Positions 1 to 64,000 of a DNA stretch of 64,000 nucleotides are shown in pieces. This DNA is from an uncultured Myxococcales bacterium. Lineage in GTDB: Bacteria; Myxococcota_A; Bradymonadia; UBA7976; VGTA01. A model generated the notes under the pieces. That model ran no database searches. It had not been told where the DNA came from and was given only the letters and a program-made list of their open reading frames with translations. The position numbers and the translations under genes are program-made. The stretch is taken from the NCBI GenBank assembly GCA_937146725.1, contig CAKZRU010000060.1, positions 144,498 to 208,497 of the forward strand. The letters are read 5' to 3'. Each line of letters opens with the position of its first letter. Positions within the stretch are counted from its first letter, which is position 1.

Positions 1-1629
1 TGGAGCACTTGGAGCCAATACAGACAAGTGATCATCTCGTCCCGCACCAAAAACATCTTTATGCTGTCCTTGCTGATGCTGAGCTTGTGGCGACTGGTGA
101 GTTCGAGAGGTACTTTGTGGTTTGGCGCTCTGGTTCATCTGTACGCTAGCCGACGAACTCATTGCGGTGGTTTTTAACTCAAAATTGTCTGCTTTAGCTG
201 GTTCTTCAGTCATGGTGACCTTGTGACTCGCTTGTGTAGGCACCTTAAGTTTAATTGACGAAGAAGCACTGCTAATGACCAGATCATTTGACGAGTTTGA
301 TTGTGAGTCAGCGACTTTGATCGCAAAGGGGTCAAGTGGTGGAGGAAGATCAAGATTATTGGCTTCAACTTCCTTAAGGAACTCGAGAGGATTTTCAGAA
401 ATAGAATTTTCTTTTAAGCTTTCACGCCATCCATAACTAGGCGTTAAGTTATCTTCAGATTTTTCAAAGTTAAAAGAGTCAAGACTTGATGAGCTAGAGC
501 TCGCTTGAACCTCAGTACTGCTGGGTACAGAATGAGCACTATTCGCTCCAAGTACTGCAGTTTTGATAATAGGCTCATTTTGTTCAGCTGAACTTGTTAT
601 TGGCTTTGCTGTGGGTTGTGGCTTCGAGGAACTTATCTCTTTGGAAGACGACTGGGGCACACTAAGGTCATTAGGTATCGACTGTCTTGACACCGGTGAG
701 TTTTCGGTTTGACTAGATGAGCTTTGAGCGGTTGTAGGAACTGATTTTTGAGCCGCAGAACGAGTTGTAATGCGCAGAACTAAAGTTTGGATCTTGTTGA
801 TATCATCAATGAGCTCATGCGCATGTTCATGCCGACTTTGCTTATCTTTTGCCGTCATTTTAACTAATAAGTCAGTGAGAGCTTGATAAACATTTTGATG
901 TCGTGTTTTAAGATTTAGTGGTGGTAAAGGCGCTTGCATATGCATGCGCATGGTATCAAAATAACTATCTCCTTTAAAAGGGGGACTGCCACAAATCATA
1001 TGGTAAAAAACAATGCCTAAGCTATATATATCAGTGCGTTGGTCAACTTCCTTAATGTTCACGATCTGTTCTGGAGACATATAAGTGGGTGTACCCATCA
1101 TCTGTCCGGTAACGGTTTGCCCGTCAAAGCCAACACTTTTGGCAATGCCAAAGTCTAGAAGCTTAGCAATGATCTCTTTTTGTGGACTTGGAGTACTTGA
1201 TTTACATAAAAATATATTACCCGGTTTAATATCCCGATGGACAATATCTTTGCTGTGCGCCTCGCCCAGGGCTGAAGCGATTTGCTTGATAATTGACAAA
1301 GAGTCAAATAAAGTCAAGGTTTTAGTGTAGAGACGGTCATGCAGAGATTGGCCCATCAAGAGCTCGGTAACAAAGAAACAATGCCCTTGCTCATCTCTAC
1401 CAAAGTCATGCACAGTAAGGGCATTAGGGTGGGTTAACTTTGAGGTTAGCTTGGCCTCAAGTAAAAAACGAGTAACTAACTCTTCATCCTCATGCAATGA
1501 AGCCTTAAGGATTTTGATGGCTACCTCGCGGTCTAATAAGGTATCCATAGCGGCGAACACCGTACTAAAACCACCGCTTCCTAGCTTACGAAGCAGTTCA
1601 TAACGATCTTTCAGTAAAGCGGTGGTCAT
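1..1629 (-). CDS. Hanks-type Ser/Thr protein kinase, partial (C-terminus runs off the window). N-terminal kinase domain plus long Ser/Gln/Pro-rich low-complexity tail
   Basis: Minus-strand translation from the ATG at ~1627-1629 reads MTTALLKDRYELLRKLGSGGFSTVFAAMD...VAIKIL...IVHRDIKPGNIFL...LLDFGIAK...GTPTYMSPEQ. The Gly-loop, VAIK, HRD and DFG motifs are present (the HRD stretch was checked directly by reverse-complementing 1201-1260). It is absent from the ORF track only because it runs off the window edge. Confidence 0.85.
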   Translation of the reverse strand, partial: MTTALLKDRYELLRKLGSGGFSTVFAAMDTLLDREVAIKILKASLHEDEELVTRFLLEAKLTSKLTHPNALTVHDFGRDEQGHCFFVTELLMGQSLHDRLYTKTLTLFDSLSIIKQIASALGEAHSKDIVHRDIKPGNIFLCKSSTPSPQKEIIAKLLDFGIAKSVGFDGQTVTGQMMGTPTYMSPEQIVNIKEVDQRTDIYSLGIVFYHMICGSPPFKGDSYFDTMRMHMQAPLPPLNLKTRHQNVYQALTDLLVKMTAKDKQSRHEHAHELIDDINKIQTLVLRITTRSAAQKSVPTTAQSSSSQTENSPVSRQSIPNDLSVPQSSSKEISSSKPQPTAKPITSSAEQNEPIIKTAVLGANSAHSVPSSTEVQASSSSSSLDSFNFEKSEDNLTPSYGWRESLKENSISENPLEFLKEVEANNLDLPPPLDPFAIKVADSQSNSSNDLVISSASSSIKLKVPTQASHKVTMTEEPAKADNFELKTTAMSSSASVQMNQSAKPQSTSRTHQSPQAQHQQGQHKDVFGAGRDDHLSVLAPSAP

Positions 1630-1659
1630 CGATGATTACTCGTTTGTTATAGACTTGTA

Positions 1660-2826
1660 TTATTTATATTCAGCGCGCAAGATTTTGGCGATGGTATCAA
1701 GTTGCAAATTAGATGTTCCTTCGTAGATCTTTCCAATCTTAGCATCTCGATAGAGCTTTTCTAATGGATATTCTTTAGTAAAGCCTACTCCTCCAATGAA
1801 CTCAATACACATTGAAGCAGTTTTTTCGGCCACATTAGAAGCAAAGAGTTTGGCCATAGCCGCTTCCTTTAAGAAAGGTTTACCGGCATCCTTTAGACGT
1901 GCTGCATTATATACCATTAAACGGGCCGCTTCGATTTCGGTCGCTACCTCTGCATATTGAAAGGCTAGACCTTGAAACTCAGCAATCGGCTTATTGAATT
2001 GCTTACGTTCAAGCATATATTTCATGGCATAGTCAAAGGCGCCCTGTGCAAGGCCTACCATTTGAGCACCAATACCAATACGACCCTCATTTAGAGTTTC
2101 AATGGCAATTTTATATCCCTTACCGACTTCACCAAGTACATCAGCGTCGGGAATAAAACAGTCTTCAAAAATGAGTTCGGTGGTACTTGAGGCACGAATT
2201 CCTAACTTATCTTCTTTTTTACCGACAGTGAACCCTTCTGTGCCTCGTTGTACAAGAAAAGAGGTAATGCCACGATAGCCTTTTTCAAAGTCGGTATTAG
2301 CCATCACAATAAACATGGTACTTTCACCGCCATTGGTGATCCAAAGCTTTGTACCATTTAAACGCCAGCCGCCTTCTACACGATCAGCACGACACTTTAG
2401 AGCAAAGGCATCTGACCCAGAACTCGGCTCGCTAAGCGCATATGAGCCCACCCATTCAGTAGCCATTTTAGGCAGGATTCTAGCTTTTTGCTCATCATTA
2501 CACCAACGCACCAAGGCATTATTCACTAGAGTGTTTTGTACATCCACAACAACAGCCACGCTAGGATCAACACGCGCTAAAGATTCAACAGCGAGGGTTG
2601 CAAGCATAAAGCTTCCATCTACCCCATCAAACTTTTCGGGAATCTCTACACCCATTAAGCCCATTTCAAAGAGTTTAGGAATAATATTTGGATGTAGCTT
2701 ACTCTCCTCGTCCATTTGAGCGACATGAGGAGCAACTTCTTTTTGAGCAAACTTATAAACCTCGTCCGCAAAAGCTTTTTCTTCATCGCTGAGCACAGTT
2801 AGAGGGGCATGATTAAAATTAGACAT
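1660..2826 (-). CDS. acyl-CoA dehydrogenase (short/branched-chain type, 388 aa)
   Basis: Full-length ACAD fold. Typical length and conserved blocks (GGxG...YxxxR..E C-terminal motif YEGTSNLQLDTIAK). The 30-bp gap to the downstream kinase gene suggests co-transcription. Confidence 0.9.
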   Translation of the reverse strand: MSNFNHAPLTVLSDEEKAFADEVYKFAQKEVAPHVAQMDEESKLHPNIIPKLFEMGLMGVEIPEKFDGVDGSFMLATLAVESLARVDPSVAVVVDVQNTLVNNALVRWCNDEQKARILPKMATEWVGSYALSEPSSGSDAFALKCRADRVEGGWRLNGTKLWITNGGESTMFIVMANTDFEKGYRGITSFLVQRGTEGFTVGKKEDKLGIRASSTTELIFEDCFIPDADVLGEVGKGYKIAIETLNEGRIGIGAQMVGLAQGAFDYAMKYMLERKQFNKPIAEFQGLAFQYAEVATEIEAARLMVYNAARLKDAGKPFLKEAAMAKLFASNVAEKTASMCIEFIGGVGFTKEYPLEKLYRDAKIGKIYEGTSNLQLDTIAKILRAEYK

Positions 2827-3121
2827 GGAAGCTCCTGTTAAGAAAACGAAACCTAGGTATTCTTAATGATGTAATAAATTGAGGATAAACAAAGTAAATG
2901 TAAATTATAGACCTCGATCGAGTCATTGGACCCAATTGCTTGAATAAGCTCTATAGATTTGCCATAGCTACACTCTGACTACAAGTCTCAAAGCAGATAA
3001 TAGAAATGATCGGCATATATTTATGATCGAGATAGAATATAGATCATCCCTGACAAAAAGACGTTGCTAAGTTTAGTAAAAAGCTTATCAACCCACCTAA
3101 GTATCTAAAAGGAGTTTAGTT

Positions 3122-3670
3122 TTGAGTTCTTTTACATTTCGGAATCGTACGATTGGTCGCTTACACTTAATGATCCTACTGTTAGGCTTTATGAGTTGCA
3201 GTGGTTGTGGGGCTTCAAACCCAAGTCATCCGCTACCAAACTGGGTGATGAACACTCCTTTGGGTTGTGGTTTAGGCAGTTTACAGATGAATGGTAGCTT
3301 ATCTCTTGCCAAATCGGGGGCTATCGCTAAAGGACGAGCGGACTTAGCAAGACAGATTCAAACAAGAATTGAAAATGTCATTAAGACTTATCGAAGCGAG
3401 GGAGGAGGTGCTCAAGACTTTAGTGAAGAATTGATGACCGAGGCCAGTCGACAATCGAGTCGGGCAGTTTTGCAAGGGACTAAGGCCAAGAAAAGTCATA
3501 TCGAGTATGGTGAGATCAATACTTACTATGTTCTTGTATGCTATGAGGCACAGCAAAAAAGTCGACTCATCCAAAGTCTATCCATGATTCCTAAAAAACA
3601 TAGGCAAACGATTCAAGACAGAGCTGAGGCATCCTTTGCTGAACTTGAAAAACTTATGGAAGACTACTAG
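3122..3670 (+). CDS. LPP20-like lipoprotein. Probable true start is the ATG at 3180 (MILLLGFMSCSGC...)
   Basis: Signal peptide with lipobox (LLGFMSC). The body resembles Helicobacter LPP20 family (AIAKGRADLARQIQTRIENV ... NTYYVLVCYE). SD-like aaaggag lies upstream. The stop overlaps the convergent gene by 4 bp. Confidence 0.55.
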   Translation: MSSFTFRNRTIGRLHLMILLLGFMSCSGCGASNPSHPLPNWVMNTPLGCGLGSLQMNGSLSLAKSGAIAKGRADLARQIQTRIENVIKTYRSEGGGAQDFSEELMTEASRQSSRAVLQGTKAKKSHIEYGEINTYYVLVCYEAQQKSRLIQSLSMIPKKHRQTIQDRAEASFAELEKLMEDY

Positions 3671-5166
3671 GTTTCGGCTTTAATTTGATCGATTTGCAGT
3701 GGACGAAGATCTAAAAATCGTAAAGTGAGTCTTTTTTGCATACTCTTGGTGTTTTCGGCTAAGCGTACCAACGCTTTACATTCAATCATTTCTTGGCTTT
3801 GCGGAAGTTTAAACCTAAGCTTGACCTCTTCGCCTTTGAGAAGGCCTTGTTGGCAGATAAGCACAAGTTCTTTGTGATCAAATTGATCGGCATGTCCAAC
3901 AAAGATTTGCTGGGGTGTACTTACATGCACTGAAAATGTTGCGGTTTTTTGAGTGGTTGAATGAAGAATTGAGGCTTCGCTTTGCGCTCTGAGCTTGGCA
4001 TCTTGCTCTTTAAACTTTTTAATGGCTTCTTCATCAAAAACAGCAGTACCTGCTTCGCCGGCGCTCATTGGAAAATCAAAGGGCTCTGAAGCAGAGCCTG
4101 ATATCGCTTCCTCATTGACTGCAGTCGCCTTAGGTTGAGCGTTAAAGTGATCTTCTGCAGATTCATGAGTGATGACAACGTCTACTGAAGCTGAACTATC
4201 TTGAAAGAAACTAGGCTCAAGAGTTGGCAAAGGAGGCAGATCAAAAGGAAGCTCTGCCGAGGATTGTAAGGTTGGAATCAGGTCATCTGGCAGTACTGCA
4301 TCTTCAGCAAAGTTAGGTGTGGTCAAAAACTCGACCTCTCTTTTCAATGCTTCAAGTTCGTCTAGCTCATCTAACTCATTTCGTTTCCCTTTGGGGTTTA
4401 CATCTTCAAAAGGAGAATCGATTTCTAAGGGATCTTGAGTCGCTTCTCTTTTAAACTCTGCAATATCAGGCGTTTGATCGAATTCAAATATCTGGTTGCT
4501 AGAATGATCTTGAGGTGGGGCACTTGGGGGCTCAGGATTGGCAGCTATGGGGGCTTCAGTAATCTTTAAAGGCTGTGGTGTTTGCGGGTTTTGCTCAAGT
4601 CTTGGTCTAGCTTTTTTATTAGAATTTAAGTCCGAAGAGGACTCCTGACTTACAGGACTGGGGGACTTTACAGAAGACTCTAATTCAGATGCATTTGAGT
4701 GCTTTACCGGAAGTGGTTCAGCAGCTTGAGAGCTTGGCTTAGACTGGGGGCTTGTTTCTATTTTTGACTCTTTTACCTCTGATTCGGTAAGTTTCTGATC
4801 TTCAAGAGAAGCTTCTTGGAAGCTGAGTGCTTCGGAATTTGGCGAGGACAGCTCACCGCTTGAGCTCTTGCTTGTCAAACTCGAATCATTTGACATTTCC
4901 GTCTTCTTCTCACGTGCCGAACTCGTTTTTTTACCGCTCTTCATTTGCATTTGTAAGTCGAGAAGTAGCTCTGTAATCTGTCTATGCAAAAGCTTTCTCA
5001 AGGGCTTAATACTATCTATTAAAAGCGTTAAGTCTTCGACTTTTTGTTCATTTGATGAATGTTTACTCTGGGATAAAACTTTGAGCGCATTTGCTTCAAA
5101 GCTTCCTTTTTCGGACTCATATTCGTGTAATGCTTTAATTTTTTTGGTGAGTCTGGTTAAAGACAT
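3667..5166 (-). CDS. hypothetical acidic Ser/Pro/Glu-rich protein with N-terminal coiled-coil and a possible PilZ-like C-terminal domain
   Basis: 499-aa ORF. Long low-complexity middle. The C-terminal ~110 aa (VKLRFKLP...IECKALVRLAE...LTLRFLDLRP) resemble the second half of PilZ c-di-GMP-binding domains. The RxxxR/DxSxxG motifs are not clearly present. Confidence 0.45.
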   Translation of the reverse strand: MSLTRLTKKIKALHEYESEKGSFEANALKVLSQSKHSSNEQKVEDLTLLIDSIKPLRKLLHRQITELLLDLQMQMKSGKKTSSAREKKTEMSNDSSLTSKSSSGELSSPNSEALSFQEASLEDQKLTESEVKESKIETSPQSKPSSQAAEPLPVKHSNASELESSVKSPSPVSQESSSDLNSNKKARPRLEQNPQTPQPLKITEAPIAANPEPPSAPPQDHSSNQIFEFDQTPDIAEFKREATQDPLEIDSPFEDVNPKGKRNELDELDELEALKREVEFLTTPNFAEDAVLPDDLIPTLQSSAELPFDLPPLPTLEPSFFQDSSASVDVVITHESAEDHFNAQPKATAVNEEAISGSASEPFDFPMSAGEAGTAVFDEEAIKKFKEQDAKLRAQSEASILHSTTQKTATFSVHVSTPQQIFVGHADQFDHKELVLICQQGLLKGEEVKLRFKLPQSQEMIECKALVRLAENTKSMQKRLTLRFLDLRPLQIDQIKAET

Positions 5167-5287
5167 GAAGAAATCCTACGATATATATGTGTTTTTTTGT
5201 GGATGCAGATATTCGCAAAAGCGTTACCCAAGTTTTGATGGATAGCCTATTCAATCTCACAAAGTTGTTATTCGTACTGTGCTCACA

Positions 5288-5317
5288 ATACTTGAGAGAA
5301 AAATACTTGAGAGAAAA
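5288..5317. repeat. perfect tandem 15-bp direct repeat (atacttgagagaaaa x2) in the promoter region of the 3667..5166 gene
   Basis: Read directly: atacttgagagaaaa at 5288-5302 and again at 5303-5317, about 120 bp upstream of the minus-strand start at 5166. Confidence 0.6.
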
Positions 5318-5368
5318 AAATCGTGGTTTTATTACGAGGCTCGCCCAGTGTTATCAAATGAGCAATGT

Positions 5369-8300
5369 TTATGGCGTGGGAACTTGTAAAACTTCTAAGA
5401 ATTGTCGTGGCGGCTCAACTTGGTGATCGTATTGATAGTGAGAGAGAATCACTGTTTCCCCAAGACTAAAAGATCGAGCATAAAAACCACTAGCTGCTTG
5501 GTTTTCCCCTAAGCTAGGTCCACGAACCGTGATTCTGAGCCAGCTTCCGGAATCATCTCGTCGGGCGATCAATAATTCATGACCCGTTGCATCTTGATAG
5601 ACAATAAATATCCGACCTCTTTCATCAAAAGCTAAACTACAGTCTTCGCCTACAACATGTAAGGCATGCTCTCGCCCACCAACACCAAGCCTAATTCCAT
5701 CATCTACCCATTCATCTCGTTCAAGTTCCGGAGATAAGTAGCGCAAGGAATCAGTTGCACCATCTTGGTAGCAGTAATGCAGTGCTCCATTTTCATCAAC
5801 CGCCACATTTGCATTGGCCCCAAAGTCGCCACGGCGACTTTCATGACTCCAACCGGCAACTACTTGAGCTGGCGCAAAAACGCTTTCTGTTTTTTGAGCC
5901 ATCATCAAGTTTCCTCCACTACGGTCATACCATACAGCAACAAGTCCACTAGGGCTTTGAACAAGGTGGTTAAAGAGAGCCGTACCCTCTGGATAGCCTA
6001 AGCTCATTAAGTTTTCAGGTGCGGTTACAGTGTGTAATTCTTGAGGTGTGCCCCATGCCATGTTTGTGCTTGGTTGAGCCTCTAAAGCAGTGATAAAGCG
6101 TACCGAGCTAGTAAGCGTAGACTCAGCTTCTTGTTGCTGTAAAGCTCTGTAAACAATACAAGGCCGTCCGAGTTGATCAAGGGTGATATCGGTCCACCAA
6201 CCCGCCCCTTCATCAGTGTTACGATCATCTAGACTTGTGCCAATCGCACCACCACCATCTAGAGTCATAATACTCCATGAATAAACGCCGTCTGCATTTC
6301 TAGTCCCAAGAGCATATTTAAGGCTATTTTGATCAAGATCCATGTAAGCAATATGTAAACTTGCATCTGGGGCAATAGCAATGGAGCTATACTGACCAAC
6401 ATTAGCACCGGCCATACTCACACCACCCCGAGGTCCACTTGGAGCAGCTGTGACGGGTGCATCGCTTGGTACACCATCCACCCATTGCCAAGATATATTA
6501 TTTTCGGCCCCAACCTGCCCTACGACCAGATCACCAAAGTCCTCAACATAAGCACTAAGCCAAATTGTGCCTCGATTGCTGTCATAGGTGAGATCACTAT
6601 GTCGACCAATGGATTTAATCTCCAAAGGATTGGATTCGACACATTCACAAATCTCATTTTCTAACATACAGCTTTGAGGATTAACTTGCCCTCTGGTCGT
6701 TGCACCAAGCTCAAAACCGGCTGGACAGCTCATGGCCTCTGTCAAATCAGCACAGGGAGAGGGAGTTCTTTCACAACTATTTGATTGGTAGCAGCAGTAT
6801 TCGTTTTCGGCACAGCCTTCTGGGCATAAAGGAGCCGAAGGGCATTCGCATTGTGCTGATTCACCACAAATCGCAAACTCATCACCTTCACAGTTCAAGT
6901 CAGAGCACTCGCTGTCTTCAATGCAAGTTACTGTGCTACACGTCCCTTCAAAGCAGATTTGATTTTCGCCACAATTTGCTTGATTACATTCATCAGCATC
7001 ACGCCGAGGCTTAGTTTCATCATCACAAGCGATTAAACTGAGTGTGAATAGGCATAAGAATAAGATGCTAAAAACCCTTCCTAGATGTTTTAAGCGACTT
7101 AATCGCTTAGATATATTTTGTGGCCGTAGGCCTAAGAAAAGTAAAAGTAAACATGCTGAAATAACTAAGGAACTCATCTGCTGAGTACGATCTTGCTTAT
7201 GACTATCACAAGCACAACCGGCGCTAGCATCACTTGGGTCAAGATTGGGGTCAACGCGTCCAATCAGGCCTAAAGGTTGAGTCTCCAGGACTTCTTGCTG
7301 CGGTAAATCATAAAGGGTAACACTGAGTTCAACCGGCTCCGGATCTAGACTAAACTGATCACCTTGAGCTCGAGCTCGTACTTCGATGAGATGAGAACCG
7401 GGAAGCATAAAGGCGGGATCGCGCATAATAAGCTCTTGAGCTTGAGTAAAGGGATGCCAAGCTTGGCCGTTTACACGCCAAGAGAACTCATAGTCCCTAG
7501 TTGGAGTATTTGAGCGCTCTAAAGCTGATAATTCTAGGGTTATAGAAGGATAGTTTGAGTCTTGCTTATTCTGATATCTAGGTCCTTTTTGAATCCAAGA
7601 AGAGATCGGTGGACTAAAGCTTTCTTTAAGTTTAACGAGTGTTTTGACCGGGTGGAAAACTTGCTGACGTAGTGTGCTTGAAGCCTTTAGAGACTCTTGT
7701 TTTAAACTTTGGATTTTGGTTTTAAGTTCCTCACTTAAACTAAGCTTTTGTTGTAGCGCATCACGTTTGCCCTCAGAAGATGAGCCTTCCATTTCGCCAT
7801 CCATCGCTCCATCCATACCTTCAGCCGGAATAACTTGTACAAGATTTGCAAACAGCGCAATAAAGTCTTCTTCACCCTCACTAATGCCAATTATGCTGTC
7901 ATCCTGAGGTGCAAGAGCAAAACCAAAGATCTCAGGTAAAGCAATCGGATCGCTTAAGCTAGATAGAGCCGTTCCAATTAATGGGCCAGTAAGGGTTGGT
8001 AAAAGGGTTGCAATACGACTTGTGTCATCGATAAGAATTTGGTCATTTGCAACCTCAATATCAGTGAGGGCTGCATTCAGATCGCCCAATAATGGAATCA
8101 CGCCTCCGTTAGGATCAAAGGCAACGCCTAATGGCAATACAAGCTTTACCTTTAGGCTAAAAATACGGGTCCAACGATTTTCCATAAACGCATGAAAATC
8201 GAGCCAAAGATCTGGCCAATCAATCGTTAATAAGGGATCCTCAAGCTCTCTTTCCCCATTGGCATCAGCAGGACCTAAACGGTTTTCTCCAATGATGGCT

Positions 8301-9622
8301 TGCGGTGGTCGTTGTGGGGCTAAGGTAATTGCAATGGGCGCCGGACCCCGAGTTAAAGAGGATAAGTTGGGTAAAAGAATACCCAAAGTACCACTGTTGA
8401 GCTGGGCGACCGTAGCACTACTAATACTTAAACAAGCCACACCACTAGTATATACAGCCCATAATGCTTGGTCGATCATCGTTTGGCTAATCGCTAGACC
8501 AACATCAAATTCCTGCCCATTAGGACTGAGAGTATTTTCAAGTGCACTGGCTCGAGGCGGTTCTTCGATATTGGGTGGCAAGGCAGGTGGAACACAGCGA
8601 TTAAGTTCAGCGCCGGTACCGGTGATTACACCCAAAGATAAGCCTTCATTAATCACCTCGGCATAGCTACCAGGGTTGAGAAAATAACTCATGGGGGCCT
8701 CTAAGTTGGGGGTGACCGAACTGAGTAACTCACCTAGGTCACTTTCACCCTCTACCCCAAGTGGCCTAGTCACACAGCTGAGGTCTTCACGAATACAGCT
8801 TCCCAAAAAGCAGGAGCCACCCTGTGACAAGCAAACAGGATCTTCATCTGTCTCACACTGCAAGCATATAAAGTCGTTGATAACACCCTGCAAAGCCACA
8901 ATCAGAACATTGTCTACCACATCACCAAGCAGACCTAAGACCAAGTCTCTGATAAAGGGTAGGTTGAAGCCACCATCCAGAATTTCACACAGAGGACTTA
9001 AGAAACCATCATTGCCTTCAAGTCGAATACTAATATCGGTGAGTTCATATACCGCATCGCTGACTAAAACACCCAAGTTGCGCTGTGGCTCAGGGGTAGT
9101 GAGGATAATATCAACATTTACAGGGACATCAGGGCCATCAATCGCAATGTCACAATCAACAATAGGATCGGCACCAACATCGAAGCGAAGGGCGAGTTGA
9201 TCAAGTAAAACACTCGCTCTCACCTTGTTCGGTTCCTCGGCATTTAAGGTGACTTCACCAACGCTAATGTTGATATCACAGCCGGTTTCACCATTGGTAC
9301 AGGTTTCCATATTACAATAGCGCCAATTAATAAAAGCAGCACTGCCTGAATCACCTGGTAAGCACGAGTTTAACTCGGGGGGTAGTGCCTCTTTAATAAT
9401 GGGAGTAACCGTTTGTCCGATAGTATCAAAACCACTTTCGGTGACTCTGACTTGGATCGCACTTTGAATCTTGTCTTTATTGGGAAAACTTGGGCCATTA
9501 CCGGCGCAACCACTCATGCCATCACAAGCGGTACTGAATAAGCCAAAGCTAAAAATAAGCCAAGTACTTACTTTCAGAAAGCGATTTGCTTTGGTGAAAG
9601 CATATAGATTTGTGTTTTTCAT
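5369..9622 (-). CDS. 1417-aa secreted/lipoprotein ORF. N-terminal lipoprotein domain (~790 aa), internal MYXO-CTERM-like segment plus second lipobox, then Cys-rich EGF-like region and beta-propeller-like repeats
   Basis: N-terminal signal peptide with lipobox LFSTAC. Internal GCAC-TM(LVISACLLLLFLGL)-basic stretch is followed directly by a canonical lipoprotein signal (KRLSRLKHLGRVFSILFLCLFTLSLIAC|DDE). The C-terminal half has a Cys-rich module and 6-7 repeats of the type IAxAPDxSLHIAYxDxDxxSLKY. Confidence 0.7.
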   Translation of the reverse strand: MKNTNLYAFTKANRFLKVSTWLIFSFGLFSTACDGMSGCAGNGPSFPNKDKIQSAIQVRVTESGFDTIGQTVTPIIKEALPPELNSCLPGDSGSAAFINWRYCNMETCTNGETGCDINISVGEVTLNAEEPNKVRASVLLDQLALRFDVGADPIVDCDIAIDGPDVPVNVDIILTTPEPQRNLGVLVSDAVYELTDISIRLEGNDGFLSPLCEILDGGFNLPFIRDLVLGLLGDVVDNVLIVALQGVINDFICLQCETDEDPVCLSQGGSCFLGSCIREDLSCVTRPLGVEGESDLGELLSSVTPNLEAPMSYFLNPGSYAEVINEGLSLGVITGTGAELNRCVPPALPPNIEEPPRASALENTLSPNGQEFDVGLAISQTMIDQALWAVYTSGVACLSISSATVAQLNSGTLGILLPNLSSLTRGPAPIAITLAPQRPPQAIIGENRLGPADANGERELEDPLLTIDWPDLWLDFHAFMENRWTRIFSLKVKLVLPLGVAFDPNGGVIPLLGDLNAALTDIEVANDQILIDDTSRIATLLPTLTGPLIGTALSSLSDPIALPEIFGFALAPQDDSIIGISEGEEDFIALFANLVQVIPAEGMDGAMDGEMEGSSSEGKRDALQQKLSLSEELKTKIQSLKQESLKASSTLRQQVFHPVKTLVKLKESFSPPISSWIQKGPRYQNKQDSNYPSITLELSALERSNTPTRDYEFSWRVNGQAWHPFTQAQELIMRDPAFMLPGSHLIEVRARAQGDQFSLDPEPVELSVTLYDLPQQEVLETQPLGLIGRVDPNLDPSDASAGCACDSHKQDRTQQMSSLVISACLLLLFLGLRPQNISKRLSRLKHLGRVFSILFLCLFTLSLIACDDETKPRRDADECNQANCGENQICFEGTCSTVTCIEDSECSDLNCEGDEFAICGESAQCECPSAPLCPEGCAENEYCCYQSNSCERTPSPCADLTEAMSCPAGFELGATTRGQVNPQSCMLENEICECVESNPLEIKSIGRHSDLTYDSNRGTIWLSAYVEDFGDLVVGQVGAENNISWQWVDGVPSDAPVTAAPSGPRGGVSMAGANVGQYSSIAIAPDASLHIAYMDLDQNSLKYALGTRNADGVYSWSIMTLDGGGAIGTSLDDRNTDEGAGWWTDITLDQLGRPCIVYRALQQQEAESTLTSSVRFITALEAQPSTNMAWGTPQELHTVTAPENLMSLGYPEGTALFNHLVQSPSGLVAVWYDRSGGNLMMAQKTESVFAPAQVVAGWSHESRRGDFGANANVAVDENGALHYCYQDGATDSLRYLSPELERDEWVDDGIRLGVGGREHALHVVGEDCSLAFDERGRIFIVYQDATGHELLIARRDDSGSWLRITVRGPSLGENQAASGFYARSFSLGETVILSHYQYDHQVEPPRQFLEVLQVPTP

Positions 9623-9790
9623 ATTTAACTCACAGAATGTAAACTGACTTAAGAGTAAAGAGTCTAAAGGACACTCGTCAAGCTAAGCTCTTCACATTTT
9701 AATTTTGGTGCTTAGTATAGGGTCATAAAACTTTCATAGATCTTGAAAAACAAGCTTAAATCAAAATCTGTTCAGATGGGGGAAGTGACC

Positions 9791-10732
9791 ATGGCCAAGG
9801 ATTTATATAGTATTTTAGGGGTAAGTAAGGATGCAAGTGATAAAGATATTAAGCGTGCTTACCGAAAAATAGCTCAAGAAAATCATCCCGATAAAAATCC
9901 AGATAATCCCAAAGCAGAAGAACGATTTAAAGAGGCAGCCGCCGCCTTTGATGTACTCAAAGATTCAGAAAAAAGATCACTGTATGATGAGTTCGGACCG
10001 GATGGTCTAAGAGAGGGCTTTAATGCAGATGCCGCGCGTCGTTACGGAACATCTGCCGGTTTTGGTGGGGGCTTTGGTGGAGGCTTTGGTGGGGGCTTTG
10101 ACGATATCCTCAGAGATATTTTTGGCGGTGGTGGTGGTTTTGGTGGTGGTGGTTTTGGTGGCGGTGGTTTTGGTGGTAGTGGCTTTCAGCAAGCGCCACG
10201 TCGCGGGGCAAACATTGATGTCACCCTAAGGGTTTCATTGGCCGAAGCAGTCAATGGCTGTCAAAAAAAGCTTCATGGCTATGGTGTAGATGTTAAAGTT
10301 CCGGCGGGTGTTGCTAGTGGCCAAAAATTGCGCCTTAAAGGAAAGGGGCATCAAGGGCCGGGCGGGGCAGGACACTTAAATGTATTTATTGAGGTCAATG
10401 TTCCCAAAGAAGCTGAACTAGAAAATGAAGAGTTAGGGCATCTTAGCGTGGCGATTCCAATTACTTTACAGCAGGCCGTTCAGGGGGGGAAAGTGAGTGT
10501 TGAGCTGCCAGAAGGCGGTCAGATTAAACTCAACTTACCGGCTCAGCTCAGCTTGCCTAAAAAAATAAGAATTCCTCATCGAGGGATGACCATTAAGGGT
10601 GATCGGGGCCATTTATATGTGAAGCCTTATATTATTGCGCCACCCCTGCCGGAAAATGAGGAAAGAGCTCAAGCCCTTAATGAGCTTTTGGAAAAACTCG
10701 AGACCTTTTATGTCTCGAATACAGATCTCTAA
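9791..10732 (+). CDS. DnaJ (J-domain) co-chaperone, CbpA-like: J-domain + Gly/Phe-rich linker + DnaJ C-terminal domains, no zinc finger
   Basis: DLYSILGVSKDASDKDIKRAYRKIAQENHPDKN is a J-domain with HPD. A long GGFGG repeat linker spans nt ~10040-10200. There is no CxxCxGxG zinc-finger module. An RBS (gggggaag) precedes the ATG at 9791. The track ORF begins earlier, at 9743. Confidence 0.8.
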   Translation: MAKDLYSILGVSKDASDKDIKRAYRKIAQENHPDKNPDNPKAEERFKEAAAAFDVLKDSEKRSLYDEFGPDGLREGFNADAARRYGTSAGFGGGFGGGFGGGFDDILRDIFGGGGGFGGGGFGGGGFGGSGFQQAPRRGANIDVTLRVSLAEAVNGCQKKLHGYGVDVKVPAGVASGQKLRLKGKGHQGPGGAGHLNVFIEVNVPKEAELENEELGHLSVAIPITLQQAVQGGKVSVELPEGGQIKLNLPAQLSLPKKIRIPHRGMTIKGDRGHLYVKPYIIAPPLPENEERAQALNELLEKLETFYVSNTDL

Positions 10733-10747
10733 AAACTAAGACCGGAC

Positions 10748-12022
10748 TTAAAAATAATGCTTAACTGCCTCTAACTCGACCCAAGGCAATAAACTCACCT
10801 CAACCTGTTGACCTGCTGTGTATTGACAAGGTTGATCAGGCATATAAAGCAAGCCATCAGCTTGAGCAATGCTACTAATCCATGCCGATGATTGCCCACC
10901 GGTGAGTTCACAGCCATAAAAAGATTTCCCGGTATCTTCTTGCGTCATTCGATTTAGACGTACTCTAAATAGCTCTGCCCGGTGATGCGTTTTGCGTAAA
11001 TCATGCTGCAATATGCAGTTGATGCGTCTTAAGCCACATTGTTCTTCTGGAACACCAGCCATCTTTTGCAGTAAGGGATGAACAAAGAGTAGATAGGAAA
11101 CAACGCAAGAGACCGGGTTGCCAGGTAAACCGATGAGTAAGCACTTGGCCCCTGCACGACTCTGAATACTTGCCACAGAAAAAGGTTTTCCTGGCTTCAT
11201 CTTAACCTTCCAGAAATGCCGTTGGGCTCCGAGTACTTCGAGAGCCTCATGGATGGGATCAAAGTCACCCACACTGACCCCACCAGTCGTTAGAATCACT
11301 TGCACATCACTTTCTAAAGCACGCTGAATGGTATCAACAACTGTTTGAACTGAGTCTTTGGCCCTAAAAACAGAGTTTAATTGTGCAGATGAAGTCTTAA
11401 CTAAGGGTGCTAAGGTTAAGGCATTGGTTGCATAAATCTCGGCACCATCTAGTGCTTGCCCAGGTGATTTAAGCTCTGTTCCGGTTTCGATAATAGAGAC
11501 CTTTGCTTGCGTAATCACCGGAAGAGTGTCCCAACCTTGAGCAGCGCATAAACCAAGTACACCAGGCGTTATTTTAGTGCCTTTTTGAGCGACAAGATCA
11601 CCAACTGCTAGTTCTTCACCAGCCTTACGGATATGTTCTCCGAGTTTGGCTGTTTGTTGGATTAAAACCTCTTGTTGATCAGCGCTTGTTTGACAGTTTT
11701 CTTGGATAACCACAGCATCAGCACCGGTTGGCAGAGGTGCTCCGGTAAAAATACGAGCTGCTTCACCCTTAACTAAAGACCTTTGAGGCCAATGACCAGC
11801 AGGGATAAGCTCGCCCACTTGAAGAGTTTGACCGGCTTGAGCTTCCGCATAGCGAACAGCATAACCATCCATCGCCGATTGGGGCCAACGAGGTAAAGGG
11901 GATTCAGCATACAAATCAGTAGCTAAGTAGGCACCATTGCACTGATCAAGAGGCCAAGATTCGGCTAGATTTGCTGTTACTAGTTGTAGACAGTCACGGA
12001 TCGCATCATTTAAGGGTCTCAT
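10748..12022 (-). CDS. moeA: molybdopterin molybdenumtransferase MoeA
   Basis: 424 aa with MoeA N-domain, MPT-binding core (LTTGGVSVGDFD) and C-terminal domain. Confidence 0.85.
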   Translation of the reverse strand: MRPLNDAIRDCLQLVTANLAESWPLDQCNGAYLATDLYAESPLPRWPQSAMDGYAVRYAEAQAGQTLQVGELIPAGHWPQRSLVKGEAARIFTGAPLPTGADAVVIQENCQTSADQQEVLIQQTAKLGEHIRKAGEELAVGDLVAQKGTKITPGVLGLCAAQGWDTLPVITQAKVSIIETGTELKSPGQALDGAEIYATNALTLAPLVKTSSAQLNSVFRAKDSVQTVVDTIQRALESDVQVILTTGGVSVGDFDPIHEALEVLGAQRHFWKVKMKPGKPFSVASIQSRAGAKCLLIGLPGNPVSCVVSYLLFVHPLLQKMAGVPEEQCGLRRINCILQHDLRKTHHRAELFRVRLNRMTQEDTGKSFYGCELTGGQSSAWISSIAQADGLLYMPDQPCQYTAGQQVEVSLLPWVELEAVKHYF

Positions 12023-12050
12023 GTTGACTTATCCCATGTACTAGATGTCT

Positions 12051-12851
12051 TTAGAACTCATAGTCCCAAGCTTGATCTTCGGCGTTTGCTTGGAATTGTT
12101 CACGCTTGGCAGTCGCAGCTTTTGCAACATTCTTCAGTTTACGAAGTTCATCAGCACTTAAGTCGCGCCATTGACCAGCACGTAATTTTGGAGTGAGTTC
12201 AAGATTTGCAAAGCGAATACGACGCAGGCGTTGTACTGAGTGCCCTACTTGATCCATCATTCTACGAATTAGACGATTTCTACCCTCGGTGACTGTCATT
12301 TCCAACCAAGTGTTCTTGGGACTTACATGATGTCCGGGCGTCACAATAAAGACTTCACTCACTTTGGCAGGACCATCTTCAAGTAAAACACCCATTTGTA
12401 AAGCCTCTAAGGTTTCCAATTTTGGGTTACCATTCACTTTAACTTGGTAGGTTTTTGGTGTTTCTCCTGATGGATGAATGAGTGCATTGGTTAAATCACC
12501 ATCATTGGTCAGTAACATTAAACCTTCGGTATCAAAGTCAAGGCGACCTACGGGGACTACTCTTTCGGAGATTTCGCCAAGATGATCAAGAATGGTAGGT
12601 CGGCCACGATCATCGGAAAGCGTTGAAACGCAATGTAGAGGTTTGTGAAACATGATGTAGCGACGAGGTTCTTTCATCAATTTCTTTCCATTGACCTCAA
12701 TTCGATCCTTGGTAGGATCGGCTTTTGAACCAAGCTCTTTAACGACTTCGCCGTTGACCTTAACCAAACCTTGTTGAACAAGTTTCTCTGCTTGGCGTCG
12801 TGAACATAAGCCTGCTTGGGCAATAATCTTTTGTAATCTATCTTTAGCCAT
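12051..12851 (-). CDS. rluB: 23S rRNA pseudouridine synthase, RluB/RsuA family, with Lys/Ala-rich C-terminal tail
   Basis: N-terminal S4 domain (RLQKIIAQAGLCSRRQAEKLV). Catalytic motif VGRLDFDTEGLMLLTNDGDL. Confidence 0.85.
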   Translation of the reverse strand: MAKDRLQKIIAQAGLCSRRQAEKLVQQGLVKVNGEVVKELGSKADPTKDRIEVNGKKLMKEPRRYIMFHKPLHCVSTLSDDRGRPTILDHLGEISERVVPVGRLDFDTEGLMLLTNDGDLTNALIHPSGETPKTYQVKVNGNPKLETLEALQMGVLLEDGPAKVSEVFIVTPGHHVSPKNTWLEMTVTEGRNRLIRRMMDQVGHSVQRLRRIRFANLELTPKLRAGQWRDLSADELRKLKNVAKAATAKREQFQANAEDQAWDYEF

Positions 12852-12960
12852 GTTGTTGGCTCCTTTCTGAGCGCCTCTCGGCGGTCAAAAAGGCTCATCT
12901 CACAGCTTAAGGGCAAGGTCAAGTTTAAATCAGCGACTTTAGGTCATTCATTGAGCTTCT

Positions 12961-13809
12961 TTATGAAGTCTTTAAGTATTCTTTAAGGTATTGACTTGAT
13001 TTAAACAGATATTCAGCTGAGGGCAAATAGGTTAAATGCCGAATATTTTGTGCGCTTAAATCAATACTTCGCTGTTTAATACTTGCCGCTACAGACGGTG
13101 GCCCAATTAAACCAAGGGCTTGTTTTTGTGGATTTGAGTTCATCAAACTAGCCAATAAAGTGATTATATCAAGCATATGTCCACTGGGTCTTGCACCCTG
13201 CCCAAGCGGATAGATGAGCTTTAGAACTAGATCGGCTTGACTATACATGATTTCGGGTAGATATTTTTGACGACTTAACCTTTCCCAATCCAAATCTTTA
13301 AGACTAATCGCCGGTGCCCATGCACTGAGTTTGTAATCAAGAGAGTGACCTTGTTGGGCTTGTTCATGCATGGTTTTTAAAGCCAAACGAGCCCCTAAAG
13401 AATGTCCTATTACTTGCACTTCCCCCAGATTGCAACGCTCAGCAATCAACTCATGAAGAGCTTGTATTTGAGCATCGCATTCTGTGCGGGCTTGAGTCCA
13501 AGCATCATGAATATCGCCAGCACTCTTCATTAACTGAGACTTCACAAAGTCTAAAGATAGATTTCGGGCTTGCTTGAGAATCGGTCCTAAGGTTTCCCAT
13601 AAAAGCTCTATAGCCGATTGACTCGCCCACTGAAAAGTGAGGACTTCCACATCATCATGAGTTAAATGCTGAAAAGCAAGCTCCCAAGCTCGACGGTCGA
13701 GAGCTGCGCTAGGATCAAGCTTGTTAAAAGCAGAGCTTTGATCTTGACGAGCTAGGGTATGAGGTTCAGTTAAAAAGCCAGGAATCACAATTAAACTTTT
13801 GTGCGACAT
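12961..13809 (-). CDS. alpha/beta-hydrolase-fold protein (lipase/esterase-like, GHSLG nucleophile elbow)
   Basis: VQVIGHSLGARLAL serine-hydrolase pentapeptide. Fold typical of lipase/PGAP1-like hydrolases. No signal peptide. Confidence 0.55.
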   Translation of the reverse strand: MSHKSLIVIPGFLTEPHTLARQDQSSAFNKLDPSAALDRRAWELAFQHLTHDDVEVLTFQWASQSAIELLWETLGPILKQARNLSLDFVKSQLMKSAGDIHDAWTQARTECDAQIQALHELIAERCNLGEVQVIGHSLGARLALKTMHEQAQQGHSLDYKLSAWAPAISLKDLDWERLSRQKYLPEIMYSQADLVLKLIYPLGQGARPSGHMLDIITLLASLMNSNPQKQALGLIGPPSVAASIKQRSIDLSAQNIRHLTYLPSAEYLFKSSQYLKEYLKTS

Positions 13810-13950
13810 TGATTCTCCTTTTACAAACTTATTTAACTAACTTATAACCCCTTTTTTTAATTTAAAGCAAAGCACTTTATGATCTGACCGCCTGTCTATT
13901 TTGTCACGAATATTGATATAGACAAGCTTAAACTTACTGCTTTGATTAAA

Positions 13951-16900
13951 TTAGACGAGTTCTCTACGTCTAATGGTCATCAAGGCAAGGCATAGGAATA
14001 ATAACCATGGTGTCTTGGTACCACTTTGAGTTTCACAGCCATCATCCGGCTCAGGTTGAGCTTCGGGGAGTGGCTCACTACATACAGATTCAAGACAGAT
14101 GAGGTTATCTGGGCAACCGGTGACTTCCAAAGAAGCATCACAAGCAATGATATTTAAGTCACTATTTGCGGGTGTTTCACCTGGGTCAAGTCGACCATTT
14201 TGGTTAGCATCTTCTTCACCGTCTTCAAGTCCATCACCATCACTATCAACACTGAGTGGATTCGTCGTTGTCACCGGATCAGCATCACCGACAAAGTCAG
14301 AAGAAGTGTCATTAAGTGTTGCTCTTTCGACACCCGATTCAACACCATCACTGATGCCATCGCCATCACTATCAAAATCAAGAGCATTGATGAGGCCATC
14401 ACCATCAGTGTCAGTATCCCAACCTTCTTCAGCGCCATCAGCAATACCATCATCATCACAGTCAGCATCATTGATATCCAAGCCAACATTAACTTCTTGA
14501 GCATTGGTCAAGCCATCGGCATCAGGATCAAGTTCCGCATCATTTGGATCTTGAGGATCAAGCATAGCAACAACTTCTCTTGTATCGTCAATACCATCTT
14601 CATCAAAATCTCTTGGAATGATGATATCAGCGGTGCCTTGAAGAACATCTCCTTCAGTTGTGGTAATGGTCGCTACAATACCAGCAAAATAGCGTCCTGG
14701 GTTCATGCCAACAGCAAGTCGACCAGAGCCGTCTGTATCCGGAATGATCTGACCAATCTCCATTGGGTTTAAGGACCATTCTACCATCGCATTTTCAATT
14801 TCAACACCTTCAGTGTCATATACGGTTGCTCTAAAGCGTTCGACAGCATCAACTGTGGTCCGCAGAGTGTTAGGCTCAATTTCGATACGAGCCGGTGCAC
14901 TGTTCACTACGGTTACATCAGTTTGGCCAAAAACACCCTCGCTTACACGGGCAACGATAGCATTTGGATAATAACCAACCCGATCGGTTGCGGTAAAGAT
15001 ACCTGACTCAGTAATGTTACCAGCCATGGCAAGAGGAGCATCAAAAACAGCTTCTATATTATTGATCGCATTTCCATATTGGTCACTGATACTTGCAGAG
15101 AAACTGATGATTTGGTTAGGGATAAGCTCCGGATTAGCAGGAGTGATCATAACCGAACTTGGTGCATCAGGCACTAGATAGAGATCAACAAAAGTGCTTT
15201 GTCCCTCATAGCTGACTTTGATTTCACTGAGGAAAGTGCCTGTGGTTGTTTCGGCTCTAAACTCACCTTGGTCATCAATTGTACCCGCAGGTCCAGTTAA
15301 CACAGGATTGTCAGTAGAGCCATGGTTGCCTTCTGCATCTCTAACCTGCCATACAGCATCACTTGGCATCCAAGTATTGCCATATTCGTCGCTTGCCTCA
15401 ACTTCAAAGATTTGGCGCTGACCAACGGTTACGGAGACTTCGTCTGGAGTCACATTAAGGCGGACAGCAGGGCCAGGAGTGATGGTTACAGTTGCATCAG
15501 CTACAAAATTGCCAACTTGAGCTCTTACGGTCACTTCTTCGGTGACGGTGCCGGCACGGAAACGACCATTAGGATTGATTGAACCTTGTCCCTCAAACAC
15601 AGTGTAAACCGGTACATCATTTGTTTTGAAGCCACAGTCATCAAGGCCTTCTGCACTAAAGATAAAGTCATCATCAACTTCAACATCAGCGCGATTTGGA
15701 CTGATTTGTACAGTGGCGACTTCGCCAGCACGTACATCTACGTTTGCTGTGCTAGATAGCTCAAAACCAGTACCAGTAGCGGTTTCTACAGTAATCTCAT
15801 CGGGATAGAAATTCGGTAACACAGCACAGTCAGCCGAGATCACTCCATCAGAAGTGATCGAGAAGGATGAGGAAGCAACTCTCCCCCAATTAACGGCTAC
15901 TTCAGCATTGCTCACATTTCCTTGTGCATCAGTGAAGTAGGCAGTGAGTTGTTGGCTTGAGCCTGGGTTCATAATAATCGTGGAAGGCTCGATGTGAATA
16001 CTTACTGGTTCACCAGCTTGAACTTCAACAGTAATAAAGCGCTCAACACCTAAGTGACGAATTCTGATCGCATTGGGGTAAACTCCAGCAATTAAACCAG
16101 CAGTAAAGACACCAGCATTGGTTACCGCAAAGTTTTCTACCGAAGTTGACCAAGTTAAAGGTACATTAACTTCATTATCAAAAGCATCAAGAGCAACCGC
16201 ATCAAGGTCAATCACTTGGCCTGGTGTAACAACAATACGTTCTTCAACTTCTGTCTGCTCATTTTGAGAAGGACGTGTCACTTGAATATGGGTGACAGGT
16301 CCAGGAATAATACTGAGCTCAAGGAAGCTTGTTAAACCATTGGCATTGACTTGAATACGGCCGGTTCCGGTCATCTGTAAAGCTCTCACCAGACCGGTAG
16401 GACTGACTGTAAATAGCCCGTCGCCTTCTGCCACTGCATAGACAACATTTGTAGGCTCAATCATGTTATCATTGGCATCAAAGACCATCAGAGCAACTTG
16501 CTGTTCTTGCTGTGGAATAAGCTCAAGGCTTGCTGGGGTAAGAACAAGTCTTGTTGCTGCGCTCGGTGTTACAACAACATTTACCCGCTGCTCAATACCA
16601 CCACCAGAGGCAAGGATTGACTGAGTGTAAGTACCTGCAGTACCAAAGGCTGTGAAAAGTCCAGTTGAGGTGATTTGTCCGCCACCTGCTTCAACTGACC
16701 AGTTAATTGGTGTGTTTGTTACACTGTTACCAAATTGGTCAACTGGACTCGCTGTAAGCTGAATGCTACCGTTTGCAGTTACGGTGACTGGAGTGGGTTG
16801 AACGTTAAGTGCAGCAACTGCACCAGCAGTAATCTCTACATCAATCGCTAATTCAGCACTGCCAACACGGGCAATTAAGCCATCAGTGAAAGTACCAACA

Positions 16901-19900
16901 ACCTGTCCGGCTGTGAATTGATCTTCATCATCAATACTGCCAGCATCTGGACTTACGGTCCAGTTAACCTCAGGCATAAAGTCATTACCAAACTCATCAA
17001 AGGCAGTCACCTCAAGGTTAATCACACTACCAGCTGCGACCACAAATGGATCAGGTGTGACTTCTAGAACAGAAGCGGCAGCTGGGGTAACCACAAGGTC
17101 AGCACTTGCTTGCACACCGCCCAATTCAGCGATAACGGCTCCAAAGTAAGTGCGAGCAGATTCGCTGGCGGTGAGTAAGCCTGTGGGTGTGAGTGAACCA
17201 CCCTCAGTACTGCGCCAAGTGGGTTCTTGTTCAATCAGGTTGTTACATCCATCATAAAGTTGTGCGGTTAATTGTCTTTGTGCACCGGCTTGGATACTGA
17301 CTGGGCTTGGATTGATTTCAATGCGTTGTAAAACACCATCGGTAACCTCAAGATCGATTTGACCTACTTGTGTACCTGCTTGGGCAAATACAGCTGCAGG
17401 GTAGAAGCCACGTACACAGCCCGCTGTTAAGAGGCCTGTGTCTGCCCCGATTGAACCACTCGAGGTACTCCAACGAATTGCATCTTGTCGAGGATTACCA
17501 CAAGCATCAAAAGCATTGGCTTGTAGTTGTTGTTCGTTACCGGCAGGTAAGCTAATACTTGCCTGGGGTAAGGTCAAAGTCGCCACTTCACCAGGAAGAA
17601 CAGAGATACTTGAGAAAGCTGTAAATTGACGATTAAATTCATCTGTATAAACAGCACTTAAACCTGCAACACTGGTTCCTTCAGTAGAACAACCGACCGT
17701 TAGTCTTTGTCCATTTGAAGGTAGTCCTGCACCAGATACACTAGCATTTGTAATAGGTGTTGACCAAAGAGGCTCGACAGTCTTTAAACGACCACATTCA
17801 TCAACACCAACCGTTTCAAATACCTGTGATGAGCCCATACGAACTTGAGCGCTGTTAGGTTGAATTGAAAGTTCACGAAGTGGTGCACCGGTAACGGTCA
17901 CATTTGCTGAGCTTTGTAGATTTTCAGCGCTGACTACGATCGCACTATTAAACGCACCAAGATTACAACCTGCGGTGAAGATACCGGTTTGATCAATTGC
18001 GCCTGCTGTACCATTGGTACTAAATACGGGATTACTCGCTGGTCTAGTAAAGCCACAAGCATCGGTGACGGTGACACTGAAGTTCTCTGAGGTTGTCGCT
18101 GGAATATTGAGAGATGATGGAGAAATATCAAGCTGGGTCACAATGGCTCCACCTTGATCAACAATAAGGTCAGAGCTACGACTGACTGAACCAAAAGTAG
18201 CGGTTACGGCATTGTTGTATGTACCAGGAGCACAGCCCGCTGTCACTCTACCGGTGACTGGATCAATGGTTGAGCCACCAGCAGCTGAAATACTCCAAGT
18301 CACATCTACATCTGGAATCACGTTGTTGAAAGCATCTTTAACCACCGCACTATATAATACAGTTCTTGTGGTTGAAACCGATTGAGTTGCTTTGCTGATG
18401 ACAATTTCAGCGGGCACATTTGGAGTAATCTTAATATCGGTTACCCCACTGACATTGCCGGCAGTGATTCTTAATGAGCCAATATAATCACCAGCAACAG
18501 AGTTAGCGGTAAACATACCACCGGCAGTCACACTCCCACCACCATTGATGACTTCGTAAGTAAAGGGTTGATCATATTTGAAAACAAAACCAAAGGCATC
18601 ACGTGCACCGGCTCTGATTTGTAAGCTATCTTCAGCGGCTACGGTGAATGGATTATCAAAGGAACCGAGTTCCGCTACTTGGCAGTAATTTTCACGAACT
18701 GGACAAGTCCAGTCATTAAAGTAACAGGCAGGAACGCCATTACACTCTCCTGGCGCACCATTGCGCTCGTCAGGAGCAACACAGCCACATCCTAAGTCAA
18801 CATCTAGACTGGTGGTTAGATTGCCAAACTGTGCATGAAGTGCGCTATTGTATAAGCCTGGTGTTGCTGAAGGACGGAACTGATCGGTTTCTTCATTAAA
18901 GATACCTACAGTTTCATCAATGGTCCAAACGGCGGGAGCTACTGGGAAGACATTACTATCTCGACGACCCCATAAGGTTAATTCCACTTCACGACCGGTT
19001 GCAAAACTTGTTGAGTTGGCAAGAGCACCATCAACATACATAAAGATTTCTTCAGGGCCAAATTCAAAGGCACCGATATCACAGCCAGAGTTCCCATCAA
19101 AATCACCATCAAAAGGACGGGGAATACCATCGATGTCAACCTTGAGGCCACCCATGCTTTGAGGTGCATTTGGGGCTAGGTCACAGCGACCTAAGTCAAT
19201 CAGAGGAGAACCACTGTCTAGTCTGAAAATTGGGTCAGCTGCAGGGAAATCGGCAACAAAGCTTGGGCTTACACTAATTGAATTAGCATCTGGAGAGAAT
19301 CCACTATAAAGGTTGGGGTAATCAAAAACATTGTTATTATTGGTCACCAATGGAGCAGAGTTGATGCGCTCTATCGCAATGCCGGTACCTCGTACCACAT
19401 TGTTATTATTAAGACGTGTAGTACTCGCATTAACAGTACCCTCAAGTGAAATACCGATCACATTTTCTACCAAAGTATTATTGGCAATAATATTATCAAG
19501 ACCAGAAGCAACAGTGCTATCAGGAAGTGAACGAATACCGTATCCACTCATCTTAGTGATCAGGTTATTAGCGATTTCTGCGCTACCTCTAGTGAGCACA
19601 CCTTGAGCACCGCCAGAGACCTGATTCCCGTAAATAACAGTATGTTCTGCTTCAACCTGTACACCGCCACCAGCACTCGTTCCATCTGGTTTGGTAAACT
19701 CATTAATCGTATTGGCACTAATTTCTACTTGATCTCGGCTTGCAATACTTACTGAACCTTGGAAACTATTCGCATGGATTAAACCTTGTCGATAAAGAGC
19801 CACTGTTGTTTTATCAGAAACTTGAGAATGACTAAGGTTCAATGTACCAACATTAACAATAATAGAGCCCGATACATTGATTTGATCAAAGTTTAGGGTA

Positions 19901-21603
19901 CCACGGCTAAGGTCTTGGGTATTTGGTACAGCTAGGCGTCCTTCACAAACATATCCATATTGTGCCGTATCTCCATTTTTAGCTCTCCATAAACCAAGCT
20001 CTCCTCCGGTGCCACCGGTCGCATCTTGAGTGTCAATCGCTGCATGGAGTGATTCGGTTAGATTTGGAGATTCACTTAAACAAGTCAGGCTATCGAGCTC
20101 ACCCATACCCCAATTGGCAGCGCTTTGGTCAAGAGGGGCACCGTTTTCCCAAGTCCAAGATAGGTCATCACCATAGCAAGGGTCTCCGCTTGCGGCTAGA
20201 GCATCACAGGTAGGAAGCTTTGATTGATAGACAACACTTTCCACGCAGTCTAAGTTATCTTGTAGACAATCGCTACGCGCATTGATTTCTTGACGACAAG
20301 TTAAGCTACAAGCGCAGTCTTTACCTGTGGTAATCGATTGAGAGGGATAGCCTTGAGTTCGTAGGCTGTTACACTGAGTTTGGTCAGCAATCGCTACATA
20401 GTTGGCGCCCGGACCACAATCGGGGGCGACAATGCTTGCGCCAATCCATGCACCACCACTAGAGCTATTTTTGGCGACATTATAAATACTTTGACTCTCT
20501 GCAGCATTTGCTGCATCAGCAAGCTTGCCACCCATTGCAGCACAGTTTGCTGCAGCCGCGGTCCAAGTTGTAGGCTCGTCAAAGAAGAAATACTGACCTT
20601 CACCAGAACCACCTAGAGTCGCCGCTGGCCCGAGGTTAATAGATCCGTTGAACAAGCTTTGACTCAAGGTGATTAAGGCATCACTTAAAACAACACCATC
20701 CACAAACAGGGCGGGATTATTTCCAACCGAAGCGAGTTCACTACCGGTAATGGTAATCTTAGCACCTGTATTTACATCACCAAGAACGTTGATTGAGCCC
20801 AAACTGATACTACTATCGATTATTTTTAACTCGGCACCCGCTTGTAGGTGGCTATCAATCATGATGGAACCAGTCAAACTGGTGCGTTCAAGAGTGAGTT
20901 CACTGCCAAAGCCTGCTGACCCTTGGCCATTATCTCTTAGCTTAATCGCGCCCTCAATTTCACTGTCAATAAAGCGAGTAAAGACATTCTCAGCTAATGA
21001 GGCAAGATCTGTGGAATACTCTCCACCAATCAAGGTTGCTTCGGTTAAGATTAAGTCGCTTGCTCCACTGTCTCGCTTAAGCGCGGTTTTATGGGCATTA
21101 ATCGACAAACCATTAAGGGCAAGACTCATATCTCCTTGAATATGAACCCCGTTTGCTAATCCATTAATATTAACATAACTAAGTTCAGAACCAAGTGCAC
21201 CTGATGCAAAGATGATACCGGTTGCATGTTCAGCAGGACCGGCTAAATCTTGCCCGTTAATTAGAATTGGGGCTTCTGCTGTGCCTTGAGCCAAAAGCCG
21301 TCCTCTAACAAGAATTTCTACTCCGCTTGCATTATTGGTTGCTGCTGCATCAGTCGCACTAAAGCGAATTTCAACACCAGACTCAATTGTCAAGGTTGCT
21401 TGGCCACGTACCTCAACGTCGCGCGTAATTAAATATGGAGAATTAGCCTGAGTCCAAGTTGTATCAGAGGTAATGACCGCCGTTTCTTGGCCAATTGATG
21501 TTTGTCCAAAAGCAGTCTGACTTAGAAGCAGACAGGAACCAAGAACACTAAATAATAGTGACATCTTGGGTGAGTAATGATGTGTAATTTTTCTCATCAA
21601 CAT
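13951..21603 (-). CDS. giant (2550 aa) surface adhesin: signal peptide, C-type-lectin-like domain, parallel beta-helix, ~20 Big_2 Ig-like repeats, Asp-rich Ca-binding (TSP3-like) repeats, MYXO-CTERM-like sorting tail
   Basis: Signal peptide MSLLFSVLGSCLLLSQTAFGQ. CTLD hallmarks (WTAAAANCAAMGGKLA ... WTWENGAPLD...NWGMGE...LTC...YGYVCE). Beta-helix asparagine ladders (NNNNVVRGTGIAI). Repeated Big_2-type modules (TAGCAPGTYNNAVTATFG and variants). DxDxDG repeats. C-terminus is DDGCETQSGTKTP-WLLFLCLALMTI-RRRELV*. Confidence 0.8.
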   Translation of the reverse strand: MLMRKITHHYSPKMSLLFSVLGSCLLLSQTAFGQTSIGQETAVITSDTTWTQANSPYLITRDVEVRGQATLTIESGVEIRFSATDAAATNNASGVEILVRGRLLAQGTAEAPILINGQDLAGPAEHATGIIFASGALGSELSYVNINGLANGVHIQGDMSLALNGLSINAHKTALKRDSGASDLILTEATLIGGEYSTDLASLAENVFTRFIDSEIEGAIKLRDNGQGSAGFGSELTLERTSLTGSIMIDSHLQAGAELKIIDSSISLGSINVLGDVNTGAKITITGSELASVGNNPALFVDGVVLSDALITLSQSLFNGSINLGPAATLGGSGEGQYFFFDEPTTWTAAAANCAAMGGKLADAANAAESQSIYNVAKNSSSGGAWIGASIVAPDCGPGANYVAIADQTQCNSLRTQGYPSQSITTGKDCACSLTCRQEINARSDCLQDNLDCVESVVYQSKLPTCDALAASGDPCYGDDLSWTWENGAPLDQSAANWGMGELDSLTCLSESPNLTESLHAAIDTQDATGGTGGELGLWRAKNGDTAQYGYVCEGRLAVPNTQDLSRGTLNFDQINVSGSIIVNVGTLNLSHSQVSDKTTVALYRQGLIHANSFQGSVSIASRDQVEISANTINEFTKPDGTSAGGGVQVEAEHTVIYGNQVSGGAQGVLTRGSAEIANNLITKMSGYGIRSLPDSTVASGLDNIIANNTLVENVIGISLEGTVNASTTRLNNNNVVRGTGIAIERINSAPLVTNNNNVFDYPNLYSGFSPDANSISVSPSFVADFPAADPIFRLDSGSPLIDLGRCDLAPNAPQSMGGLKVDIDGIPRPFDGDFDGNSGCDIGAFEFGPEEIFMYVDGALANSTSFATGREVELTLWGRRDSNVFPVAPAVWTIDETVGIFNEETDQFRPSATPGLYNSALHAQFGNLTTSLDVDLGCGCVAPDERNGAPGECNGVPACYFNDWTCPVRENYCQVAELGSFDNPFTVAAEDSLQIRAGARDAFGFVFKYDQPFTYEVINGGGSVTAGGMFTANSVAGDYIGSLRITAGNVSGVTDIKITPNVPAEIVISKATQSVSTTRTVLYSAVVKDAFNNVIPDVDVTWSISAAGGSTIDPVTGRVTAGCAPGTYNNAVTATFGSVSRSSDLIVDQGGAIVTQLDISPSSLNIPATTSENFSVTVTDACGFTRPASNPVFSTNGTAGAIDQTGIFTAGCNLGAFNSAIVVSAENLQSSANVTVTGAPLRELSIQPNSAQVRMGSSQVFETVGVDECGRLKTVEPLWSTPITNASVSGAGLPSNGQRLTVGCSTEGTSVAGLSAVYTDEFNRQFTAFSSISVLPGEVATLTLPQASISLPAGNEQQLQANAFDACGNPRQDAIRWSTSSGSIGADTGLLTAGCVRGFYPAAVFAQAGTQVGQIDLEVTDGVLQRIEINPSPVSIQAGAQRQLTAQLYDGCNNLIEQEPTWRSTEGGSLTPTGLLTASESARTYFGAVIAELGGVQASADLVVTPAAASVLEVTPDPFVVAAGSVINLEVTAFDEFGNDFMPEVNWTVSPDAGSIDDEDQFTAGQVVGTFTDGLIARVGSAELAIDVEITAGAVAALNVQPTPVTVTANGSIQLTASPVDQFGNSVTNTPINWSVEAGGGQITSTGLFTAFGTAGTYTQSILASGGGIEQRVNVVVTPSAATRLVLTPASLELIPQQEQQVALMVFDANDNMIEPTNVVYAVAEGDGLFTVSPTGLVRALQMTGTGRIQVNANGLTSFLELSIIPGPVTHIQVTRPSQNEQTEVEERIVVTPGQVIDLDAVALDAFDNEVNVPLTWSTSVENFAVTNAGVFTAGLIAGVYPNAIRIRHLGVERFITVEVQAGEPVSIHIEPSTIIMNPGSSQQLTAYFTDAQGNVSNAEVAVNWGRVASSSFSITSDGVISADCAVLPNFYPDEITVETATGTGFELSSTANVDVRAGEVATVQISPNRADVEVDDDFIFSAEGLDDCGFKTNDVPVYTVFEGQGSINPNGRFRAGTVTEEVTVRAQVGNFVADATVTITPGPAVRLNVTPDEVSVTVGQRQIFEVEASDEYGNTWMPSDAVWQVRDAEGNHGSTDNPVLTGPAGTIDDQGEFRAETTTGTFLSEIKVSYEGQSTFVDLYLVPDAPSSVMITPANPELIPNQIISFSASISDQYGNAINNIEAVFDAPLAMAGNITESGIFTATDRVGYYPNAIVARVSEGVFGQTDVTVVNSAPARIEIEPNTLRTTVDAVERFRATVYDTEGVEIENAMVEWSLNPMEIGQIIPDTDGSGRLAVGMNPGRYFAGIVATITTTEGDVLQGTADIIIPRDFDEDGIDDTREVVAMLDPQDPNDAELDPDADGLTNAQEVNVGLDINDADCDDDGIADGAEEGWDTDTDGDGLINALDFDSDGDGISDGVESGVERATLNDTSSDFVGDADPVTTTNPLSVDSDGDGLEDGEEDANQNGRLDPGETPANSDLNIIACDASLEVTGCPDNLICLESVCSEPLPEAQPEPDDGCETQSGTKTPWLLFLCLALMTIRRRELV

Positions 21604-21833
21604 CCGTATTTCCTATGGAGTGAATGAAGCGTTTTTTGATTTAACTATCCCTAATGAAATGCCTTTAGCATAAGCGAGATACACTTTAACTTAAAGTAGA
21701 TTAAGGGTAGAAGAGTTAATATTTAGTAATAGTATATAGCACCAAGATGGCACTTAGAGAATAGTTGAATCTAGATAAGTTTTCATATTGTCGTTTTTTT
21801 TTAACCTGAAGGGTAATAATCAAGAGGTATTTT

Positions 21834-23120
21834 TTGATGATCAAGTACCGAAAAGTCAGTTCTTGGAAGTTTGGAAGAAACTTTACCAAGTCCCCACAGC
21901 AAAGTCTTTTAGACTTAGAAATGACTCAGGCAGAAGCGATCTATGTTAAAAGATTAAAAGGACAGTCCTTTTTATTGTGTCATTTTGATCAACTTGCTGA
22001 GCTCAATCTTATTTCTCACTTCCAAAATCAGAGCCTTGGAGTAACCACCCAAGCACAAGACTCATTTCAACTTACAAACTCTACCTTCACTTTTGGTCTG
22101 TCTGATTGGTTAAGTACATTACAGCGTTTTTTAGCTGTCGCCTTAACCCAACAGATTGAAACTCAAACACAATCGGTTATTGATATAGGTCAAATGATTA
22201 AGCAACCGATTGAGTGGAGTTTGTTTCATTTAGGCCTTCAATGTGATTTGAGAAAGGCCAATCGCTCTAGAGATCTGCAAATTCTCAATTTGATCAAGCT
22301 TTTTAAGCAAGGACTAAACTCTCCTTACACGCGACTGTTTCCATCTGTGCATGGTTTTAATTCATGGCGACTAAGTCAGAGGAGATTATCAAAATTACTC
22401 TCCCAAGTTCCAAGCCAAGGTCCGATGTTGGCGGTTAATGACGTATATGCTTTTACAGAATGGCAACAGCATTTAGCAGAAAGCATTATTTGGAGTCTAT
22501 TGCTGCTAGAACAAGATTCTAAGACGATGCAAGAGTTAAAAACCGAGGTCAACGAGGCCTTAGCTCAGCAAGCATACCAAACTGATTCACTCGCTAAGCT
22601 ACCCAAGTTGGCATGCTTTATTTATGAGGTTTTAAGGCTTTTTCCACCAGTATGGTTGAGCTCTTGGGGAAAAGTCAGTGATCTACAAAATCAAAGCGAT
22701 TTATTTCAAAGCATAAAGCAAGACTTAAATCCACAAACAGTTCTGATGAGCACAGCACTGCATTCTCATTTTAGAGAAATAGATTGGCCTTCACCCTTTT
22801 CTTTTCAGCCACAAAGATTTCTAGGTATTTTTTATGGAGCGCAGGCTCCGCAAAGTTTTGTTCCTTTTGGTTCTGGTGCCCAAGGAAAGCGTCAAACTCA
22901 AATCGCAGTACATACAATCGCCTCGGTTTTAAGTTCCATATTGCGTCGTGGTAGGCTAAATATTGAACCATCTTCGTGGTTGCCACTACAATTTCCACTT
23001 CAGTATGGTCCAAACACTGTACCAGAATGGATTGGAACAGGATTTGGGATTCCTCCTCAACTTCAAGGACAATTCACCTTGGATGAAAGCTATATTTATA
23101 TTCCTTCAGCTCGAATATGA
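21834..23120 (+). CDS. cytochrome P450-fold protein lacking the heme-thiolate cysteine (Cys->Lys)
   Basis: K-helix ExxR-PP motif (FIYEVLRLFPPVW). PERF-like motif (FSFQPQRFLG). Heme-loop-like FVPFGSGAQGKRQTQIAV where the canonical FGxGxRxCxG cysteine position is Lys (codon aag 22887-22889). Length 428 aa is typical for a P450. Confidence 0.55.
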   Translation: MMIKYRKVSSWKFGRNFTKSPQQSLLDLEMTQAEAIYVKRLKGQSFLLCHFDQLAELNLISHFQNQSLGVTTQAQDSFQLTNSTFTFGLSDWLSTLQRFLAVALTQQIETQTQSVIDIGQMIKQPIEWSLFHLGLQCDLRKANRSRDLQILNLIKLFKQGLNSPYTRLFPSVHGFNSWRLSQRRLSKLLSQVPSQGPMLAVNDVYAFTEWQQHLAESIIWSLLLLEQDSKTMQELKTEVNEALAQQAYQTDSLAKLPKLACFIYEVLRLFPPVWLSSWGKVSDLQNQSDLFQSIKQDLNPQTVLMSTALHSHFREIDWPSPFSFQPQRFLGIFYGAQAPQSFVPFGSGAQGKRQTQIAVHTIASVLSSILRRGRLNIEPSSWLPLQFPLQYGPNTVPEWIGTGFGIPPQLQGQFTLDESYIYIPSARI

Positions 23121-23165
23121 AGTGCAGCTATATCGTCAATCCATCCAGCTTACTTGATTGGAAAT

Positions 23166-23200
23166 ATAAGTCATCAACTAAAAAGATATGACTTATTTAG
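23166..23200 (+). terminator. possible intrinsic terminator after the P450-like gene
   Basis: Inverted repeat ataagtcat (23166-23174) and atgacttat (23188-23196) around a 13-nt loop, followed by tttag. It lies 45 bp after the stop codon. Confidence 0.35.
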
Positions 23201-23268
23201 TAAGGTCATGCTTGCATATCTTTCGCTTGTTCTTATAGTGCACTCAATTAAATGATAGGAGTTGTATT

Positions 23269-26214
23269 ATGAAGTTCATCAAAAATCTGTTTGGGACAGC
23301 CAATGAGCGGGCCCTAAGAAAGCTAAAACCGCTTAAAGATGCCGTAAATGGCCTTGGCACTCAAATGGAGAAACTTTCAGATGATGATCTGAAAGGGATG
23401 AGCAACATCTTTAAAGAGCGACTTGAGCAAGGGGCGAGTTTAGAAGATATTCAAATCGAAGCTTTTGCCGTTGCTCGCGAAGCCGCTTGGCGTGTTTTAG
23501 GTATGAAGCCTTATGATGTTCAGGTCATTGGTGGTTTTGCCTTACATCAAGGGAATATAGCCGAGATGAAAACCGGTGAAGGTAAAACTCTAGTAGCGAC
23601 CATGCCAACCTATTTAAATGCCTTATCAGGTAAAGGTGTGCACGTGGTAACAGTGAACGATTATCTTGCGCGACGTGACGCAGAATGGATGGGGCAACTT
23701 TATCGTTGGTTGGGTCAAAGCACCGGTGTGATTATTAATGGGATTAATGATCAAGATCGTAAGGCTGCTTATGCCTCAGATATTACTTATGGCCAAAATA
23801 ATGAGTTTGGCTTTGACTATCTACGCGATAATATGAAGTTTCAGCTCGAAGATTATGTTCAGCGTGAACTTAATTTTGCCATTATTGACGAGGTTGACTC
23901 TATTCTCATCGATGAAGCCCGTACACCTTTGATTATTAGTGGTCCGGCCGAAAGCGCTAATGACCTATATTTGAGCATTGACCAAATTATTCCTAAGCTT
24001 AAAAAAGATATCGACTACAATGTTGATGAAAAGTATCATTCGGCGACTTTGACCGACGAAGGTGTTGATAAAGTAGAACGTTTATTGGGGATTGATTATC
24101 TTTATGATACAAGCAATCTAATTGTACTTCACCACGTTAACAATGCACTCAAAGCACACACCTTATATAAAAGGGATGTCAATTATCTGGTTCAAAATGG
24201 TCAAGTGATGATCATTGATGAGCACACTGGACGTTTGATGGATGGACGACGTTGGTCAGATGGTTTGCACCAAGCCGTAGAAGCCAAAGAAAGAGTCGAG
24301 ATAAAATCCGAAAATCATACTTTGGCGACCGTGTCTTTCCAAAACTATTTCCGCTTATACAATAAGCTTTCAGGGATGACGGGTACTGCTAAAACCGAGG
24401 AAGAAGAATTTCAAAAGATCTACAGCTTAGATGTGATCGAGATTCCAACCAATCGTCCCATCGCCCGTCACGACTATCCAGATCTTATCTACAGAACAGA
24501 ACAAGGGAAGTTCAGATCTTGCGTGGAGCAGATTAAGGCATGCTACAGCAAGGGGCAACCGGTTCTTGTGGGTACAACAAGTGTAGAAAAAAGTGAAATT
24601 ATTCACCGTTTACTCAAGCAGCAAAAGATCGAGCATGAAGTTCTCAATGCTAAGCATCACTTAAGAGAGGCCTCAATCGTTGCGCAGGCTGGTCGTTTAG
24701 GCCGAGTCACTGTGGCCACCAATATGGCCGGTCGTGGTACAGATATTATCTTGGGCGGTAATGCTGAATATTGGGGACAAGCCTTATTAATTGAGCAAGG
24801 CGTGGCTGAGCGCTATACCCATAATTGGGAATATGTTGAAGACTTTGTTAAAGCCATCTGCATCAATAAAGAGGATGAAGCGCGTAGTATGCGAGGCTTG
24901 CATCCTGTGCTTGCTGAAATTAGTGATGATACCATTCGACAAATCGCTGAAAAACGAGATGAGTTCAAAGCCGAGCAAGAAAAAGTCTTGGCCGCCGGTG
25001 GCCTATTTATCTTAGGCACGGAAAGACATGAAAGTCGTCGTATTGATAATCAGTTACGCGGTCGTGCAGGCCGTCAAGGTGATCCAGGAGAAAGTCGCTT
25101 CTTCCTTTCGCTTGAAGATGACTTAATGCGAATTTTTGCCAAGGATAATATCGTTCAATTTATGGACCGCTTGGGTATGGATGATTCTCAACCTATCGAA
25201 AGTGGCATGGTGTCTCGTTCGGTAGAAACGGCCCAGCGTCGTATCGAAGGTCAGCATTTTGATAATCGTAAAAACTTGCTTGAATATGACGACGTGATGA
25301 ATCAACAACGTCAAACTATTTACAAGTATCGTCTTGACGTACTGAAGGCCAACCAAGAGGAACTTGAAGAAATCTGCTTGGATAGCATTGAAGATTTAGT
25401 GAACAATCTGGTTGATACTCATTGTAATCCTAACCTAAGCGCTGATCGTTGGGAAATTGATGATCTAATTCAAAATGCTCAAAATCAGTTTGCAGTTCAA
25501 ATTGATCTATCAGACTTAGCTCGTAGTCGAGAGCTATACACTCGTCGTATTTATTTCAAAGTCCAAGAAGCCTTCTTTAAGCAACGTGATGAAATTAACC
25601 AACATCAAGAAGGGATCTTTAATGACTTGGCTCGAGATCAATATCTACAATTGGTTGATGAACTATGGAAGCGCCACTTACAAACAATGGATCAATTACG
25701 CTCCGGTATTGGTCTAAGAGGATATGGTCAGCGTGATCCTAAACGTGAATACCAACGTGAAGGCTTTAATCTATTTAAGACAGCTCTTCTGAGCATCAAG
25801 TCTCATGTCATGCAACGTCTTTTATCGGTGCGTTTACAAACCGCAGAAGAAGTTCAAGCCGAGCAGGAAGCCTATGAGCGCTATGTTGAAACTCAAGAGC
25901 GACAAAGACAAGAGTACGAAGCACGCGCTCGTCGTGCTCAAGAACTTACCAAGGCACACCGTAGTCAAGGTCAAAGTAGCCTAAATGGCCCAAGCCCAGA
26001 TCAGATTCTTGCACCTAGCAAAAAAGAGCGAGCGGCTCAAGCACAGCAAGAAGCAGAAGCAGCAGCACTCTTCGCCCAAGAAGATACTGAAGAAAAGCAA
26101 CAACCAATCATCAAGCCAAAGCGCCCTAGTCGTAATGCACCTTGTTGGTGTGGTAGTGGTAAAAAATATAAGCGTTGTCACGCAGAAGCTGATGCCAAAG
26201 AGGATCGAGGCTAA
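23269..26214 (+). CDS. secA: preprotein translocase ATPase SecA
   Basis: 981 aa. Walker A MKTGEGKTLV, DEAD-like DEVDSILIDEARTPLIISG, helical scaffold, and C-terminal zinc-binding tail CWCGSGKKYKRCH. SD taggag precedes the ATG. Confidence 0.95.
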   Translation: MKFIKNLFGTANERALRKLKPLKDAVNGLGTQMEKLSDDDLKGMSNIFKERLEQGASLEDIQIEAFAVAREAAWRVLGMKPYDVQVIGGFALHQGNIAEMKTGEGKTLVATMPTYLNALSGKGVHVVTVNDYLARRDAEWMGQLYRWLGQSTGVIINGINDQDRKAAYASDITYGQNNEFGFDYLRDNMKFQLEDYVQRELNFAIIDEVDSILIDEARTPLIISGPAESANDLYLSIDQIIPKLKKDIDYNVDEKYHSATLTDEGVDKVERLLGIDYLYDTSNLIVLHHVNNALKAHTLYKRDVNYLVQNGQVMIIDEHTGRLMDGRRWSDGLHQAVEAKERVEIKSENHTLATVSFQNYFRLYNKLSGMTGTAKTEEEEFQKIYSLDVIEIPTNRPIARHDYPDLIYRTEQGKFRSCVEQIKACYSKGQPVLVGTTSVEKSEIIHRLLKQQKIEHEVLNAKHHLREASIVAQAGRLGRVTVATNMAGRGTDIILGGNAEYWGQALLIEQGVAERYTHNWEYVEDFVKAICINKEDEARSMRGLHPVLAEISDDTIRQIAEKRDEFKAEQEKVLAAGGLFILGTERHESRRIDNQLRGRAGRQGDPGESRFFLSLEDDLMRIFAKDNIVQFMDRLGMDDSQPIESGMVSRSVETAQRRIEGQHFDNRKNLLEYDDVMNQQRQTIYKYRLDVLKANQEELEEICLDSIEDLVNNLVDTHCNPNLSADRWEIDDLIQNAQNQFAVQIDLSDLARSRELYTRRIYFKVQEAFFKQRDEINQHQEGIFNDLARDQYLQLVDELWKRHLQTMDQLRSGIGLRGYGQRDPKREYQREGFNLFKTALLSIKSHVMQRLLSVRLQTAEEVQAEQEAYERYVETQERQRQEYEARARRAQELTKAHRSQGQSSLNGPSPDQILAPSKKERAAQAQQEAEAAALFAQEDTEEKQQPIIKPKRPSRNAPCWCGSGKKYKRCHAEADAKEDRG

Positions 26215-26378
26215 ACTTCGCTTTCAATCAAGGGCTTGATCATTTCTTACAAGAATCAGTCGATCTAAGTAAAAAGCTTAATAGACTGACTCTTACTTAA
26301 TATCACTGTCTTTCTATAAAAATATCTTGAACATCTTATAAGGTTCGCTACACTCTTGTTTCATCTTAGCTATTCTAC

Positions 26379-26441
26379 TGAGTGAATACTCATTCAGTTT
26401 TATGAGTGAATGCTCATTCATTATTTAGAAACGAGTATTCA
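26379..26441. promoter_or_regulatory. tandem palindromic operator-like sites upstream of the acyl-CoA dehydrogenase gene
   Basis: tgagtgaatactcattca (26379-26396) and tgagtgaatgctcattca (26403-26420) each contain the palindrome TGAAT-N4-ATTCA. A third half-site, gagtattca (26433-26441), is the reverse complement of tgaatactc. The array sits 45-110 bp upstream of the ATG at 26488. Confidence 0.45.
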
Positions 26442-26487
26442 TACACGTTTTTTATACACTTATACTTCCACGAAAATAGGAGATCAC

Positions 26488-28257
26488 ATGCAGACTTATA
26501 AGGCGCCAGTACGCGATATTCGCTTCAGTCTTGAGACCATGGGATATGATAAAATCGCTAATTTTTCACAATTTGAGGACTATGATATTGACACCTTAAT
26601 GAGCATTGTGGAAGAGGCCGGCAAGTTCTGTACAAATGAGATGCTTCCGACTAACTCTGCCGCAGACCAAGAGGGTGTACATTACAATCCAGAAACCATG
26701 GAAGTAACCACACCTAAAGGCTTCAAAGAACTTTGGGCTAAGTTCCGTGAGGGTGAGTTTGCCGCGATGCCTCATCCGGTTGAATACGGTGGTCATGGCG
26801 CACCAATGACCCTAGCCTTCATTATGAGTGAGCTTTCGACAGCAACCAACAAAAGCTTTTCAATGTGTCCTGGACTGACTCAAGGTCTGGTTGATGCTTT
26901 GATTCACTGGGGCAGCGATGAGCAAAAGAAAACCTATTTACCTCCATTAATCTCTTGTGAATATACCGGAACCATGTGTCTGACCGAGCCTCAATGTGGT
27001 ACTGACTTAGGTCTACTCACCACCAAGGCAGAGCCAATTGAGGGTCGTGATGCTTACTCTTTAACCGGTACTAAGATTTGGATCACCTTTGGTGAGCATG
27101 ATTTAACCGAGAATATTGTACACCTTGTTCTTGCTCGTTTACCAGATGCGCCTGAAGGCATTAGAGGGATCAGTACCTTTATCGTTCCTAAGATTCTTGA
27201 AAATGGTGAGCGTAATCCAATCTATTGTGGTGGACTTGAACACAAGATGGGGATCCATGCTTCTCCAACTTGTGTCATGAATCTTGAGGGGGCCGAGGGC
27301 TATTTGGTCGGTGAGCCTCACAAGGGCATGAAAGTCATGTTTACCATGATGAATGCGGCTCGCTTAAGTGTAGGTATTGAGGGCATTGCGCTTTCAGAGA
27401 TTTCTTACCAAACTGCACTTGCCTTTGCCAAAGATCGTACACAAATGCGTGCCTTAGATCCTGCTAAGCGTGATCCTAATGCCAAGGCAGACAACATCTT
27501 GGTTCACCCTGATGTGCGTCGTATGCTTCTCAACGTAAAAGCGAGCACCGAAGGTATGCGCGCTCTCAGTAGCTGGGTCGCGGTAAATATCGATGTCGGT
27601 GTTAATCACCCTGATGAAGCTGTACGCCAAGAAGCAAATGATATTGTTGCACTCTTTACTCCAATTGTTAAATCTTACTGTACAGAGCGTGGTTTTTGGA
27701 ATGTAAGTGAAGCCATGCAGGTTTGCGGTGGTTCTGGTTATACTACCGATTGGTGTATTGAGCAGTATCTACGTGATATGCGTATTGCGCTGATTTATGA
27801 GGGTACAAACCATATCCAAGCTCTTGATTTGATCGGTCGTAAGCTTCCTGCAAAGGGAGGCCGAGCCATGATGGCCTTTAATAAGCAAATCACCGAGTTT
27901 ATCCGTTCAAATAAAGATGATGAAAGCATGGCGCCTTTTGTTAATCCGGTTAAAGAGGCTTCAAAACTTCTTTCGGATATTACCATGAAAACTCTCATGG
28001 CTAAGGCAGCCAAAGATCCCGAGGAAGGTGGAGCGGTTGCTTCAAACTACCTAAATCTTTTCGCCCTAACTGCTATTGGCTATCTTTTAGGACAGCAGGC
28101 CAAAGTTGCAATGCAACGTGAAGGCAAGTTCTACACAACAAAGCTTAAGACCATTCGTTTCTATATGGAAAATATCTTGCCTGAAGTACACAGCCTAGCT
28201 GCGATCATCAAGGCGGGTAAGGCCAATATGATGGCCTTTGAGGTTGATGAGTTCTAA
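26488..28257 (+). CDS. acyl-CoA dehydrogenase family protein, long form (~590 aa) with C-terminal extension
   Basis: ACAD N/M/C domains (e.g. YCTERGFW..GGSGYTTDWCIEQYLRDMRIALIYEGTNHIQALDLIGRKL). Preferred start is the ATG at 26488, preceded by taggagat. The track ORF begins at 26410. Confidence 0.85.
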   Translation: MQTYKAPVRDIRFSLETMGYDKIANFSQFEDYDIDTLMSIVEEAGKFCTNEMLPTNSAADQEGVHYNPETMEVTTPKGFKELWAKFREGEFAAMPHPVEYGGHGAPMTLAFIMSELSTATNKSFSMCPGLTQGLVDALIHWGSDEQKKTYLPPLISCEYTGTMCLTEPQCGTDLGLLTTKAEPIEGRDAYSLTGTKIWITFGEHDLTENIVHLVLARLPDAPEGIRGISTFIVPKILENGERNPIYCGGLEHKMGIHASPTCVMNLEGAEGYLVGEPHKGMKVMFTMMNAARLSVGIEGIALSEISYQTALAFAKDRTQMRALDPAKRDPNAKADNILVHPDVRRMLLNVKASTEGMRALSSWVAVNIDVGVNHPDEAVRQEANDIVALFTPIVKSYCTERGFWNVSEAMQVCGGSGYTTDWCIEQYLRDMRIALIYEGTNHIQALDLIGRKLPAKGGRAMMAFNKQITEFIRSNKDDESMAPFVNPVKEASKLLSDITMKTLMAKAAKDPEEGGAVASNYLNLFALTAIGYLLGQQAKVAMQREGKFYTTKLKTIRFYMENILPEVHSLAAIIKAGKANMMAFEVDEF

Positions 28258-28285
28258 TTTATTACACTTTAGGACTCGGTCTTGT

Positions 28286-29407
28286 TTACTCGATTCCGTT
28301 AGGCTGAGTCAGAAGATTGAGCTCAAAGCGTAATAAACCATAGCCCTCACCAAGCGCTATAATCGCATCTTTCTCACAAAGAAGCTGTTTGGTATTGGTG
28401 GGCAAGGCGATGCGTTGGATCATCTGAAGTTGAGCTTCTTCTTGATTAGATTTGGCTTTCTCGAGTTTAGGTCCTAAAATGATCACAAGCTCTTCTTTGG
28501 TCGCTAATGCTACCATGCGCTTAGAGAGTACACATAAGCTTTGCACAGCATTAAATGGATAACGTTGTCGTCCCCACTGTAGGACTAAGCCATCTTTTTT
28601 AGCTTTCAAGACCGTTCCGGATAAAGGTGCAAGGAGTTGCTTGTTTGAATTGAGCTTTTGCTTGATGGGTGTGGAAATTAACTTTGCTTTTACAGTGTTG
28701 AAATGAATCGGCCAAAGTCGCTGATGAACACCAGATTCTGTACTTAACCACCAAGCATCTTGATCCTTAGCTAAAGCAAAAATATTATGAGGTATATTTG
28801 GAGGAAGCGAAAGTCGTCTTGCGGCTTTTTGTGTACTATTCCATACCCATACCCCAGCATTGCTTGCAATGAGATAACGCGTTTCTTGAGTTTTACGATT
28901 AAAACTCATAGGCGCAATATCATTGAGTTGAGTCAGCTGTTCTCTTTGCTCATTACCCCAGCGCCATTGCTGAGGACTAAGAAGTAAATCCTGTCCCTGC
29001 CATTTCATACTTAAGCGACTTTTTGAGTTCAGCTTGACCCATGCTTCAGGATATGGGCAGGGATCAAAGACTTTGATCTTAACCTGAAAGTTGGCAGTCA
29101 CTTTTGGTTGTGTATGTAGAGATTCGGTCGTTATTGTATTAGACGAATCTGCTACATTTAATTGAGCCAAGCGAGTTTCTTCTTTAAGTCTGAGTCGTGC
29201 ATTTTGATGCTTTAAACTCAAAAAACGATAATATGATCGTAAATGGATTTCATCTTCTGTTACACAAGCCGCAGTAAAGCTTCCTCCCAAATGTTTAAGT
29301 GCTTTGACTTGAATTTGAGGCTTTGTAGAACTTGTACAGGCTGAAGAAGCTAAGCAAAGTAGGATGCAGACTTTGTACCATTCATGTTTGTAAGGATGCG
29401 TAAACAT
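28286..29407 (-). CDS. hypothetical lipoprotein (373 aa)
   Basis: Signal peptide with lipobox CILLCLASSAC. No recognisable domain. Confidence 0.5.
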   Translation of the reverse strand: MFTHPYKHEWYKVCILLCLASSACTSSTKPQIQVKALKHLGGSFTAACVTEDEIHLRSYYRFLSLKHQNARLRLKEETRLAQLNVADSSNTITTESLHTQPKVTANFQVKIKVFDPCPYPEAWVKLNSKSRLSMKWQGQDLLLSPQQWRWGNEQREQLTQLNDIAPMSFNRKTQETRYLIASNAGVWVWNSTQKAARRLSLPPNIPHNIFALAKDQDAWWLSTESGVHQRLWPIHFNTVKAKLISTPIKQKLNSNKQLLAPLSGTVLKAKKDGLVLQWGRQRYPFNAVQSLCVLSKRMVALATKEELVIILGPKLEKAKSNQEEAQLQMIQRIALPTNTKQLLCEKDAIIALGEGYGLLRFELNLLTQPNGIE

Positions 29408-29550
29408 AAGAAGAAAGCTCTTTAACGGTAAATGGGATTTTGTGACAATAAATGATATTTAATCACAGAACTAAGATGGCTAAGCAATCTGACTCTAGTC
29501 AATCGTTAAGCTAGGTACAGAAAGCATACTCGAAAAGAGGTCTAAATGCT

Positions 29551-31875
29551 TTAAAAGGGGTCAGCAAGCTCTTGTGGGCGTGGTGCAAAATCATTATCGG
29601 AGCCAGTCTGAGAACCCGTATTAACTTTAGAGTCTGATGGCTCTTGGTCTTCGCTTGGGTTTTGCTCATTGACTTCATCATCACTCGGTTCACCTAAGAA
29701 GGTATTACTCGGCTCTGGTTTTAGTTCCCACAGTGAAGTTCTTGTAATGGGTGACCACTCATCAGATTTTAGATGTTTTCTTTTTTGTAAGAGTTTTAAA
29801 AGTCGATTCACCCGACTGGTATAGGCACGAGAGAGTTTCTTTTTTTCAAAGAAAGGCCCATACAAACGAGGACCCGGTAATAAGCGAGTAAGAGCACTAA
29901 TTTCTTCAGGCCTTAAGTCTATAGGCGCTTTATTAAAATAATGCTTAGCTGCCTCTTTGATCCCAAAAATATCCGTACCAAACTCAACAATATTTAGGTA
30001 GAGAGTGATCAGTTCATCCTTGCTAAGTTTCTTTTCGATAAACCAAGCTAAACATAGTTCTTCAAGTTTACGACTCAAGGTTTTTTTTCGATGCAAATAG
30101 AGATTCTTAATTAATTGCATCGTAAGTGTTGAACCTCCTCGTACAAAACGCCCTTTTTTTAGATTACTAACCAAAGAGCCCCGTAAATGAAACTGACTAA
30201 TCCCATGATGCTTATAAAAACCACCATCTTCTTGAGAAATGACTGCCAAGGGTAAGAGCTTAGGCATTTCGTCAAGTTCCACCCAACGTTCGGTTTCAGG
30301 GCCGGCGACTCGGGTAAATATCTCTCCATCGGGCATTTCAAAGCGAGTATCAAAGCTACCCTTGAGCGCATCAAAGTCAATCATCTCATTATAAGACTTG
30401 ACCTTGAGGCGGCGAAGTTTGGGTTTAAATTTCAATTTGGTTTTATCCAAGTTCGCAAAGTCAATTTCTAAATTGCCTCCAAAGCCTAATTTACCACCAA
30501 GCTTAATCGGCTGTAAATGTGGCATTAGACCTTCTGGAATAGAGTGGGCAAAGGCAGACCCTTGGATTGAAGGAATATTAAAGTCAGCTTTCATGTATGG
30601 AAGCATGTTAAACTGATCCCAAGTTGCACTAAAGGTACCCTCAATTTCACCAAGTTGAGCTTTGGCTTGATGAACTGAAATTTTAAAACGCTTTGGGTTT
30701 CGTGGTATCCACGCTAGACGAGCCATGCCATCAGCACTAAAATTAAAGGGACCTACTGGGCCATCTGCTAATTTAGGGTGGCGAATAATTGCATTCTTTA
30801 GGCCAAGCTGTCCCTCAAAGGTCGCCGCACCATCTTTCCAACGAGCCCAAACTCGAGCATTAGCATTTAGTGTTCCGCTTTGATCAGCCGCAAGGGTATA
30901 CATTGGAAAACCACTCACTTGGGTTTTTAGTTCCAACTCACTCAATGATGCATATCCATTGGCCACTAAACGACCTCCACCAGGAAAGACAATAGCGGTT
31001 TCCAAGGGAAACTGTCCTTGTGGATTGGCTTTTAGACCTGCCTTAAGATCCAATTTAAGCTTAGAGAAAGGTAAGGTTTTTTGCCCTCCCTTGATTTCGC
31101 TTAGATGTAAACCTTTTAAACTGATAATCGCCTTGTTGCTACCCCACCATTCAAGTTGTTTTCCAGCAATTTCAAAGCGCTTACCTAAGGGAACTCTAAA
31201 GTGATCACGACAATTAAGCTTAGCATGATCAAGGCTGCCTTCTATTGTACAATAGCCGGTTTTAGGCGCTTCTGCTCTCCAATTTCCCTTCAAGGTGCCA
31301 TCTCTAAAGCTGAAGTTTCCTTGGTGAATAAAGATTAATCCTTGAGCACCACTGACTTTAGCACCACTGACCTCAACATGTGGTAAGTTTGCTAGCCAAG
31401 TTTTTTTTACTGTGTCTAAAGGTGTTTGTCGAGATTCGGCAGAACGCAAGCGTTTGTTTTTATTGCGTTTTAAGCGTCTTAATAATTTTGACCACCGTTG
31501 TTGCTGTACTTTAGCTACGGTCTTGTAAGACTCACCCTTGACGAGCAAGCTTGGTTGCATCACATATACCCATTGGATTTCAGGTCGACTTCCACTTAAT
31601 ATGGAACTTAATAAGTTCTCGGACTTGAAGGTGATATCAACTCTTTGGATATGTACCCAGCGGTCAGCCCCAAGTTGTACAGAGCTTAAAGATACTCGAT
31701 TAAGGCTTCGTAAAGTTGCACTTTGAAAACGTATGGGCTCTCCAAGTTTATTCTCTAGCTTTGCAAGACGCGATCTAATTAGGCTATTTAAGATTTGATC
31801 TCGAGCCATAAAAACCCCCGCTCCCGTACTGAGAGCGAGAAGTATAACTAGGGTAATCGTCTTACTGAGTTTCAT
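29551..31875 (-). CDS. membrane-anchored protein with ~520-aa periplasmic N-terminal domain fused to a C-terminal GT51 peptidoglycan glycosyltransferase (MtgA-like) domain and acidic tail
   Basis: N-terminal TM (ITLVILLALSTGAGVF). GT51 motifs near the C-terminus (EDGGFYKHHGISQFHLRGSL...RGGSTLTMQLIKNLYL...EFGTDIFGIKEAAKHYF). No transpeptidase domain. Confidence 0.7.
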   Translation of the reverse strand: MKLSKTITLVILLALSTGAGVFMARDQILNSLIRSRLAKLENKLGEPIRFQSATLRSLNRVSLSSVQLGADRWVHIQRVDITFKSENLLSSILSGSRPEIQWVYVMQPSLLVKGESYKTVAKVQQQRWSKLLRRLKRNKNKRLRSAESRQTPLDTVKKTWLANLPHVEVSGAKVSGAQGLIFIHQGNFSFRDGTLKGNWRAEAPKTGYCTIEGSLDHAKLNCRDHFRVPLGKRFEIAGKQLEWWGSNKAIISLKGLHLSEIKGGQKTLPFSKLKLDLKAGLKANPQGQFPLETAIVFPGGGRLVANGYASLSELELKTQVSGFPMYTLAADQSGTLNANARVWARWKDGAATFEGQLGLKNAIIRHPKLADGPVGPFNFSADGMARLAWIPRNPKRFKISVHQAKAQLGEIEGTFSATWDQFNMLPYMKADFNIPSIQGSAFAHSIPEGLMPHLQPIKLGGKLGFGGNLEIDFANLDKTKLKFKPKLRRLKVKSYNEMIDFDALKGSFDTRFEMPDGEIFTRVAGPETERWVELDEMPKLLPLAVISQEDGGFYKHHGISQFHLRGSLVSNLKKGRFVRGGSTLTMQLIKNLYLHRKKTLSRKLEELCLAWFIEKKLSKDELITLYLNIVEFGTDIFGIKEAAKHYFNKAPIDLRPEEISALTRLLPGPRLYGPFFEKKKLSRAYTSRVNRLLKLLQKRKHLKSDEWSPITRTSLWELKPEPSNTFLGEPSDDEVNEQNPSEDQEPSDSKVNTGSQTGSDNDFAPRPQELADPF

Positions 31876-31941
31876 ATTTTTATAGTTTGGTCATAAGGAC
31901 TGTGGGTTGATAGAACTTATAGGTTAATAGCACTTCGCTCA

Positions 31942-33627
31942 TTACTTGCTTACTTTAAGCGAAGCTTTCTTCTCTACCTTAGGTTCTTCAATCTTTTTAG
32001 TAGCCTTGATTGAAGCTTTCTTCTCTACCTTAGGTTCTTCAACCTTTTTAGTAGTCTTGATCGAAGCTTTCTTCTCTACCTTAGGTTCTTCAACCTTTTT
32101 AGTCGCTTTAATTGAAGCTTTCTTCTCTACTTTTTTGCTCTTGGTCGCTTTGATACTATGCTTTTTATACATCACCTTTTTAAGCCAAGGCGTAATGGAT
32201 ACCCAATTTTCTTTGCTTTGGCCCTTTTTGGTTTCAACACCATTTGGTAAGTCGGCATCAGCCTTACCAACCGCTTGCATATATGAGGCCTTTACACCTC
32301 GTTCGCGAAGAAGACCCATTACATTTTTGGCGCGCTCAAGACTTAATGCATTCATATCCTTTGCCTTGTGAGCCGTGGCGGTAATGGTGACATTTAAGCC
32401 CTCACTTTTGAGTTTTTCGGCAAGTTGATTAAGGCTTTCATTAGCCTTGCGAGAAAGTTTTGGTTGGGCTTGATTACGTGCAAAACGGATTTGTGGCTGT
32501 AAACCAAGTAAGGCTTGTAATTCAGCACTGATTTCATCAGGACAGCCATCATCATCTTTAAGACCATTGTGGGTTTCTGGCTTTGATTTACAACGATCTA
32601 CGCTGTCAAAAACTTGGTCCTTATCCTTATCAAACTCTGGACAGCCATCTTCGTCTTGGAAGTTATTTTTACTTTCAGGCTCGTTAGGACATTGGTCTTG
32701 AGTATCTAAGATCCCATCTTGATCATTATCCTCGTCAATGCAACCATCATCATCCTTGTACCCGTCTTGGTCCTCGGGTTGATTGGGGCATTTATCTTCC
32801 TCATTTGAGATCCCATCATTATCATCATCTAAGTCAGGACAGCCGTCTTCGTCACGATCATCATCTTCATCCTCGGCCTCATTTGGACATTGATCCTCTG
32901 AATCCTTGATGCCATCTTTATCATTGTCATCATCTGGGCATCCATCAGCATCTTCAAAGCCATCTTTATCTTCAGCTTTGGTTGGACACTTATCGATGGT
33001 ATTTTTAACTCCATCTTGATCGATATCACGCTTACCAGCAACGGAATAACTAATGCCAAAAGTGAAAGTGAAATGATCATAAGGCTCAGCTCTTAGGTCC
33101 ATATTGGCCATCCACATGGTTGCGGCAGCTTTAAGAGCAAAGTCATCATTCAAATAATATTTGGCCCCAAAACCTACATCTCTTGTCCAAGTCGTTGTTT
33201 GATCGGCCATTAACCAACCTGCACCAACATTAAAGTAAGGAACAAAATTGCCGGGTGCTAGGTTGATCACAAAGTTAACCGCACCCTGTTGCATACTGAG
33301 ATCTTCTTTCTCAGGATTGGCTGCATTCAGATCTTCTACCTTGACTGCTTGTGCCGGCATAAAGCCATGATTAACCTCAAGACTAAATACTCGACTAATG
33401 TGATAAGCAGCCCCAAAACCGAAGTAAGCTGAATTATCAACATTTCGTGAGCCATCCCAAAATCCAGTAAATAAGCTTAAGTCATAACCTTGTGGACGGG
33501 TTTCGGCTTGACTTGTGCTTGGAGTACTCATAGTCAACATTGCTGCGACCAATACAAGATGACCAAGCACTGAGTTCATTAGGGTACTTTTTTGTGCATG
33601 TTTTTTAGAAATATAAGCTGATTTCAA
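31942..33627 (-). CDS. OmpA-family outer-membrane protein with N-terminal beta-barrel, thrombospondin type-3 Ca-binding repeats, OmpA-like domain and Lys-rich tandem-repeat C-terminal tail
   Basis: Signal peptide, OM beta-barrel-like N-domain, and about 8 DxDxDGxxDxxDxCP TSP3 repeats. OmpA_C-like block (LNVTITATAHKAKDMNALSLERAKNVMGLL). Then (KASIKATKKVEEPKVEK)x~4. TTG start with SD ggagaggag. Confidence 0.8.
   Translation of the reverse strand: MKSAYISKKHAQKSTLMNSVLGHLVLVAAMLTMSTPSTSQAETRPQGYDLSLFTGFWDGSRNVDNSAYFGFGAAYHISRVFSLEVNHGFMPAQAVKVEDLNAANPEKEDLSMQQGAVNFVINLAPGNFVPYFNVGAGWLMADQTTTWTRDVGFGAKYYLNDDFALKAAATMWMANMDLRAEPYDHFTFTFGISYSVAGKRDIDQDGVKNTIDKCPTKAEDKDGFEDADGCPDDDNDKDGIKDSEDQCPNEAEDEDDDRDEDGCPDLDDDNDGISNEEDKCPNQPEDQDGYKDDDGCIDEDNDQDGILDTQDQCPNEPESKNNFQDEDGCPEFDKDKDQVFDSVDRCKSKPETHNGLKDDDGCPDEISAELQALLGLQPQIRFARNQAQPKLSRKANESLNQLAEKLKSEGLNVTITATAHKAKDMNALSLERAKNVMGLLRERGVKASYMQAVGKADADLPNGVETKKGQSKENWVSITPWLKKVMYKKHSIKATKSKKVEKKASIKATKKVEEPKVEKKASIKTTKKVEEPKVEKKASIKATKKIEEPKVEKKASLKVSK
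31961..32150. repeat. 51-bp tandem repeat, ~3.7 copies, encoding the 17-aa Lys-rich repeat of the OmpA/TSP3 protein
   Basis: Unit gaagctttcttctctaccttaggttcttcaa(t/c)ctttttagtag(c/t)cttgat(t/c) at 31961-32011, 32012-32062 and 32063-32113, with a degenerate fourth copy. In-frame (17 aa). Confidence 0.85.
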
Positions 33628-33788
33628 GAGGAGGCTCCTCTCCCATGAATAAGGTTAAGATACTTAATAGAGGTGATTAAACGATAAGTTTTAGGAAGTA
33701 TATATCGAAATCATAATTAAAGGATTTGAGGATGTAGTAAGCTGAGTAAAGTGTCAAGCTGAGAGTCCAAAACACAGCGACTAATCAT

Positions 33789-35066
33789 TCATTTCCACCG
33801 ATTTGTTAAGTTTGGTGAAAAAATATGAGCGCCCTGAGTGAAAACAACTTCACCACTGGGGGTAAAGCAGAGTGCTTCAACGCCACTGATTGAATCAGCC
33901 AAGGCAATCCCTTCATAAGGTCCTAAAATAAATAAGGCAGTAGCGAGAACATCAGCCATGAGTGCATTTTGAGCGATCACAGTCATCGCCACGCTGCCTT
34001 GAGCCGGATAACCAGTGCGTAAGTCAATGATATGATGATATCTTTGCTCATTGTGATAGAAGAAACGTTCATAGTCTCCACTGGTAACGACCGACCAACC
34101 GGAGGGTACCCACAAGCTTCCCCAAAGTTGATCATGACGAGGGTGCTGAATGCCGACTTGCCATGGTTCTTGTTTTTGATCTCGACCGACGACAAGTAGA
34201 TCACCACCACCATCTACAATAAAATCGGTATACCCTAAATGCTTGATCAAGCGAGCCATACTATCGACAGCAAAGCCCTTGGCAATCCCTCCTAGATCGA
34301 TTTGGCTTTGGGCATGCGTTAATTGGGCTTTAAAAGACCAATTCCACTCAACCGGTGGTTGTAACTCAAAGCGAGTCCAAATCGGATGAGGGCTAGATAG
34401 GCTCAATAGTGCCTCACAGGACCTATCCATACCTTGCTGATCTTTGATGGTGAGGGCAATATACTTGTTGCTTCCCACAGCCTTGAGACGGCTTAAAAGG
34501 GTCTCGTGTTTGGGGATTTGCTGTGTTTTAAAGTTCCACAAGCCCTTTAGGCTTGCCCAGGTGATATCAAAACTGCCTCGAGTTAAGGTACTTAGGTGCT
34601 TGGCCTTGCATAGAAGCCATGCTGTTTCATAAGAAATAGAAAGCTGTTTTTTGCCGGCAAAGGTATTGATTTGCCCGATTTCCGATTCTTTGCGCCAAGA
34701 GCTCATTAGGTGTTCAATCCGTCGAGCTTCATTAAAGCTTGCTCGAGCAACAGATAGCGCAGTCTGACGATCAATCGCAATGAGCTGTACTTGAAAACGA
34801 GTCCCCATGATCTCTTGAAAAAAGTGATGTTTTGCTAAACTAGACTCGGTATGTTCAGTAAGCGCTTTCGCATCGATCTTGGCAATCGCTTTAAGGTCAG
34901 CTTTTGGCTGTGCTTGACCCATTTTATGGGTATCCACATCGTGAACTGAGTTTACAGCTTGCTGAGAATCAGAGCAGGCAATGAATAATCCAACAGAGAA
35001 GCCAATTGAGAGCCAAGCGATCATAAGAATAAGTTTTTGTAGAGCCCATTTGGGAGGCTTATTCAT
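33789..35066 (-). CDS. apbE: FAD:protein FMN transferase ApbE (lipoprotein)
   Basis: ApbE signature GGIAKGFAVD. Typical length. Probable start is the Met of MNKPPKW... with lipobox LFIACSD. The track ORF extends to 35120. Confidence 0.8.
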   Translation of the reverse strand: MNKPPKWALQKLILMIAWLSIGFSVGLFIACSDSQQAVNSVHDVDTHKMGQAQPKADLKAIAKIDAKALTEHTESSLAKHHFFQEIMGTRFQVQLIAIDRQTALSVARASFNEARRIEHLMSSWRKESEIGQINTFAGKKQLSISYETAWLLCKAKHLSTLTRGSFDITWASLKGLWNFKTQQIPKHETLLSRLKAVGSNKYIALTIKDQQGMDRSCEALLSLSSPHPIWTRFELQPPVEWNWSFKAQLTHAQSQIDLGGIAKGFAVDSMARLIKHLGYTDFIVDGGGDLLVVGRDQKQEPWQVGIQHPRHDQLWGSLWVPSGWSVVTSGDYERFFYHNEQRYHHIIDLRTGYPAQGSVAMTVIAQNALMADVLATALFILGPYEGIALADSISGVEALCFTPSGEVVFTQGAHIFSPNLTNRWK

Positions 35067-35168
35067 ATATCTTGATCGCCTTATGCAACACACTATCATC
35101 TTGGGCAAAAGGGTGCTCAATCGCTTAACTTTTGGACTTTGAGTTGTTGAGTCGTTTAGTTGTTTGAA

Positions 35169-36671
35169 CTAAAGAAAGTTCTTGAGCAAATCTCCAAAGG
35201 TACTTGTCATCTTGGATTGGTCTTGACGCATTTCCGTTTGGTATTGCTTATAAGCCATTTCTTCTTCGTGATTTTCCAAGGCTTTGATGGATAGACGAAC
35301 TTTAGCTCTACGCAGATCAACCATCATCACCTTAGCTTGTACCTCTTTACCGCTTTGGAAGCGATCTTGTAGGTTTGTTCCCTTTGGAGTTCCTGTTTCT
35401 GTTACCGGAATAAAACCATCAAGGTTAGAAGCGATGGCAAGCGTGACTCCACGATCATTGACCTCTTTGACAGGAGCGGTAATCACATCATCAACGCTGA
35501 TTTTTACGTCGATTGGCTTACGACGCTCCGCAACCTCTGGTGTCATCAGTCTAATCTTACGGCGATCGTTTCGGTCATGGTTCACAATTTCTTCGATGAC
35601 GACAGTGATTTCTTCGCCCTCGCTTACTTTTTCGCTTGGGTGCTTAAGGCGACTGTTGGCACTGATGGCACTAATATGTAGAAGGCCCTCGATATTTTCA
35701 GCAAGCTGAACAAACGCACCAAAGTCAGTGATACGAACCACCTTGCCACTTAATTGATCACCAACCTTGTTTGTTTCAACAAAGCTTAACCAAGGATCAG
35801 GAGTCAGTTGTTTGATGCTAAGAGATAAACGACCACGACTTGCATCGATACTGATCACCTTAACTTCTACAGGGTCATTTGCTTTCACTACATCAGAAGC
35901 ACGGTTGACATGTGCATGGCTTAATTCACCCATTGGAATTAGGCCTTCGATGCCCTCACCAACGTCAACAAAAACACCAAACTTTGATAGTTGAGTGACC
36001 TTACCTTGAATGGTGTCACCTACGGTAAATAGCTCAGCAAGTCGCTCATTCTTTTTAGCTTCAATGGCTTCTAAAATGGCACGACGCGACACTACAATAC
36101 GACCACGCTTACCACGTTTGAACTCTTCGATAGTAAACTCTAGAACCTTACCAACTTGCTGTTGTGGCGAACGCTCCGGACGAAGTGAAAAGTGACTGCG
36201 GGGACAAAAGGCTGCAATGCTACCCAAGCGAACCTCAAAGCCACCCTTGTTTGTTTTTGTGATGGTACCTTCTACAACAGTTTTCTCATTAAACGCTTTT
36301 TCAAGTGCATCATAGGCTTGCTTAATAATAAGATACTCACGGGTGAGTTCAATACCACTATGAAGATGTTTAATTTTGGCCTCAATACTTTGACCAAGAA
36401 CAACATTTACATTGCCTGCTTCATCACGAAGCTCACTTACATTAATGTAAGCTTCTTGACCATTTTCAAGGGCAATAAAGGCTAGATGATGAACATGCTT
36501 ACTGATGGTACCTGTGACAATATCACCAACTTTGAGGGCAGAACTTGTCTCAGCACTTTGAGCCTCGCTTGTCTCAGTCGTTTGAGATTCGCTGGCCTCA
36601 GTACCTTGCATTTCATTCGCTTCAGTACTTTGAACTTCATTTGTTACAGGGGTGGTGTTCTCAGGTTCCAT
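35169..36671 (-). CDS. rpsA: S1 RNA-binding-domain protein, probably 30S ribosomal protein S1 (5-6 S1 repeats) with acidic N-terminal extension
   Basis: Repeated S1 OB-fold modules (GDIVTGTISKHV..., VVEGTITKTNKGGFEVRL, GDTIQGKVTQLSKFGVFVDV, GDQLSGKVVRITDFGAFVQL ...). Likely start at MEPENTTPV (ATG ~36671). The track ORF starts from a TTG at 36704. Confidence 0.6.
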   Translation of the reverse strand: MEPENTTPVTNEVQSTEANEMQGTEASESQTTETSEAQSAETSSALKVGDIVTGTISKHVHHLAFIALENGQEAYINVSELRDEAGNVNVVLGQSIEAKIKHLHSGIELTREYLIIKQAYDALEKAFNEKTVVEGTITKTNKGGFEVRLGSIAAFCPRSHFSLRPERSPQQQVGKVLEFTIEEFKRGKRGRIVVSRRAILEAIEAKKNERLAELFTVGDTIQGKVTQLSKFGVFVDVGEGIEGLIPMGELSHAHVNRASDVVKANDPVEVKVISIDASRGRLSLSIKQLTPDPWLSFVETNKVGDQLSGKVVRITDFGAFVQLAENIEGLLHISAISANSRLKHPSEKVSEGEEITVVIEEIVNHDRNDRRKIRLMTPEVAERRKPIDVKISVDDVITAPVKEVNDRGVTLAIASNLDGFIPVTETGTPKGTNLQDRFQSGKEVQAKVMMVDLRRAKVRLSIKALENHEEEMAYKQYQTEMRQDQSKMTSTFGDLLKNFL

Positions 36672-37009
36672 GATACACTCGCTTTTAATCGACCTGCCCT
36701 CCAAAAATGAGGGTAGAGATGAGTTAAACTCAATCAGACTCGTAGAAGATGACCGTAAATACGGTATTTGGACATAAATTAACTCTGTTACCTTGCTTTT
36801 TTTGGATCTAAAAACTCAAAAAAAGAGCAAAGATTTATAAGTTATGGGCACTGTATAGTGATTATTGGGCAAAAAATAAACTAGATTTAAACATAGACCC
36901 TTAAAGGATTAAAAACTATAGTGTGAGAGTCACTCACTTATACAGAAATCATATGAACTATAAATCCAAAATAAATCCATATTCTCAGCTTAGTCAGCCT
37001 ATCCCAAAT

Positions 37010-37846
37010 ATGCATGTTGCAGTTTTACAAATGAAAGGTTGGCGCAGTGATTATCAAGAAAGTAAGGCTCGTATCTTAGAGGTGATCGGGGAGGCGGGTC
37101 AGAAAAATGTTCGGATTTTTGTTGCGCCTGAATGTGTATGTTCAGAATATTGCTTTGGCTCCGTTGAGGAAGCCTTACCTTTTGGGGAAAAACTGAGTGG
37201 TACGTTTGCCCAAAGTTTATCACAAATCTCTCAACAATCCGACATGTGGTGCTTTGTGGGGGTCATTGAACAAGATGATCAACATCGCCTTTTTAATTCT
37301 GTTCTGATCACTGCGCCAGATGGAACCTGCCAATTTTATCGCAAGCGACTGTTGTTTGATGCTGATTATTTATGGGCGCTCAGTGGAGATGAATACCCTT
37401 TTGTTCTGCCAGAAAAACAGCGATTAACAGCCTTTGGGATTGAAGCTTCAAAAGATGACCCCTGTCCACCTTATCCTCTGTTTGAGATTGATGGATGGAA
37501 GGTCACAGTTGGTATTTGTATGGATCTTAATGACTTACGCTTTTTGGACTTCTGCGTTCGAAGTGATGTCGATCTCATTGCCTTTCCAACAAATTGGATT
37601 GATCAAGGCCAACCGGTCCTAAATTATTGGGCGACTTTGATGCAAGATATGCATTACACAACCCTTTTGGCCGCCAATAGTTATGGCCTTGATGGTGACT
37701 ATCTTTTGAGTGGAGGCTCAGCCATTCTTCAAGCTAATCCGCCCACGCTTTTAGGAGAAGCACCTAAAACAGGAGATTTTCTCATCACCTGTACTCTAGA
37801 AAACCTACGCACTTTAAATCACTTTCAAGGAATTGATACATTATGA
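37010..37846 (+). CDS. carbon-nitrogen hydrolase (nitrilase superfamily amidohydrolase)
   Basis: Glu-Lys-Cys catalytic triad context (FVAPE, YRKRLLF, VGICMDL). Start ATG at 37010 (MHVAVLQMKG). The stop overlaps the next gene (ATGA). Confidence 0.8.
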   Translation: MHVAVLQMKGWRSDYQESKARILEVIGEAGQKNVRIFVAPECVCSEYCFGSVEEALPFGEKLSGTFAQSLSQISQQSDMWCFVGVIEQDDQHRLFNSVLITAPDGTCQFYRKRLLFDADYLWALSGDEYPFVLPEKQRLTAFGIEASKDDPCPPYPLFEIDGWKVTVGICMDLNDLRFLDFCVRSDVDLIAFPTNWIDQGQPVLNYWATLMQDMHYTTLLAANSYGLDGDYLLSGGSAILQANPPTLLGEAPKTGDFLITCTLENLRTLNHFQGIDTL

Positions 37847-38616
37847 ATCTTGATACCTTAGGTAATGTTCTCAAACTAAATAAACTATTCTTGATACTAG
37901 CGATGAGTATAGGTCTGAATGTAGCTTGCCAAAAAGACGAAGCTACTCCTCAAACTGCTGTTATCGATCAAAGTCAGCAAAATAAAGATGAGGCTCACAT
38001 CAAAGCCTTGGCCTCAGCGCTTAATCTAAAAGCCTATTCTGAAGAAGAAAAGGTCACTCATCGTTTACAAAACTTGGCGACCACTCATCAAGCTAAATTA
38101 CAAGGTCTTGAGCATCGCCTTAAAACCAAGTCTTCAACTTTACGTAAACTTAGTAAACTTCATCATGATGCGCCACAGCTCCCCCTTGAAAAGCTTAAAA
38201 TCAGCGACGCGCTTCGTTACACAATGGAAGTGGCAGATCAACCCGAAGGTCACTATGTGGCTACGGTCACCGCTGTGCTGAAAGATCTAGAATCGCAAGG
38301 TTATAAGGTGATCAAGGTCAAAAATTATTGGCCCAAGGGAGACAATTACTCAGGTGTGAATACTGTGCTTGCCAGTAGCGACGGTTTTGAATGGGAACTG
38401 CAATTTCACACTCCCGCCTCTTACCAAGAGGCTAAAAAAAGTCATATTCAATATGAAAAACTTAGAGCTTTGACAACACCCTTGGCCGAAAGACAAAAAC
38501 TTTTTGAGGCGATGGCTCAACCCTGGGAAGAAATCGCTGTTCCAAAAGATGTCTTAGTTCCACATAATCTACATCAAGTTGAAGCGATCAAAAAGTGGGA
38601 TGCACCCACTGAGTAA
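37843..38616 (+). CDS. hypothetical lipoprotein (257 aa), translationally coupled to the hydrolase
   Basis: Signal peptide with lipobox LNVACQKDE. 4-bp overlap with the upstream gene. Confidence 0.5.
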   Translation: MNLDTLGNVLKLNKLFLILAMSIGLNVACQKDEATPQTAVIDQSQQNKDEAHIKALASALNLKAYSEEEKVTHRLQNLATTHQAKLQGLEHRLKTKSSTLRKLSKLHHDAPQLPLEKLKISDALRYTMEVADQPEGHYVATVTAVLKDLESQGYKVIKVKNYWPKGDNYSGVNTVLASSDGFEWELQFHTPASYQEAKKSHIQYEKLRALTTPLAERQKLFEAMAQPWEEIAVPKDVLVPHNLHQVEAIKKWDAPTE

Positions 38617-38673
38617 GTTTACTACTAGCATTGAATCGCTGAGTTGATTGAACCGGTTTAATACCAACAAGTG

Positions 38674-39984
38674 CTAGTAACATTGCTCATTGATTTTGAG
38701 GCGGTCGACTCGGTGAAAATTACCGTGTATGCCACTACCGGCTGCAATGGAAAGAACACCTCCCTTAAAACGTAGATCGGGGAGTTCGGCATCAATTAAG
38801 GTTTGCTCATCAATACTGAGTTCGATCCGAGTGCCGACAATGGTTAAGTGGGCTATATGCCATAACCCATCATCAAGAGCGGGAAAAGCTGTCCAACGGT
38901 CATTATATTCTTCACCTACCGGACCTAAGTGACAGTAGCTACCGCTTGCATCTGGTTCACCATGAATCGCTTTATGGCCATTAAAAAGTAAGGAGACATG
39001 ATTCACTGTGGTTGGTTCTTCATGCTGATTACCGCAGCCATCATATTCACTTTCACTGCCACAAGGTGTGCAAGTATTTGAATATGTATCGAAAACAACA
39101 TGAAAGGACTCGGCTCGTGTGCGTCCTTGCTCGGCTAATTTGGCCGGTGTTGTTACATGCCCTAAGCCACTTGTCGCCTCCCACAATGAATCGAGTTCTT
39201 GTGGTCTAACATCCCAAAAGTTAATCGAAAAACCACCACCAGCATTGATTCGGTTGATCTCGCATTCACCCGGCTCATTACACTTACTTGTACTAAAGGC
39301 AAACTCTAGATCTAAATCTCCAGCTCTTACCGGTGAACCGGACCAAAAAATAGCGCCTCGGGTATTGAGTTGGTTTTGCGTTAGTTCTAGCCAACCCCTT
39401 TCATCACGAATCGCGGGTCCCTTGCTGAGCCACATTGCAGGGTCGAGCGCTTCATCAAAGTCATTGACCATTGGGCAAGATACTGTGAAGTTTCTGATCA
39501 GTTCTTGCTGATGATCGGGAGCCATAGCAGCCGAGATCTTAATACTATGCTCACCCGGTGTAGGTTGGCTAATAATTACGGTAGTTAAGCCTGTCTCACG
39601 ATCAAATAAAAGAGGCAAGCTTTCCGCTTCATCATACACAGCTTCAACCCCTACAAAAGCCAAGCTAGAGCCTTCAGCTGTGACTTGACCTCTGACCACA
39701 ATGTCATCATTGGTTGAATAGCTCATGCCTTCACTAGGAGAGTTTAAACTTAAACTTAAACTCGTAAGCGCCATATCAGCCATGCTGAGATCAAGATCAT
39801 CGCTAGACTCTCCGGCAGTATTTCCTGCTTCTTGCTCTGCGCTTTGCCCTGCAGTCTCACCAGCAATGCTTTGATCGGTACCTGCAGATATTTCATTTGA
39901 TGTTGATGAAGTGTTCTCATCACAGGCAAGCCAAAAACTCATTAAACATAAACAAACAGCAATACTTTTTAAATTATACATCAT
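38674..39984 (-). CDS. lipoprotein with concanavalin-A-like (L-type lectin/LamG-like) domain
   Basis: Lipobox MSFWLACDE. Ser-rich linker. The C-terminal ~250 aa show a legume-lectin-like pattern (DPAMWLSKGPAIRDERGWLELTQNQLNTRGAIFWSGSPV...EFAFSTS...GGGFSINFWD). Preferred start is MMYNLKS. The track ORF extends to 40026. Confidence 0.45.
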   Translation of the reverse strand: MMYNLKSIAVCLCLMSFWLACDENTSSTSNEISAGTDQSIAGETAGQSAEQEAGNTAGESSDDLDLSMADMALTSLSLSLNSPSEGMSYSTNDDIVVRGQVTAEGSSLAFVGVEAVYDEAESLPLLFDRETGLTTVIISQPTPGEHSIKISAAMAPDHQQELIRNFTVSCPMVNDFDEALDPAMWLSKGPAIRDERGWLELTQNQLNTRGAIFWSGSPVRAGDLDLEFAFSTSKCNEPGECEINRINAGGGFSINFWDVRPQELDSLWEATSGLGHVTTPAKLAEQGRTRAESFHVVFDTYSNTCTPCGSESEYDGCGNQHEEPTTVNHVSLLFNGHKAIHGEPDASGSYCHLGPVGEEYNDRWTAFPALDDGLWHIAHLTIVGTRIELSIDEQTLIDAELPDLRFKGGVLSIAAGSGIHGNFHRVDRLKINEQCY

Positions 39985-40134
39985 GGCCTCAGTTTTAAAG
40001 TTGACCGGTTCATAAACATATTCCACTTAAAGTATAAGCAAAAAAAGATGAGCATAGTAAGCAAGAAAGATGGGATAATCTCAAGATCACGCTGTGCTAG
40101 AGTATAGCTGTGAAAACTAAAGGCTAAGAGTCGC

Positions 40135-42174
40135 TTAAACTAATCCTCGATCTCTCAGCAAAGCTTCTACCTGAGGATCTCGTCCTCTTAAGGTTCTAAA
40201 GGCTTCGGCCGAGTCTACAGAGTCTCCCTTGGAAAGAACCAAATCGTAATATTTTGTGCATAACTCTTGGTTATAAAATCCTTTTTCCTTAAAGAGTTCA
40301 CTCATATCGGCGACAAGCGTATCGGCCCACAGATAACAATAATAGCCAGAGGCATACCCTTCACCTGAGAATACATGCGCAAACTGAGGTGTTCGGTGAC
40401 GCATCACAACTTGAGAGGGTAAGCCCCATTCATCAAGTATCCTGCTTTCAAAGCCTTTGATATCAACATCGGCACCAGCAAGATGTAGTGAAAGATCAAT
40501 GACAGCACTCGCAAGATACTCAAGGGTGGCAAAGCCACTGCCAGCGTTGGCTGCGGCTTCCATTTTACTGACTAGATCTTCCGGTAAAGCTTCATTTGTT
40601 TGCGCATGGGTACAAAAACGCTGTCGAAGCTCAGGACTGGTAAGCCAATGCTCATTGAGCTGTGAGGGAAACTCTACAAAGTCACGTACTACATTGGTAC
40701 CGGCAAGAGTTCGATAGGGCGTATAGCTAGCAAGGCCATGCATCGCATGACCAAACTCGTGAAACAGGGTTCTTGCATCATTGAGCGAGAGGGCGCTTGC
40801 TTGACCAGCCTCGGGCTTTAAAAAGTTACAAGTGTTGAGCACAAGTGGTGGAGTACGTTGTTTTTCCTCATGATTCCATAGCTGTGGTCGATATACACTC
40901 ATCCATGCTCCAGAGCGCTTACCGGCTCGGGCATAGGGATCAAAGTAGAATAAACCAATTTCTTTATTTTGGGCATCATGAATATCCCACACTGAGATAT
41001 CAGGATGAGGACTCGCCTCTTCGGAGGCGGTAATCTTCCAACCAAAGCATTCTTTGGCCCCCCAAAACATCCCTTCGCGTAAGCGATCTAAGCTGAAATA
41101 TTGACTAATAAGTTCAGGATCAAGCTGATAGTCTCTTTGGCGGACTTTTTCAGCATAATAGCGGACATCCCAAGGTTTTAATTCTTCGGTTAAACCTTCT
41201 TGATGAGCAAGCTCTGTCATCTGAGCTAATTCTTGCTGAAAGGTTTTTACAGCAGGTGCCCACACCTTTTTAAGTAAGCCCATCGCAGCTTCAGGTGTAC
41301 CGGCCATAGTTTTGGCCAAAACTTGATGGGCTTGACTTGGAAAGCCCAAACATTGAGCGCGCTTTGCTCTTAACTCTAAAATCTCTTGGGCAATCTCCAA
41401 AGTATGGGTTTCGGTTCTAAGCTCTCCTCGTCCGTAAAACACTCGCCATACCTTTTCTCTCAGCGCTCGATGAGGCGAAAGGGTTAAAAAGGGCTCCACC
41501 GCCGAACGAGTATTTTGTACCGCCCAAAGCTCCGGTTGACCGTGATCACTCGCTGCTTGCTTAGCACTTGAGAGCCATCCGCTTGATAAGCCATCTAGTT
41601 CATCAGCATTAAGCCAGGTTACAAAGTCTTCTTCATCGGCCAAAACTCGATCAGAAAACTCAGCAAATAATGAACTCAGCCTTTGATTAATTTCACTCAC
41701 TTCGGTTCTTGCTTCATCACTGAGATGAGCGCCAGCATCTTTGAATTTTTCAATCATACGCTGGGTCAATCGTTGCTGTATAGCATCAAGAGTTTCATCT
41801 TGCTGAGCATGAAGAACACGTTGATATAAGCCTTGATGACTATAGACCGAGGTATGATATGCCGATAACTTAGGTTCAAACTCTCGTCTTAAAGCTCTAA
41901 GTTCTGGGCTTGAAAAACTACTAGACCAATTGGCATAAAGCGCTTGCACTTGCGCAAGACCCTCAGCAAGTTGATCTAAGGGAAGAACACTGTCGTTAAA
42001 ACTTCCCAAAGTATCTAGACTGATCAGTTGATCAAGCTCGTCTTGGGCCTTATTTAATCCCTGCTCTAAGGCCTCTTTTAAACTTTGAGTTGTCACCTGC
42101 GCTAAGGGGGGAATACCACCCATTGGTCCTGACCATGGTTGTAATAAAGGCGATAGTATTTGAGTTTGATTCAT
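40135..42174 (-). CDS. dcp: M3-family zinc metallopeptidase (peptidyl-dipeptidase Dcp / oligopeptidase A-like)
   Basis: 679 aa. HEXXH zinc motif HEFGHAMHGL with downstream E (EFPSQLNEHW). M3 family length and architecture. Confidence 0.85.
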   Translation of the reverse strand: MNQTQILSPLLQPWSGPMGGIPPLAQVTTQSLKEALEQGLNKAQDELDQLISLDTLGSFNDSVLPLDQLAEGLAQVQALYANWSSSFSSPELRALRREFEPKLSAYHTSVYSHQGLYQRVLHAQQDETLDAIQQRLTQRMIEKFKDAGAHLSDEARTEVSEINQRLSSLFAEFSDRVLADEEDFVTWLNADELDGLSSGWLSSAKQAASDHGQPELWAVQNTRSAVEPFLTLSPHRALREKVWRVFYGRGELRTETHTLEIAQEILELRAKRAQCLGFPSQAHQVLAKTMAGTPEAAMGLLKKVWAPAVKTFQQELAQMTELAHQEGLTEELKPWDVRYYAEKVRQRDYQLDPELISQYFSLDRLREGMFWGAKECFGWKITASEEASPHPDISVWDIHDAQNKEIGLFYFDPYARAGKRSGAWMSVYRPQLWNHEEKQRTPPLVLNTCNFLKPEAGQASALSLNDARTLFHEFGHAMHGLASYTPYRTLAGTNVVRDFVEFPSQLNEHWLTSPELRQRFCTHAQTNEALPEDLVSKMEAAANAGSGFATLEYLASAVIDLSLHLAGADVDIKGFESRILDEWGLPSQVVMRHRTPQFAHVFSGEGYASGYYCYLWADTLVADMSELFKEKGFYNQELCTKYYDLVLSKGDSVDSAEAFRTLRGRDPQVEALLRDRGLV

Positions 42175-42262
42175 AATGATTCCTATATAGTTAAATCTGT
42201 TTTATGGCGGTCATAGTAAACAGAGACTCTAGATCGGAGTTTAGAGTATATTTTTAGCTAAA

Positions 42263-42308
42263 ATAAAAAAAGCCTTTCGCTCAACAAGGTGAACGAAAGG
42301 CTTTTTTA
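42263..42308 (-). terminator. bidirectional rho-independent terminator downstream of sdhB
   Basis: aaaaaaa-gcctttcg-ctcaacaaggtgaa-cgaaaggc-tttttt. This is a perfect 8-bp GC-containing stem flanked by an A-run and a T-run. It sits between the sdhB stop (42395) and the dcp start (42174). Confidence 0.8.
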
Positions 42309-42394
42309 AACCGAACTATTAAGCTTACGATGACTTGTATATATTAACGATACAGACTCATTTAGCCCTAATAGTCATTTAATCTCAAGCATCA

Positions 42395-43168
42395 TTAGCT
42401 TAGGCTTGCCGAAATGAAATCACGGTTCATACGGGCAATAAAGTCCATACGAATGCCCTTCGGACAGGCCGCTTCACATTCACCATGATTGGTGCAACCA
42501 CCAAAGCCTTCGCTCTCCATTTGATTTACCATACCTAAAGCACGTTCTTTACGTTCTACTTGACCTTGTGGCAAAAGCCCTAAGTGAGTGATCTTTGCAG
42601 AGGTAAAGAGCATTGCTGATGCATTAGGACAGGCAGCGACACAAGCGCCACAGCCAATGCAGGTTGCAGCATCAAAGGCCAGATCTGCATCACTTTTTTG
42701 TACCGGAGTCTCATTTGCATCACGGGGGCTACCGGTATTAACTGAAACATAACCACCAGCTGAGATGATGCGATCAAAGGCAGAACGATCAACTAAGAGG
42801 TCTTTAAGAACCGGAAAAGCAGTGGCGCGCCAAGGCTCGATCCAAAGTTCTGCACCATCACTGTACTCACGCATATGAAGCTGACAGGTTGTTGTGCGAG
42901 CCTTTGGTCCATGCGGTACGCCATTAACGACCATACCACAAGAACCACAGATTCCCTCGCGACAATCATGATCAAAGGTGACAGGTTCCTCGCCTTTTTC
43001 AATGAGCGTCTCATTGAGTTGGTCAAGCATCTCAAGGAAAGAACTATCAGGGCTTACGTCTTCAACAACATAGGTTGAGAAGCTTCCGGCAGCCTTAGGG
43101 TTTTTCTGTCGCCATACATGAAGAGTGATTTTCATGTTTTTCACGGTTGTTTTCATTATTTGATTCAT
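42395..43168 (-). CDS. sdhB: succinate dehydrogenase/fumarate reductase iron-sulfur subunit
   Basis: Cys clusters for 2Fe-2S ([11 protein letters not shown]), 4Fe-4S and 3Fe-4S ([12 protein letters not shown]; [15 protein letters not shown]). 257 aa. Confidence 0.9.
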
Positions 43169-43183
43169 GTCTACACTCCTTTC

Positions 43184-45124
43184 TTACTTATAGCTTCTCT
43201 GAGTGAGTTTAACATACTCAAAGTCGAGTTCTTCCTTGTGTAGTTCCGGTGCTTGGTCAACGCCCTTGAATTCCCACGCCGCTACATAAGCAAAGTCCTC
43301 ATCATTACGACGAGCTTCACCCTCAGTGGTTTGGTGTTCTTCACGGAAGTGGCCACCACAACTTTCTTCACGATTCAGTGCATCACGAACCATCAACTCG
43401 CCAAATTCGAGGAAGTCGGCCACACGACCAGCCTTCTCAAGACTTTGATTGAGTGTATCACGATCACCCAAAATACGCACATTTTGCCAAAACTCATTAC
43501 GTAGATTTTGGATTTGCTCAATCGCTCCGGTGAGGCCTTCTTTATTACGTGCCATACCACAGTTGTCCCAGCAAATCTTACCGAGTTCACGATGGAATGA
43601 GTCGGGACTGCGCTCACCCTTGATTGACATGAGTTTAGCAATGCGCTGGTCAACAGCATTTCTTGCTTCCTTGGCTGCATCACTGTCAGGTGATACATCA
43701 ACACGCTTAATGTCTGCACCCTCGGAACCAAAGTAGTTACCAATTGTTGATGGGAGTACAAAATAACCATCGGCAAGACCTTGCATTAAGGCAGAGGCAC
43801 CCAAACGGTTAGCACCGTGATCAGAGAAGTTTGCCTCACCAATGACAAAGAGGCCCGGGATATTGCTTTGTAGATTATAATCTACCCACAAACCACCCAT
43901 AGTGTAGTGAATGGCCGGATAAATACGCATTGGTGTCTTATAAGGACTATCGTCAGTGATGCGCTCATACATCTCAAATAAGTTTCCATAACGAGCGCTA
44001 ATCGCATCCTCACCTAAGCGATTGATCGCATCCTTGAAGTCAAGGAAAACGCCCAAGCGTTGTCCACCAACTTCAGGACCGACACCACGGCCATCATCGC
44101 AGGCTTCCTTAGCACTGCGAGAGGCAATGTCACGAGGCACAAGATTACCAAAGGCAGGATACTTGCGCTCAAGATAATAGTCGCGATCAGACTCAGGAAT
44201 CTGAGAAGGATCCTTACTACAATCAGCAGCATTTTTAGGAACCCAAACGCGACCGTCATTACGAAGAGACTCAGACATCAAAGTGAGCTTACTTTGATGC
44301 TCGCCCGATACCGGAATACAGGTAGGGTGAATCTGAGTATAGCAGGGGTTGGCAAAAGCAGCACCACGACGGTGTGCACGCCAAGCCGCCATAACATTAC
44401 AGCCCATCGCATTGGTTGATAGATAGAAAACATTCCCATAGCCACCAGAAGCAAGAACGACCGCGTCGGCCATGTAGGTTTCTAGCTCACCGGTGACCAT
44501 ATTACGCACGATAATGCCTCGAGCACGGCCATCAACTACGATCAAATCCATCATTTCGCTTCGGGTATGCATTTCAACATTACCACTTTGGATTTGTCGT
44601 TGTAGTGCTTGATAAGCGCCTAAAAGTAACTGCTGTCCGGTTTGACCTCTCGCATAAAAAGTACGACTTACCTGGGCACCGCCAAAAGAGCGATTGTCCA
44701 AAAGTCCGCCGTAATCACGAGCAAAAGGTACACCTTGGGCGACAGCTTGGTCGATGATATTTACACTAACCTGTGCTAGACGATAAACGTTACGCTCACG
44801 AGAACGGAAGTCTCCACCCTTTACGGTGTCATAAAATAAACGATATGCCGAGTCTCCATCGCCTTGATAATTTTTAGCGGCATTAATACCACCTTGGGCA
44901 GCGATACTATGTGCTCGGCGAGGGCTGTCTTGATAGCAGAAAGCCTTTACCTTGTAACCAAGCTCAGCCATGGTTGCAGAGGCGGATGCGCCTGCAAGGC
45001 CAGTACCGACAACTAAAACTTCGAATTTTCGTTTGTTTGCCGGATTGACAAGCTTCATATCAAAACGATGACGATCCCAAGCGGTCTCGATTGGGCCGGA
45101 TGGTGCATTAGATCTTAGCTCCAC
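43184..45124 (-). CDS. sdhA: succinate dehydrogenase/fumarate reductase flavoprotein subunit
   Basis: FAD-binding GTGLAGASA, covalent-FAD His region ([11 protein letters not shown]), catalytic HYTMGG; 646 aa (type-B/Bacillus-like enzyme). Confidence 0.9.
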
Positions 45125-45140
45125 GATAACCTCCTTAGGT

Positions 45141-45806
45141 TTAACTTAAACATCCAGTCAGAACTGAAACTGGAATTGAGATATTGCCAATGGTGATCAA
45201 TAAAGAGACACCGCAGGCGATATTACGTCGCAAATGATTATACTTGTCATGATTAAAACCAAGAGTTTGCATTAAACTCCAAGTGCCATGATACAAGTGC
45301 AGTCCTAAGCAAGCTTGAGCAATAATATAAAAACCAGCGATTGCAGGATTAGAAAAACCATTCACTACGTTATCGTATACTTTGCCATGAACAATCTCAT
45401 AGCCAGCAACTGGAGCACCAACTGTGAGATGTAATAGGTGATATACAATAAAGAGTAATACGATCACACCACCCCAACGCATAGTGCGAGCGGCATAAGT
45501 GGTCGCTTGACTCACCTGCTTGGCATAGGCCTGAGGGCGAGCTGCCTTATTCAGCTTCCATAATGAGAAAGCCGAAAGAAAGTGGGCGAAAACAGATACA
45601 AGAAGTACAATTCTGGTCCCCCATAAGAGTGCGGGCATCGAGTGCAAAAACTCAGCATAAGCATCGAGTTTTTCCGGGCCCAAGAAGATCTGTAGGTTAC
45701 CGGCCATATGGCCAAGTACAAAACCGATCAGAATAACGCCAGAGATGGCCATGACCACCTTTTTGCCTAGCGTCGTCTGATAGAAGCTGAGCTGTTGAGC
45801 GCTCAT
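45141..45806 (-). CDS. sdhC: succinate dehydrogenase cytochrome b558 (diheme, 5-TM) membrane subunit
   Basis: 221-aa polytopic protein with conserved His heme ligands, upstream of sdhA in the same orientation. This is the order of three-subunit type-B SQR operons. Confidence 0.8.
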
Positions 45807-46105
45807 TCATCCTCCAGTGCTAGTGATAACCCTAACGAGGGTCAATGTTGAGAGTCTATATTGAATGATTAAGGTAAACTCAATCACGAGATAAGTATAA
45901 TAACCGCTCTTTCATACCAAGATCGATTCTCTGCTGACAACTGATATTTAACAGATCTTTCAATCCAATGCTTGGTTTCACCCTAAGCTTTACGATTTTT
46001 ACTCAAACTTAGGCTTGTTAAAGAGCTCATGTTTCGTATTAATAAGCATCATATTATTTAGCTTCTTGAGGTAAAGTTCACAGGAGCCTTTAAAGTAGGA
46101 GTGTA

Positions 46106-46393
46106 TTGATGTCGACCATTAAAGTTGTAGAGCCTCATCAGAAATCTGTTGATCAAGTAAAAGCTGGCCTAAGTCAGTTTGAGGAAATGTTTAAAAAGTA
46201 TGGCGTTAAACTCGCGTGGAATGGTGCGAAGGCCAGTCTAAATGGTCCGGTTTCAGGCTCGATTGCAGTCGGGACTTCAGATATTGCCGTTGAGATTAAA
46301 TTAGGCATGCTCGCAAAAATGGCAGGGATTGATGCGAGTAAACTTGAAAACTCAATTCGTAAGCGCCTCAAGGCGGCTTTGAGCGAACAATAA
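46106..46393 (+). CDS. polyhydroxyalkanoate-system (PHA granule region) family small protein
   Basis: 95 aa. Matches the PHA_gran_rgn family pattern (STIKVVEPHQKSVDQVKAGLSQFEEMFKKYGVKLAWNG ... IAVEIKLGMLAKMAGIDASKLENSIRKRLKAAL). Confidence 0.5.
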   Translation: MMSTIKVVEPHQKSVDQVKAGLSQFEEMFKKYGVKLAWNGAKASLNGPVSGSIAVGTSDIAVEIKLGMLAKMAGIDASKLENSIRKRLKAALSEQ

Positions 46394-46441
46394 GTATAAA
46401 AACCTTAAAAAAGATTTAACAGAGTTCTGATCGAACCGAAA

Positions 46442-48592
46442 TCATTCTTCTAGAATCTGTGTATTCTCTTTATTGGGCAAACTGAGTGTACGGGCCACTC
46501 TAAAGCCAAGATTAAAAAGTCTGGCATTAGGAGCTCGGTGGTTACGACGGGCAATACGAGGACGGTCTTGTTCATCAAAGGCCCCTCCACCACGATAAAC
46601 GCGATCAGACTCACTCCACAAACCTTCGGTATTTGTACTCATCCACGCCTGACTATCATTGGGGGCACCTTCATAGTTTTCATGCCATTCATCCATGACC
46701 CATTCCCAAACATTGCCCACTAAATCACAGAGCCCTTGTTTGGAATGACCCTTAGGATAGCGACAAACCCTCGCAGTCATTTCTTCACCACAACCTTTAC
46801 CCCTTACAAAATCAGAAAGATGAGCAAAGTCACAAGAAGCTGGGTCTGGCCCCCATGGATATATCTGGCGTTGACTAGAGGCGCCTTGAGCAACATAGCT
46901 CCATTCTGCTTCACTCAGCAGACGACCACCAACCCATTGGGCATAACGTAAGGCTTGATACCAAGATACACAGTTTAAAGGATGATCAGCTCGGCCAACT
47001 TGATCCCAATTACAAAGTTGGTCATCTCCCCAGTCTGAAGACTTCAGCCCTTCACTTGAACAAACACCTTGAGCCACACATTGCGCGTATTGGATGACGG
47101 TTACTTCAGTTTTACTCACCTCAAAAGCTGAAACCGGCACGGTATGTAAGGGTCTCTCATTTTCATAGCCCTCAGCAGCTAAAGAACCAATCACGACTTG
47201 TCCTTTTGGGATTTTGACCCATTGTGGATTTGGACTACTGGTGATTTCACGTCTAAATAATTGCTCTGCCTCTTGGGGACTAAGCGTTTTTTTTGGGAGT
47301 GGAGCTTCGCTTACGCTACTTTTGGATTGAGCATGGCTTACTTCCTTGAGTGGAATAGACTGATTCTGTGATTTTGATGAGTCTAAGTTTAGTTGCAGTA
47401 ACCAAAGTATCAAAAGCGTAAAAAAGATAACCGGTATCCACCAACGTTGATCCCAAATGGAATTCTCGGGCAAGGCATCAACAATGATGGCTTCCTCTAC
47501 CGATGAGTCAATACCGAGTTTCTCTGCCGCTAAAGAACCTAGCTCTCGCTCTGCTATGGCATAAAATTGTGGATTGCTTGCTGGCTGGGTATCTAAATCG
47601 CTTGGATCAGAAACAGATTTGGGAATAGATAAGCTCTCTTGCTCAATATCATGTTCAAGTAGGCGCTTATTACTCTGTGCACTGTCTTGTTGGTTTTGCT
47701 TTGAGGCTACATTAAAGTCAACCGTATTTGTTTTGGCTTGAATGGGTTCTAATTTGGGGAGGGCTTGTAAGGCCAAGAGTGCTTCTCGGGCACTTTGATA
47801 ACGAGCACTGGCTCTAAATGCGGTGAGTTGCTTTAAAAACTCGGCTACTGCTTGTGGACAAGCAGGCAGGTCATGTGAAAAAAAACGCTCAGCTTGTAAA
47901 CGTTCATCTACTCTCGCTAAGCTTAAGCCACTCATTGCCGAGAGTACACTCATGCCAATGCCATACAAATCGGTACTCATGCCATAACGCCCACGTAATA
48001 ATTCAGGCGCAATTTCACCACTAAGGGCTTCCTCATCGCTCAATGAGTCCCGAGTCGCTAGCTCTACTAAACTTGGTGAAAGTGGATGTTGCAAGAGAAG
48101 AGTACCTTCGGCCGATCGCCAAATGGTATGTGGCTGTATATTCAAATGCAGTAAGGGATCACCAAGTTGAAAGTCACGTTCGGCATGGATCAGTTCTAAT
48201 AAGCAGAGTACTTCTTCGATTAAACTGATCCCTTCATACAAGGAGAGAGGCTCTTGTAGACTTGCCAGAGATGCGCCTTGAGTAAGTGATTCAACCCAAC
48301 ATAAATGATGAGCTTCCCAAAAAATATCTAAGGTATGAGGCCTGCCGGCTATAACACCTCGCCAACGGTCAAGTTCCTTAAGAACCGCTCTTTTTTCTCG
48401 TTCTTGTCGACTTTCTGTAAACTCTTTCAGTTGAGGACGTGTATAGCATTTGATTTGACATAAACCTTTGGGGCCTTGAGTTTTCCAGACTTGTCGAGCT
48501 TCATCAATAGGCGAAATGAGAGTATAAGCCTCATTTGGACCGATCTTTTCATGGGGCTTAAGAATAGTGTTGCTATTTGTCTGTACCATCAT
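46442..48592 (-). CDS. bitopic membrane protein: degenerate Ser/Thr-kinase-like (pseudokinase) N-domain, TM helix, C-terminal formylglycine-generating-enzyme (FGE/SUMF1) domain
   Basis: The N-domain has a kinase-like layout but HRD is replaced by HAERDFQLGDP and DFG is missing. TM segment WWIPVIFFTLLILWLL. C-terminal FGE-sulfatase motifs HPLNCVSWYQALRYAQW, GNVWEWVMDEW, RVYRGGGAFD, RRNHRAPNARLFNLGFRVAR. Confidence 0.75.
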   Translation of the reverse strand: MMVQTNSNTILKPHEKIGPNEAYTLISPIDEARQVWKTQGPKGLCQIKCYTRPQLKEFTESRQEREKRAVLKELDRWRGVIAGRPHTLDIFWEAHHLCWVESLTQGASLASLQEPLSLYEGISLIEEVLCLLELIHAERDFQLGDPLLHLNIQPHTIWRSAEGTLLLQHPLSPSLVELATRDSLSDEEALSGEIAPELLRGRYGMSTDLYGIGMSVLSAMSGLSLARVDERLQAERFFSHDLPACPQAVAEFLKQLTAFRASARYQSAREALLALQALPKLEPIQAKTNTVDFNVASKQNQQDSAQSNKRLLEHDIEQESLSIPKSVSDPSDLDTQPASNPQFYAIAERELGSLAAEKLGIDSSVEEAIIVDALPENSIWDQRWWIPVIFFTLLILWLLQLNLDSSKSQNQSIPLKEVSHAQSKSSVSEAPLPKKTLSPQEAEQLFRREITSSPNPQWVKIPKGQVVIGSLAAEGYENERPLHTVPVSAFEVSKTEVTVIQYAQCVAQGVCSSEGLKSSDWGDDQLCNWDQVGRADHPLNCVSWYQALRYAQWVGGRLLSEAEWSYVAQGASSQRQIYPWGPDPASCDFAHLSDFVRGKGCGEEMTARVCRYPKGHSKQGLCDLVGNVWEWVMDEWHENYEGAPNDSQAWMSTNTEGLWSESDRVYRGGGAFDEQDRPRIARRNHRAPNARLFNLGFRVARTLSLPNKENTQILEE

Positions 48593-48619
48593 TTCCTCAA
48601 TTTAGGACAAGCCTAGAGC

Positions 48620-49912
48620 TTAAGGGTCTGCTTCGTATTTCTTATAATATATGATTACAGCTGCACTGTATATGGCAAGAAAGCTCCATTCAATCATTCG
48701 ACGCCCTCCTCTAAAAATGAGGGTAATACTTTGAAAAATAAGCAAGCTTTGTAGGGTAATGATATACGCGCGATCTTTTAGATGAATGATACGATCAAGT
48801 CTAAATAGGTTCTTTGTTTGTTGTAAAATAAATACATACAGCATGAGCACAGTGGGAATCCCCAAAGTGGCAAGTTCTCCCATATAGTAGTTATGCGAGG
48901 CGCGATCATGTCCATGATCGATCTGTATAAAGTCTTCAAGTAATCTAAATTGGGCAAAGCCAAAGCCAAAAAAGGGATACTCATATATTGTTCTAAGGGC
49001 ATTTTGTAAAATCGCTTGGCGGTCATGAACCGAAGCATCTTCAAGTTGCCATCTTAAAAAGAAATACTCAAGGCGATCAGGGTGCAGAATGATGATCAAG
49101 CCAAAAACCAAACCTAATAAAATAGCTCCGATGATAATTTCACGTTTTCTGTGTCTAAATGACCAAAGCAGGGCAATGGTAAAAGCGACTTGTGCGCCTC
49201 GAGATACGGTTAAAATAAGACCAAAAAGAACCAAGCCTCCTAAAATGGAAAACATAAGTCTGATCCAGCGCTTAAAATGTGGGACTGAGTTCATGGACAA
49301 AGCAATTAAGGCTCCGGGACCGATTAAGCCTGCAAAACTATTTGGTTGCCCAACTAAACCCACAAAGCGTCTTGAGTCTCCATCTAGGTAAAAGCCGACC
49401 AATACATGGACAACACATGAAAAAAGAATCATCCATAAAAATAAATGGAGTTGCCTTTCAGTACGAATGAGATCAACCAGCATAAAAAAGCCGGCAATAT
49501 AAAGACATTGTCGTACATAAAGGCCGGTGACTGTTTCTGGAGCTGGCCCCTGTAACCAACTTAAACCTACGCCAATCAAGTATAAGATAAGAAAGGGCCA
49601 AGCTTTTGGAATCTGTAAGGATACAGAGCGATTAAAGCGCCAAGTTGGCCAATAGGCCAATAGTAAAGCGAGTGCAAAGTCACCATATCCAATTTTAGCA
49701 AACCCCAAGGGCACAAAGAGATCATCAAAGTGGATGCAAATTGTGAAGATGACCAACCAAAGCGAACTTAAGTGGGTGATCAAGAATGAACTTACGATCA
49801 CAACAGCTAACATAAGAATGGGTAAGGGAGAGCCGGTTGACAGCCAACCCACAGCAATACTCATTAACAGGGCAAAGCCAATGATAAACATAGATGTGAG
49901 TCTACTATTCAC
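48620..49912 (-). CDS. O-antigen-ligase-like (Wzy_C/WaaL/PglL family) polytopic membrane protein
   Basis: About 10 predicted TM helices. Conserved TVSRGAQ loop motif and the WaaL-type ASHNYYMGELATLG histidine motif. 4-bp overlap with the upstream lipoprotein gene. Confidence 0.7.
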   Translation of the reverse strand: MNSRLTSMFIIGFALLMSIAVGWLSTGSPLPILMLAVVIVSSFLITHLSSLWLVIFTICIHFDDLFVPLGFAKIGYGDFALALLLAYWPTWRFNRSVSLQIPKAWPFLILYLIGVGLSWLQGPAPETVTGLYVRQCLYIAGFFMLVDLIRTERQLHLFLWMILFSCVVHVLVGFYLDGDSRRFVGLVGQPNSFAGLIGPGALIALSMNSVPHFKRWIRLMFSILGGLVLFGLILTVSRGAQVAFTIALLWSFRHRKREIIIGAILLGLVFGLIIILHPDRLEYFFLRWQLEDASVHDRQAILQNALRTIYEYPFFGFGFAQFRLLEDFIQIDHGHDRASHNYYMGELATLGIPTVLMLYVFILQQTKNLFRLDRIIHLKDRAYIITLQSLLIFQSITLIFRGGRRMIEWSFLAIYSAAVIIYYKKYEADP

Positions 49913-50505
49913 TCCGCCTCACATTGATCTTCAGCCAAGCCATTAATTGCCTCAAGTAGTATTGGCCTTCGCGTATCATCAGGCGCTTCAAGACACCAAG
50001 TAAAGCCTTGAAGACGTTCACCGCCATTGACCTGCTCAAGATTAAAAATCCGCTTACACTCCTGAGTGAGTTGTGGACATTTTTGATTTGTATTCGAGGG
50101 AGAAGACATCATTGCTGTATCAAGACTCATGTCACCAATATCTTGTGGAGTGTACAAAGAAAAGGTGAGGCCATTAGCAACAAAGAGTAGTTCTCGATCA
50201 TCAGAATCATTAAGCTCTTCGATCAATCCCTGCACGATAAAGGAACAGTTACAACGATCAGCTGGGTCAAAAAGGGCCAAAGAACCCTCGCTTGGCCGCT
50301 GATATCTTACACTGACCCCAGCGACTCGATCACCATATTGTCCAAGGTTGAGTTCATATAACTCGGGGGCTAAAATAGAGTTTTCTTGCGTCTCTGTTGA
50401 TTCCTCATTAATCTCTCTCCATACACCACTCACAGAAGCACTTCTTTGGCAGGCGCTAAGCAGGATAATTAGGATAAAAAGTAGAAGAGAGAGCGGCTTT
50501 GACAT
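49909..50505 (-). CDS. small hypothetical lipoprotein (198 aa)
   Basis: Signal peptide with lipobox ILLSACQRS. Translationally coupled to the Wzy_C gene (overlap 49909-49912). Confidence 0.5.
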   Translation of the reverse strand: MSKPLSLLLFILIILLSACQRSASVSGVWREINEESTETQENSILAPELYELNLGQYGDRVAGVSVRYQRPSEGSLALFDPADRCNCSFIVQGLIEELNDSDDRELLFVANGLTFSLYTPQDIGDMSLDTAMMSSPSNTNQKCPQLTQECKRIFNLEQVNGGERLQGFTWCLEAPDDTRRPILLEAINGLAEDQCEAE

Positions 50506-50544
50506 TGAGTGAGTCAGATTTAAGCTTTAGATGACTTGGGATGC

Positions 50545-52098
50545 TTATGGATTAGCGATCAGTGAGACAAGAACATCTCCACCATCACTGTCACTACGAA
50601 TCACTAAATTAGCTTGATAAGCATTAGCGACAGCTTCATCAGCAGGTCGGCTAAAGCTGACTTCAAAGCTTGTGGTTTCTCCTGGAGCTAACATCGCTGT
50701 TTGATCACCGGTGACTGTAAAGAACTCTGCATCACTCCCCTCAATAACAACATCAGATAGGCTCACCGGAGCATCACCTGACGATGTGATCGAAACCATG
50801 GCAGAAGCAGAATCGCCAGCGGCAACCCCATCAAAGCTCAGCATTGAGACATCAACATCAAGAAGCTTGAGAGAAGCACTAAGTTGAGTCACTAAAGGAA
50901 TTCTAAACTCACCATCGACAGCATTATCAGCATCATCCGAACGAACGACTAAAGTCGCTTCGGCGGGCATAGGACCGGCGATATAGTCGAGACGAACGAT
51001 TTGCTCACCTTGCACAGGGACTTGGAATGAGTCATTATCTGCAGCATTAATTCTAAAGGCACCACCTTCAGGCTCAATGGATAAAAAGGCGCTAATTGGA
51101 CGAAGGCCGGTGTTATAAAAAGTCACCGGTTGTACATCAGTCACTCCACTTTCATGATTGAAACTGACTGGTGTTGGCATAATTTCAAGATTAGCAGGGC
51201 GAGCCTCTGAAGTGAGTAAAACTTCAAACTGTGGTTGATCAGGGTCATTACTTTCAATCACCATATGTGCTTGATCTACACCAGAATCTTGAGGATCATA
51301 AGTGACAATTAGACGAAGATAACCGCCAGGATCAATGGATGAACCACGAAGTTCCTCGGTTGAATCAACTGTAAACTCAATACTTCCGCCTTCTGGTGCA
51401 GGGAAGTTCTCAGGATCATTCAGCACAATATTTACAGCACTGATCGACAGAGGAGAGGTCCCATAATTTCGAAGTAGATAATTCTCTGAGCTTCTTCCAC
51501 TGCTTGGGAACTGAATCGCAGCGATATTGCCGGAAATATCAGGTAAGCCCGAAGACACGTTTAAGGTTGCAGTAATACGGCGACCATTTGAAGCATTACT
51601 CTCGACCACTAATTCCGGATTTTCTCCGGTTGCGACCCCATCAAGAGGACGGTAGGTGACAACAATTTGCTTAAGCTGACTCGTTCCAAGGCTTAAGGGC
51701 AAAGACGGACGCTCTCTCAAAATGAGCGTACAGCTTGGCATAACTTCAGGAGTCAAAATGGTAGAGGCATCTAGCATTTGTGTCTCAAAGTCGCAGGCAT
51801 CCAAGCGCTCACGTGCTCCATTAGGACCCACTTCAATATAGATATCGGCAATATTGAGTGGAGCCTCGCCGGTATTACGTAGCTCAATCACCTCACTCGT
51901 TTCCCGAGTACCCACATTGCTTGGTACCAATACTACATTGCGAGGTTCCATTGCGATATTATTTGATTTACGACCCTCAAAGTCACCTTGGCAGGCATTG
52001 ATGAGCATAGCTACAGCTAACAAAGAGCCAAAAGCAAGGCCCTTTTGAACTAGACCTAGGGTCTGTTTTGTCATGAACATAGATTTAAATCCAATCAC
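50545..52098 (-). CDS. lipoprotein with tandem choice-of-anchor-D/ASH-like beta-sandwich repeats
   Basis: Lipobox AMLINACQGD. Repeated modules of the type xVxFxxxxVGxSxxxxVxLxNxGxAPLxIxxI (e.g. LSFDGVAAGDSASAMVSITSSGDAPVSLSDVVIEGSDAEF). Confidence 0.6.
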   Translation of the reverse strand: MIGFKSMFMTKQTLGLVQKGLAFGSLLAVAMLINACQGDFEGRKSNNIAMEPRNVVLVPSNVGTRETSEVIELRNTGEAPLNIADIYIEVGPNGARERLDACDFETQMLDASTILTPEVMPSCTLILRERPSLPLSLGTSQLKQIVVTYRPLDGVATGENPELVVESNASNGRRITATLNVSSGLPDISGNIAAIQFPSSGRSSENYLLRNYGTSPLSISAVNIVLNDPENFPAPEGGSIEFTVDSTEELRGSSIDPGGYLRLIVTYDPQDSGVDQAHMVIESNDPDQPQFEVLLTSEARPANLEIMPTPVSFNHESGVTDVQPVTFYNTGLRPISAFLSIEPEGGAFRINAADNDSFQVPVQGEQIVRLDYIAGPMPAEATLVVRSDDADNAVDGEFRIPLVTQLSASLKLLDVDVSMLSFDGVAAGDSASAMVSITSSGDAPVSLSDVVIEGSDAEFFTVTGDQTAMLAPGETTSFEVSFSRPADEAVANAYQANLVIRSDSDGGDVLVSLIANP

Positions 52099-52134
52099 AG
52101 TAATTGAAAGCGATATAAAGATAAATGAGATATA

Positions 52135-55100
52135 TTAATTACCTCGACGAGGGAAGCATTGGGCATTGTATTCAACGCGAACTCGCTGACCGGGTTGCGG
52201 TACCTGAGCCTCATCAAAGATAATCGAGTTACTCGCTGCATCATAGCTCCAGCCATTACTTCGCATTGACCCATCTACAGACACTTGAATAGAATTACGC
52301 TCAGCAGGTCTTGTTAGGAAGAATTGTACGGGTAAACCAAAGGCTTGATTACCGATTTCTTGTAAGGGTTGACCAAAGTCAGTGGCACAAATGCTATACA
52401 CACGGCCATTGGTACGATTAGCGACCTCTACATAACGGCTACCTGCACTCGCTTCACCACCCGCACCTTCGCAGCGTGCGGCTTGTCCATTTTGAGAGCC
52501 AACAATAGCGTTTGCATGGAAACGGCCTTCATTTCGGAAGCCCTTAATATTTTTAAAGAAATCAACATAGAAGTTAAGGTTTGCATCCGAGAAATCATCT
52601 TCATCACTAACAAAAACAAGCTCTAAAGCAGCTTCCTCGCGTAAGAATCCACGATTTGCTCCGCCACAAAAACCTTCAATACAAGTATCAGGAGCAACAC
52701 AGTCATTGTCACTACTGCAAGCAAGGCCTGTGTCAAAAATTAAAGGATCTGAAAGAGCAGCTTGTGCGGCGGCAAGACCTTTTTCAGTTCCTGAGCCACT
52801 TGTGCCTACATCGGCGGTATTCTCAAATTGACTCGCAACGGAAGGTGAACGAGACATGATTCTTGGTGACCCTTGTAAGCGACCGGACTCGCTACTGTCG
52901 TCCATGTCAGTGGTGACAACACCAATTTGGTAATCATTTTGGAACTGTTGAGCCCCATTGATAAAGCGAGCAAAGTTAGATGCTAGATTATCTTGCTCCT
53001 CGCTCATAGAACCTGAGTTATCGATGACAAATAGTACATCAACAGTTTGTCCACTGGTTTGTACAAACTCATCCACTTGATTTGAGTTGGCAACCCCCTC
53101 ACCCTCTAAAGGTACACGAAGCTCAGGCGCATCTGCGGCATCGGAAATAAAGACAAGCTCACATTGATCAGCACCAAGATTACCAGGCTCATAAACCAAA
53201 TTAACTTCGGCAGGGCTGTTACGAGTCACCACAATGCAACCGTCTTGGTCGGCAACAGGTCGATTGGTAATTAAGAACTCACTACAGCCGGGGCCCTCTA
53301 AGCTCATGCCGGTGATACAAAGGTCTACGATACCGGTGTTATAAACAGTGACGCGTTCTTCTCTTGAGGCACAATCACCTGCGGTCACTTGACCAAAGTC
53401 CAAACGGGCCGGAATTACCTCAATATTACTTTCACCAGAAATTCCATTGAGGGTCGCCTGAGCCATCTTGGGTTGATTGGTGAAAGGATCAAAGTAATTA
53501 AGGGTATATATGGCAGAGTCTTGATTAAAGAGTTCAGGAGAATAAGTGATTTCAAACGGCAAGAATTGACCAGCTGCTGCTTGATTACCAATAATAGGCT
53601 GAGTAAGCTCAAAGAAAACATCACCTAAGCCCGGAATGGGAATGGGAATCAAGGGGTCAATGCTTTGATTTTGTAGCTCACAGGAGCCGGTTCCTCGGTT
53701 GACCGCACGGAGTTGTCGAGTCACACTACGTCCACGGGTGACAAGTCCAAAGTTCATACGGTTTGGGATAATTTGCATTTCACAGGTGGGTGAACCACCA
53801 CCTGTTACGGATAATGGAACGGTTAACGTTGGCGTGTCAGGACTGCTATTTTCAATGACAAGGCTATCCATGGCTCCTGCGCCTTCTCGTAAACCATTGT
53901 TTTGGTAGCTGACTTCAATTAAGCGCGTCATACGTGTGTCAAGAACAAAGGGAACATTGACATTTGGATCAACCCAACGCCAAGAGAAACCGTCGGTTTG
54001 GCTTCCTAAGCCTACCTCGGTAATATCCAAAGGAGCATCACCACAGTTGAGGACTTCTACCAAGAATGGTGCACTTGGCTGACCTTGAGCAACAACTCTA
54101 AAGTCCACAGCTTCCGGCGTTGTTTGAATACAAGGTTGCTTGAGACGACCGCTTAAGGGCACAGAGACTTGACCTTGACATTCTCCAAAGGAGACCGAAA
54201 CCGCTGTACGATGTCCGCCAGGCATGGCAGGTGTGTAACTAACGCCAAAACTGAAAGATGCCTCGGGCTCAATCACAGCAGGAACATTCACATCATGTAA
54301 GGTAAATTGGGCATTTAGCTCAGGTGAATTAACCGCCAATGCCAATTGCTCAATATTTAAAGGATCTAGGCCATTATTCGTGAGTGTGACAGTGGTAACA
54401 GGGCTTTCTACGCCCAAGTCATGCGGGCCAAACTCAACGGCTGCCGGAGAGATATCAACCAAGGGCTGAAACTCAATTCCACTTAGCTCCACACGCAAAG
54501 GAACACCATTATCACCTACATATGAGACGAGTAAAGTGCCCTCAGCCGCGCCTCGAACACCTGGTGTATAACTAATGCCAACTCTAAACGAATCACCTTG
54601 GCGAATTGCTAAACCAGCAATGTCATTTACGATTTCTGCTTCCGAAGCGCCTGAACGCAAGATTTCAAAGTTCTCAATATTAAATGCTGAAGAACTTTCT
54701 TGGGTTAATGAAGCGCTTTGTAAGGTGACCGGTACAACCCCAAAGTTTCTGAACTCATGCCAATTTAAATCATTGCTGTCACAAGGGTTTAAAACAAACA
54801 CGGCTCGGGTATCATAGATTAAATCAGACTGCCCAATTGTGGTTTCAATCGGAACATTGGTCACATTGTTGGTTTGGGCTGCAGATAAGCTATTATTAAC
54901 GATGACCAAACGACCTTGATCTAAGCCTTCGTTAGAAGGGCTATAGTTAAGAACAACCTCAATGCTTTCATCAGGTTCTAAGTTAAAGTTTCCATCGATG
55001 CCTTCAGGCATAACTAGGTTGAATTCTAAACTACTTAGCTCACTTGATAAGTACATTTCGACTACTCGTAATGTACCCTCACCAATATTTTTGATTGTGA

Positions 55101-55353
55101 TCGTTTTTGAGGTTGTTTCGCCTACAGGAACAGCGGTCAAAGTAATGGGATTCGGGCTGACATTAATCTCAGGACTACCGCCCCCATTAAAATTACTTTC
55201 GTCATCACAAGCAAAAGAAAAACAGCTGACTAAGCCGACTAAGATTAAGCATTGGATAAACACTGAAGAAAACATTGCAGAAAACACTGAAGCTGTTTTG
55301 TGCTTGTTCAATGGTTGATACACTGCCCTATTTTGTATGGATAACATGATCAT
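52135..55353 (-). CDS. 1072-aa lipoprotein with choice-of-anchor-D-like repeats and a C-terminal von Willebrand factor A domain
   Basis: Lipobox LVSCFSFACDDES. Repeated ASH/COA-D-like modules. vWA with MIDAS DVLFVIDNSGSMSEEQ...VVTTDMDD. Confidence 0.7.
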   Translation of the reverse strand: MIMLSIQNRAVYQPLNKHKTASVFSAMFSSVFIQCLILVGLVSCFSFACDDESNFNGGGSPEINVSPNPITLTAVPVGETTSKTITIKNIGEGTLRVVEMYLSSELSSLEFNLVMPEGIDGNFNLEPDESIEVVLNYSPSNEGLDQGRLVIVNNSLSAAQTNNVTNVPIETTIGQSDLIYDTRAVFVLNPCDSNDLNWHEFRNFGVVPVTLQSASLTQESSSAFNIENFEILRSGASEAEIVNDIAGLAIRQGDSFRVGISYTPGVRGAAEGTLLVSYVGDNGVPLRVELSGIEFQPLVDISPAAVEFGPHDLGVESPVTTVTLTNNGLDPLNIEQLALAVNSPELNAQFTLHDVNVPAVIEPEASFSFGVSYTPAMPGGHRTAVSVSFGECQGQVSVPLSGRLKQPCIQTTPEAVDFRVVAQGQPSAPFLVEVLNCGDAPLDITEVGLGSQTDGFSWRWVDPNVNVPFVLDTRMTRLIEVSYQNNGLREGAGAMDSLVIENSSPDTPTLTVPLSVTGGGSPTCEMQIIPNRMNFGLVTRGRSVTRQLRAVNRGTGSCELQNQSIDPLIPIPIPGLGDVFFELTQPIIGNQAAAGQFLPFEITYSPELFNQDSAIYTLNYFDPFTNQPKMAQATLNGISGESNIEVIPARLDFGQVTAGDCASREERVTVYNTGIVDLCITGMSLEGPGCSEFLITNRPVADQDGCIVVTRNSPAEVNLVYEPGNLGADQCELVFISDAADAPELRVPLEGEGVANSNQVDEFVQTSGQTVDVLFVIDNSGSMSEEQDNLASNFARFINGAQQFQNDYQIGVVTTDMDDSSESGRLQGSPRIMSRSPSVASQFENTADVGTSGSGTEKGLAAAQAALSDPLIFDTGLACSSDNDCVAPDTCIEGFCGGANRGFLREEAALELVFVSDEDDFSDANLNFYVDFFKNIKGFRNEGRFHANAIVGSQNGQAARCEGAGGEASAGSRYVEVANRTNGRVYSICATDFGQPLQEIGNQAFGLPVQFFLTRPAERNSIQVSVDGSMRSNGWSYDAASNSIIFDEAQVPQPGQRVRVEYNAQCFPRRGN

Positions 55354-55516
55354 AACCTTTGGAGTGTGGAAGTGGATTTACTAAGTACTTAGCGTATGTA
55401 TATGATTGAGTTCAAAGCGGTTTGCCACATAACAAGTGTTTTGTCACGATTAAGTCGCTTATTGATTACACAGAATAGAGCACAAATGTTTGCTGGCATG
55501 AGTAAGCAAGTTCCCA

Positions 55517-57562
55517 TTATTGAGCATATTCGCCTTCTTCATACACTCGATCAACAGGTGTAACAACCGGACAAGTCAAGGGGTCTTCACACCAATTAAT
55601 GGTAGCGATATGCCAAAGTTGGTTCAGTCGGTTTAATTCACGATCAACAAACTCACCAAGGAGCTCACCTCTAGCGAAAATTCTTAAGGTCACATAACTC
55701 TCGTGTTCAATCGTAGGATCACGACCGGCCTCTCCAAACAGGCTTTCGGCTCTAAAGTAGATGGCACCTACTTCATAGTTTACGCCAACTTCAGGACGGT
55801 CAAGATTGATATTTTCTGGCCCGGCCCCATTGATGTCATCGATGTCAAGGCTAGGATTATCCAAGAAGTCTCCAACATTGCCCCAATCGGGTGAAGTATT
55901 TTGGAAATAACAGTCCCAAGTGCCGGCTGAGCTTCCCCAGCGTTCATTAGCATTTTGATGCTTAAAGTGTAGGTCAACATCGGTGCCTGAGTCATCGGTT
56001 TCATCAGGATCAGCAGGAGTTGCCCAAACAAGTTGAATATGTAAGTCCTTTTCGGGGACAGCTTCAATCACTACAGTGGCGACTTCATTGGGCGCACAAC
56101 TCACTTGACCAAGATTATCATACACCTCAAGCTCAATTACATAACGACCGGCTAAATCGACAAAGAAAGTCGCATTTGGAGTCATTTGATCGTCTTCGGG
56201 GCCACCACCAGCAGGATCTGCGTTACTAAATAAGTTTTCAACCACTTGGCTCACACTTCCGCTTGGTCGCTCAATGACATTCCAAACCCAGCGTTTTACC
56301 TCACCGCCAGGATCGGCCGAAGGAGAACCATCTAGAGTGATGATATCCAATGGAGCTACCTCATAAAGTTCAGTGCTTGCGACTGGAATTGGACAAGAAT
56401 TTTCAACTCCACGCCCAAATAGATCTACCGGAATAGGGTCTATCTGAGTATTGGTATACAATAATAAACGTCCACCATAATTCTGTTCGGCAACAGGCCA
56501 AAAACCAACTTCAAGCGCTTCGGATGGAAAAGCTTCTCCTGCACTGGTTGCCGGAAGCTCAATCAAGTCGCCCTGTTCATTTGGCTCTAATATAGAACTC
56601 AAACCAAACTCAGCGCCTTCAAACTCAATACGTGAGATTTTAAGAGGGGCTCCACCACAACTTTCAATAATGAGTGGTAGGGTATTGGGAGTTTCCGCTT
56701 CCCGATCGGCAACAAGCAATGCTGAACCAAAATCAAGATTACTTGGCGTTAGTTGAATACAAGGTGCTGCTCCGTTTGCACGTAAAGGTAGGCTAAAACT
56801 ACTCGCTTGTGGGTCATTGCTTAAAATGACTAAGTCACCTCGATCAGGACCAGTGCTTGGTGGCGCATAACGTACGGTGACTTCTTTAGCACTACCTGCA
56901 TCGATTGTAATCGCCTCAAAGCTTTCTTCCGAACTGACTTCATCATCAATAATTAAGGCAAAGTCTTCACTGCCATCAATATATAATGAATTGATTAGAA
57001 GCGGTCCTTGGCCAACATTTCTGATGGTCGCTACTAATTCAGATGTCTCACCAGCGTCCACGCTACCAAAGTCAAGACTATTGGGCGATACAAAGAGATC
57101 AGGTATAGCATCAGAACTACGAATCGGTACTCTTAGCTCACGCTGTTGAGTACTATTTGTTTCAATAATGACTTCATCAGTTGGGCTTACGCTTGAGCCT
57201 TCAGTAGGGCGATAAATAACCTGCAGGATTTCACTGCTTGTTTCGTCTGCTTCCAAAACAATAGTATCGGGAAGCGGATCACCAGTTTGTAGACGGATGT
57301 CGAAAGGGGCTTCCGCTCTAGACAGGCGGATATTCACCAATGAAATAGGAGCACTGCCTACATTTCTTAAACTCAATTCCTGAATTGCTTCTTGACCTAC
57401 CGGTACAGAAGGAAACAGTAAGGTTTCAGGTGTAGCGCTCACTAAACCACTTTGAATGTTACTAAAGTCATCCTCAGAATCACAGGCCGTAAGACCTAAT
57501 GAGAAAACAAGAGCACCCATGGTAATCATTGAGTGTACTGAATCAAAAAAAGGCCTTCGCAT
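55517..57562 (-). CDS. lipoprotein, choice-of-anchor-D repeats + PKD-like domain + conserved C-terminal domain (paralog A of tandem pair)
   Basis: Lipobox LGLTACDSED. COA-D-like repeats. PKD-like LDIITLDGSPSADPGG...WVW. C-terminal block shared with the neighbour (NPSLDIDDINGAGPENINL ... WHIATINW). Confidence 0.65.
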   Translation of the reverse strand: MRRPFFDSVHSMITMGALVFSLGLTACDSEDDFSNIQSGLVSATPETLLFPSVPVGQEAIQELSLRNVGSAPISLVNIRLSRAEAPFDIRLQTGDPLPDTIVLEADETSSEILQVIYRPTEGSSVSPTDEVIIETNSTQQRELRVPIRSSDAIPDLFVSPNSLDFGSVDAGETSELVATIRNVGQGPLLINSLYIDGSEDFALIIDDEVSSEESFEAITIDAGSAKEVTVRYAPPSTGPDRGDLVILSNDPQASSFSLPLRANGAAPCIQLTPSNLDFGSALLVADREAETPNTLPLIIESCGGAPLKISRIEFEGAEFGLSSILEPNEQGDLIELPATSAGEAFPSEALEVGFWPVAEQNYGGRLLLYTNTQIDPIPVDLFGRGVENSCPIPVASTELYEVAPLDIITLDGSPSADPGGEVKRWVWNVIERPSGSVSQVVENLFSNADPAGGGPEDDQMTPNATFFVDLAGRYVIELEVYDNLGQVSCAPNEVATVVIEAVPEKDLHIQLVWATPADPDETDDSGTDVDLHFKHQNANERWGSSAGTWDCYFQNTSPDWGNVGDFLDNPSLDIDDINGAGPENINLDRPEVGVNYEVGAIYFRAESLFGEAGRDPTIEHESYVTLRIFARGELLGEFVDRELNRLNQLWHIATINWCEDPLTCPVVTPVDRVYEEGEYAQ

Positions 57563-57622
57563 GAGCGATCCCTCGATTATTTTAAAAGTTCAAATAAAGT
57601 GAGTAGCAGTCACAAGTTAAGG

Positions 57623-59800
57623 TTAAGGCGCTTCCTCATAATAACGATCAATTTTGGTGACCAAGCCATCAGGCCAAGAGATAGAAGCAACCTCCCAGAA
57701 GTGTTTACGACCGTTCATAAGTTTAAAGCCTGGATCTCCATCATCGGTGTAATCCCAAGTGGGAACACCATTGATGAATACACGCACAAAGGCTTTCATG
57801 GCACCAAATTCCCATCCATCAATACGGTCTACATTTTCGTAATAGTCCACTCCAATCACATACTCACCACCTAAAACACTTGTGTCTTCGGGTACGGCTA
57901 GGGTCAAGTTCTCAGGCCCTGTTCCGCTAAAATCATCTAGGTCTAGGAATGGGTTATCACGCGGATTATCTAATTGTCCCCAATCTGGGTCTGGGTTGTT
58001 GAAGTAACAGTCATATGGTTGTGAGAACCAAGCGCTAGCATTTGGGTGACGCATATGAATATCAAGGTCACCAGAACGCTCTTGACCAAGATCTTGCTCG
58101 TCCACAGCTTCCCAAGAAAGCTGTACTTGAATCGCTTCATCTGGCTCAGCAAGTATGGTCACTACTGCCGGATTACGACAGTCCAAAGAGGTTAAACCAA
58201 ATTGGTCGGTGACGCGAAGTTCGGCAGTGTAATAACCGGGCAAGTCAATAAAGAATAATGCGGTTGGAGAGCTTTCATCGTCAGGACGACCACCATCAGC
58301 AGGTTGCTGCGGGTTGTCAAAGCGTTCTACAAGTTGTGAAACTGAGCCTTGTGGACGAGAAGTGATCACCCACTCATAAGAAACCGGTAAATTGTTTGGT
58401 CCATCTTGATCGACAGAAGGAGAGCCGTCCAAAACGATGGTGTCCAATGGTAACACGTAAAACTCATCTTGAGCTGCTCGGGCTTGGGGACAAATATTTG
58501 CTGTACCTCGTCCCAAAATACTAACTCTTCTTTCCGGAACGACCGGATCATCGCTGATGATCACTAAAGTAGCATTGTAGATTTTTTCTTCGCGCGGGGT
58601 AAATGATAAAGTGATATCTTCACTTGGTCTTAATCCTTGAGAGCTTGCAGCAGGCATGAGCAAAGGTAAGGCTAATTCGCCCTCTAATGCAAAAACACCT
58701 TCGGCATCATCGGTAATGTAGACCTCACTGATGTTAAGTTCAGCGCCACCACAACTTTCGAGTAGGGCCACTTGTGAGTCAGTTCTTGAAACAAGAGAAG
58801 CAGGGAACTCAATGGCTTCTGGAATCACCTCTAAACATGGGTTACGAGAGTTGGCTGTCAAAGGTACAGTATAGGTCTCTTGCCCTTCAGCATTACTGAC
58901 AATCACCATTTCTGCAAAGTCTGGACCAGCCGATTCCGGTAAATAACGAATCTGCATATTTAAGGTGCCACCGCCTTCACCTTCAACATAAGGAGAAATC
59001 CCCGGAATACCATCTTGGTCCGGATCCTCTAAAAGCTCTGGCTGGCGACGGGGGTCACGGCCATCAATAAATGGAGTGAAGTCTTGAGAACCATCAATTC
59101 TCAGTTGATCAATAAATAGAACAGATTGACCGACATTCAATACTCTAAGATCTACAATTCGCTCTTGATTTGCAGGAACAACATCAAAATCTACCGAAGT
59201 TGGATCAACGGCAATTTGAGCAGCACCAGCACTTACACGAACCGGAATATCAATTCTTGCTTTACTAGAATCATTTGGATCAAAAACGTTTGTATCAAAA
59301 TAAATAGCGGCAGAGTCAGCAGCTTCATCTTGTGGAGCATAGGTGACTTTTATCCCAAGCAATTCATTGGGGGCAATTCTAATCGGATAGGTTAGATCAG
59401 CAGTTGAACCTTCTGTGCCTTCAGCAAAAGAGACTTCTTCAAAAGTTTCGCTTTCTGGAAAACGATACTCAATCTTGAACTCACCACTTTGACTTACGTT
59501 AGTCTGAATGATTGATCGAGCAATGATCAAGTCAACACCACCAATATTTTCGATTTCGACTTCTTTGGTGATTTCACGACCTACAACAAGAATAGGAAAG
59601 GTGATTTCTTGGCTGGGGCGAACAATATATTGCGGAGACTCACGTGTTGTCACTCCTGTATTATCGCATCCTGTCAAAATAGATAAAAGTAGGTACAAGG
59701 CCAACAAAGAGACAGTCTGCACCGAATATGCTAATTCAAATCTCGGCTTTATATGTCGAAGAGGCATATGTGATTTCTCCCCAAATAACTTAAGAGTCAT
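57623..59800 (-). CDS. lipoprotein, choice-of-anchor-D repeats + PKD-like domain + conserved C-terminal domain (paralog B of tandem pair)
   Basis: Lipobox LLSILTGCDNTG. Domain order is colinear with the 55517..57562 product (PLDTIVLDGSPSVDQDG...YEWV; NPFLDLDDFSGTGPENLTL ... WEVASISW). Probable true start is MPLRHIK (~59767). Confidence 0.65.
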   Translation of the reverse strand: MTLKLFGEKSHMPLRHIKPRFELAYSVQTVSLLALYLLLSILTGCDNTGVTTRESPQYIVRPSQEITFPILVVGREITKEVEIENIGGVDLIIARSIIQTNVSQSGEFKIEYRFPESETFEEVSFAEGTEGSTADLTYPIRIAPNELLGIKVTYAPQDEAADSAAIYFDTNVFDPNDSSKARIDIPVRVSAGAAQIAVDPTSVDFDVVPANQERIVDLRVLNVGQSVLFIDQLRIDGSQDFTPFIDGRDPRRQPELLEDPDQDGIPGISPYVEGEGGGTLNMQIRYLPESAGPDFAEMVIVSNAEGQETYTVPLTANSRNPCLEVIPEAIEFPASLVSRTDSQVALLESCGGAELNISEVYITDDAEGVFALEGELALPLLMPAASSQGLRPSEDITLSFTPREEKIYNATLVIISDDPVVPERRVSILGRGTANICPQARAAQDEFYVLPLDTIVLDGSPSVDQDGPNNLPVSYEWVITSRPQGSVSQLVERFDNPQQPADGGRPDDESSPTALFFIDLPGYYTAELRVTDQFGLTSLDCRNPAVVTILAEPDEAIQVQLSWEAVDEQDLGQERSGDLDIHMRHPNASAWFSQPYDCYFNNPDPDWGQLDNPRDNPFLDLDDFSGTGPENLTLAVPEDTSVLGGEYVIGVDYYENVDRIDGWEFGAMKAFVRVFINGVPTWDYTDDGDPGFKLMNGRKHFWEVASISWPDGLVTKIDRYYEEAP

Positions 59801-60189
59801 TCATCTTCACTTAGGATTGTTAGGTTCATTAAATATATTAAGCTTATATTGAGTCCTAAAGAAACCCAATAGTCAACAACTTGATGATGTTTCAAGGCTC
59901 GTAGCTAAGAGCTTTGGATTGACCCTTGTTTTAACATGAAACCATAATTTTTAAAGAGCCAATTATTGTGTGTACACTGAAATGGGTCTTGGTTTCCATG
60001 ACTTCCTGTCAAATGATAGATCTAAACCAAGATGAAAAATTAGCATTTGAGTTCTACCTAGGCTTGTGAACTGATCATTTGACTTAAAAATGAGCTTGGC
60101 TTTACATGGGTGCAAATTTTTTCACTGATATGAGTTTATTTCGATAAGTATCTAATAAGTATAGCTAAATCGCAAGTTGATCTCTTTGG

Positions 60190-60239
60190 CTTAAGTCTTA
60201 GTAAGAGCGAATCAAAAAATATGGTTCATCTAAGACTTA
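60190..60239. promoter_or_regulatory. 10-12-bp inverted repeat with 28-bp spacer in the 466-bp divergent intergenic region
   Basis: taagtcttag (60192-60201) and ctaagactta (60230-60239) are exact reverse complements, about 100 bp upstream of the vWA-lipoprotein start. Confidence 0.35.
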
Positions 60240-60266
60240 GCTTAATGTCTACTAGACTTCCTCAAA

Positions 60267-61637
60267 ATGCCTTGCACTATATTATGTAGCTTACTTGAGG
60301 CCTCACTCATAAAACGAGTTCATTTAGGAGATCAATATATGATACGTCGTTATATCTCACTTGGAGTTGCCCTCACTGCGTCGATAAATGTTGCCGCTTG
60401 TGACAGTACAGTGTGGTTAGATGATACTCTTCCCTCACTCACCGCTGTTTACGCATCAGGCGCATGCAAAACTTCCAATAGCGAAATTGATATTTCAGTT
60501 GTCTTAGTCAATCAAGGTGATTCAACTTCATCGAATATATTACCGACGACTCGAGTGGCCAAAGAAGGCGCCACGCCAGTTGAGGAGTTAATTGATAGTG
60601 GCTCGTTTATTTTTAATCCTCCTCCCATTATGGAAGCTAAAGTTCAGCAGCAGCTTCTCGATGATGGAGATGCCTATGGTGAAAGTGAAACCGGTTTAAT
60701 GACCGGAGATCCAAGCACTGTTCAGTTAGCGCCAAAGAATGTTTCCTTTGAGTGGGCTTCTTCTGATCCAAGTGCAGGCCGTATCCCTTTATTTATTCTA
60801 CTTATGGATCAATCTCACTCGGTTTTAGGCCTAAGCCGTTCTGAGCAACGCTTCGGTAGTGATATTGGTCATCAAAGAATTACCTTTTTTAAATCACTCA
60901 TTAATAACCTAAGTGATGATTTTGAAGTTGCCATGCTTACCTTCTCGGGCTTCACAACCGATTATGGTAGCGACAGTAGCGTGGTCAATAAGCCTACTCG
61001 AAACCGTGAGTTAGTAGCTAATGCTTTAGAAGAACTTAAGTTTAGTAATAAGTATCAAGCTCGTACACCACTCAGTCAAGCACTCAATGATGCAAAGAAG
61101 CTTATCGAAGAGCAACCAGCCGATACTTATGATCCCGTGATTGTGGTATTCACCGATGGAGTTGAAGATGGCGACAATACGATGAGTGGAAGTAATATCG
61201 AAGAACTTGCTAGTTTCTTTGTCCAACGTCATGTACCTGTACATACTGTGCAATTGAAAGCTAAGCAGGATACAGCACCCGCTTCAGGCGATTTAGATGC
61301 TGAAGCTGAAAGGCCAAAGCCGTTAGAGGCGATGAGTGCTCTTGCCTGTCAAACCGGTGGTGACTTTTATTATATTCGTAATGCCGAAGACTTTACCACA
61401 AATAATGATCTAGGACCCATGCTTCGTAACCGCCTAACCGGTCGTTGGAGCTTAAAAGTCAACACCGATATGTTTGAGGCTGTTCAAGGTGATGCACCAG
61501 GTGTTATGCTGACCACCGAGCTTGAAGCGACTTTGGCTGGTGAAGTTGAGCGCTTTAATGCAGCTCAAACTATTGAGTCAATTACTAGTACAGTTAAAAC
61601 CGATAATCGAATTTGGATTCTTAACCAAGCGCAATAA
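60267..61637 (+). CDS. vWA-domain lipoprotein. Probable true start is the ATG at ~60339 (MIRRYISLGVALTASINVAAC)
   Basis: Lipobox INVAACDST. vWA MIDAS motif (IPLFILLMDQSHSVLG ... VIVVFTDGVEDGD). SD aggagatcaatat precedes the internal ATG. Confidence 0.7.
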   Translation: MPCTILCSLLEASLIKRVHLGDQYMIRRYISLGVALTASINVAACDSTVWLDDTLPSLTAVYASGACKTSNSEIDISVVLVNQGDSTSSNILPTTRVAKEGATPVEELIDSGSFIFNPPPIMEAKVQQQLLDDGDAYGESETGLMTGDPSTVQLAPKNVSFEWASSDPSAGRIPLFILLMDQSHSVLGLSRSEQRFGSDIGHQRITFFKSLINNLSDDFEVAMLTFSGFTTDYGSDSSVVNKPTRNRELVANALEELKFSNKYQARTPLSQALNDAKKLIEEQPADTYDPVIVVFTDGVEDGDNTMSGSNIEELASFFVQRHVPVHTVQLKAKQDTAPASGDLDAEAERPKPLEAMSALACQTGGDFYYIRNAEDFTTNNDLGPMLRNRLTGRWSLKVNTDMFEAVQGDAPGVMLTTELEATLAGEVERFNAAQTIESITSTVKTDNRIWILNQAQ

Positions 61638-61746
61638 TTAGCCTAATGACCTCAAAGTTTACTTTGCTTAGGTTTCTAGGGCACTAAAGTAGACTTGATT
61701 ATATAAGTAACAGCCTTGCTGTTTTTGTTCTTTCACACCTATAACT

Positions 61747-62517
61747 ATGGATAAGACACAGATTATGTCTCAGCACCTTTGCTTTCCTAAAATGATAATC
61801 TCTCGTATGTTGGTCGGATTAATGGCCATCGCATTTTTTGCTCAACCAACCTTGGCTGAAACAACCGAAGAAGTCGATGTTTCAACCACAAGCCCTGAAG
61901 ACCAAATCGAAAAGGATTTGGCTCTTTTTTGGGGTAAGAAACGTGAAGTTAAAGTTGTTCAGCGACGCTTGTTCTCTAAAGATGGCAAACTCGATTTAAC
62001 AGTGGGGGGCGGTATTGTCCCTAATGATGACTTTTTAGTTTATTATCTAGGCACATTCCGACTTGGCTATCACTTTGCAGAGTCCTTTGAAGTTGAGGCA
62101 TCTGGAAACTTTGCCTTTGATCAGAAAAGTGGTCTAGGTGACTTTTTAAGTAACAGTGATATCGGACTTAAAGACGCTCAGATTCGTGAGTTCATCCGCC
62201 AATTCTATACCATTAATGTATTGTGGTCTCCGATCTATGGCAAAGTCAGTTTGCTGGGACAAAAGCTTGCGCACTTTGATATTTTCTTAGGGGCAGGCCT
62301 TGGACTTATGCTGACTGAAGGTTTTGATAGCCCTGAAAACCCTGATATGCAATCTAAGTCAAAGCTTGCAGCTAATCTGGCGCTTGGTTTCCGCTGGCAT
62401 ATCAATCAGCAATTCAGTGTTCGTACAGAATACCGACACTATTTCTTTGAGAAAATTGCCGGAGGCGGACTTTCTACTCCGATTGGACTCAACTTAGGTG
62501 TAACCACCACTTTTTAA
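61747..62517 (+). CDS. small outer-membrane beta-barrel protein (256 aa)
   Basis: Signal peptide (LVGLMAIAFFAQPTLAE). Alternating amphipathic beta-strand pattern. C-terminal aromatic (…GVTTTF) typical of an OMP beta-signal. Confidence 0.6.
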   Translation: MDKTQIMSQHLCFPKMIISRMLVGLMAIAFFAQPTLAETTEEVDVSTTSPEDQIEKDLALFWGKKREVKVVQRRLFSKDGKLDLTVGGGIVPNDDFLVYYLGTFRLGYHFAESFEVEASGNFAFDQKSGLGDFLSNSDIGLKDAQIREFIRQFYTINVLWSPIYGKVSLLGQKLAHFDIFLGAGLGLMLTEGFDSPENPDMQSKSKLAANLALGFRWHINQQFSVRTEYRHYFFEKIAGGGLSTPIGLNLGVTTTF

Positions 62518-62559
62518 GTGCTGGTGAATCATCCAATATAGAGTACCAAGGAGAGATCA

Positions 62560-64000
62560 ATGTATAATAGGTATAAAATCAAAGATAGGGGTGAAAAAGC
62601 AATGAGCTTTAGACCCAGTGGTAAAGTCAAAGCAATGTGGGTTGCTTTACTTGTTTCCTTAACCATGATGACAAGTGTTGCTTGGGGCTTAACTGTCGAT
62701 AATGTAATCGGTATGTACCAAGCTAAAGTACCAGCAAGTGTCATTATTCAAACCCTCAAAAGCGCAGGCGCTAGCTCAAACTTAAGCTTGGCCGATGTTA
62801 AACGCCTTAAAAAGGCCGGTGTGCCTCAAGAGGTAATTGATGCCATGATGCCTTCAAAGGCATCAGCTGCGCCAGCTCCTGAGCCCGAGCCGGAGCCGGA
62901 GGCCGAGACGGGTGACGAAGTATCGGCAGAACAAAGCGAAGAAGAAAAGAAAATCGCTGAAGCTGCAAAAAAAGCTGCCCAAGAAGCCGCTCGTAAAAAA
63001 CGTGAAGAACTTAAAAAAGCACGTATGAAAGAAATTGCTCGTCGCTTGGCCAAGGCAGAAGAGTCACTGGCCGAGAAAGATTACGTACAGTCCCTTAAGG
63101 CATTTGATGAGTTCTTACAATCTGACGACCAAACCCCCGAAGGTACAGCACAAGCTCAATTTGGCTTAGCTGAGTCTCTTTTTGGACTAGGCCTATACGC
63201 CAATGCCATGGTTAATTATGAGGAAATCCTGCAGACTGCACCAGAAGAAAATCCAGTTTTTGAACAGTCTTTCTATCGTTTTAGGCAGTGCTCTCAAATG
63301 GTTTCATATGAAGGCCTTCCCGGTGCATTAACCGATCACTATATTGGTGGTTTTAACCCTGCATTCCAAGATAGTTATCACTATTTCTTAGGTAAATTAT
63401 TTTTTGCCGCAGCCGATCCTGAGCGAGCCAAGCTATATTTAGAAAAGGTAGAAGCTCGAGGCTCTGATTATGCAAGAGCGCAATATGTGCTTGGTCTAAT
63501 CGCGGTTAATGAGGCCGAAGGTGATTTTGGTGGTTTGATCAAGGCTAACCAATATTTCCAACAGGCGATTACCTTGGCTGAGCAAGAGGTTTACCAAGAG
63601 GAACTTAGACGAGTGATCGATTTGTCTTACTTAAGTTTAGCTCGTATCGCTTATACAATCGCCACTGACATTCCAGACAGTTATGATGCGGCTATTTTCT
63701 ACTATCGTAAAGTTCCCGCTGACTCTACAAACTATATTGAAGCTTTGTACGAGTCGGCATGGGCTTACTTCTTAAAAGGTAACTTCCGCCGTGGTATGGG
63801 TATCTTCCATACGCTTGATGGCCCCGACTGGAAAAGCTACTATCTACCAGACACACATCTGCTTGAAGCACAAGTTTTCTTAAACCTTTGCCGAACTCAG
63901 TTTGCGCAAGAAGCGATCAATCGTCTTGAAAAGAAGTACTTGGAGCTTAAGCCCACTTTAAAGCTGTACTTAGAAACCTATGAAGAGTCTATTTTTGAGG
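62560..64000 (+). CDS. TPR-repeat protein, partial (3' end beyond the window), with N-terminal signal/TM and Lys/Glu-rich coiled-coil
   Basis: Not in the ORF track because it runs off the edge. From the ATG at 62560 (SD aaggagag) it translates to MYNRYKIKDRGEKAMSFRPSGKVKAMWVALLVSLTMMTSVAWG..., a KKAAQEAARKKREELKKARMKE coiled-coil, and TPR-like helices (AQAQFGLAESLFGLGLYANAMVNYEEIL...). Confidence 0.65.
   Translation, partial: MYNRYKIKDRGEKAMSFRPSGKVKAMWVALLVSLTMMTSVAWGLTVDNVIGMYQAKVPASVIIQTLKSAGASSNLSLADVKRLKKAGVPQEVIDAMMPSKASAAPAPEPEPEPEAETGDEVSAEQSEEEKKIAEAAKKAAQEAARKKREELKKARMKEIARRLAKAEESLAEKDYVQSLKAFDEFLQSDDQTPEGTAQAQFGLAESLFGLGLYANAMVNYEEILQTAPEENPVFEQSFYRFRQCSQMVSYEGLPGALTDHYIGGFNPAFQDSYHYFLGKLFFAAADPERAKLYLEKVEARGSDYARAQYVLGLIAVNEAEGDFGGLIKANQYFQQAITLAEQEVYQEELRRVIDLSYLSLARIAYTIATDIPDSYDAAIFYYRKVPADSTNYIEALYESAWAYFLKGNFRRGMGIFHTLDGPDWKSYYLPDTHLLEAQVFLNLCRTQFAQEAINRLEKKYLELKPTLKLYLETYEESIFE

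Follow-up and report, generated by a model that had tools for sequence, protein, structure and literature searches.

In the middle of a 1417-residue protein encoded in the window (the whole stretch of DNA that was analysed, 64,000 nucleotides from an uncultured Myxococcales bacterium), a MYXO-CTERM-like sorting tail is followed directly by a lipoprotein signal peptide. The protein is probably an envelope polyprotein, from which LspA and a myxosortase would excise the transmembrane hairpin that the two signals form, releasing two lipoproteins. Judging from sequence comparison across the family, the fused architecture is the old, dominant and conserved state, and not an accident or an assembly error.

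Results

Anatomy of the internal cassette

The whole precursor gene occupies positions 5369..9622 on the minus strand (stop codon at 5369-5371), and its product is known as an identical protein from a public collection (P0001), together with 43 further full-length homologues. An earlier note on this DNA, made from the sequence alone, had delimited the frame and its length of 1417 aa correctly, without stating the strand. The protein starts with a lipoprotein-type signal peptide (residues 1-33, MKNTNLYAFTKANRFLKVSTWLIFSFGLFSTAC followed by DG; 9524..9622, minus strand), in which C33 is nearly invariant and which has the family consensus L-x-A-C followed by G-x-x-S-G-C-x-G-C; it is the N-terminal signal peptide that is expected in a protein with a MYXO-CTERM tail.

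At the junction the translation reads SAGCACDSHKQDRTQQMSSLVISACLLLLFLGLRPQNISKRLSRLKHLGRVFSILFLCLFTLSLIAC followed by DDETK, and the earlier note rightly saw that no stop codon separates the tail from the lipoprotein signal. Residues 800-866 contain, in this order, the Cys motif GCAC, a spacer, a hydrophobic helix, a basic loop (+6/-0), a 17-residue h-region and the lipobox LIAC, followed by DD. The internal MYXO-CTERM-like signal begins with the Cys motif and spacer (residues 800-815, SAGCACDSHKQDRTQQ; 7178..7225, minus strand), in which G802, C803 and C805 are at least 90% conserved. It continues with hydrophobic helix 1, the stop-transfer or MYXO-CTERM helix (residues 816-832, MSSLVISACLLLLFLGL; 7127..7177, minus strand; family median of the uncharged run 16 residues). 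The basic cytoplasmic loop (residues 833-849, RPQNISKRLSRLKHLGR, +6/-0; 7076..7126, minus strand), which is net positive throughout the family, belongs to both signals, being the basic cluster of the tail as well as the n-region of the next signal peptide. The latter is completed by the internal lipoprotein h-region and lipobox (residues 850-866, VFSILFLCLFTLSLIAC; 7025..7075, minus strand), which match the core of PROSITE PS51257 (the earlier note, too, had read LIAC as a lipobox) and have a predicted LspA cut between A865 and C866. The motif G802-C803-A804-C805 corresponds to nt 7208-7219 and the lipobox Cys, residue 866, to nt 7025-7027, and thus the earlier placement of the double signal at 7025-7230 is right.

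Both the Cys motif and the hydrophobic helix of a MYXO-CTERM signal are present. The Arg cluster that follows the helix in such signals (2-5 residues) is RRRR(R) in most relatives; in the window the sequence after helix 1 is R-P-Q-N-I-S-K-R..., with one Arg at the helix end and +6 over 17 residues. Its GLRPQN is similar to the tail of TraA, ...FLRPRRPAR (PMC11980579). On the lipoprotein side, a positively charged n-region (KRLSRLKHLGR) precedes the h-region, and L-I-A-C follows a 17-residue uncharged stretch. Element by element, the cassette halves correspond to the canonical MYXO-CTERM/MrtX and Sec/SPII (Lgt-LspA-Lnt) signals. The canonical signals are terminal, whereas in the precursor the two abut in one chain, share the basic cluster and are both internal: 551 residues follow the lipobox Cys, so that the tail is not at the extreme C-terminus, and the Cys is residue 866 instead of lying within residues 15-35.

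The only in-frame ATG, GTG or TTG in residues 800-870 is M816, which lies upstream of helix 1. The C-half could therefore not be made by initiation downstream of that helix, and internal translation initiation was rejected as its source, since no such codon lies in the stretch that separates helix 1 from the lipobox.

Folds of the two halves

Searches of the whole protein and of each half against Pfam and NCBIfam gave zero matches, but AF2 models allow both halves to be assigned to folds. The N-half is predicted to contain a BPI/LBP/CETP-like two-barrel TULIP domain (approximately residues 52-596; 7835..9469, minus strand; model mc86d7f1a8ceb, mean pLDDT 81); in each of the two barrels a twisted beta-sheet winds around a long helix. 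Foldseek against the PDB found BPI (1bp1, E 8e-16, TM(target) 0.64 over 579 columns) and further LBP (4m4d), CETP (2obd) and botulinum OrfX/P47. With BPI, LBP and CETP the superposition extends over the entire two-barrel boomerang (E 1e-13 to 8e-16). In contrast to these proteins, the putatively lipid-binding N-half is bacterial, is predicted to be lipid-anchored, has an extra FN3-like domain and has no detectable sequence similarity to them; membership in Pfam LBP_BPI_CETP was not found, with no Pfam match at E<=10. The extra domain is an FN3/Ig-like beta-sandwich (approximately residues 659-770; 7313..7648, minus strand), assigned from the secondary structure of the model and from matches to the FN3 structures 1x5a and 1lwr.

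The C-half consists of a Cys-rich module with about 20 conserved Cys in the family alignment (approximately residues 877-995; 6638..6994, minus strand) and a predicted 7-bladed lectin-like beta-propeller (approximately residues 1004-1415; 5378..6613, minus strand; model m81375073a4fc, mean pLDDT 92.4). The propeller matched the Photorhabdus PLL/PHL lectins (Foldseek against the PDB, E~6e-12) and sialidase-like propellers. In the models both predicted cut sites are flanked by disordered linkers: one precedes the internal Cys motif (pLDDT<50 at the end of the N-half model, over ~18 residues), and an 11-residue tether, CDDETKPRRDA, precedes the Cys-rich module (pLDDT<50 over residues 1-11 of the C-half model).

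Conservation of the fused state

Homologues were collected from Myxococcota, Bradymonadia and Haliangiales MAGs, with identities down to ~24%. Every one of the 128 long homologues (>=1150 aa) has retained the Cys motif, helix, basic loop, h-region and [GAS]-C, among them a paralogue of only 24% identity in L002. A stop codon carried uniformly by orthologues at the junction, which the earlier note had named as a possible refutation, was clearly not observed, and assembly error was rejected as the origin of the fusion. The fused reading frame occurs in 44 plus ~90 independent clusters (ENA, JGI, NCBI and Logan assemblies), and an identical fused protein is encoded on three independent assemblies. 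At 14 of 17 genome loci a single frame of at least 1,300 residues runs through the junction; the remaining loci are L007, which is open through the junction and has an early stop inside the C-half, L005, which the end of the locus truncates, and the split locus L011.

In an alignment of 42 sequences the lipobox Cys is present in all 42, preceded by Gly (26), Ala (13) or Ser (3); no loop has more than one acidic residue, and its net charge is positive throughout (+2 to +9). Across the family the loop has a median length of 6 aa (range 3-38) and the h-region one of 15 residues (12-23), which is the length of a signal peptide. C803 and C805 are at least 90% conserved in 44 sequences, and one Cys is invariant in 112 junctions. 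The sequences of the helices drift freely and their composition alone is conserved, as in cleavable signals. The PS51257 core pattern was matched by the window and by 98 of the 112 family junctions; 14 lipoboxes depart from it, for example with Pro at -2. When 480 open frames of at least 300 aa in 492 kb (window plus related DNA) were scanned with a strict cassette pattern, only family members and one spurious match in a wrong frame were found, and the cassette is far from anything that chance would produce.

All family members are hypothetical proteins from MAGs, and none from a cultured or named organism was found. The family is a large, widespread and uncharacterised group of Myxococcota envelope proteins. 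No conserved operon partner was found, since synteny is shared only with the closest relative, L001, and no candidates for MrtX/CPBP, Lgt or LspA are encoded within the 64-kb window.

Comparison with curated models

The MYXO-CTERM model TIGR03901 recognized 74 of 112 internal segments at E<=0.01, with scores (cut-off 20 bits) of 32 bits for P0012, 28.2 for P0042, 26.1 for P0017 and 22.7 for P0038; the terminal tail of the split locus L011 scored 35.7 bits. The internal tail of the window was not matched by this model, and its basic cluster is diluted (RPQNISKR...). The neighbouring adhesin of 2550 aa carries a true C-terminal MYXO-CTERM-like tail (13954..14046, minus strand), which TIGR03901 likewise missed. 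The adhesin ends with DDGCETQSGTKTPWLLFLCLALMTIRRRELV and the stop codon, and not with RRR, as the earlier note had it. Since the model overlooks even a genuine terminal tail of the window, the miss is compositional: TIGR03901 under-detects tails in the low-GC lineage of the window.

The model NF058595, 'lipo-invert putative C-terminal anchoring domain' (invert_tail), gave sub-threshold matches in 24 of 112 junction segments. They cover the helix-loop-helix-Cys stretch (model positions ~19-76), and the scores among the matches listed, of which 22 bits is the best, all remain below the 37-bit cut-off. No publication on 'lipo-invert' was found in the literature. Unrelated families with the cassette were sought by comparing a cassette profile, which is too short and weak to judge generality beyond the family, with 5.8 billion proteins; it returned three insignificant matches, two of which are ordinary terminal MYXO-CTERM proteins.

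Natural fissions in the basic loop

The comparison of split and fused orthologues that the earlier note had proposed yielded both states. Three loci (L011, L018 and L029), each of which nests among fused relatives, have their break precisely within the basic loop, so that the upstream gene ends with a true C-terminal MYXO-CTERM tail and the downstream gene begins with a true lipoprotein signal peptide, both in the canonical terminal positions. In L011 the upstream end ...GLRRRRRGEDQ and its stop codon are followed after 20 nt by ATG and MSKTRLALLAALAALAFGC, then DD; in L018 the end ...AVRRRARGGVA has a 4-nt overlap with the gene starting MMGPIRRRFLVAALIALPSLFQAC, then DC; and in L029 the end ...AVRRGRRGPRG has an 8-nt overlap with a gene starting with GTG and ASRAREAALGVLLLLGAAGC, then QH. 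The three C-halves are only 30-33% identical to one another, and for each the nearest sequences are fused proteins (82-84%, ~41% and 43-50%, respectively), which points to three or more independent fission events within the loop. Taken singly, each split might be due to a 1-nt indel in the assembly; against this speak its threefold independent occurrence and the start codon available in every case, while Met is present in only 13 of 112 fused loops. Standalone lipoproteins similar to the C-half also exist, with the Cys in the canonical N-terminal position.

Two short matches that start at contig edges (P0094/L027 and P0121/L028) are ambiguous; P0121 probably represents part of a fused gene.

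Discussion

A five-step processing pathway is suggested by sequence logic, conservation and the equivalence of split and fused loci. The N-terminal lipoprotein signal would direct the chain to Sec, followed by translocation of the BPI-like N-half and its lipidation at Cys33. Helix 1 and the Arg/Lys-rich loop would then halt translocation like a MYXO-CTERM tail, leaving the loop in the cytoplasm. The second hydrophobic segment would borrow this loop as its n-region, insert with N-in/C-out orientation and, as an internal lipoprotein signal peptide, restart export of the C-half. Cys866 would be modified by Lgt, and LspA cleavage between A865 and C866 would turn the Cys-rich/propeller C-half into a free lipoprotein of the ordinary kind, acylated at its N-terminus. 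Finally, the C803/C805 motif would be lipidated and a myxosortase (MrtX) would cut after the motif, freeing an N-half that is lipid-anchored at both ends. The discarded hairpin would comprise ~60 aa in the window and ~35-40 aa in most relatives, and the net outcome would be two lipoproteins in 1:1 stoichiometry at one membrane site. That Lgt and LspA act on a non-N-terminal signal is an assumption, because no description of a natural precursor with an internal lipobox or an internal LspA site was found in the searchable literature. A myxobacterial +2 sorting rule was not found in the literature either. The earlier note had left open whether two secreted proteins are fused or an internal processing site is used; both descriptions apply, the fusion in view of the three split loci and the standalone C-half lipoproteins, and the processing site with strong support from sequence logic, and an accidental or artefactual fusion drops out.

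Processing might also be partial, with only one of the two signals in use, or conditional. Either LspA would cut the lipobox and what remains of the helix or hairpin would keep the N-half in the inner membrane, or the myxosortase alone would cut and the C-half would be held by its uncleaved signal-anchor. Such a scheme would be consistent with the divergence of the window lineage's tail from TIGR03901, with the departures from the PROSITE core and with the observation that the surface-localization defect of an mrtX mutant is not absolute (PMC11980579). However, both Cys positions are essentially invariant in ~128 clusters, the divergence from TIGR03901 is compositional, and the split orthologues have both signals in functional terminal positions, so that partial use is considered unlikely.

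It is still less probable that the hairpin stays uncleaved and holds a single two-lobed mature protein in the inner membrane, its lobes both periplasmic and its Cys residues serving another role such as disulfides or palmitoylation. An out-in-out topology with a positive loop fits a helical hairpin equally well, but would give no reason for [GAS]-Cys exactly at the end of helix 2 in 42 of 42 sequences or for a GC/CxC motif 10-15 residues before helix 1. Moreover, with a median of 15-16 the hydrophobic cores are short, and they vary freely in sequence, the C-half module elsewhere is a free lipoprotein, and three lineages have cut the loop and kept both halves (L011 being 82-84% identical to its fused sister), which is unexpected for a single functional polypeptide. 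An artefact confined to the window contig, be it a missed stop or frameshift or a recent pseudo-fusion, has a negligible probability; only the a priori oddity of the architecture speaks for it, and the many independent clusters, the open loci and the identical protein on three assemblies speak against it.

Excision of the hairpin into two lipoproteins thus remains the favoured reading. The chances are about even for the wider proposition that the sorting hairpin, a MYXO-CTERM and a lipoprotein signal with a shared Arg cluster, is a modular, excisable element that provides the first natural bacterial internal LspA/Lgt site and makes Myxococcota envelope polyproteins, the two halves of which would be produced 1:1 and would probably form one surface complex. 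A single translated chain would then give rise to a BPI-like lipid-binding protein with lipid anchors at both ends and to a lectin-like propeller lipoprotein in a fixed 1:1 ratio, and gene fission or fusion within the loop would be nearly neutral to selection, since processing would make the split and fused states equivalent. If both signals are used, Lgt and LspA would be acting on a natural non-N-terminal signal and MrtX on a non-terminal tail, and this would amount to a bacterial polyprotein route to the cell envelope, resembling that of viral glycoproteins and operating via lipidation-coupled proteases. The precursor (155 kDa, giving about 80 + 60 kDa) would be an ideal natural reporter of myxosortase and LspA activity and could help to find the still-unknown enzyme that lipidates the MYXO-CTERM Cys. 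Annotation would also be affected, because the precursors are currently filed as single proteins, either 'hypothetical' or 'MYXO-CTERM domain-containing'. In addition, a large and so far unannotated family of bacterial BPI/LBP-like proteins would emerge in a largely predatory phylum.

Internal sorting tags as such are already known, and the earlier statement that there is no described precedent has to be narrowed accordingly; the direct coupling to an internal lipobox, which was not found described, would be the new aspect. Cleavage of MYXO-CTERM by MrtX takes place in E. coli as well as in M. xanthus, and M. xanthus MXAN_5598 has an internal MYXO-CTERM that its authors read as a two-gene fusion, proposing that the N-terminal part is processed and surface-anchored (PMC11980579). 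Like the precursor, MXAN_5598 has a mid-protein tripartite signal with an exported domain on either side. Unlike the precursor, it is a single gene, called 'atypical' and 'rare' in passing (PMC11980579), its C-terminal part is an OM beta-barrel with an OmpA domain and has no homology to the precursor family, and it was described without a lipobox or second signal, family-wide conservation or a comparison of split and fused forms. The ArtA substrate HVO_0405 of Haloferax volcanii has a central PGF tripartite signal, and cleavage of its precursor into an N and a C part was shown experimentally to depend on ArtA and on lipidation (PMC7157517; source study Abdul Halim et al. 2017). A C-terminal-type sorting signal is thus functional and cleaved in vivo although internal, as proposed here; HVO_0405 differs in being archaeal, in its PGF-CTERM/archaeosortase system, in having been called a strain-specific fusion, as opposed to a conserved family, and in lacking a lipoprotein signal peptide after the tail.

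Viral glycoprotein polyproteins (bunyavirus Gn/Gc, pestivirus/flavivirus) are described, for example in PMC7926653, as having a stop-transfer helix followed by an internal signal peptide. In these accounts they share with the precursor a hairpin of helix, loop and signal, cleavage at the lumenal end and two membrane-associated ectodomains in a 1:1 ratio; they differ in using the eukaryotic ER and signal peptidase/SPP, without lipid attachment, and are evolutionarily unrelated. Among the curated models, NF033207, 'midcut-by-XrtH protein', has a name that indicates a mid-protein exosortase signal; like NF058595, it is no more than a lead.

Anatomy of the junction

The precursor, a 1417-aa open reading frame on the minus strand (5369..9622), contains in mid-chain a Cys motif, a spacer, a hydrophobic helix (helix 1), a loop and an h-region with a lipobox, in this order. 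Its residues 800-868 read SAGCAC-DSHKQDRTQQ-MSSLVISACLLLLFLGL-RPQNISKRLSRLKHLGR-VFSILFLCLFTLSLIAC followed by DD; helix 1 comprises 17 uncharged residues, the loop 17 residues with six basic and no acidic ones, and the h-region 17 residues that end in the lipobox L-I-A-C. The earlier note had placed the junction correctly, as translation of the frame confirmed, and its claim that the frame runs uninterrupted through sorting tail and lipobox is borne out, the translation of residues 800-868 containing no stop codon. Residues 800-870 contain a single start-type codon in frame, M816, which lies upstream of helix 1. One detail had to be corrected: the tail of the neighbouring adhesin does not end with RRR, its last residues being RRRELV.

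The N-terminus of the precursor is a lipoprotein-type signal peptide too (LFSTAC33 followed by DG). Directly behind this lipobox Cys lies a second Cys-rich motif (9500-9526, minus strand; C33...C39), which is conserved in the family alignment with the consensus C-G-x-x-S-G-C-x-G-C and is similar to the internal tail's GGCGC motif.

Conservation of the junction in the family

The cassette is confirmed, and it is neither an error nor a one-off fusion. A search of 5.8 billion proteins with the precursor matched 44 clusters, nearly all of which are 1340-1520 aa long and cover the whole query, at identities as low as 28%, and every complete sequence in the junction alignment has the same cassette. 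With only the part behind the junction (the C-half) as query, HMMER retrieved 2158 relatives from 1.84 billion representatives, 117 of them at E<=1e-30; proteins of 1250-1780 aa predominate, in which the match begins at about residue 800-1030. The strict cassette pattern, applied to 480 open frames in 492 kb, matched family members and one spurious frame only.

The comparison of orthologues for split and fused versions, which the earlier note had proposed, leaves practically no room for the explanation that the fused precursor is an artefact: a single unbroken frame of at least 1,300 residues crosses the junction in 14 of 17 genome loci (from MAGs of Myxococcota, Bradymonadia, Nannocystaceae and Haliangiales), the cassette is present in all 128 collected proteins of at least 1150 aa, and an identical fused protein is found on three independent assemblies. 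Of the other three loci, L005 is truncated where the locus ends, L011 is a split locus, and L007 reads through the junction and has an early stop in the C-half. The L007 gene (9827-13153, plus strand; protein P0037) ends after 1079-1109 aa while similarity runs on to 14058, probably reflecting a frameshift or a pseudogene. One MAG has two paralogues separated by 2.5 kb (L002, 3469-7380 and 9947-14086, both plus strand); they are mutually only 24% identical, and both retain the cassette.

Features of lipobox and sorting tail

All 42 aligned junctions have the lipobox Cys, with G at position -1 in 26 of them, A in 13 and S in 3. The two positions behind the Cys are acidic and strongly conserved, +2 being D/E in 32/42 and +3 being D in 37/42; the N-terminal lipobox has Gly at +2 instead. 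In E. coli, lipoproteins are retained in the inner membrane by an Asp at +2. Median lengths in the same 42 junctions are 15 residues for the h-region (range 12-23), 16 for the uncharged run of helix 1 and 6 for the loop (range 3-38), which carries a charge of +2 to +9 and never more than one acidic residue. Most relatives have a loop that consists only of RRRR(R), and it therefore does double duty, supplying the sorting tail with its basic cluster and the signal peptide with its n-region.

The core pattern of PROSITE PS51257 is found in 98 of 112 junctions, and 96 also pass its charge and position rules when scored as virtual precursors. The MYXO-CTERM model TIGR03901 matches 74 of the 112 internal segments at E<=0.01, several of them above its 20-bit cut-off (32, 28.2, 26.1 and 22.7 bits). 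It gave no score for the internal copy in the window, nor for the bona fide terminal tail of the adjoining adhesin, and thus this low-GC lineage lies outside the composition of the model. The window's GLRPQN recalls FLRPRRPAR of the MYXO-CTERM protein TraA. Sub-threshold matches to NCBIfam NF058595 ('lipo-invert putative C-terminal anchoring domain') span the helix-loop-helix-Cys stretch in 24 of the 112 junctions; this model may represent a related device, a hairpin with a lipobox, that sits at C-termini.

Split loci

Three loci are split precisely inside the loop. In L011 (on a 1.13-Mb contig) the upstream gene ends with GGCGGCSAGHGSTPNVPLWALGGLLFIVGLRRRRRGEDQ and, after a 20-nt gap, the downstream gene starts with ATG-MSKTRLALLAALAALAFGC followed by DDNAN; in L018 the ends are SSCGCVLGAPATSGALPLCALLIALVAVRRRARGGVA and, with a 4-nt overlap, MMGPIRRRFLVAALIALPSLFQAC followed by DCG; in L029 they are PAGCGCHLGERHSGGGAGAAAMVLGLLALAVRRGRRGPRG and, with an 8-nt overlap, GTG-ASRAREAALGVLLLLGAAGC followed by QHD. 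The upstream tail of L011 scores 35.7 bits with TIGR03901, and the upstream product of L029 is an 874-aa lipoprotein with 24% identity to the window's N-half (the part before the junction) across 778 residues. The three C-halves are mutually only 30-33% identical, and each is nearest to fused proteins (L011 to the fused frame of L013, 82-84%; L029 to P0146, 43-50%; L018 to P0182/P0044, about 41%). Judged from these relationships, fusion is the ancestral and dominant state, and at least three fissions are predicted, each in the cytoplasmic loop. Met occurs in only 13 of 112 fused loops, so that assembly indels are an unlikely source of three well-placed start codons.

Proteins resembling the C-half are also encoded on their own, as lipoproteins in unrelated genomic surroundings (P0131, P0105, P0127, P0164 and P0183). 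The N-half fragment P0220 (112 aa, on a 626-bp contig), which ends with GLIRGRANPSADAGCACRAAAPSDLAGALPLLAVLALLRRRRGRRS, could be a fourth split locus or merely a contig end.

Proposed processing and precedents

Dual processing of the precursor into two lipoproteins is plausible and well supported, and we infer that it probably takes place. The N-terminal signal would start export via Sec, helix 1 and the basic loop would halt transfer, and helix 2 (the h-region) would act as an internal lipoprotein signal that restarts export. Lgt and LspA would cut ahead of Cys866, the Cys motif would be lipidated, with the myxosortase MrtX cutting behind it, and the hairpin would be discarded, leaving two lipoproteins, the N-half tethered at both ends. 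That only one of the two signals is used, partially or conditionally, is unlikely, and that the hairpin is an uncleaved anchor is more doubtful still. The closest functional analogy to dual processing is offered by viral glycoprotein polyproteins, with their hairpin of stop-transfer and internal signal.

The earlier note, which knew of no described precedent for an internal processing site, is right in part. Internal sorting signals of the C-terminal type do have precedents, though few. Internal MYXO-CTERM motifs are called 'rare' in the 2025 myxosortase paper, which regards MXAN_5598 (adhesin, internal tail, OM barrel/OmpA) as probably the product of a gene fusion (PMC11980579). Haloferax HVO_0405 is a strain-specific fusion that is cut at a centrally placed PGF signal, and the cut depends on ArtA and on lipidation (PMC7157517). 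NCBIfam includes a 'midcut-by-XrtH' family and the 'lipo-invert' tail model, for which the literature search found no publication. In the literature found there was no description of an internal sorting tail coupled directly to an internal lipobox, of family-wide conservation of this coupling (at least 128 clusters here), or of repeated fission at its loop.

Predicted folds and other genes of the window

The predicted model of the N-half (pLDDT 81; 7835-9469, minus strand) matches the complete two-barrel BPI/LBP/CETP (TULIP) fold in Foldseek (E 8e-16 to 7e-13), best human BPI (E 8e-16), with botulinum OrfX/P47 as weaker matches; behind this fold come an FN3-like domain and a disordered linker. 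In the C-half model (pLDDT 92.4), Cys866 is followed by an 11-residue disordered tether, a Cys-rich module and a seven-bladed propeller closest to Photorhabdus PLL/PHL lectins and sialidase-type propellers. No family was found for either half in Pfam and NCBIfam, and no gene neighbour is conserved beyond the closest relative. The models suggest that Myxococcota/Bradymonadia, which are largely predatory, possess a large family of BPI-like lipoproteins that lacks annotation.

The adhesin-like protein (2550 aa; 13951-21603, minus strand) has Big_1/Big_2 hints, a choice-of-anchor Q domain, a MYXO-CTERM-like tail undetected by TIGR03901, and a stretch that resembles CglD, a gliding-motility lipoprotein (NF033765, E 3e-16, far under the cut-off). 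The 981-aa frame at 23269-26214 (plus strand) ends with CWCGSGKKYKRCH, which may be a SecA C-terminal zinc-binding motif. Large frames of 198, 1072, 681 and 725 aa at 49909-59800 (minus strand) have lipoprotein-type N-termini with the lipoboxes LLSAC, FSFAC, LTAC and LTGC, the last three followed by D, and from these N-termini the run may represent a surface-lipoprotein gene cluster.

Follow-up and report, generated by a model that had tools for sequence, protein, structure and literature searches.

A putative Glt-associated adhesin cassette and a lineage-specific envelope trio in a seven-gene string of an uncultured Myxococcales bacterium

The seven-gene string at positions 46442–59800 of the window (the whole 64,000-nucleotide stretch analysed here) appears, with slightly better than even confidence, to be a composite of a Glt-associated, integrin-like adhesin cassette (genes A-D) and a lineage-specific envelope-glycan/sensor trio (E-F-G). 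The string lies head-to-head with genes at 60267–64000, which belong to a Glt-type gliding cluster of the Myxococcus type. This cluster is the conserved partner of A-D and places the gene combination in a known frame; the preliminary description, which could match the combination to no known system, had missed it. The single dedicated modification and assembly module proposed there breaks down among relatives, as at least 14 more distant species-level genomes keep A-D but have no E-F-G at the locus.

Gene layout and the lipoproteins A-D

The string consists of seven co-directional minus-strand open reading frames, spaced from A to G by 60, 163, 36 and 39 bp, a 4-bp overlap (E/F) and 27 bp. The consecutive genes with 27–163 bp gaps and one 4-bp overlap, as first described, match the open reading frame coordinates; the arrangement is operon-like. 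A, B, C, D and E carry a lipobox, and its cysteine is invariant among aligned orthologs (20/20 for A, 24/24 for B, 21/21 for C, 17/17 for D and 5/5 for E). A, B, C and D all score above the cut-off for NF012200 (choice-of-anchor D), and ASH, Cep192_D4 and HYDIN Ig matches agree with these calls. The earlier count of five lipobox proteins, four of them with choice-of-anchor-D repeats, is thus confirmed.

A (57623–59800, minus strand) is a 725-aa lipoprotein with choice-of-anchor-D/ASH Ig-like repeats, a PKD-like module and a C-terminal TerD-like beta-sandwich, and B (55517–57562, minus strand) is a 681-aa lipoprotein of the same architecture. The two are tandem paralogs, as had been proposed, with 31% identity over the full length (E-value = 3e-94). 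Their C-terminal domain is indeed shared but is not of unknown type; it is a TerD-like beta-sandwich placed after the PKD domain, with no TerD match in Pfam. TerD family members (2qz7, 2kxt) are Ca2+-binding beta-sandwiches, and the A and B domains probably bind Ca2+ as well; here the domain is extracytoplasmic, lipoprotein-borne and situated behind a PKD module. A-like paralogs standing alone and B-like pairs in tandem also occur apart from Glt genes, and because such copies exist the A/B family is not exclusively Glt-linked.

C (52135–55353, minus strand), correctly described as a 1072-aa vWA protein, is a lipoprotein with N-terminal choice-of-anchor-D repeats (NF012200, 127 bits) and a C-terminal MIDAS vWA domain, whose DNSGS motif is invariant in 21/21 orthologs. 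The vWA region matches NF033765, the CglD model (E-value = 2.2e-7), and NF052240, a Bdellovibrio MIDAS adhesin model and the best named match of C (E-value = 2.4e-13). The latter represents Bd0875, a surface MIDAS lipoprotein adhesin of Bdellovibrio bacteriovorus (PMC11003981). Bd0875 and C have in common a lipobox anchor, a vWA domain, a DxSxS MIDAS and a predatory, delta-proteobacterial-type lineage. The match, however, scores 50 bits where the cut-off is 700 and spans only some 70 residues surrounding the MIDAS, and C is three times longer, with an N-terminal Ig-repeat stalk. D (50545–52098, minus strand), a 517-aa lipoprotein with choice-of-anchor-D Ig-like repeats, closes the widely conserved cassette; it diverges fast (27–30% identity to distant relatives) and retains its position.

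The lipoproteins had been called Ser/Thr-rich, which is overstated. Their Ser plus Thr content is 12.6–16.2%, compared with 12.2% for other window proteins, and on reading the sequences by eye no long Ser/Ala/Pro linkers were seen after the lipobox.

The divergent Glt-type cluster and its conservation

The A/H intergenic region (59801–60266) is a divergent spacer with sequence blocks common to near-clade relatives; sigma-70 and terminator scans gave results no better than chance. H (60267–61637, plus strand), a 456-aa vWA lipoprotein with a DxSxS MIDAS, is the first gene of the Glt-type operon. Its orthologs retain the lipobox cysteine (19/19) and the D-x-S-x-S motif (19/19), and its true start is probably Met25. 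H resembles CglB in size and class and gives no sequence match to named gliding models. I (61747–62517, plus strand) is a beta-barrel of the outer membrane, 256 aa long, that scores 99 bits with TIGR04565 (OMP_myx_plus; cut-off 60) and has the size and position of GltA/GltB. J (62602–64000, plus strand) is a GltC-like TPR protein, of which 466 aa are visible before the window end cuts the remainder; this part is 75–78% identical to full-length GltC-like proteins of two relatives (L002 and L086).

In relatives the gene order is vWA lipoprotein, outer-membrane barrel, GltC-like protein, 1145-aa TPR protein (a GltD-sized lipoprotein), GltE-like, CglF-like and GltJ-like. Every match to a Glt model falls below the NCBIfam equivalog cut-off, and TPR proteins cross-match widely: the GltC model NF033756 is matched over almost its whole length (L002 and L086, 154 and 142 bits; L003, 197 bits, E-value = 6e-58), the GltE model over the full length (53–86 bits), the CglF model NF033764 with E-values of 3e-9 and 2e-8, and the GltJ model NF033761 with 182 bits (E-value = 3e-53; 79 bits in the near clade). 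The GltJ-like protein also carries a zinc ribbon, a GYF domain and an AgmX/PglI C-terminal domain; architectures of GltD, GltE and GltJ have been described (PMC11761067).

The M. xanthus Agl-Glt system combines an outer-membrane platform, formed by GltA/B/C/H/K together with CglB and CglD as adhesins, with the periplasmic or inner-membrane proteins GltD/E/F/J. Similarly, the operon here encodes GltC-, GltE-, CglF- and GltJ-like proteins, along with a single barrel the size of GltA/B and a TPR lipoprotein the size of GltD. The Glt machine of M. xanthus uses the vWA lipoproteins CglB and CglD as adhesins (PMC9946355; bioRxiv 10.1101/2023.10.19.562135), and two MIDAS vWA lipoproteins, H (CglB-sized) and C (CglD-like), flank the divergent promoter region, in parallel with the alpha-I/beta-I "integrin-like" pair of M. 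xanthus. The G1 and G2 clusters are separate in M. xanthus; here a single contiguous operon has one barrel, and within 10 kb there was no sign of the AglRQS motor, GltG, GltK or GltH. CglD has thrombospondin-type Ca2+ repeats and an EGF-like stalk; C lacks both and carries choice-of-anchor-D Ig repeats in their place, and A, B and D are without counterparts among known M. xanthus gliding proteins.

At least 15 GTDB species-level MAGs (Bradymonadia or "Myxococcales") carry the full block K-J-I-H <-> A-B-C-D at 27–53% identity, and about 10 further loci, cut by contig ends, agree with it. A adjoins the Glt cluster in every complete locus, and the Glt side of the cassette is retained while the far side is rearranged. 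An exception is UBA1238 (L031), where the Glt genes and A-B are present but C and D are absent within 10 kb. The dapF and flagellar flanking genes are also partly syntenic in relatives, and general collinearity may explain part of the Glt/A-D conservation. The gene-order conservation to be expected of a seven-gene unit is found in the near clade, where A-B-C-D-E-Wzy_C-FGE is fully retained in four other lineages, but distant genomes keep A-D only; at those loci, homologs of E, F and G are absent from flanks of up to 10 kb, and the 5.5 kb downstream of A-D encode no polytopic membrane protein.

Read from gene neighbourhood alone, A-D are most likely outer-membrane or cell-surface partners of the Glt machine. 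C would be a CglD-like, beta-integrin-like MIDAS adhesin, with A, B and D as Ig-repeat stalks; these four lipoproteins and the CglB-like H would then tie the Glt complex, as it moves, to prey or the substratum.

The E-F-G trio

E, F and G are confined to the near clade (at least five lineages, the window and four others), where the trio sits between the A-D cassette and phaP/sdhCAB. E (49909–50505, minus strand) is a Cys-rich lipoprotein of 198 aa that matches no family; C19, C85, C87, C143, C150, C171 and C195 are invariant in 5 orthologs. The D-E spacing is 39 bp in the window, 14–37 bp in three of four relatives and 185 bp in L084. E and F overlap by 4 bp in the window; among the four relatives, three show a 4-bp or 1-bp overlap and L084 a 124-bp gap.

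F (48620–49912, minus strand) is a 430-aa polytopic protein of the O-antigen-ligase superfamily. Its placement in the Wzy_C family stands (Pfam Wzy_C score 63.7 bits, cut-off 31.7; TVSRGAQ and SHNYY motifs), and R238 and H340 are invariant. Like members of this superfamily (WaaL, PglL/PilO, Wzy), F shows the Wzy_C domain, the Arg (SRGA), the His (SHN) and a predicted fold resembling WaaL 7TPG (model pLDDT 75; Foldseek to 7tpg_B, probability 1.0, TM 0.52–0.54), but the aligned identity to WaaL is 17% and LPS-core or pilin genes are not nearby. F also weakly matches the exosortase-associated O-ligase model TIGR03097, and neither sequence nor fold assigns it among PglL, WaaL and Wzy. Only 15 homologs are found at E < 1e-5, and orthologs are restricted to this context in every contig long enough for judging. 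The clustering of Wzy_C with LPS-core genes elsewhere, which would have counted against the preliminary description, is not seen: around the one remote Wzy_C homolog that was examined, no LPS-core genes were called within 10 kb, and none of the string's lipoproteins lies there. Catalytically, F could plausibly be an undecaprenyl-linked glycan ligase or polymerase, translationally coupled to E; to our knowledge, coupling to a small Cys-rich lipoprotein is not known for WaaL or PglL.

G (46442–48592, minus strand, 716 aa) consists of a cytoplasmic pseudokinase, one transmembrane helix (residues ~383–405) and a periplasmic FGE-sulfatase fold (residues 455–701, 158 bits), in line with the earlier report of a membrane protein joining a degenerate kinase to an FGE-fold domain. 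In the kinase remnant HLD is replaced by HLN and K by Q, DFG is absent and APE is retained. The order of domains is that of kinase-FGE-sulfatase fusions, but both halves are degenerate, with no catalytic Asp, DFG or Cu-binding Cys pair. In an alignment with S. coelicolor FGE, G has gaps opposite the catalytic Cys pair. G was considered as a formylglycine-generating enzyme and rejected; it is not the FGE-type modifying enzyme first suggested, because both catalytic cysteines are absent and the fused kinase is dead. Non-FGE members of the fold include PvdO and GldK/PorK, and PvdO is the best end-to-end match of the domain, on par with true FGEs. From its residues, an FGE domain fused to a dead kinase fits better as a non-catalytic sensor or scaffold than as an enzyme.

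Near-clade identity is 46–69% for E, F and G versus 66–84% for A-C, thus the trio is faster-evolving; for Wzy_C it falls to 49–55%. The trio would be a lineage-specific insertion, added later behind the cassette. Within the near clade it is always attached to the cassette, and a functional link may exist there.

Alternative readings

The trio could instead be an ordinary envelope-glycan unit (an O-antigen ligase or polymerase with a sensor pseudokinase) lying beside the cassette by accident, a possibility we hold with limited confidence. The few homologs of F are what fast-evolving, lineage-specific Wzy_C ligases or polymerases would give, and the faster divergence of E-F-G, the absence of the trio next to A-D elsewhere, WaaL as best structural match of F and the weak TIGR03097 match all point the same way. 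However, no glycosyltransferases, flippase, Wzz or other glycan-synthesis genes are found near F in the window or in relatives, and the trio follows D at tight spacing with no terminator-like site. It is doubtful that, within the near clade only, F is a PglL/PilO-like O-oligosaccharyltransferase with the upstream lipoproteins as its acceptors, E and G being accessory to one seven-gene module. The constant order in five of five near-clade lineages despite the divergence of F, its retained ligase-type Arg and His and WaaL-like fold, its occurrence solely in this setting and the E/F overlap argue for this; the distant A-D loci without the trio, the loss of the FGE cysteines, the ordinary Ser/Thr content and lack of linkers, and a PglL class inseparable from WaaL or Wzy argue against it.

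For A-D, we consider it unlikely that they are general surface or prey-contact adhesins of a predator, like Bd0875, with no mechanical coupling to the Glt machine and placed next to the Glt genes only by co-regulation or inherited collinearity. Bd0875 works at the predator-prey junction (PMC11003981) and gives C its best named match, A/B-family paralogs occur outside Glt loci and other flanking genes are partly syntenic too, but the head-to-head Glt layout is held across the 27–53% identity range, in contrast to the rearranged far side of the cassette. The Glt-associated composite remains the preferred reading. Glt and Nfs are paralogous systems, and the TPR/OMP/vWA operon might serve Nfs-like envelope remodelling or be a flagellar accessory, with A-D serving that system. 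Flagellar genes lie a few kb past the GltJ-like gene in relatives, and the GltE-like proteins show a weak secondary match to the flagellar collar protein FlcA. This reading is very improbable, as GltC, GltJ (zinc ribbon plus GYF) and CglF are matched specifically, an opposite-strand dapF parts the cluster from the flagellar genes, and gliding occurs in cultured Bradymonadales (PMC7188933).

Gene layout and the lipoproteins

The preliminary description placed seven consecutive co-directional genes on the minus strand, and an open reading frame listing bears this out. These are A (57623–59800, 725 aa), B (55517–57562, 681 aa), C (52135–55353, 1072 aa), D (50545–52098, 517 aa), E (49909–50505, 198 aa), F (48620–49912, 430 aa) and G (46442–48592, 716 aa). 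From A to G the genes are separated by 60, 163, 36 and 39 bp, a 4-bp overlap and 27 bp. A 635-bp gap (45807–46441) lies downstream of G and is followed by sdhC/A/B-like genes. In near-clade relatives, i.e. the few close relatives that carry all seven genes, a PHA-granule-associated gene of 91–92 aa is found on the opposite strand between G and sdhC. A scan of positions 45000–62600 for sigma-70 promoters and terminators gave counts not above those of shuffled controls and is thus uninformative on co-transcription. An Rfam scan of the whole window matched nothing.

The signal peptides of A–E all end in a lipobox, in agreement with the five lipobox proteins first described. The lipobox cysteine is invariant among aligned orthologs (A 20/20, B 24/24, C 21/21, D 17/17, E 5/5). 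The combination of signal peptide, lipobox and invariant cysteine that marks bacterial lipoproteins, as read from sequences and alignments, is present in A, B, C, D and E and also in H, encoded divergently beyond A. For the window lipoproteins A, B, C and H, and for the orthologs of D, Asp mostly stands directly after the lipobox cysteine (orthologs: A 17/20, C 12/21, D 11/17, H 19/19). In E. coli, Asp at this position would be an inner-membrane retention signal; because Myxococcota sort lipoproteins by other rules, it is uncertain where these proteins end up. All four of A–D exceed the NF012200 (choice-of-anchor-D) cut-off and also match ASH, Cep192_D4 and HYDIN Ig models, so that the four choice-of-anchor-D/ASH proteins originally reported are all present. 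The description of the lipoproteins as Ser/Thr-rich is overstated, Ser plus Thr being 12.6–16.2% in the lipoproteins vs 12.2% in other window proteins.

A and B are indeed tandem paralogs, with 31% identity over a full-length alignment (E-value = 3e-94). Their shared C-terminal domain, originally listed as of unknown function, yields no Pfam match even at E-values up to 10, but a fold search points to TerD. The AlphaFold2 model of B positions 385–681 has a pLDDT of 89. The motif NPxLDxDDxxGxGPENL is invariant and, by analogy with TerD, would be a plausible metal-binding loop. A resemblance of the domain to DUF2135/YfaP is not confirmed by sequence, since the Pfam search gave nothing.

C carries the predicted vWA domain at its C-terminal end, and 21/21 orthologs retain its DNSGS MIDAS motif unchanged. 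C has two named matches, a Bdellovibrio MIDAS adhesin model (E-value = 2.4e-13) and the vWA part of CglD, with C positions 729–936 aligned to CglD positions 608–813 (NF033765, E-value = 2.2e-7). Both the Bdellovibrio adhesin and CglD are surface lipoprotein adhesins (PMC11003981; bioRxiv 10.1101/2023.10.19.562135). C resembles CglD in being a lipoprotein with a beta-I-like vWA domain and a MIDAS motif, but the thrombospondin/COMP-type Ca2+-binding repeats and the EGF-like Cys-rich stalk of CglD are absent. Against the full-length CglD equivalog C scores 29 bits, where the cut-off is 400, and its N-terminal 720 residues consist of choice-of-anchor-D repeats. Thus C is CglD-like in function class, but it is an analog and not an ortholog.

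The divergent operon and conservation of the cassette

Three plus-strand genes, H, I and J, are divergent from A and lie just outside the limit of the region first described (59800). H (60267–61637) encodes a vWA lipoprotein whose DxSxS motif is invariant. A DNA block conserved in the near clade, 60230–60340 on the plus strand (AAAATnTGGTTCATCT...ATGTCTACTA), is situated just upstream of the annotated H ATG at 60267. Translation of H probably begins at Met25 (MIRRYISLGV...AAC), since from there the protein has a normal lipoprotein signal peptide. Alignment of the A–H divergent intergenic region shows a few shared blocks and no recognisable promoter type. I (61747–62517) is a 256-aa outer-membrane barrel matching TIGR04565 (OMP_myx_plus) at 99 bits, with a cut-off of 60, and Pfam OMP_b-brl. 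By size and position it would fit GltA/GltB, but there is one barrel here and not two.

J, a TPR protein, starts at 62602 and continues past the window end. The partial sequence shares 75–78% identity with the GltC-like proteins of the relatives L002 and L086. Homologs at three loci match the GltC model NF033756 nearly end-to-end, with 197 bits (E-value = 6e-58) in L003, 154 in L002 and 142 in L086, all below the equivalog cut-off of 450. In relatives the next gene, K, encodes a 1133–1147-aa protein with central TPRs, which resembles GltD by size, order and TPR content alone. An NCBIfam scan of remote K homologs for a GltD model gave generic matches only, to YbgF, BamD and similar TPR proteins (CpoB, PorW). 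The gene following K, a 464–525-aa TPR protein, aligns full-length to the GltE model at 53–86 bits amid many other TPR matches; this match is weak because TPR proteins cross-match. A 57–81-aa protein in relatives matches CglF (E-values = 3e-9 and 2e-8). A 622–624-aa GltJ-type protein is seen in relatives only, since the window ends before this gene; it matches NF033761 with 182 bits (E-value = 3e-53) in L081 and 79 bits in L086. The L081 protein also shows NF033768 (AgmX/PglI C-terminal domain), an MJ0042 zinc finger and Pfam GYF_2. In L081 and L086, no call for the AglRQS proton-channel motor or for GltG, GltI, GltK or GltH lies within 10 kb of this cluster.

The architectures of GltC, D, E and J as published (PMC11761067) agree with those of the operon proteins, which argues that the operon beside A is, judged by sequence, a Myxococcus-type Glt gliding-transducer cluster. 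Gliding has been reported for cultured Bradymonadales (PMC7188933). Two other identities considered for the operon, a Bat-like one (vWA/TPR aerotolerance) and an accessory of the flagellar collar, were rejected on the specific GltC, GltJ and CglF matches. In two relatives (L086 17359–23402, L081 17370–22167) the GltJ-like gene is succeeded by dapF and then by flagellar genes, either FlgB, FlgC, FliE and FliF/FliG, or FliN, a sigma-54 activator and a ParA/FlhG-like ATPase. Such organisms are probably capable of swimming as well as gliding.

About 76 full-length relatives of B came up in a homology search, and the few with a named source are labelled as Bradymonadia or 'Myxococcales' MAGs. A locus scan with one genome per GTDB species gave 73 loci, and every open reading frame of the loci retrieved by then was compared with the proteins of the window, first by BLASTP and afterwards by ortholog-built profile HMMs. 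At least 15 distinct genomes at species level hold the complete eight-gene block, K-J-I-H divergent from A-B-C-D, with 27–53% identity to the window, and about 10 further loci that are cut by contig ends are consistent with it. Two exceptions are found. In UBA1238 (L031) K-J-I-H and A-B are present but C and D are absent within 10 kb, and in L016 C is followed by an unrelated 723-aa open reading frame where D is expected.

Paralogs are also found elsewhere. A third, solo copy of A with 35–38% identity (L033–L058) occurs in the same MAGs with no Glt or C/D neighbours. More distant family members of about 30% identity (L060–L077), several of them arranged as tandem B-like pairs, lie away from any detected Glt gene in MAGs labelled Bradymonadaceae, Bradymonadales, Microvenator or simply 'proteobacterium'.

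The E-F-G genes and the near clade

No BLAST or HMM match to E, F or G is present in the compared loci except those of the closest relative, O_MB67. In distant genomes D is followed by a CxxCxxCC protein of about 180 aa and two proteins without family match, and no polytopic membrane protein is found within 5.5 kb of D. Among the genes that replace E-F-G there, Pfam (E-values up to 10) matches only the CxxCxxCC protein.

Every F-bearing contig long enough to judge (L002, L082, L083, L084) shows A-B-C-D-E-Wzy_C-FGE in the window order. In all but L084, whose contig breaks off inside G, the PHA-granule gene and sdhCAB come next. The L083 contig also bears the GltC/GltE/CglF/GltJ-like operon. Identity to the window is 66–84% for A–C and 46–69% for E, F and G. 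Three of the four relatives have an E–F overlap, of 4 bp or 1 bp. Conservation of the seven-gene order, proposed earlier as a check, is thus real within one lineage but does not extend to the cassette (A-B-C-D) as a whole. The Wzy_C gene lies outside the conserved unit, which corrects the earlier annotation.

E has seven invariant cysteines. It gives no Pfam match at E-values up to 10 and shows no detectable relatives outside the near clade.

F belongs to the O-antigen-ligase family as first proposed from its TVSRGAQ and SHNYY motifs, and matches Pfam PF04932 (Wzy_C) at 63.7 bits vs a gathering score of 31.7. Residues R238 and H340 are invariant across the F family, and a profile alignment sets them opposite RGA and AHN of WaaL 7TPG. 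The structure model (pLDDT 75) matches 7tpg_B by Foldseek with probability 1.0 and TM 0.52–0.54, and RodA more weakly. F therefore displays the domain score, the polytopic WaaL-like fold and the conserved periplasmic Arg and His of the Wzy_C superfamily. No sequence or fold criterion distinguishes WaaL from PglL or Wzy for F, the fold search having matched nothing but WaaL and, at greater distance, RodA. An exact-protein look-up of F returned no record. A homology search of 5.8 billion proteins gave only 15 sequences at E-values below 1e-5, of which 13 have 48–85% identity, one is identical and one is an outlier at 29%. The outlier is in an unrelated context, without neighbouring lipoproteins or, within 10 kb, any called LPS gene. 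Linkage of F to candidate substrates is conserved in the near clade only.

G was described as a transmembrane protein joining a degenerate kinase to an FGE domain. The kinase remnant and the fold are confirmed, but an FGE-type enzyme is not. A single hydrophobic helix is read from the sequence near positions 383–405. The FGE-sulfatase fold occupies positions 455–701 (PF03781, 158 bits, 2–255 of 255 positions; PDB FGE matches to E-value = 1e-20). However, the Cu-binding catalytic cysteine pair of FGE is absent: S. coelicolor LCHDSYCNRY aligns to AF--DEQ-DRPR, so that the catalytic cysteines fall on gaps and acidic residues, and this stretch of G contains no cysteine. PvdO, which is not an FGE, matches G end-to-end as well as true FGEs do. 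Only the C-lobe of the kinase is detectable (E-value = 1e-5 to Myt1), and Pfam Pkinase does not match. The Myt1 catalytic loop HLDVKPAN reads HLNIQPHT in G, and DFG is missing while APE is kept. The HRD...N loop and DFG of Hanks-type Ser/Thr kinases are thus not found, with HLD changed to HLN, K to Q and N to T. These losses argue that both domains are, by their residues, catalytically dead, a second correction to the annotation, and that G joins a pseudokinase to a periplasmic domain that is not an FGE, its simplest role being that of a sensor or scaffold.

The G ortholog of 779 aa is one gene at L001 19088–21427 (Logan assembly), but is split into 430-aa and 342-aa open reading frames at L002 19088–20380 and 20400–21428 (ENA/NCBI assembly). 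The two contigs are near-identical, with all other called proteins 100% identical, and the 136-kb record is MAG O_MB67. The split reflects a frameshift or else an error of assembly.

Readings of the region and other window genes

The observed synteny pattern, domains and loss of catalytic residues are best read, at somewhat better than even confidence, as a composite, i.e. a cassette A–D coupled to the Glt cluster with a lineage-specific addition, E–G. A–D would be conserved outer-membrane or surface components. C would act as a CglD-like MIDAS adhesin, with H as a CglB-like partner across the shared promoter region, and A, B and D would form Ig-repeat stalks, those of A and B ending in predicted Ca2+-type domains. 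Together A–D and H may link the Glt machine to substratum or prey. F is a predicted Und-PP-glycan ligase or polymerase, probably active and coupled to E, and G would be non-catalytic. Where these proteins lie, their adhesin role, their tie to motility and the acceptor of F are inferred, and all function is deduced from gene neighbourhood in uncultured genomes.

The dedicated glycosylation module of the preliminary description, confined to the near clade, is unlikely. Its local synteny is perfect and the F motifs are intact, but E-F-G is absent elsewhere, the FGE domain is dead and the lipoprotein composition is ordinary. It is possible, though on balance doubtful, that E-F-G is an unrelated envelope-glycan unit, for example the WaaL of the lineage, which largely overlaps what the composite reading says of the trio. 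There is a modest chance that A–D are general or prey adhesins with no mechanical tie to Glt; this is supported by the solo A-like and tandem B-like copies that lie apart from Glt genes and by the partial conservation of other flanking genes. A neighbouring operon of Nfs-like or flagellum-associated type would fit the flagellar genes a few kb past GltJ in relatives, but is very improbable given the matches specific to GltC, GltJ and CglF and given dapF, which intervenes before the flagellar genes. Also unlikely is the notion that the Glt-associated integrin-like adhesins A–D acquired their own tailoring unit in one uncultured lineage, with the Wzy_C-type transferase F and the dedicated Cys-rich lipoprotein E O-glycosylating them and G, through a periplasmic non-catalytic FGE-fold sensor, controlling or scaffolding the transferase; if true, bacterial focal adhesion would here be tuned by glycans.

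Glt machinery, vWA adhesins, Wzy_C proteins and kinase–FGE-fold fusions are all kinds already known. In the literature searched, neither a compact Bradymonadia-type Glt operon locked to a four-lipoprotein cassette nor the E/Wzy_C/pseudokinase trio attached to it in the near clade was found described. Three lipoprotein families of the cassette are undescribed and have no M. xanthus counterparts, and the cassette also includes a TerD-like terminal domain. Agl-Glt 'bacterial focal adhesion' gliding has been studied almost solely in Myxococcus xanthus, and force transfer to the substratum is still under study (CglB, CglD). The Bradymonadia-type operon is compact, contiguous and head-to-head with four conserved lipoproteins, a simpler layout for studying the outer-membrane module. 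A–D are testable candidates for the surface or adhesive end of such a simpler Glt machine, and C would be a second integrin-like MIDAS protein with a different stalk.

Four other minus-strand open reading frames are of note. Those at 5369–9622 (1417 aa) and 38674–40026 (a predicted lipoprotein of 450 aa) show no Pfam or NCBIfam match. The 2550-aa open reading frame at 13951–21603 has a choice-of-anchor-Q domain, and its positions 2331–2478 match the CglD Ca2+-repeat region (NF033765, E-value = 3e-16); it may be another giant surface adhesin. The 561-aa protein at 31942–33627 resembles the outer-membrane-exchange protein TraB (NF033763, E-value = 8e-21), with OMP_myx_plus and OmpA-like parts and thrombospondin-type repeats.
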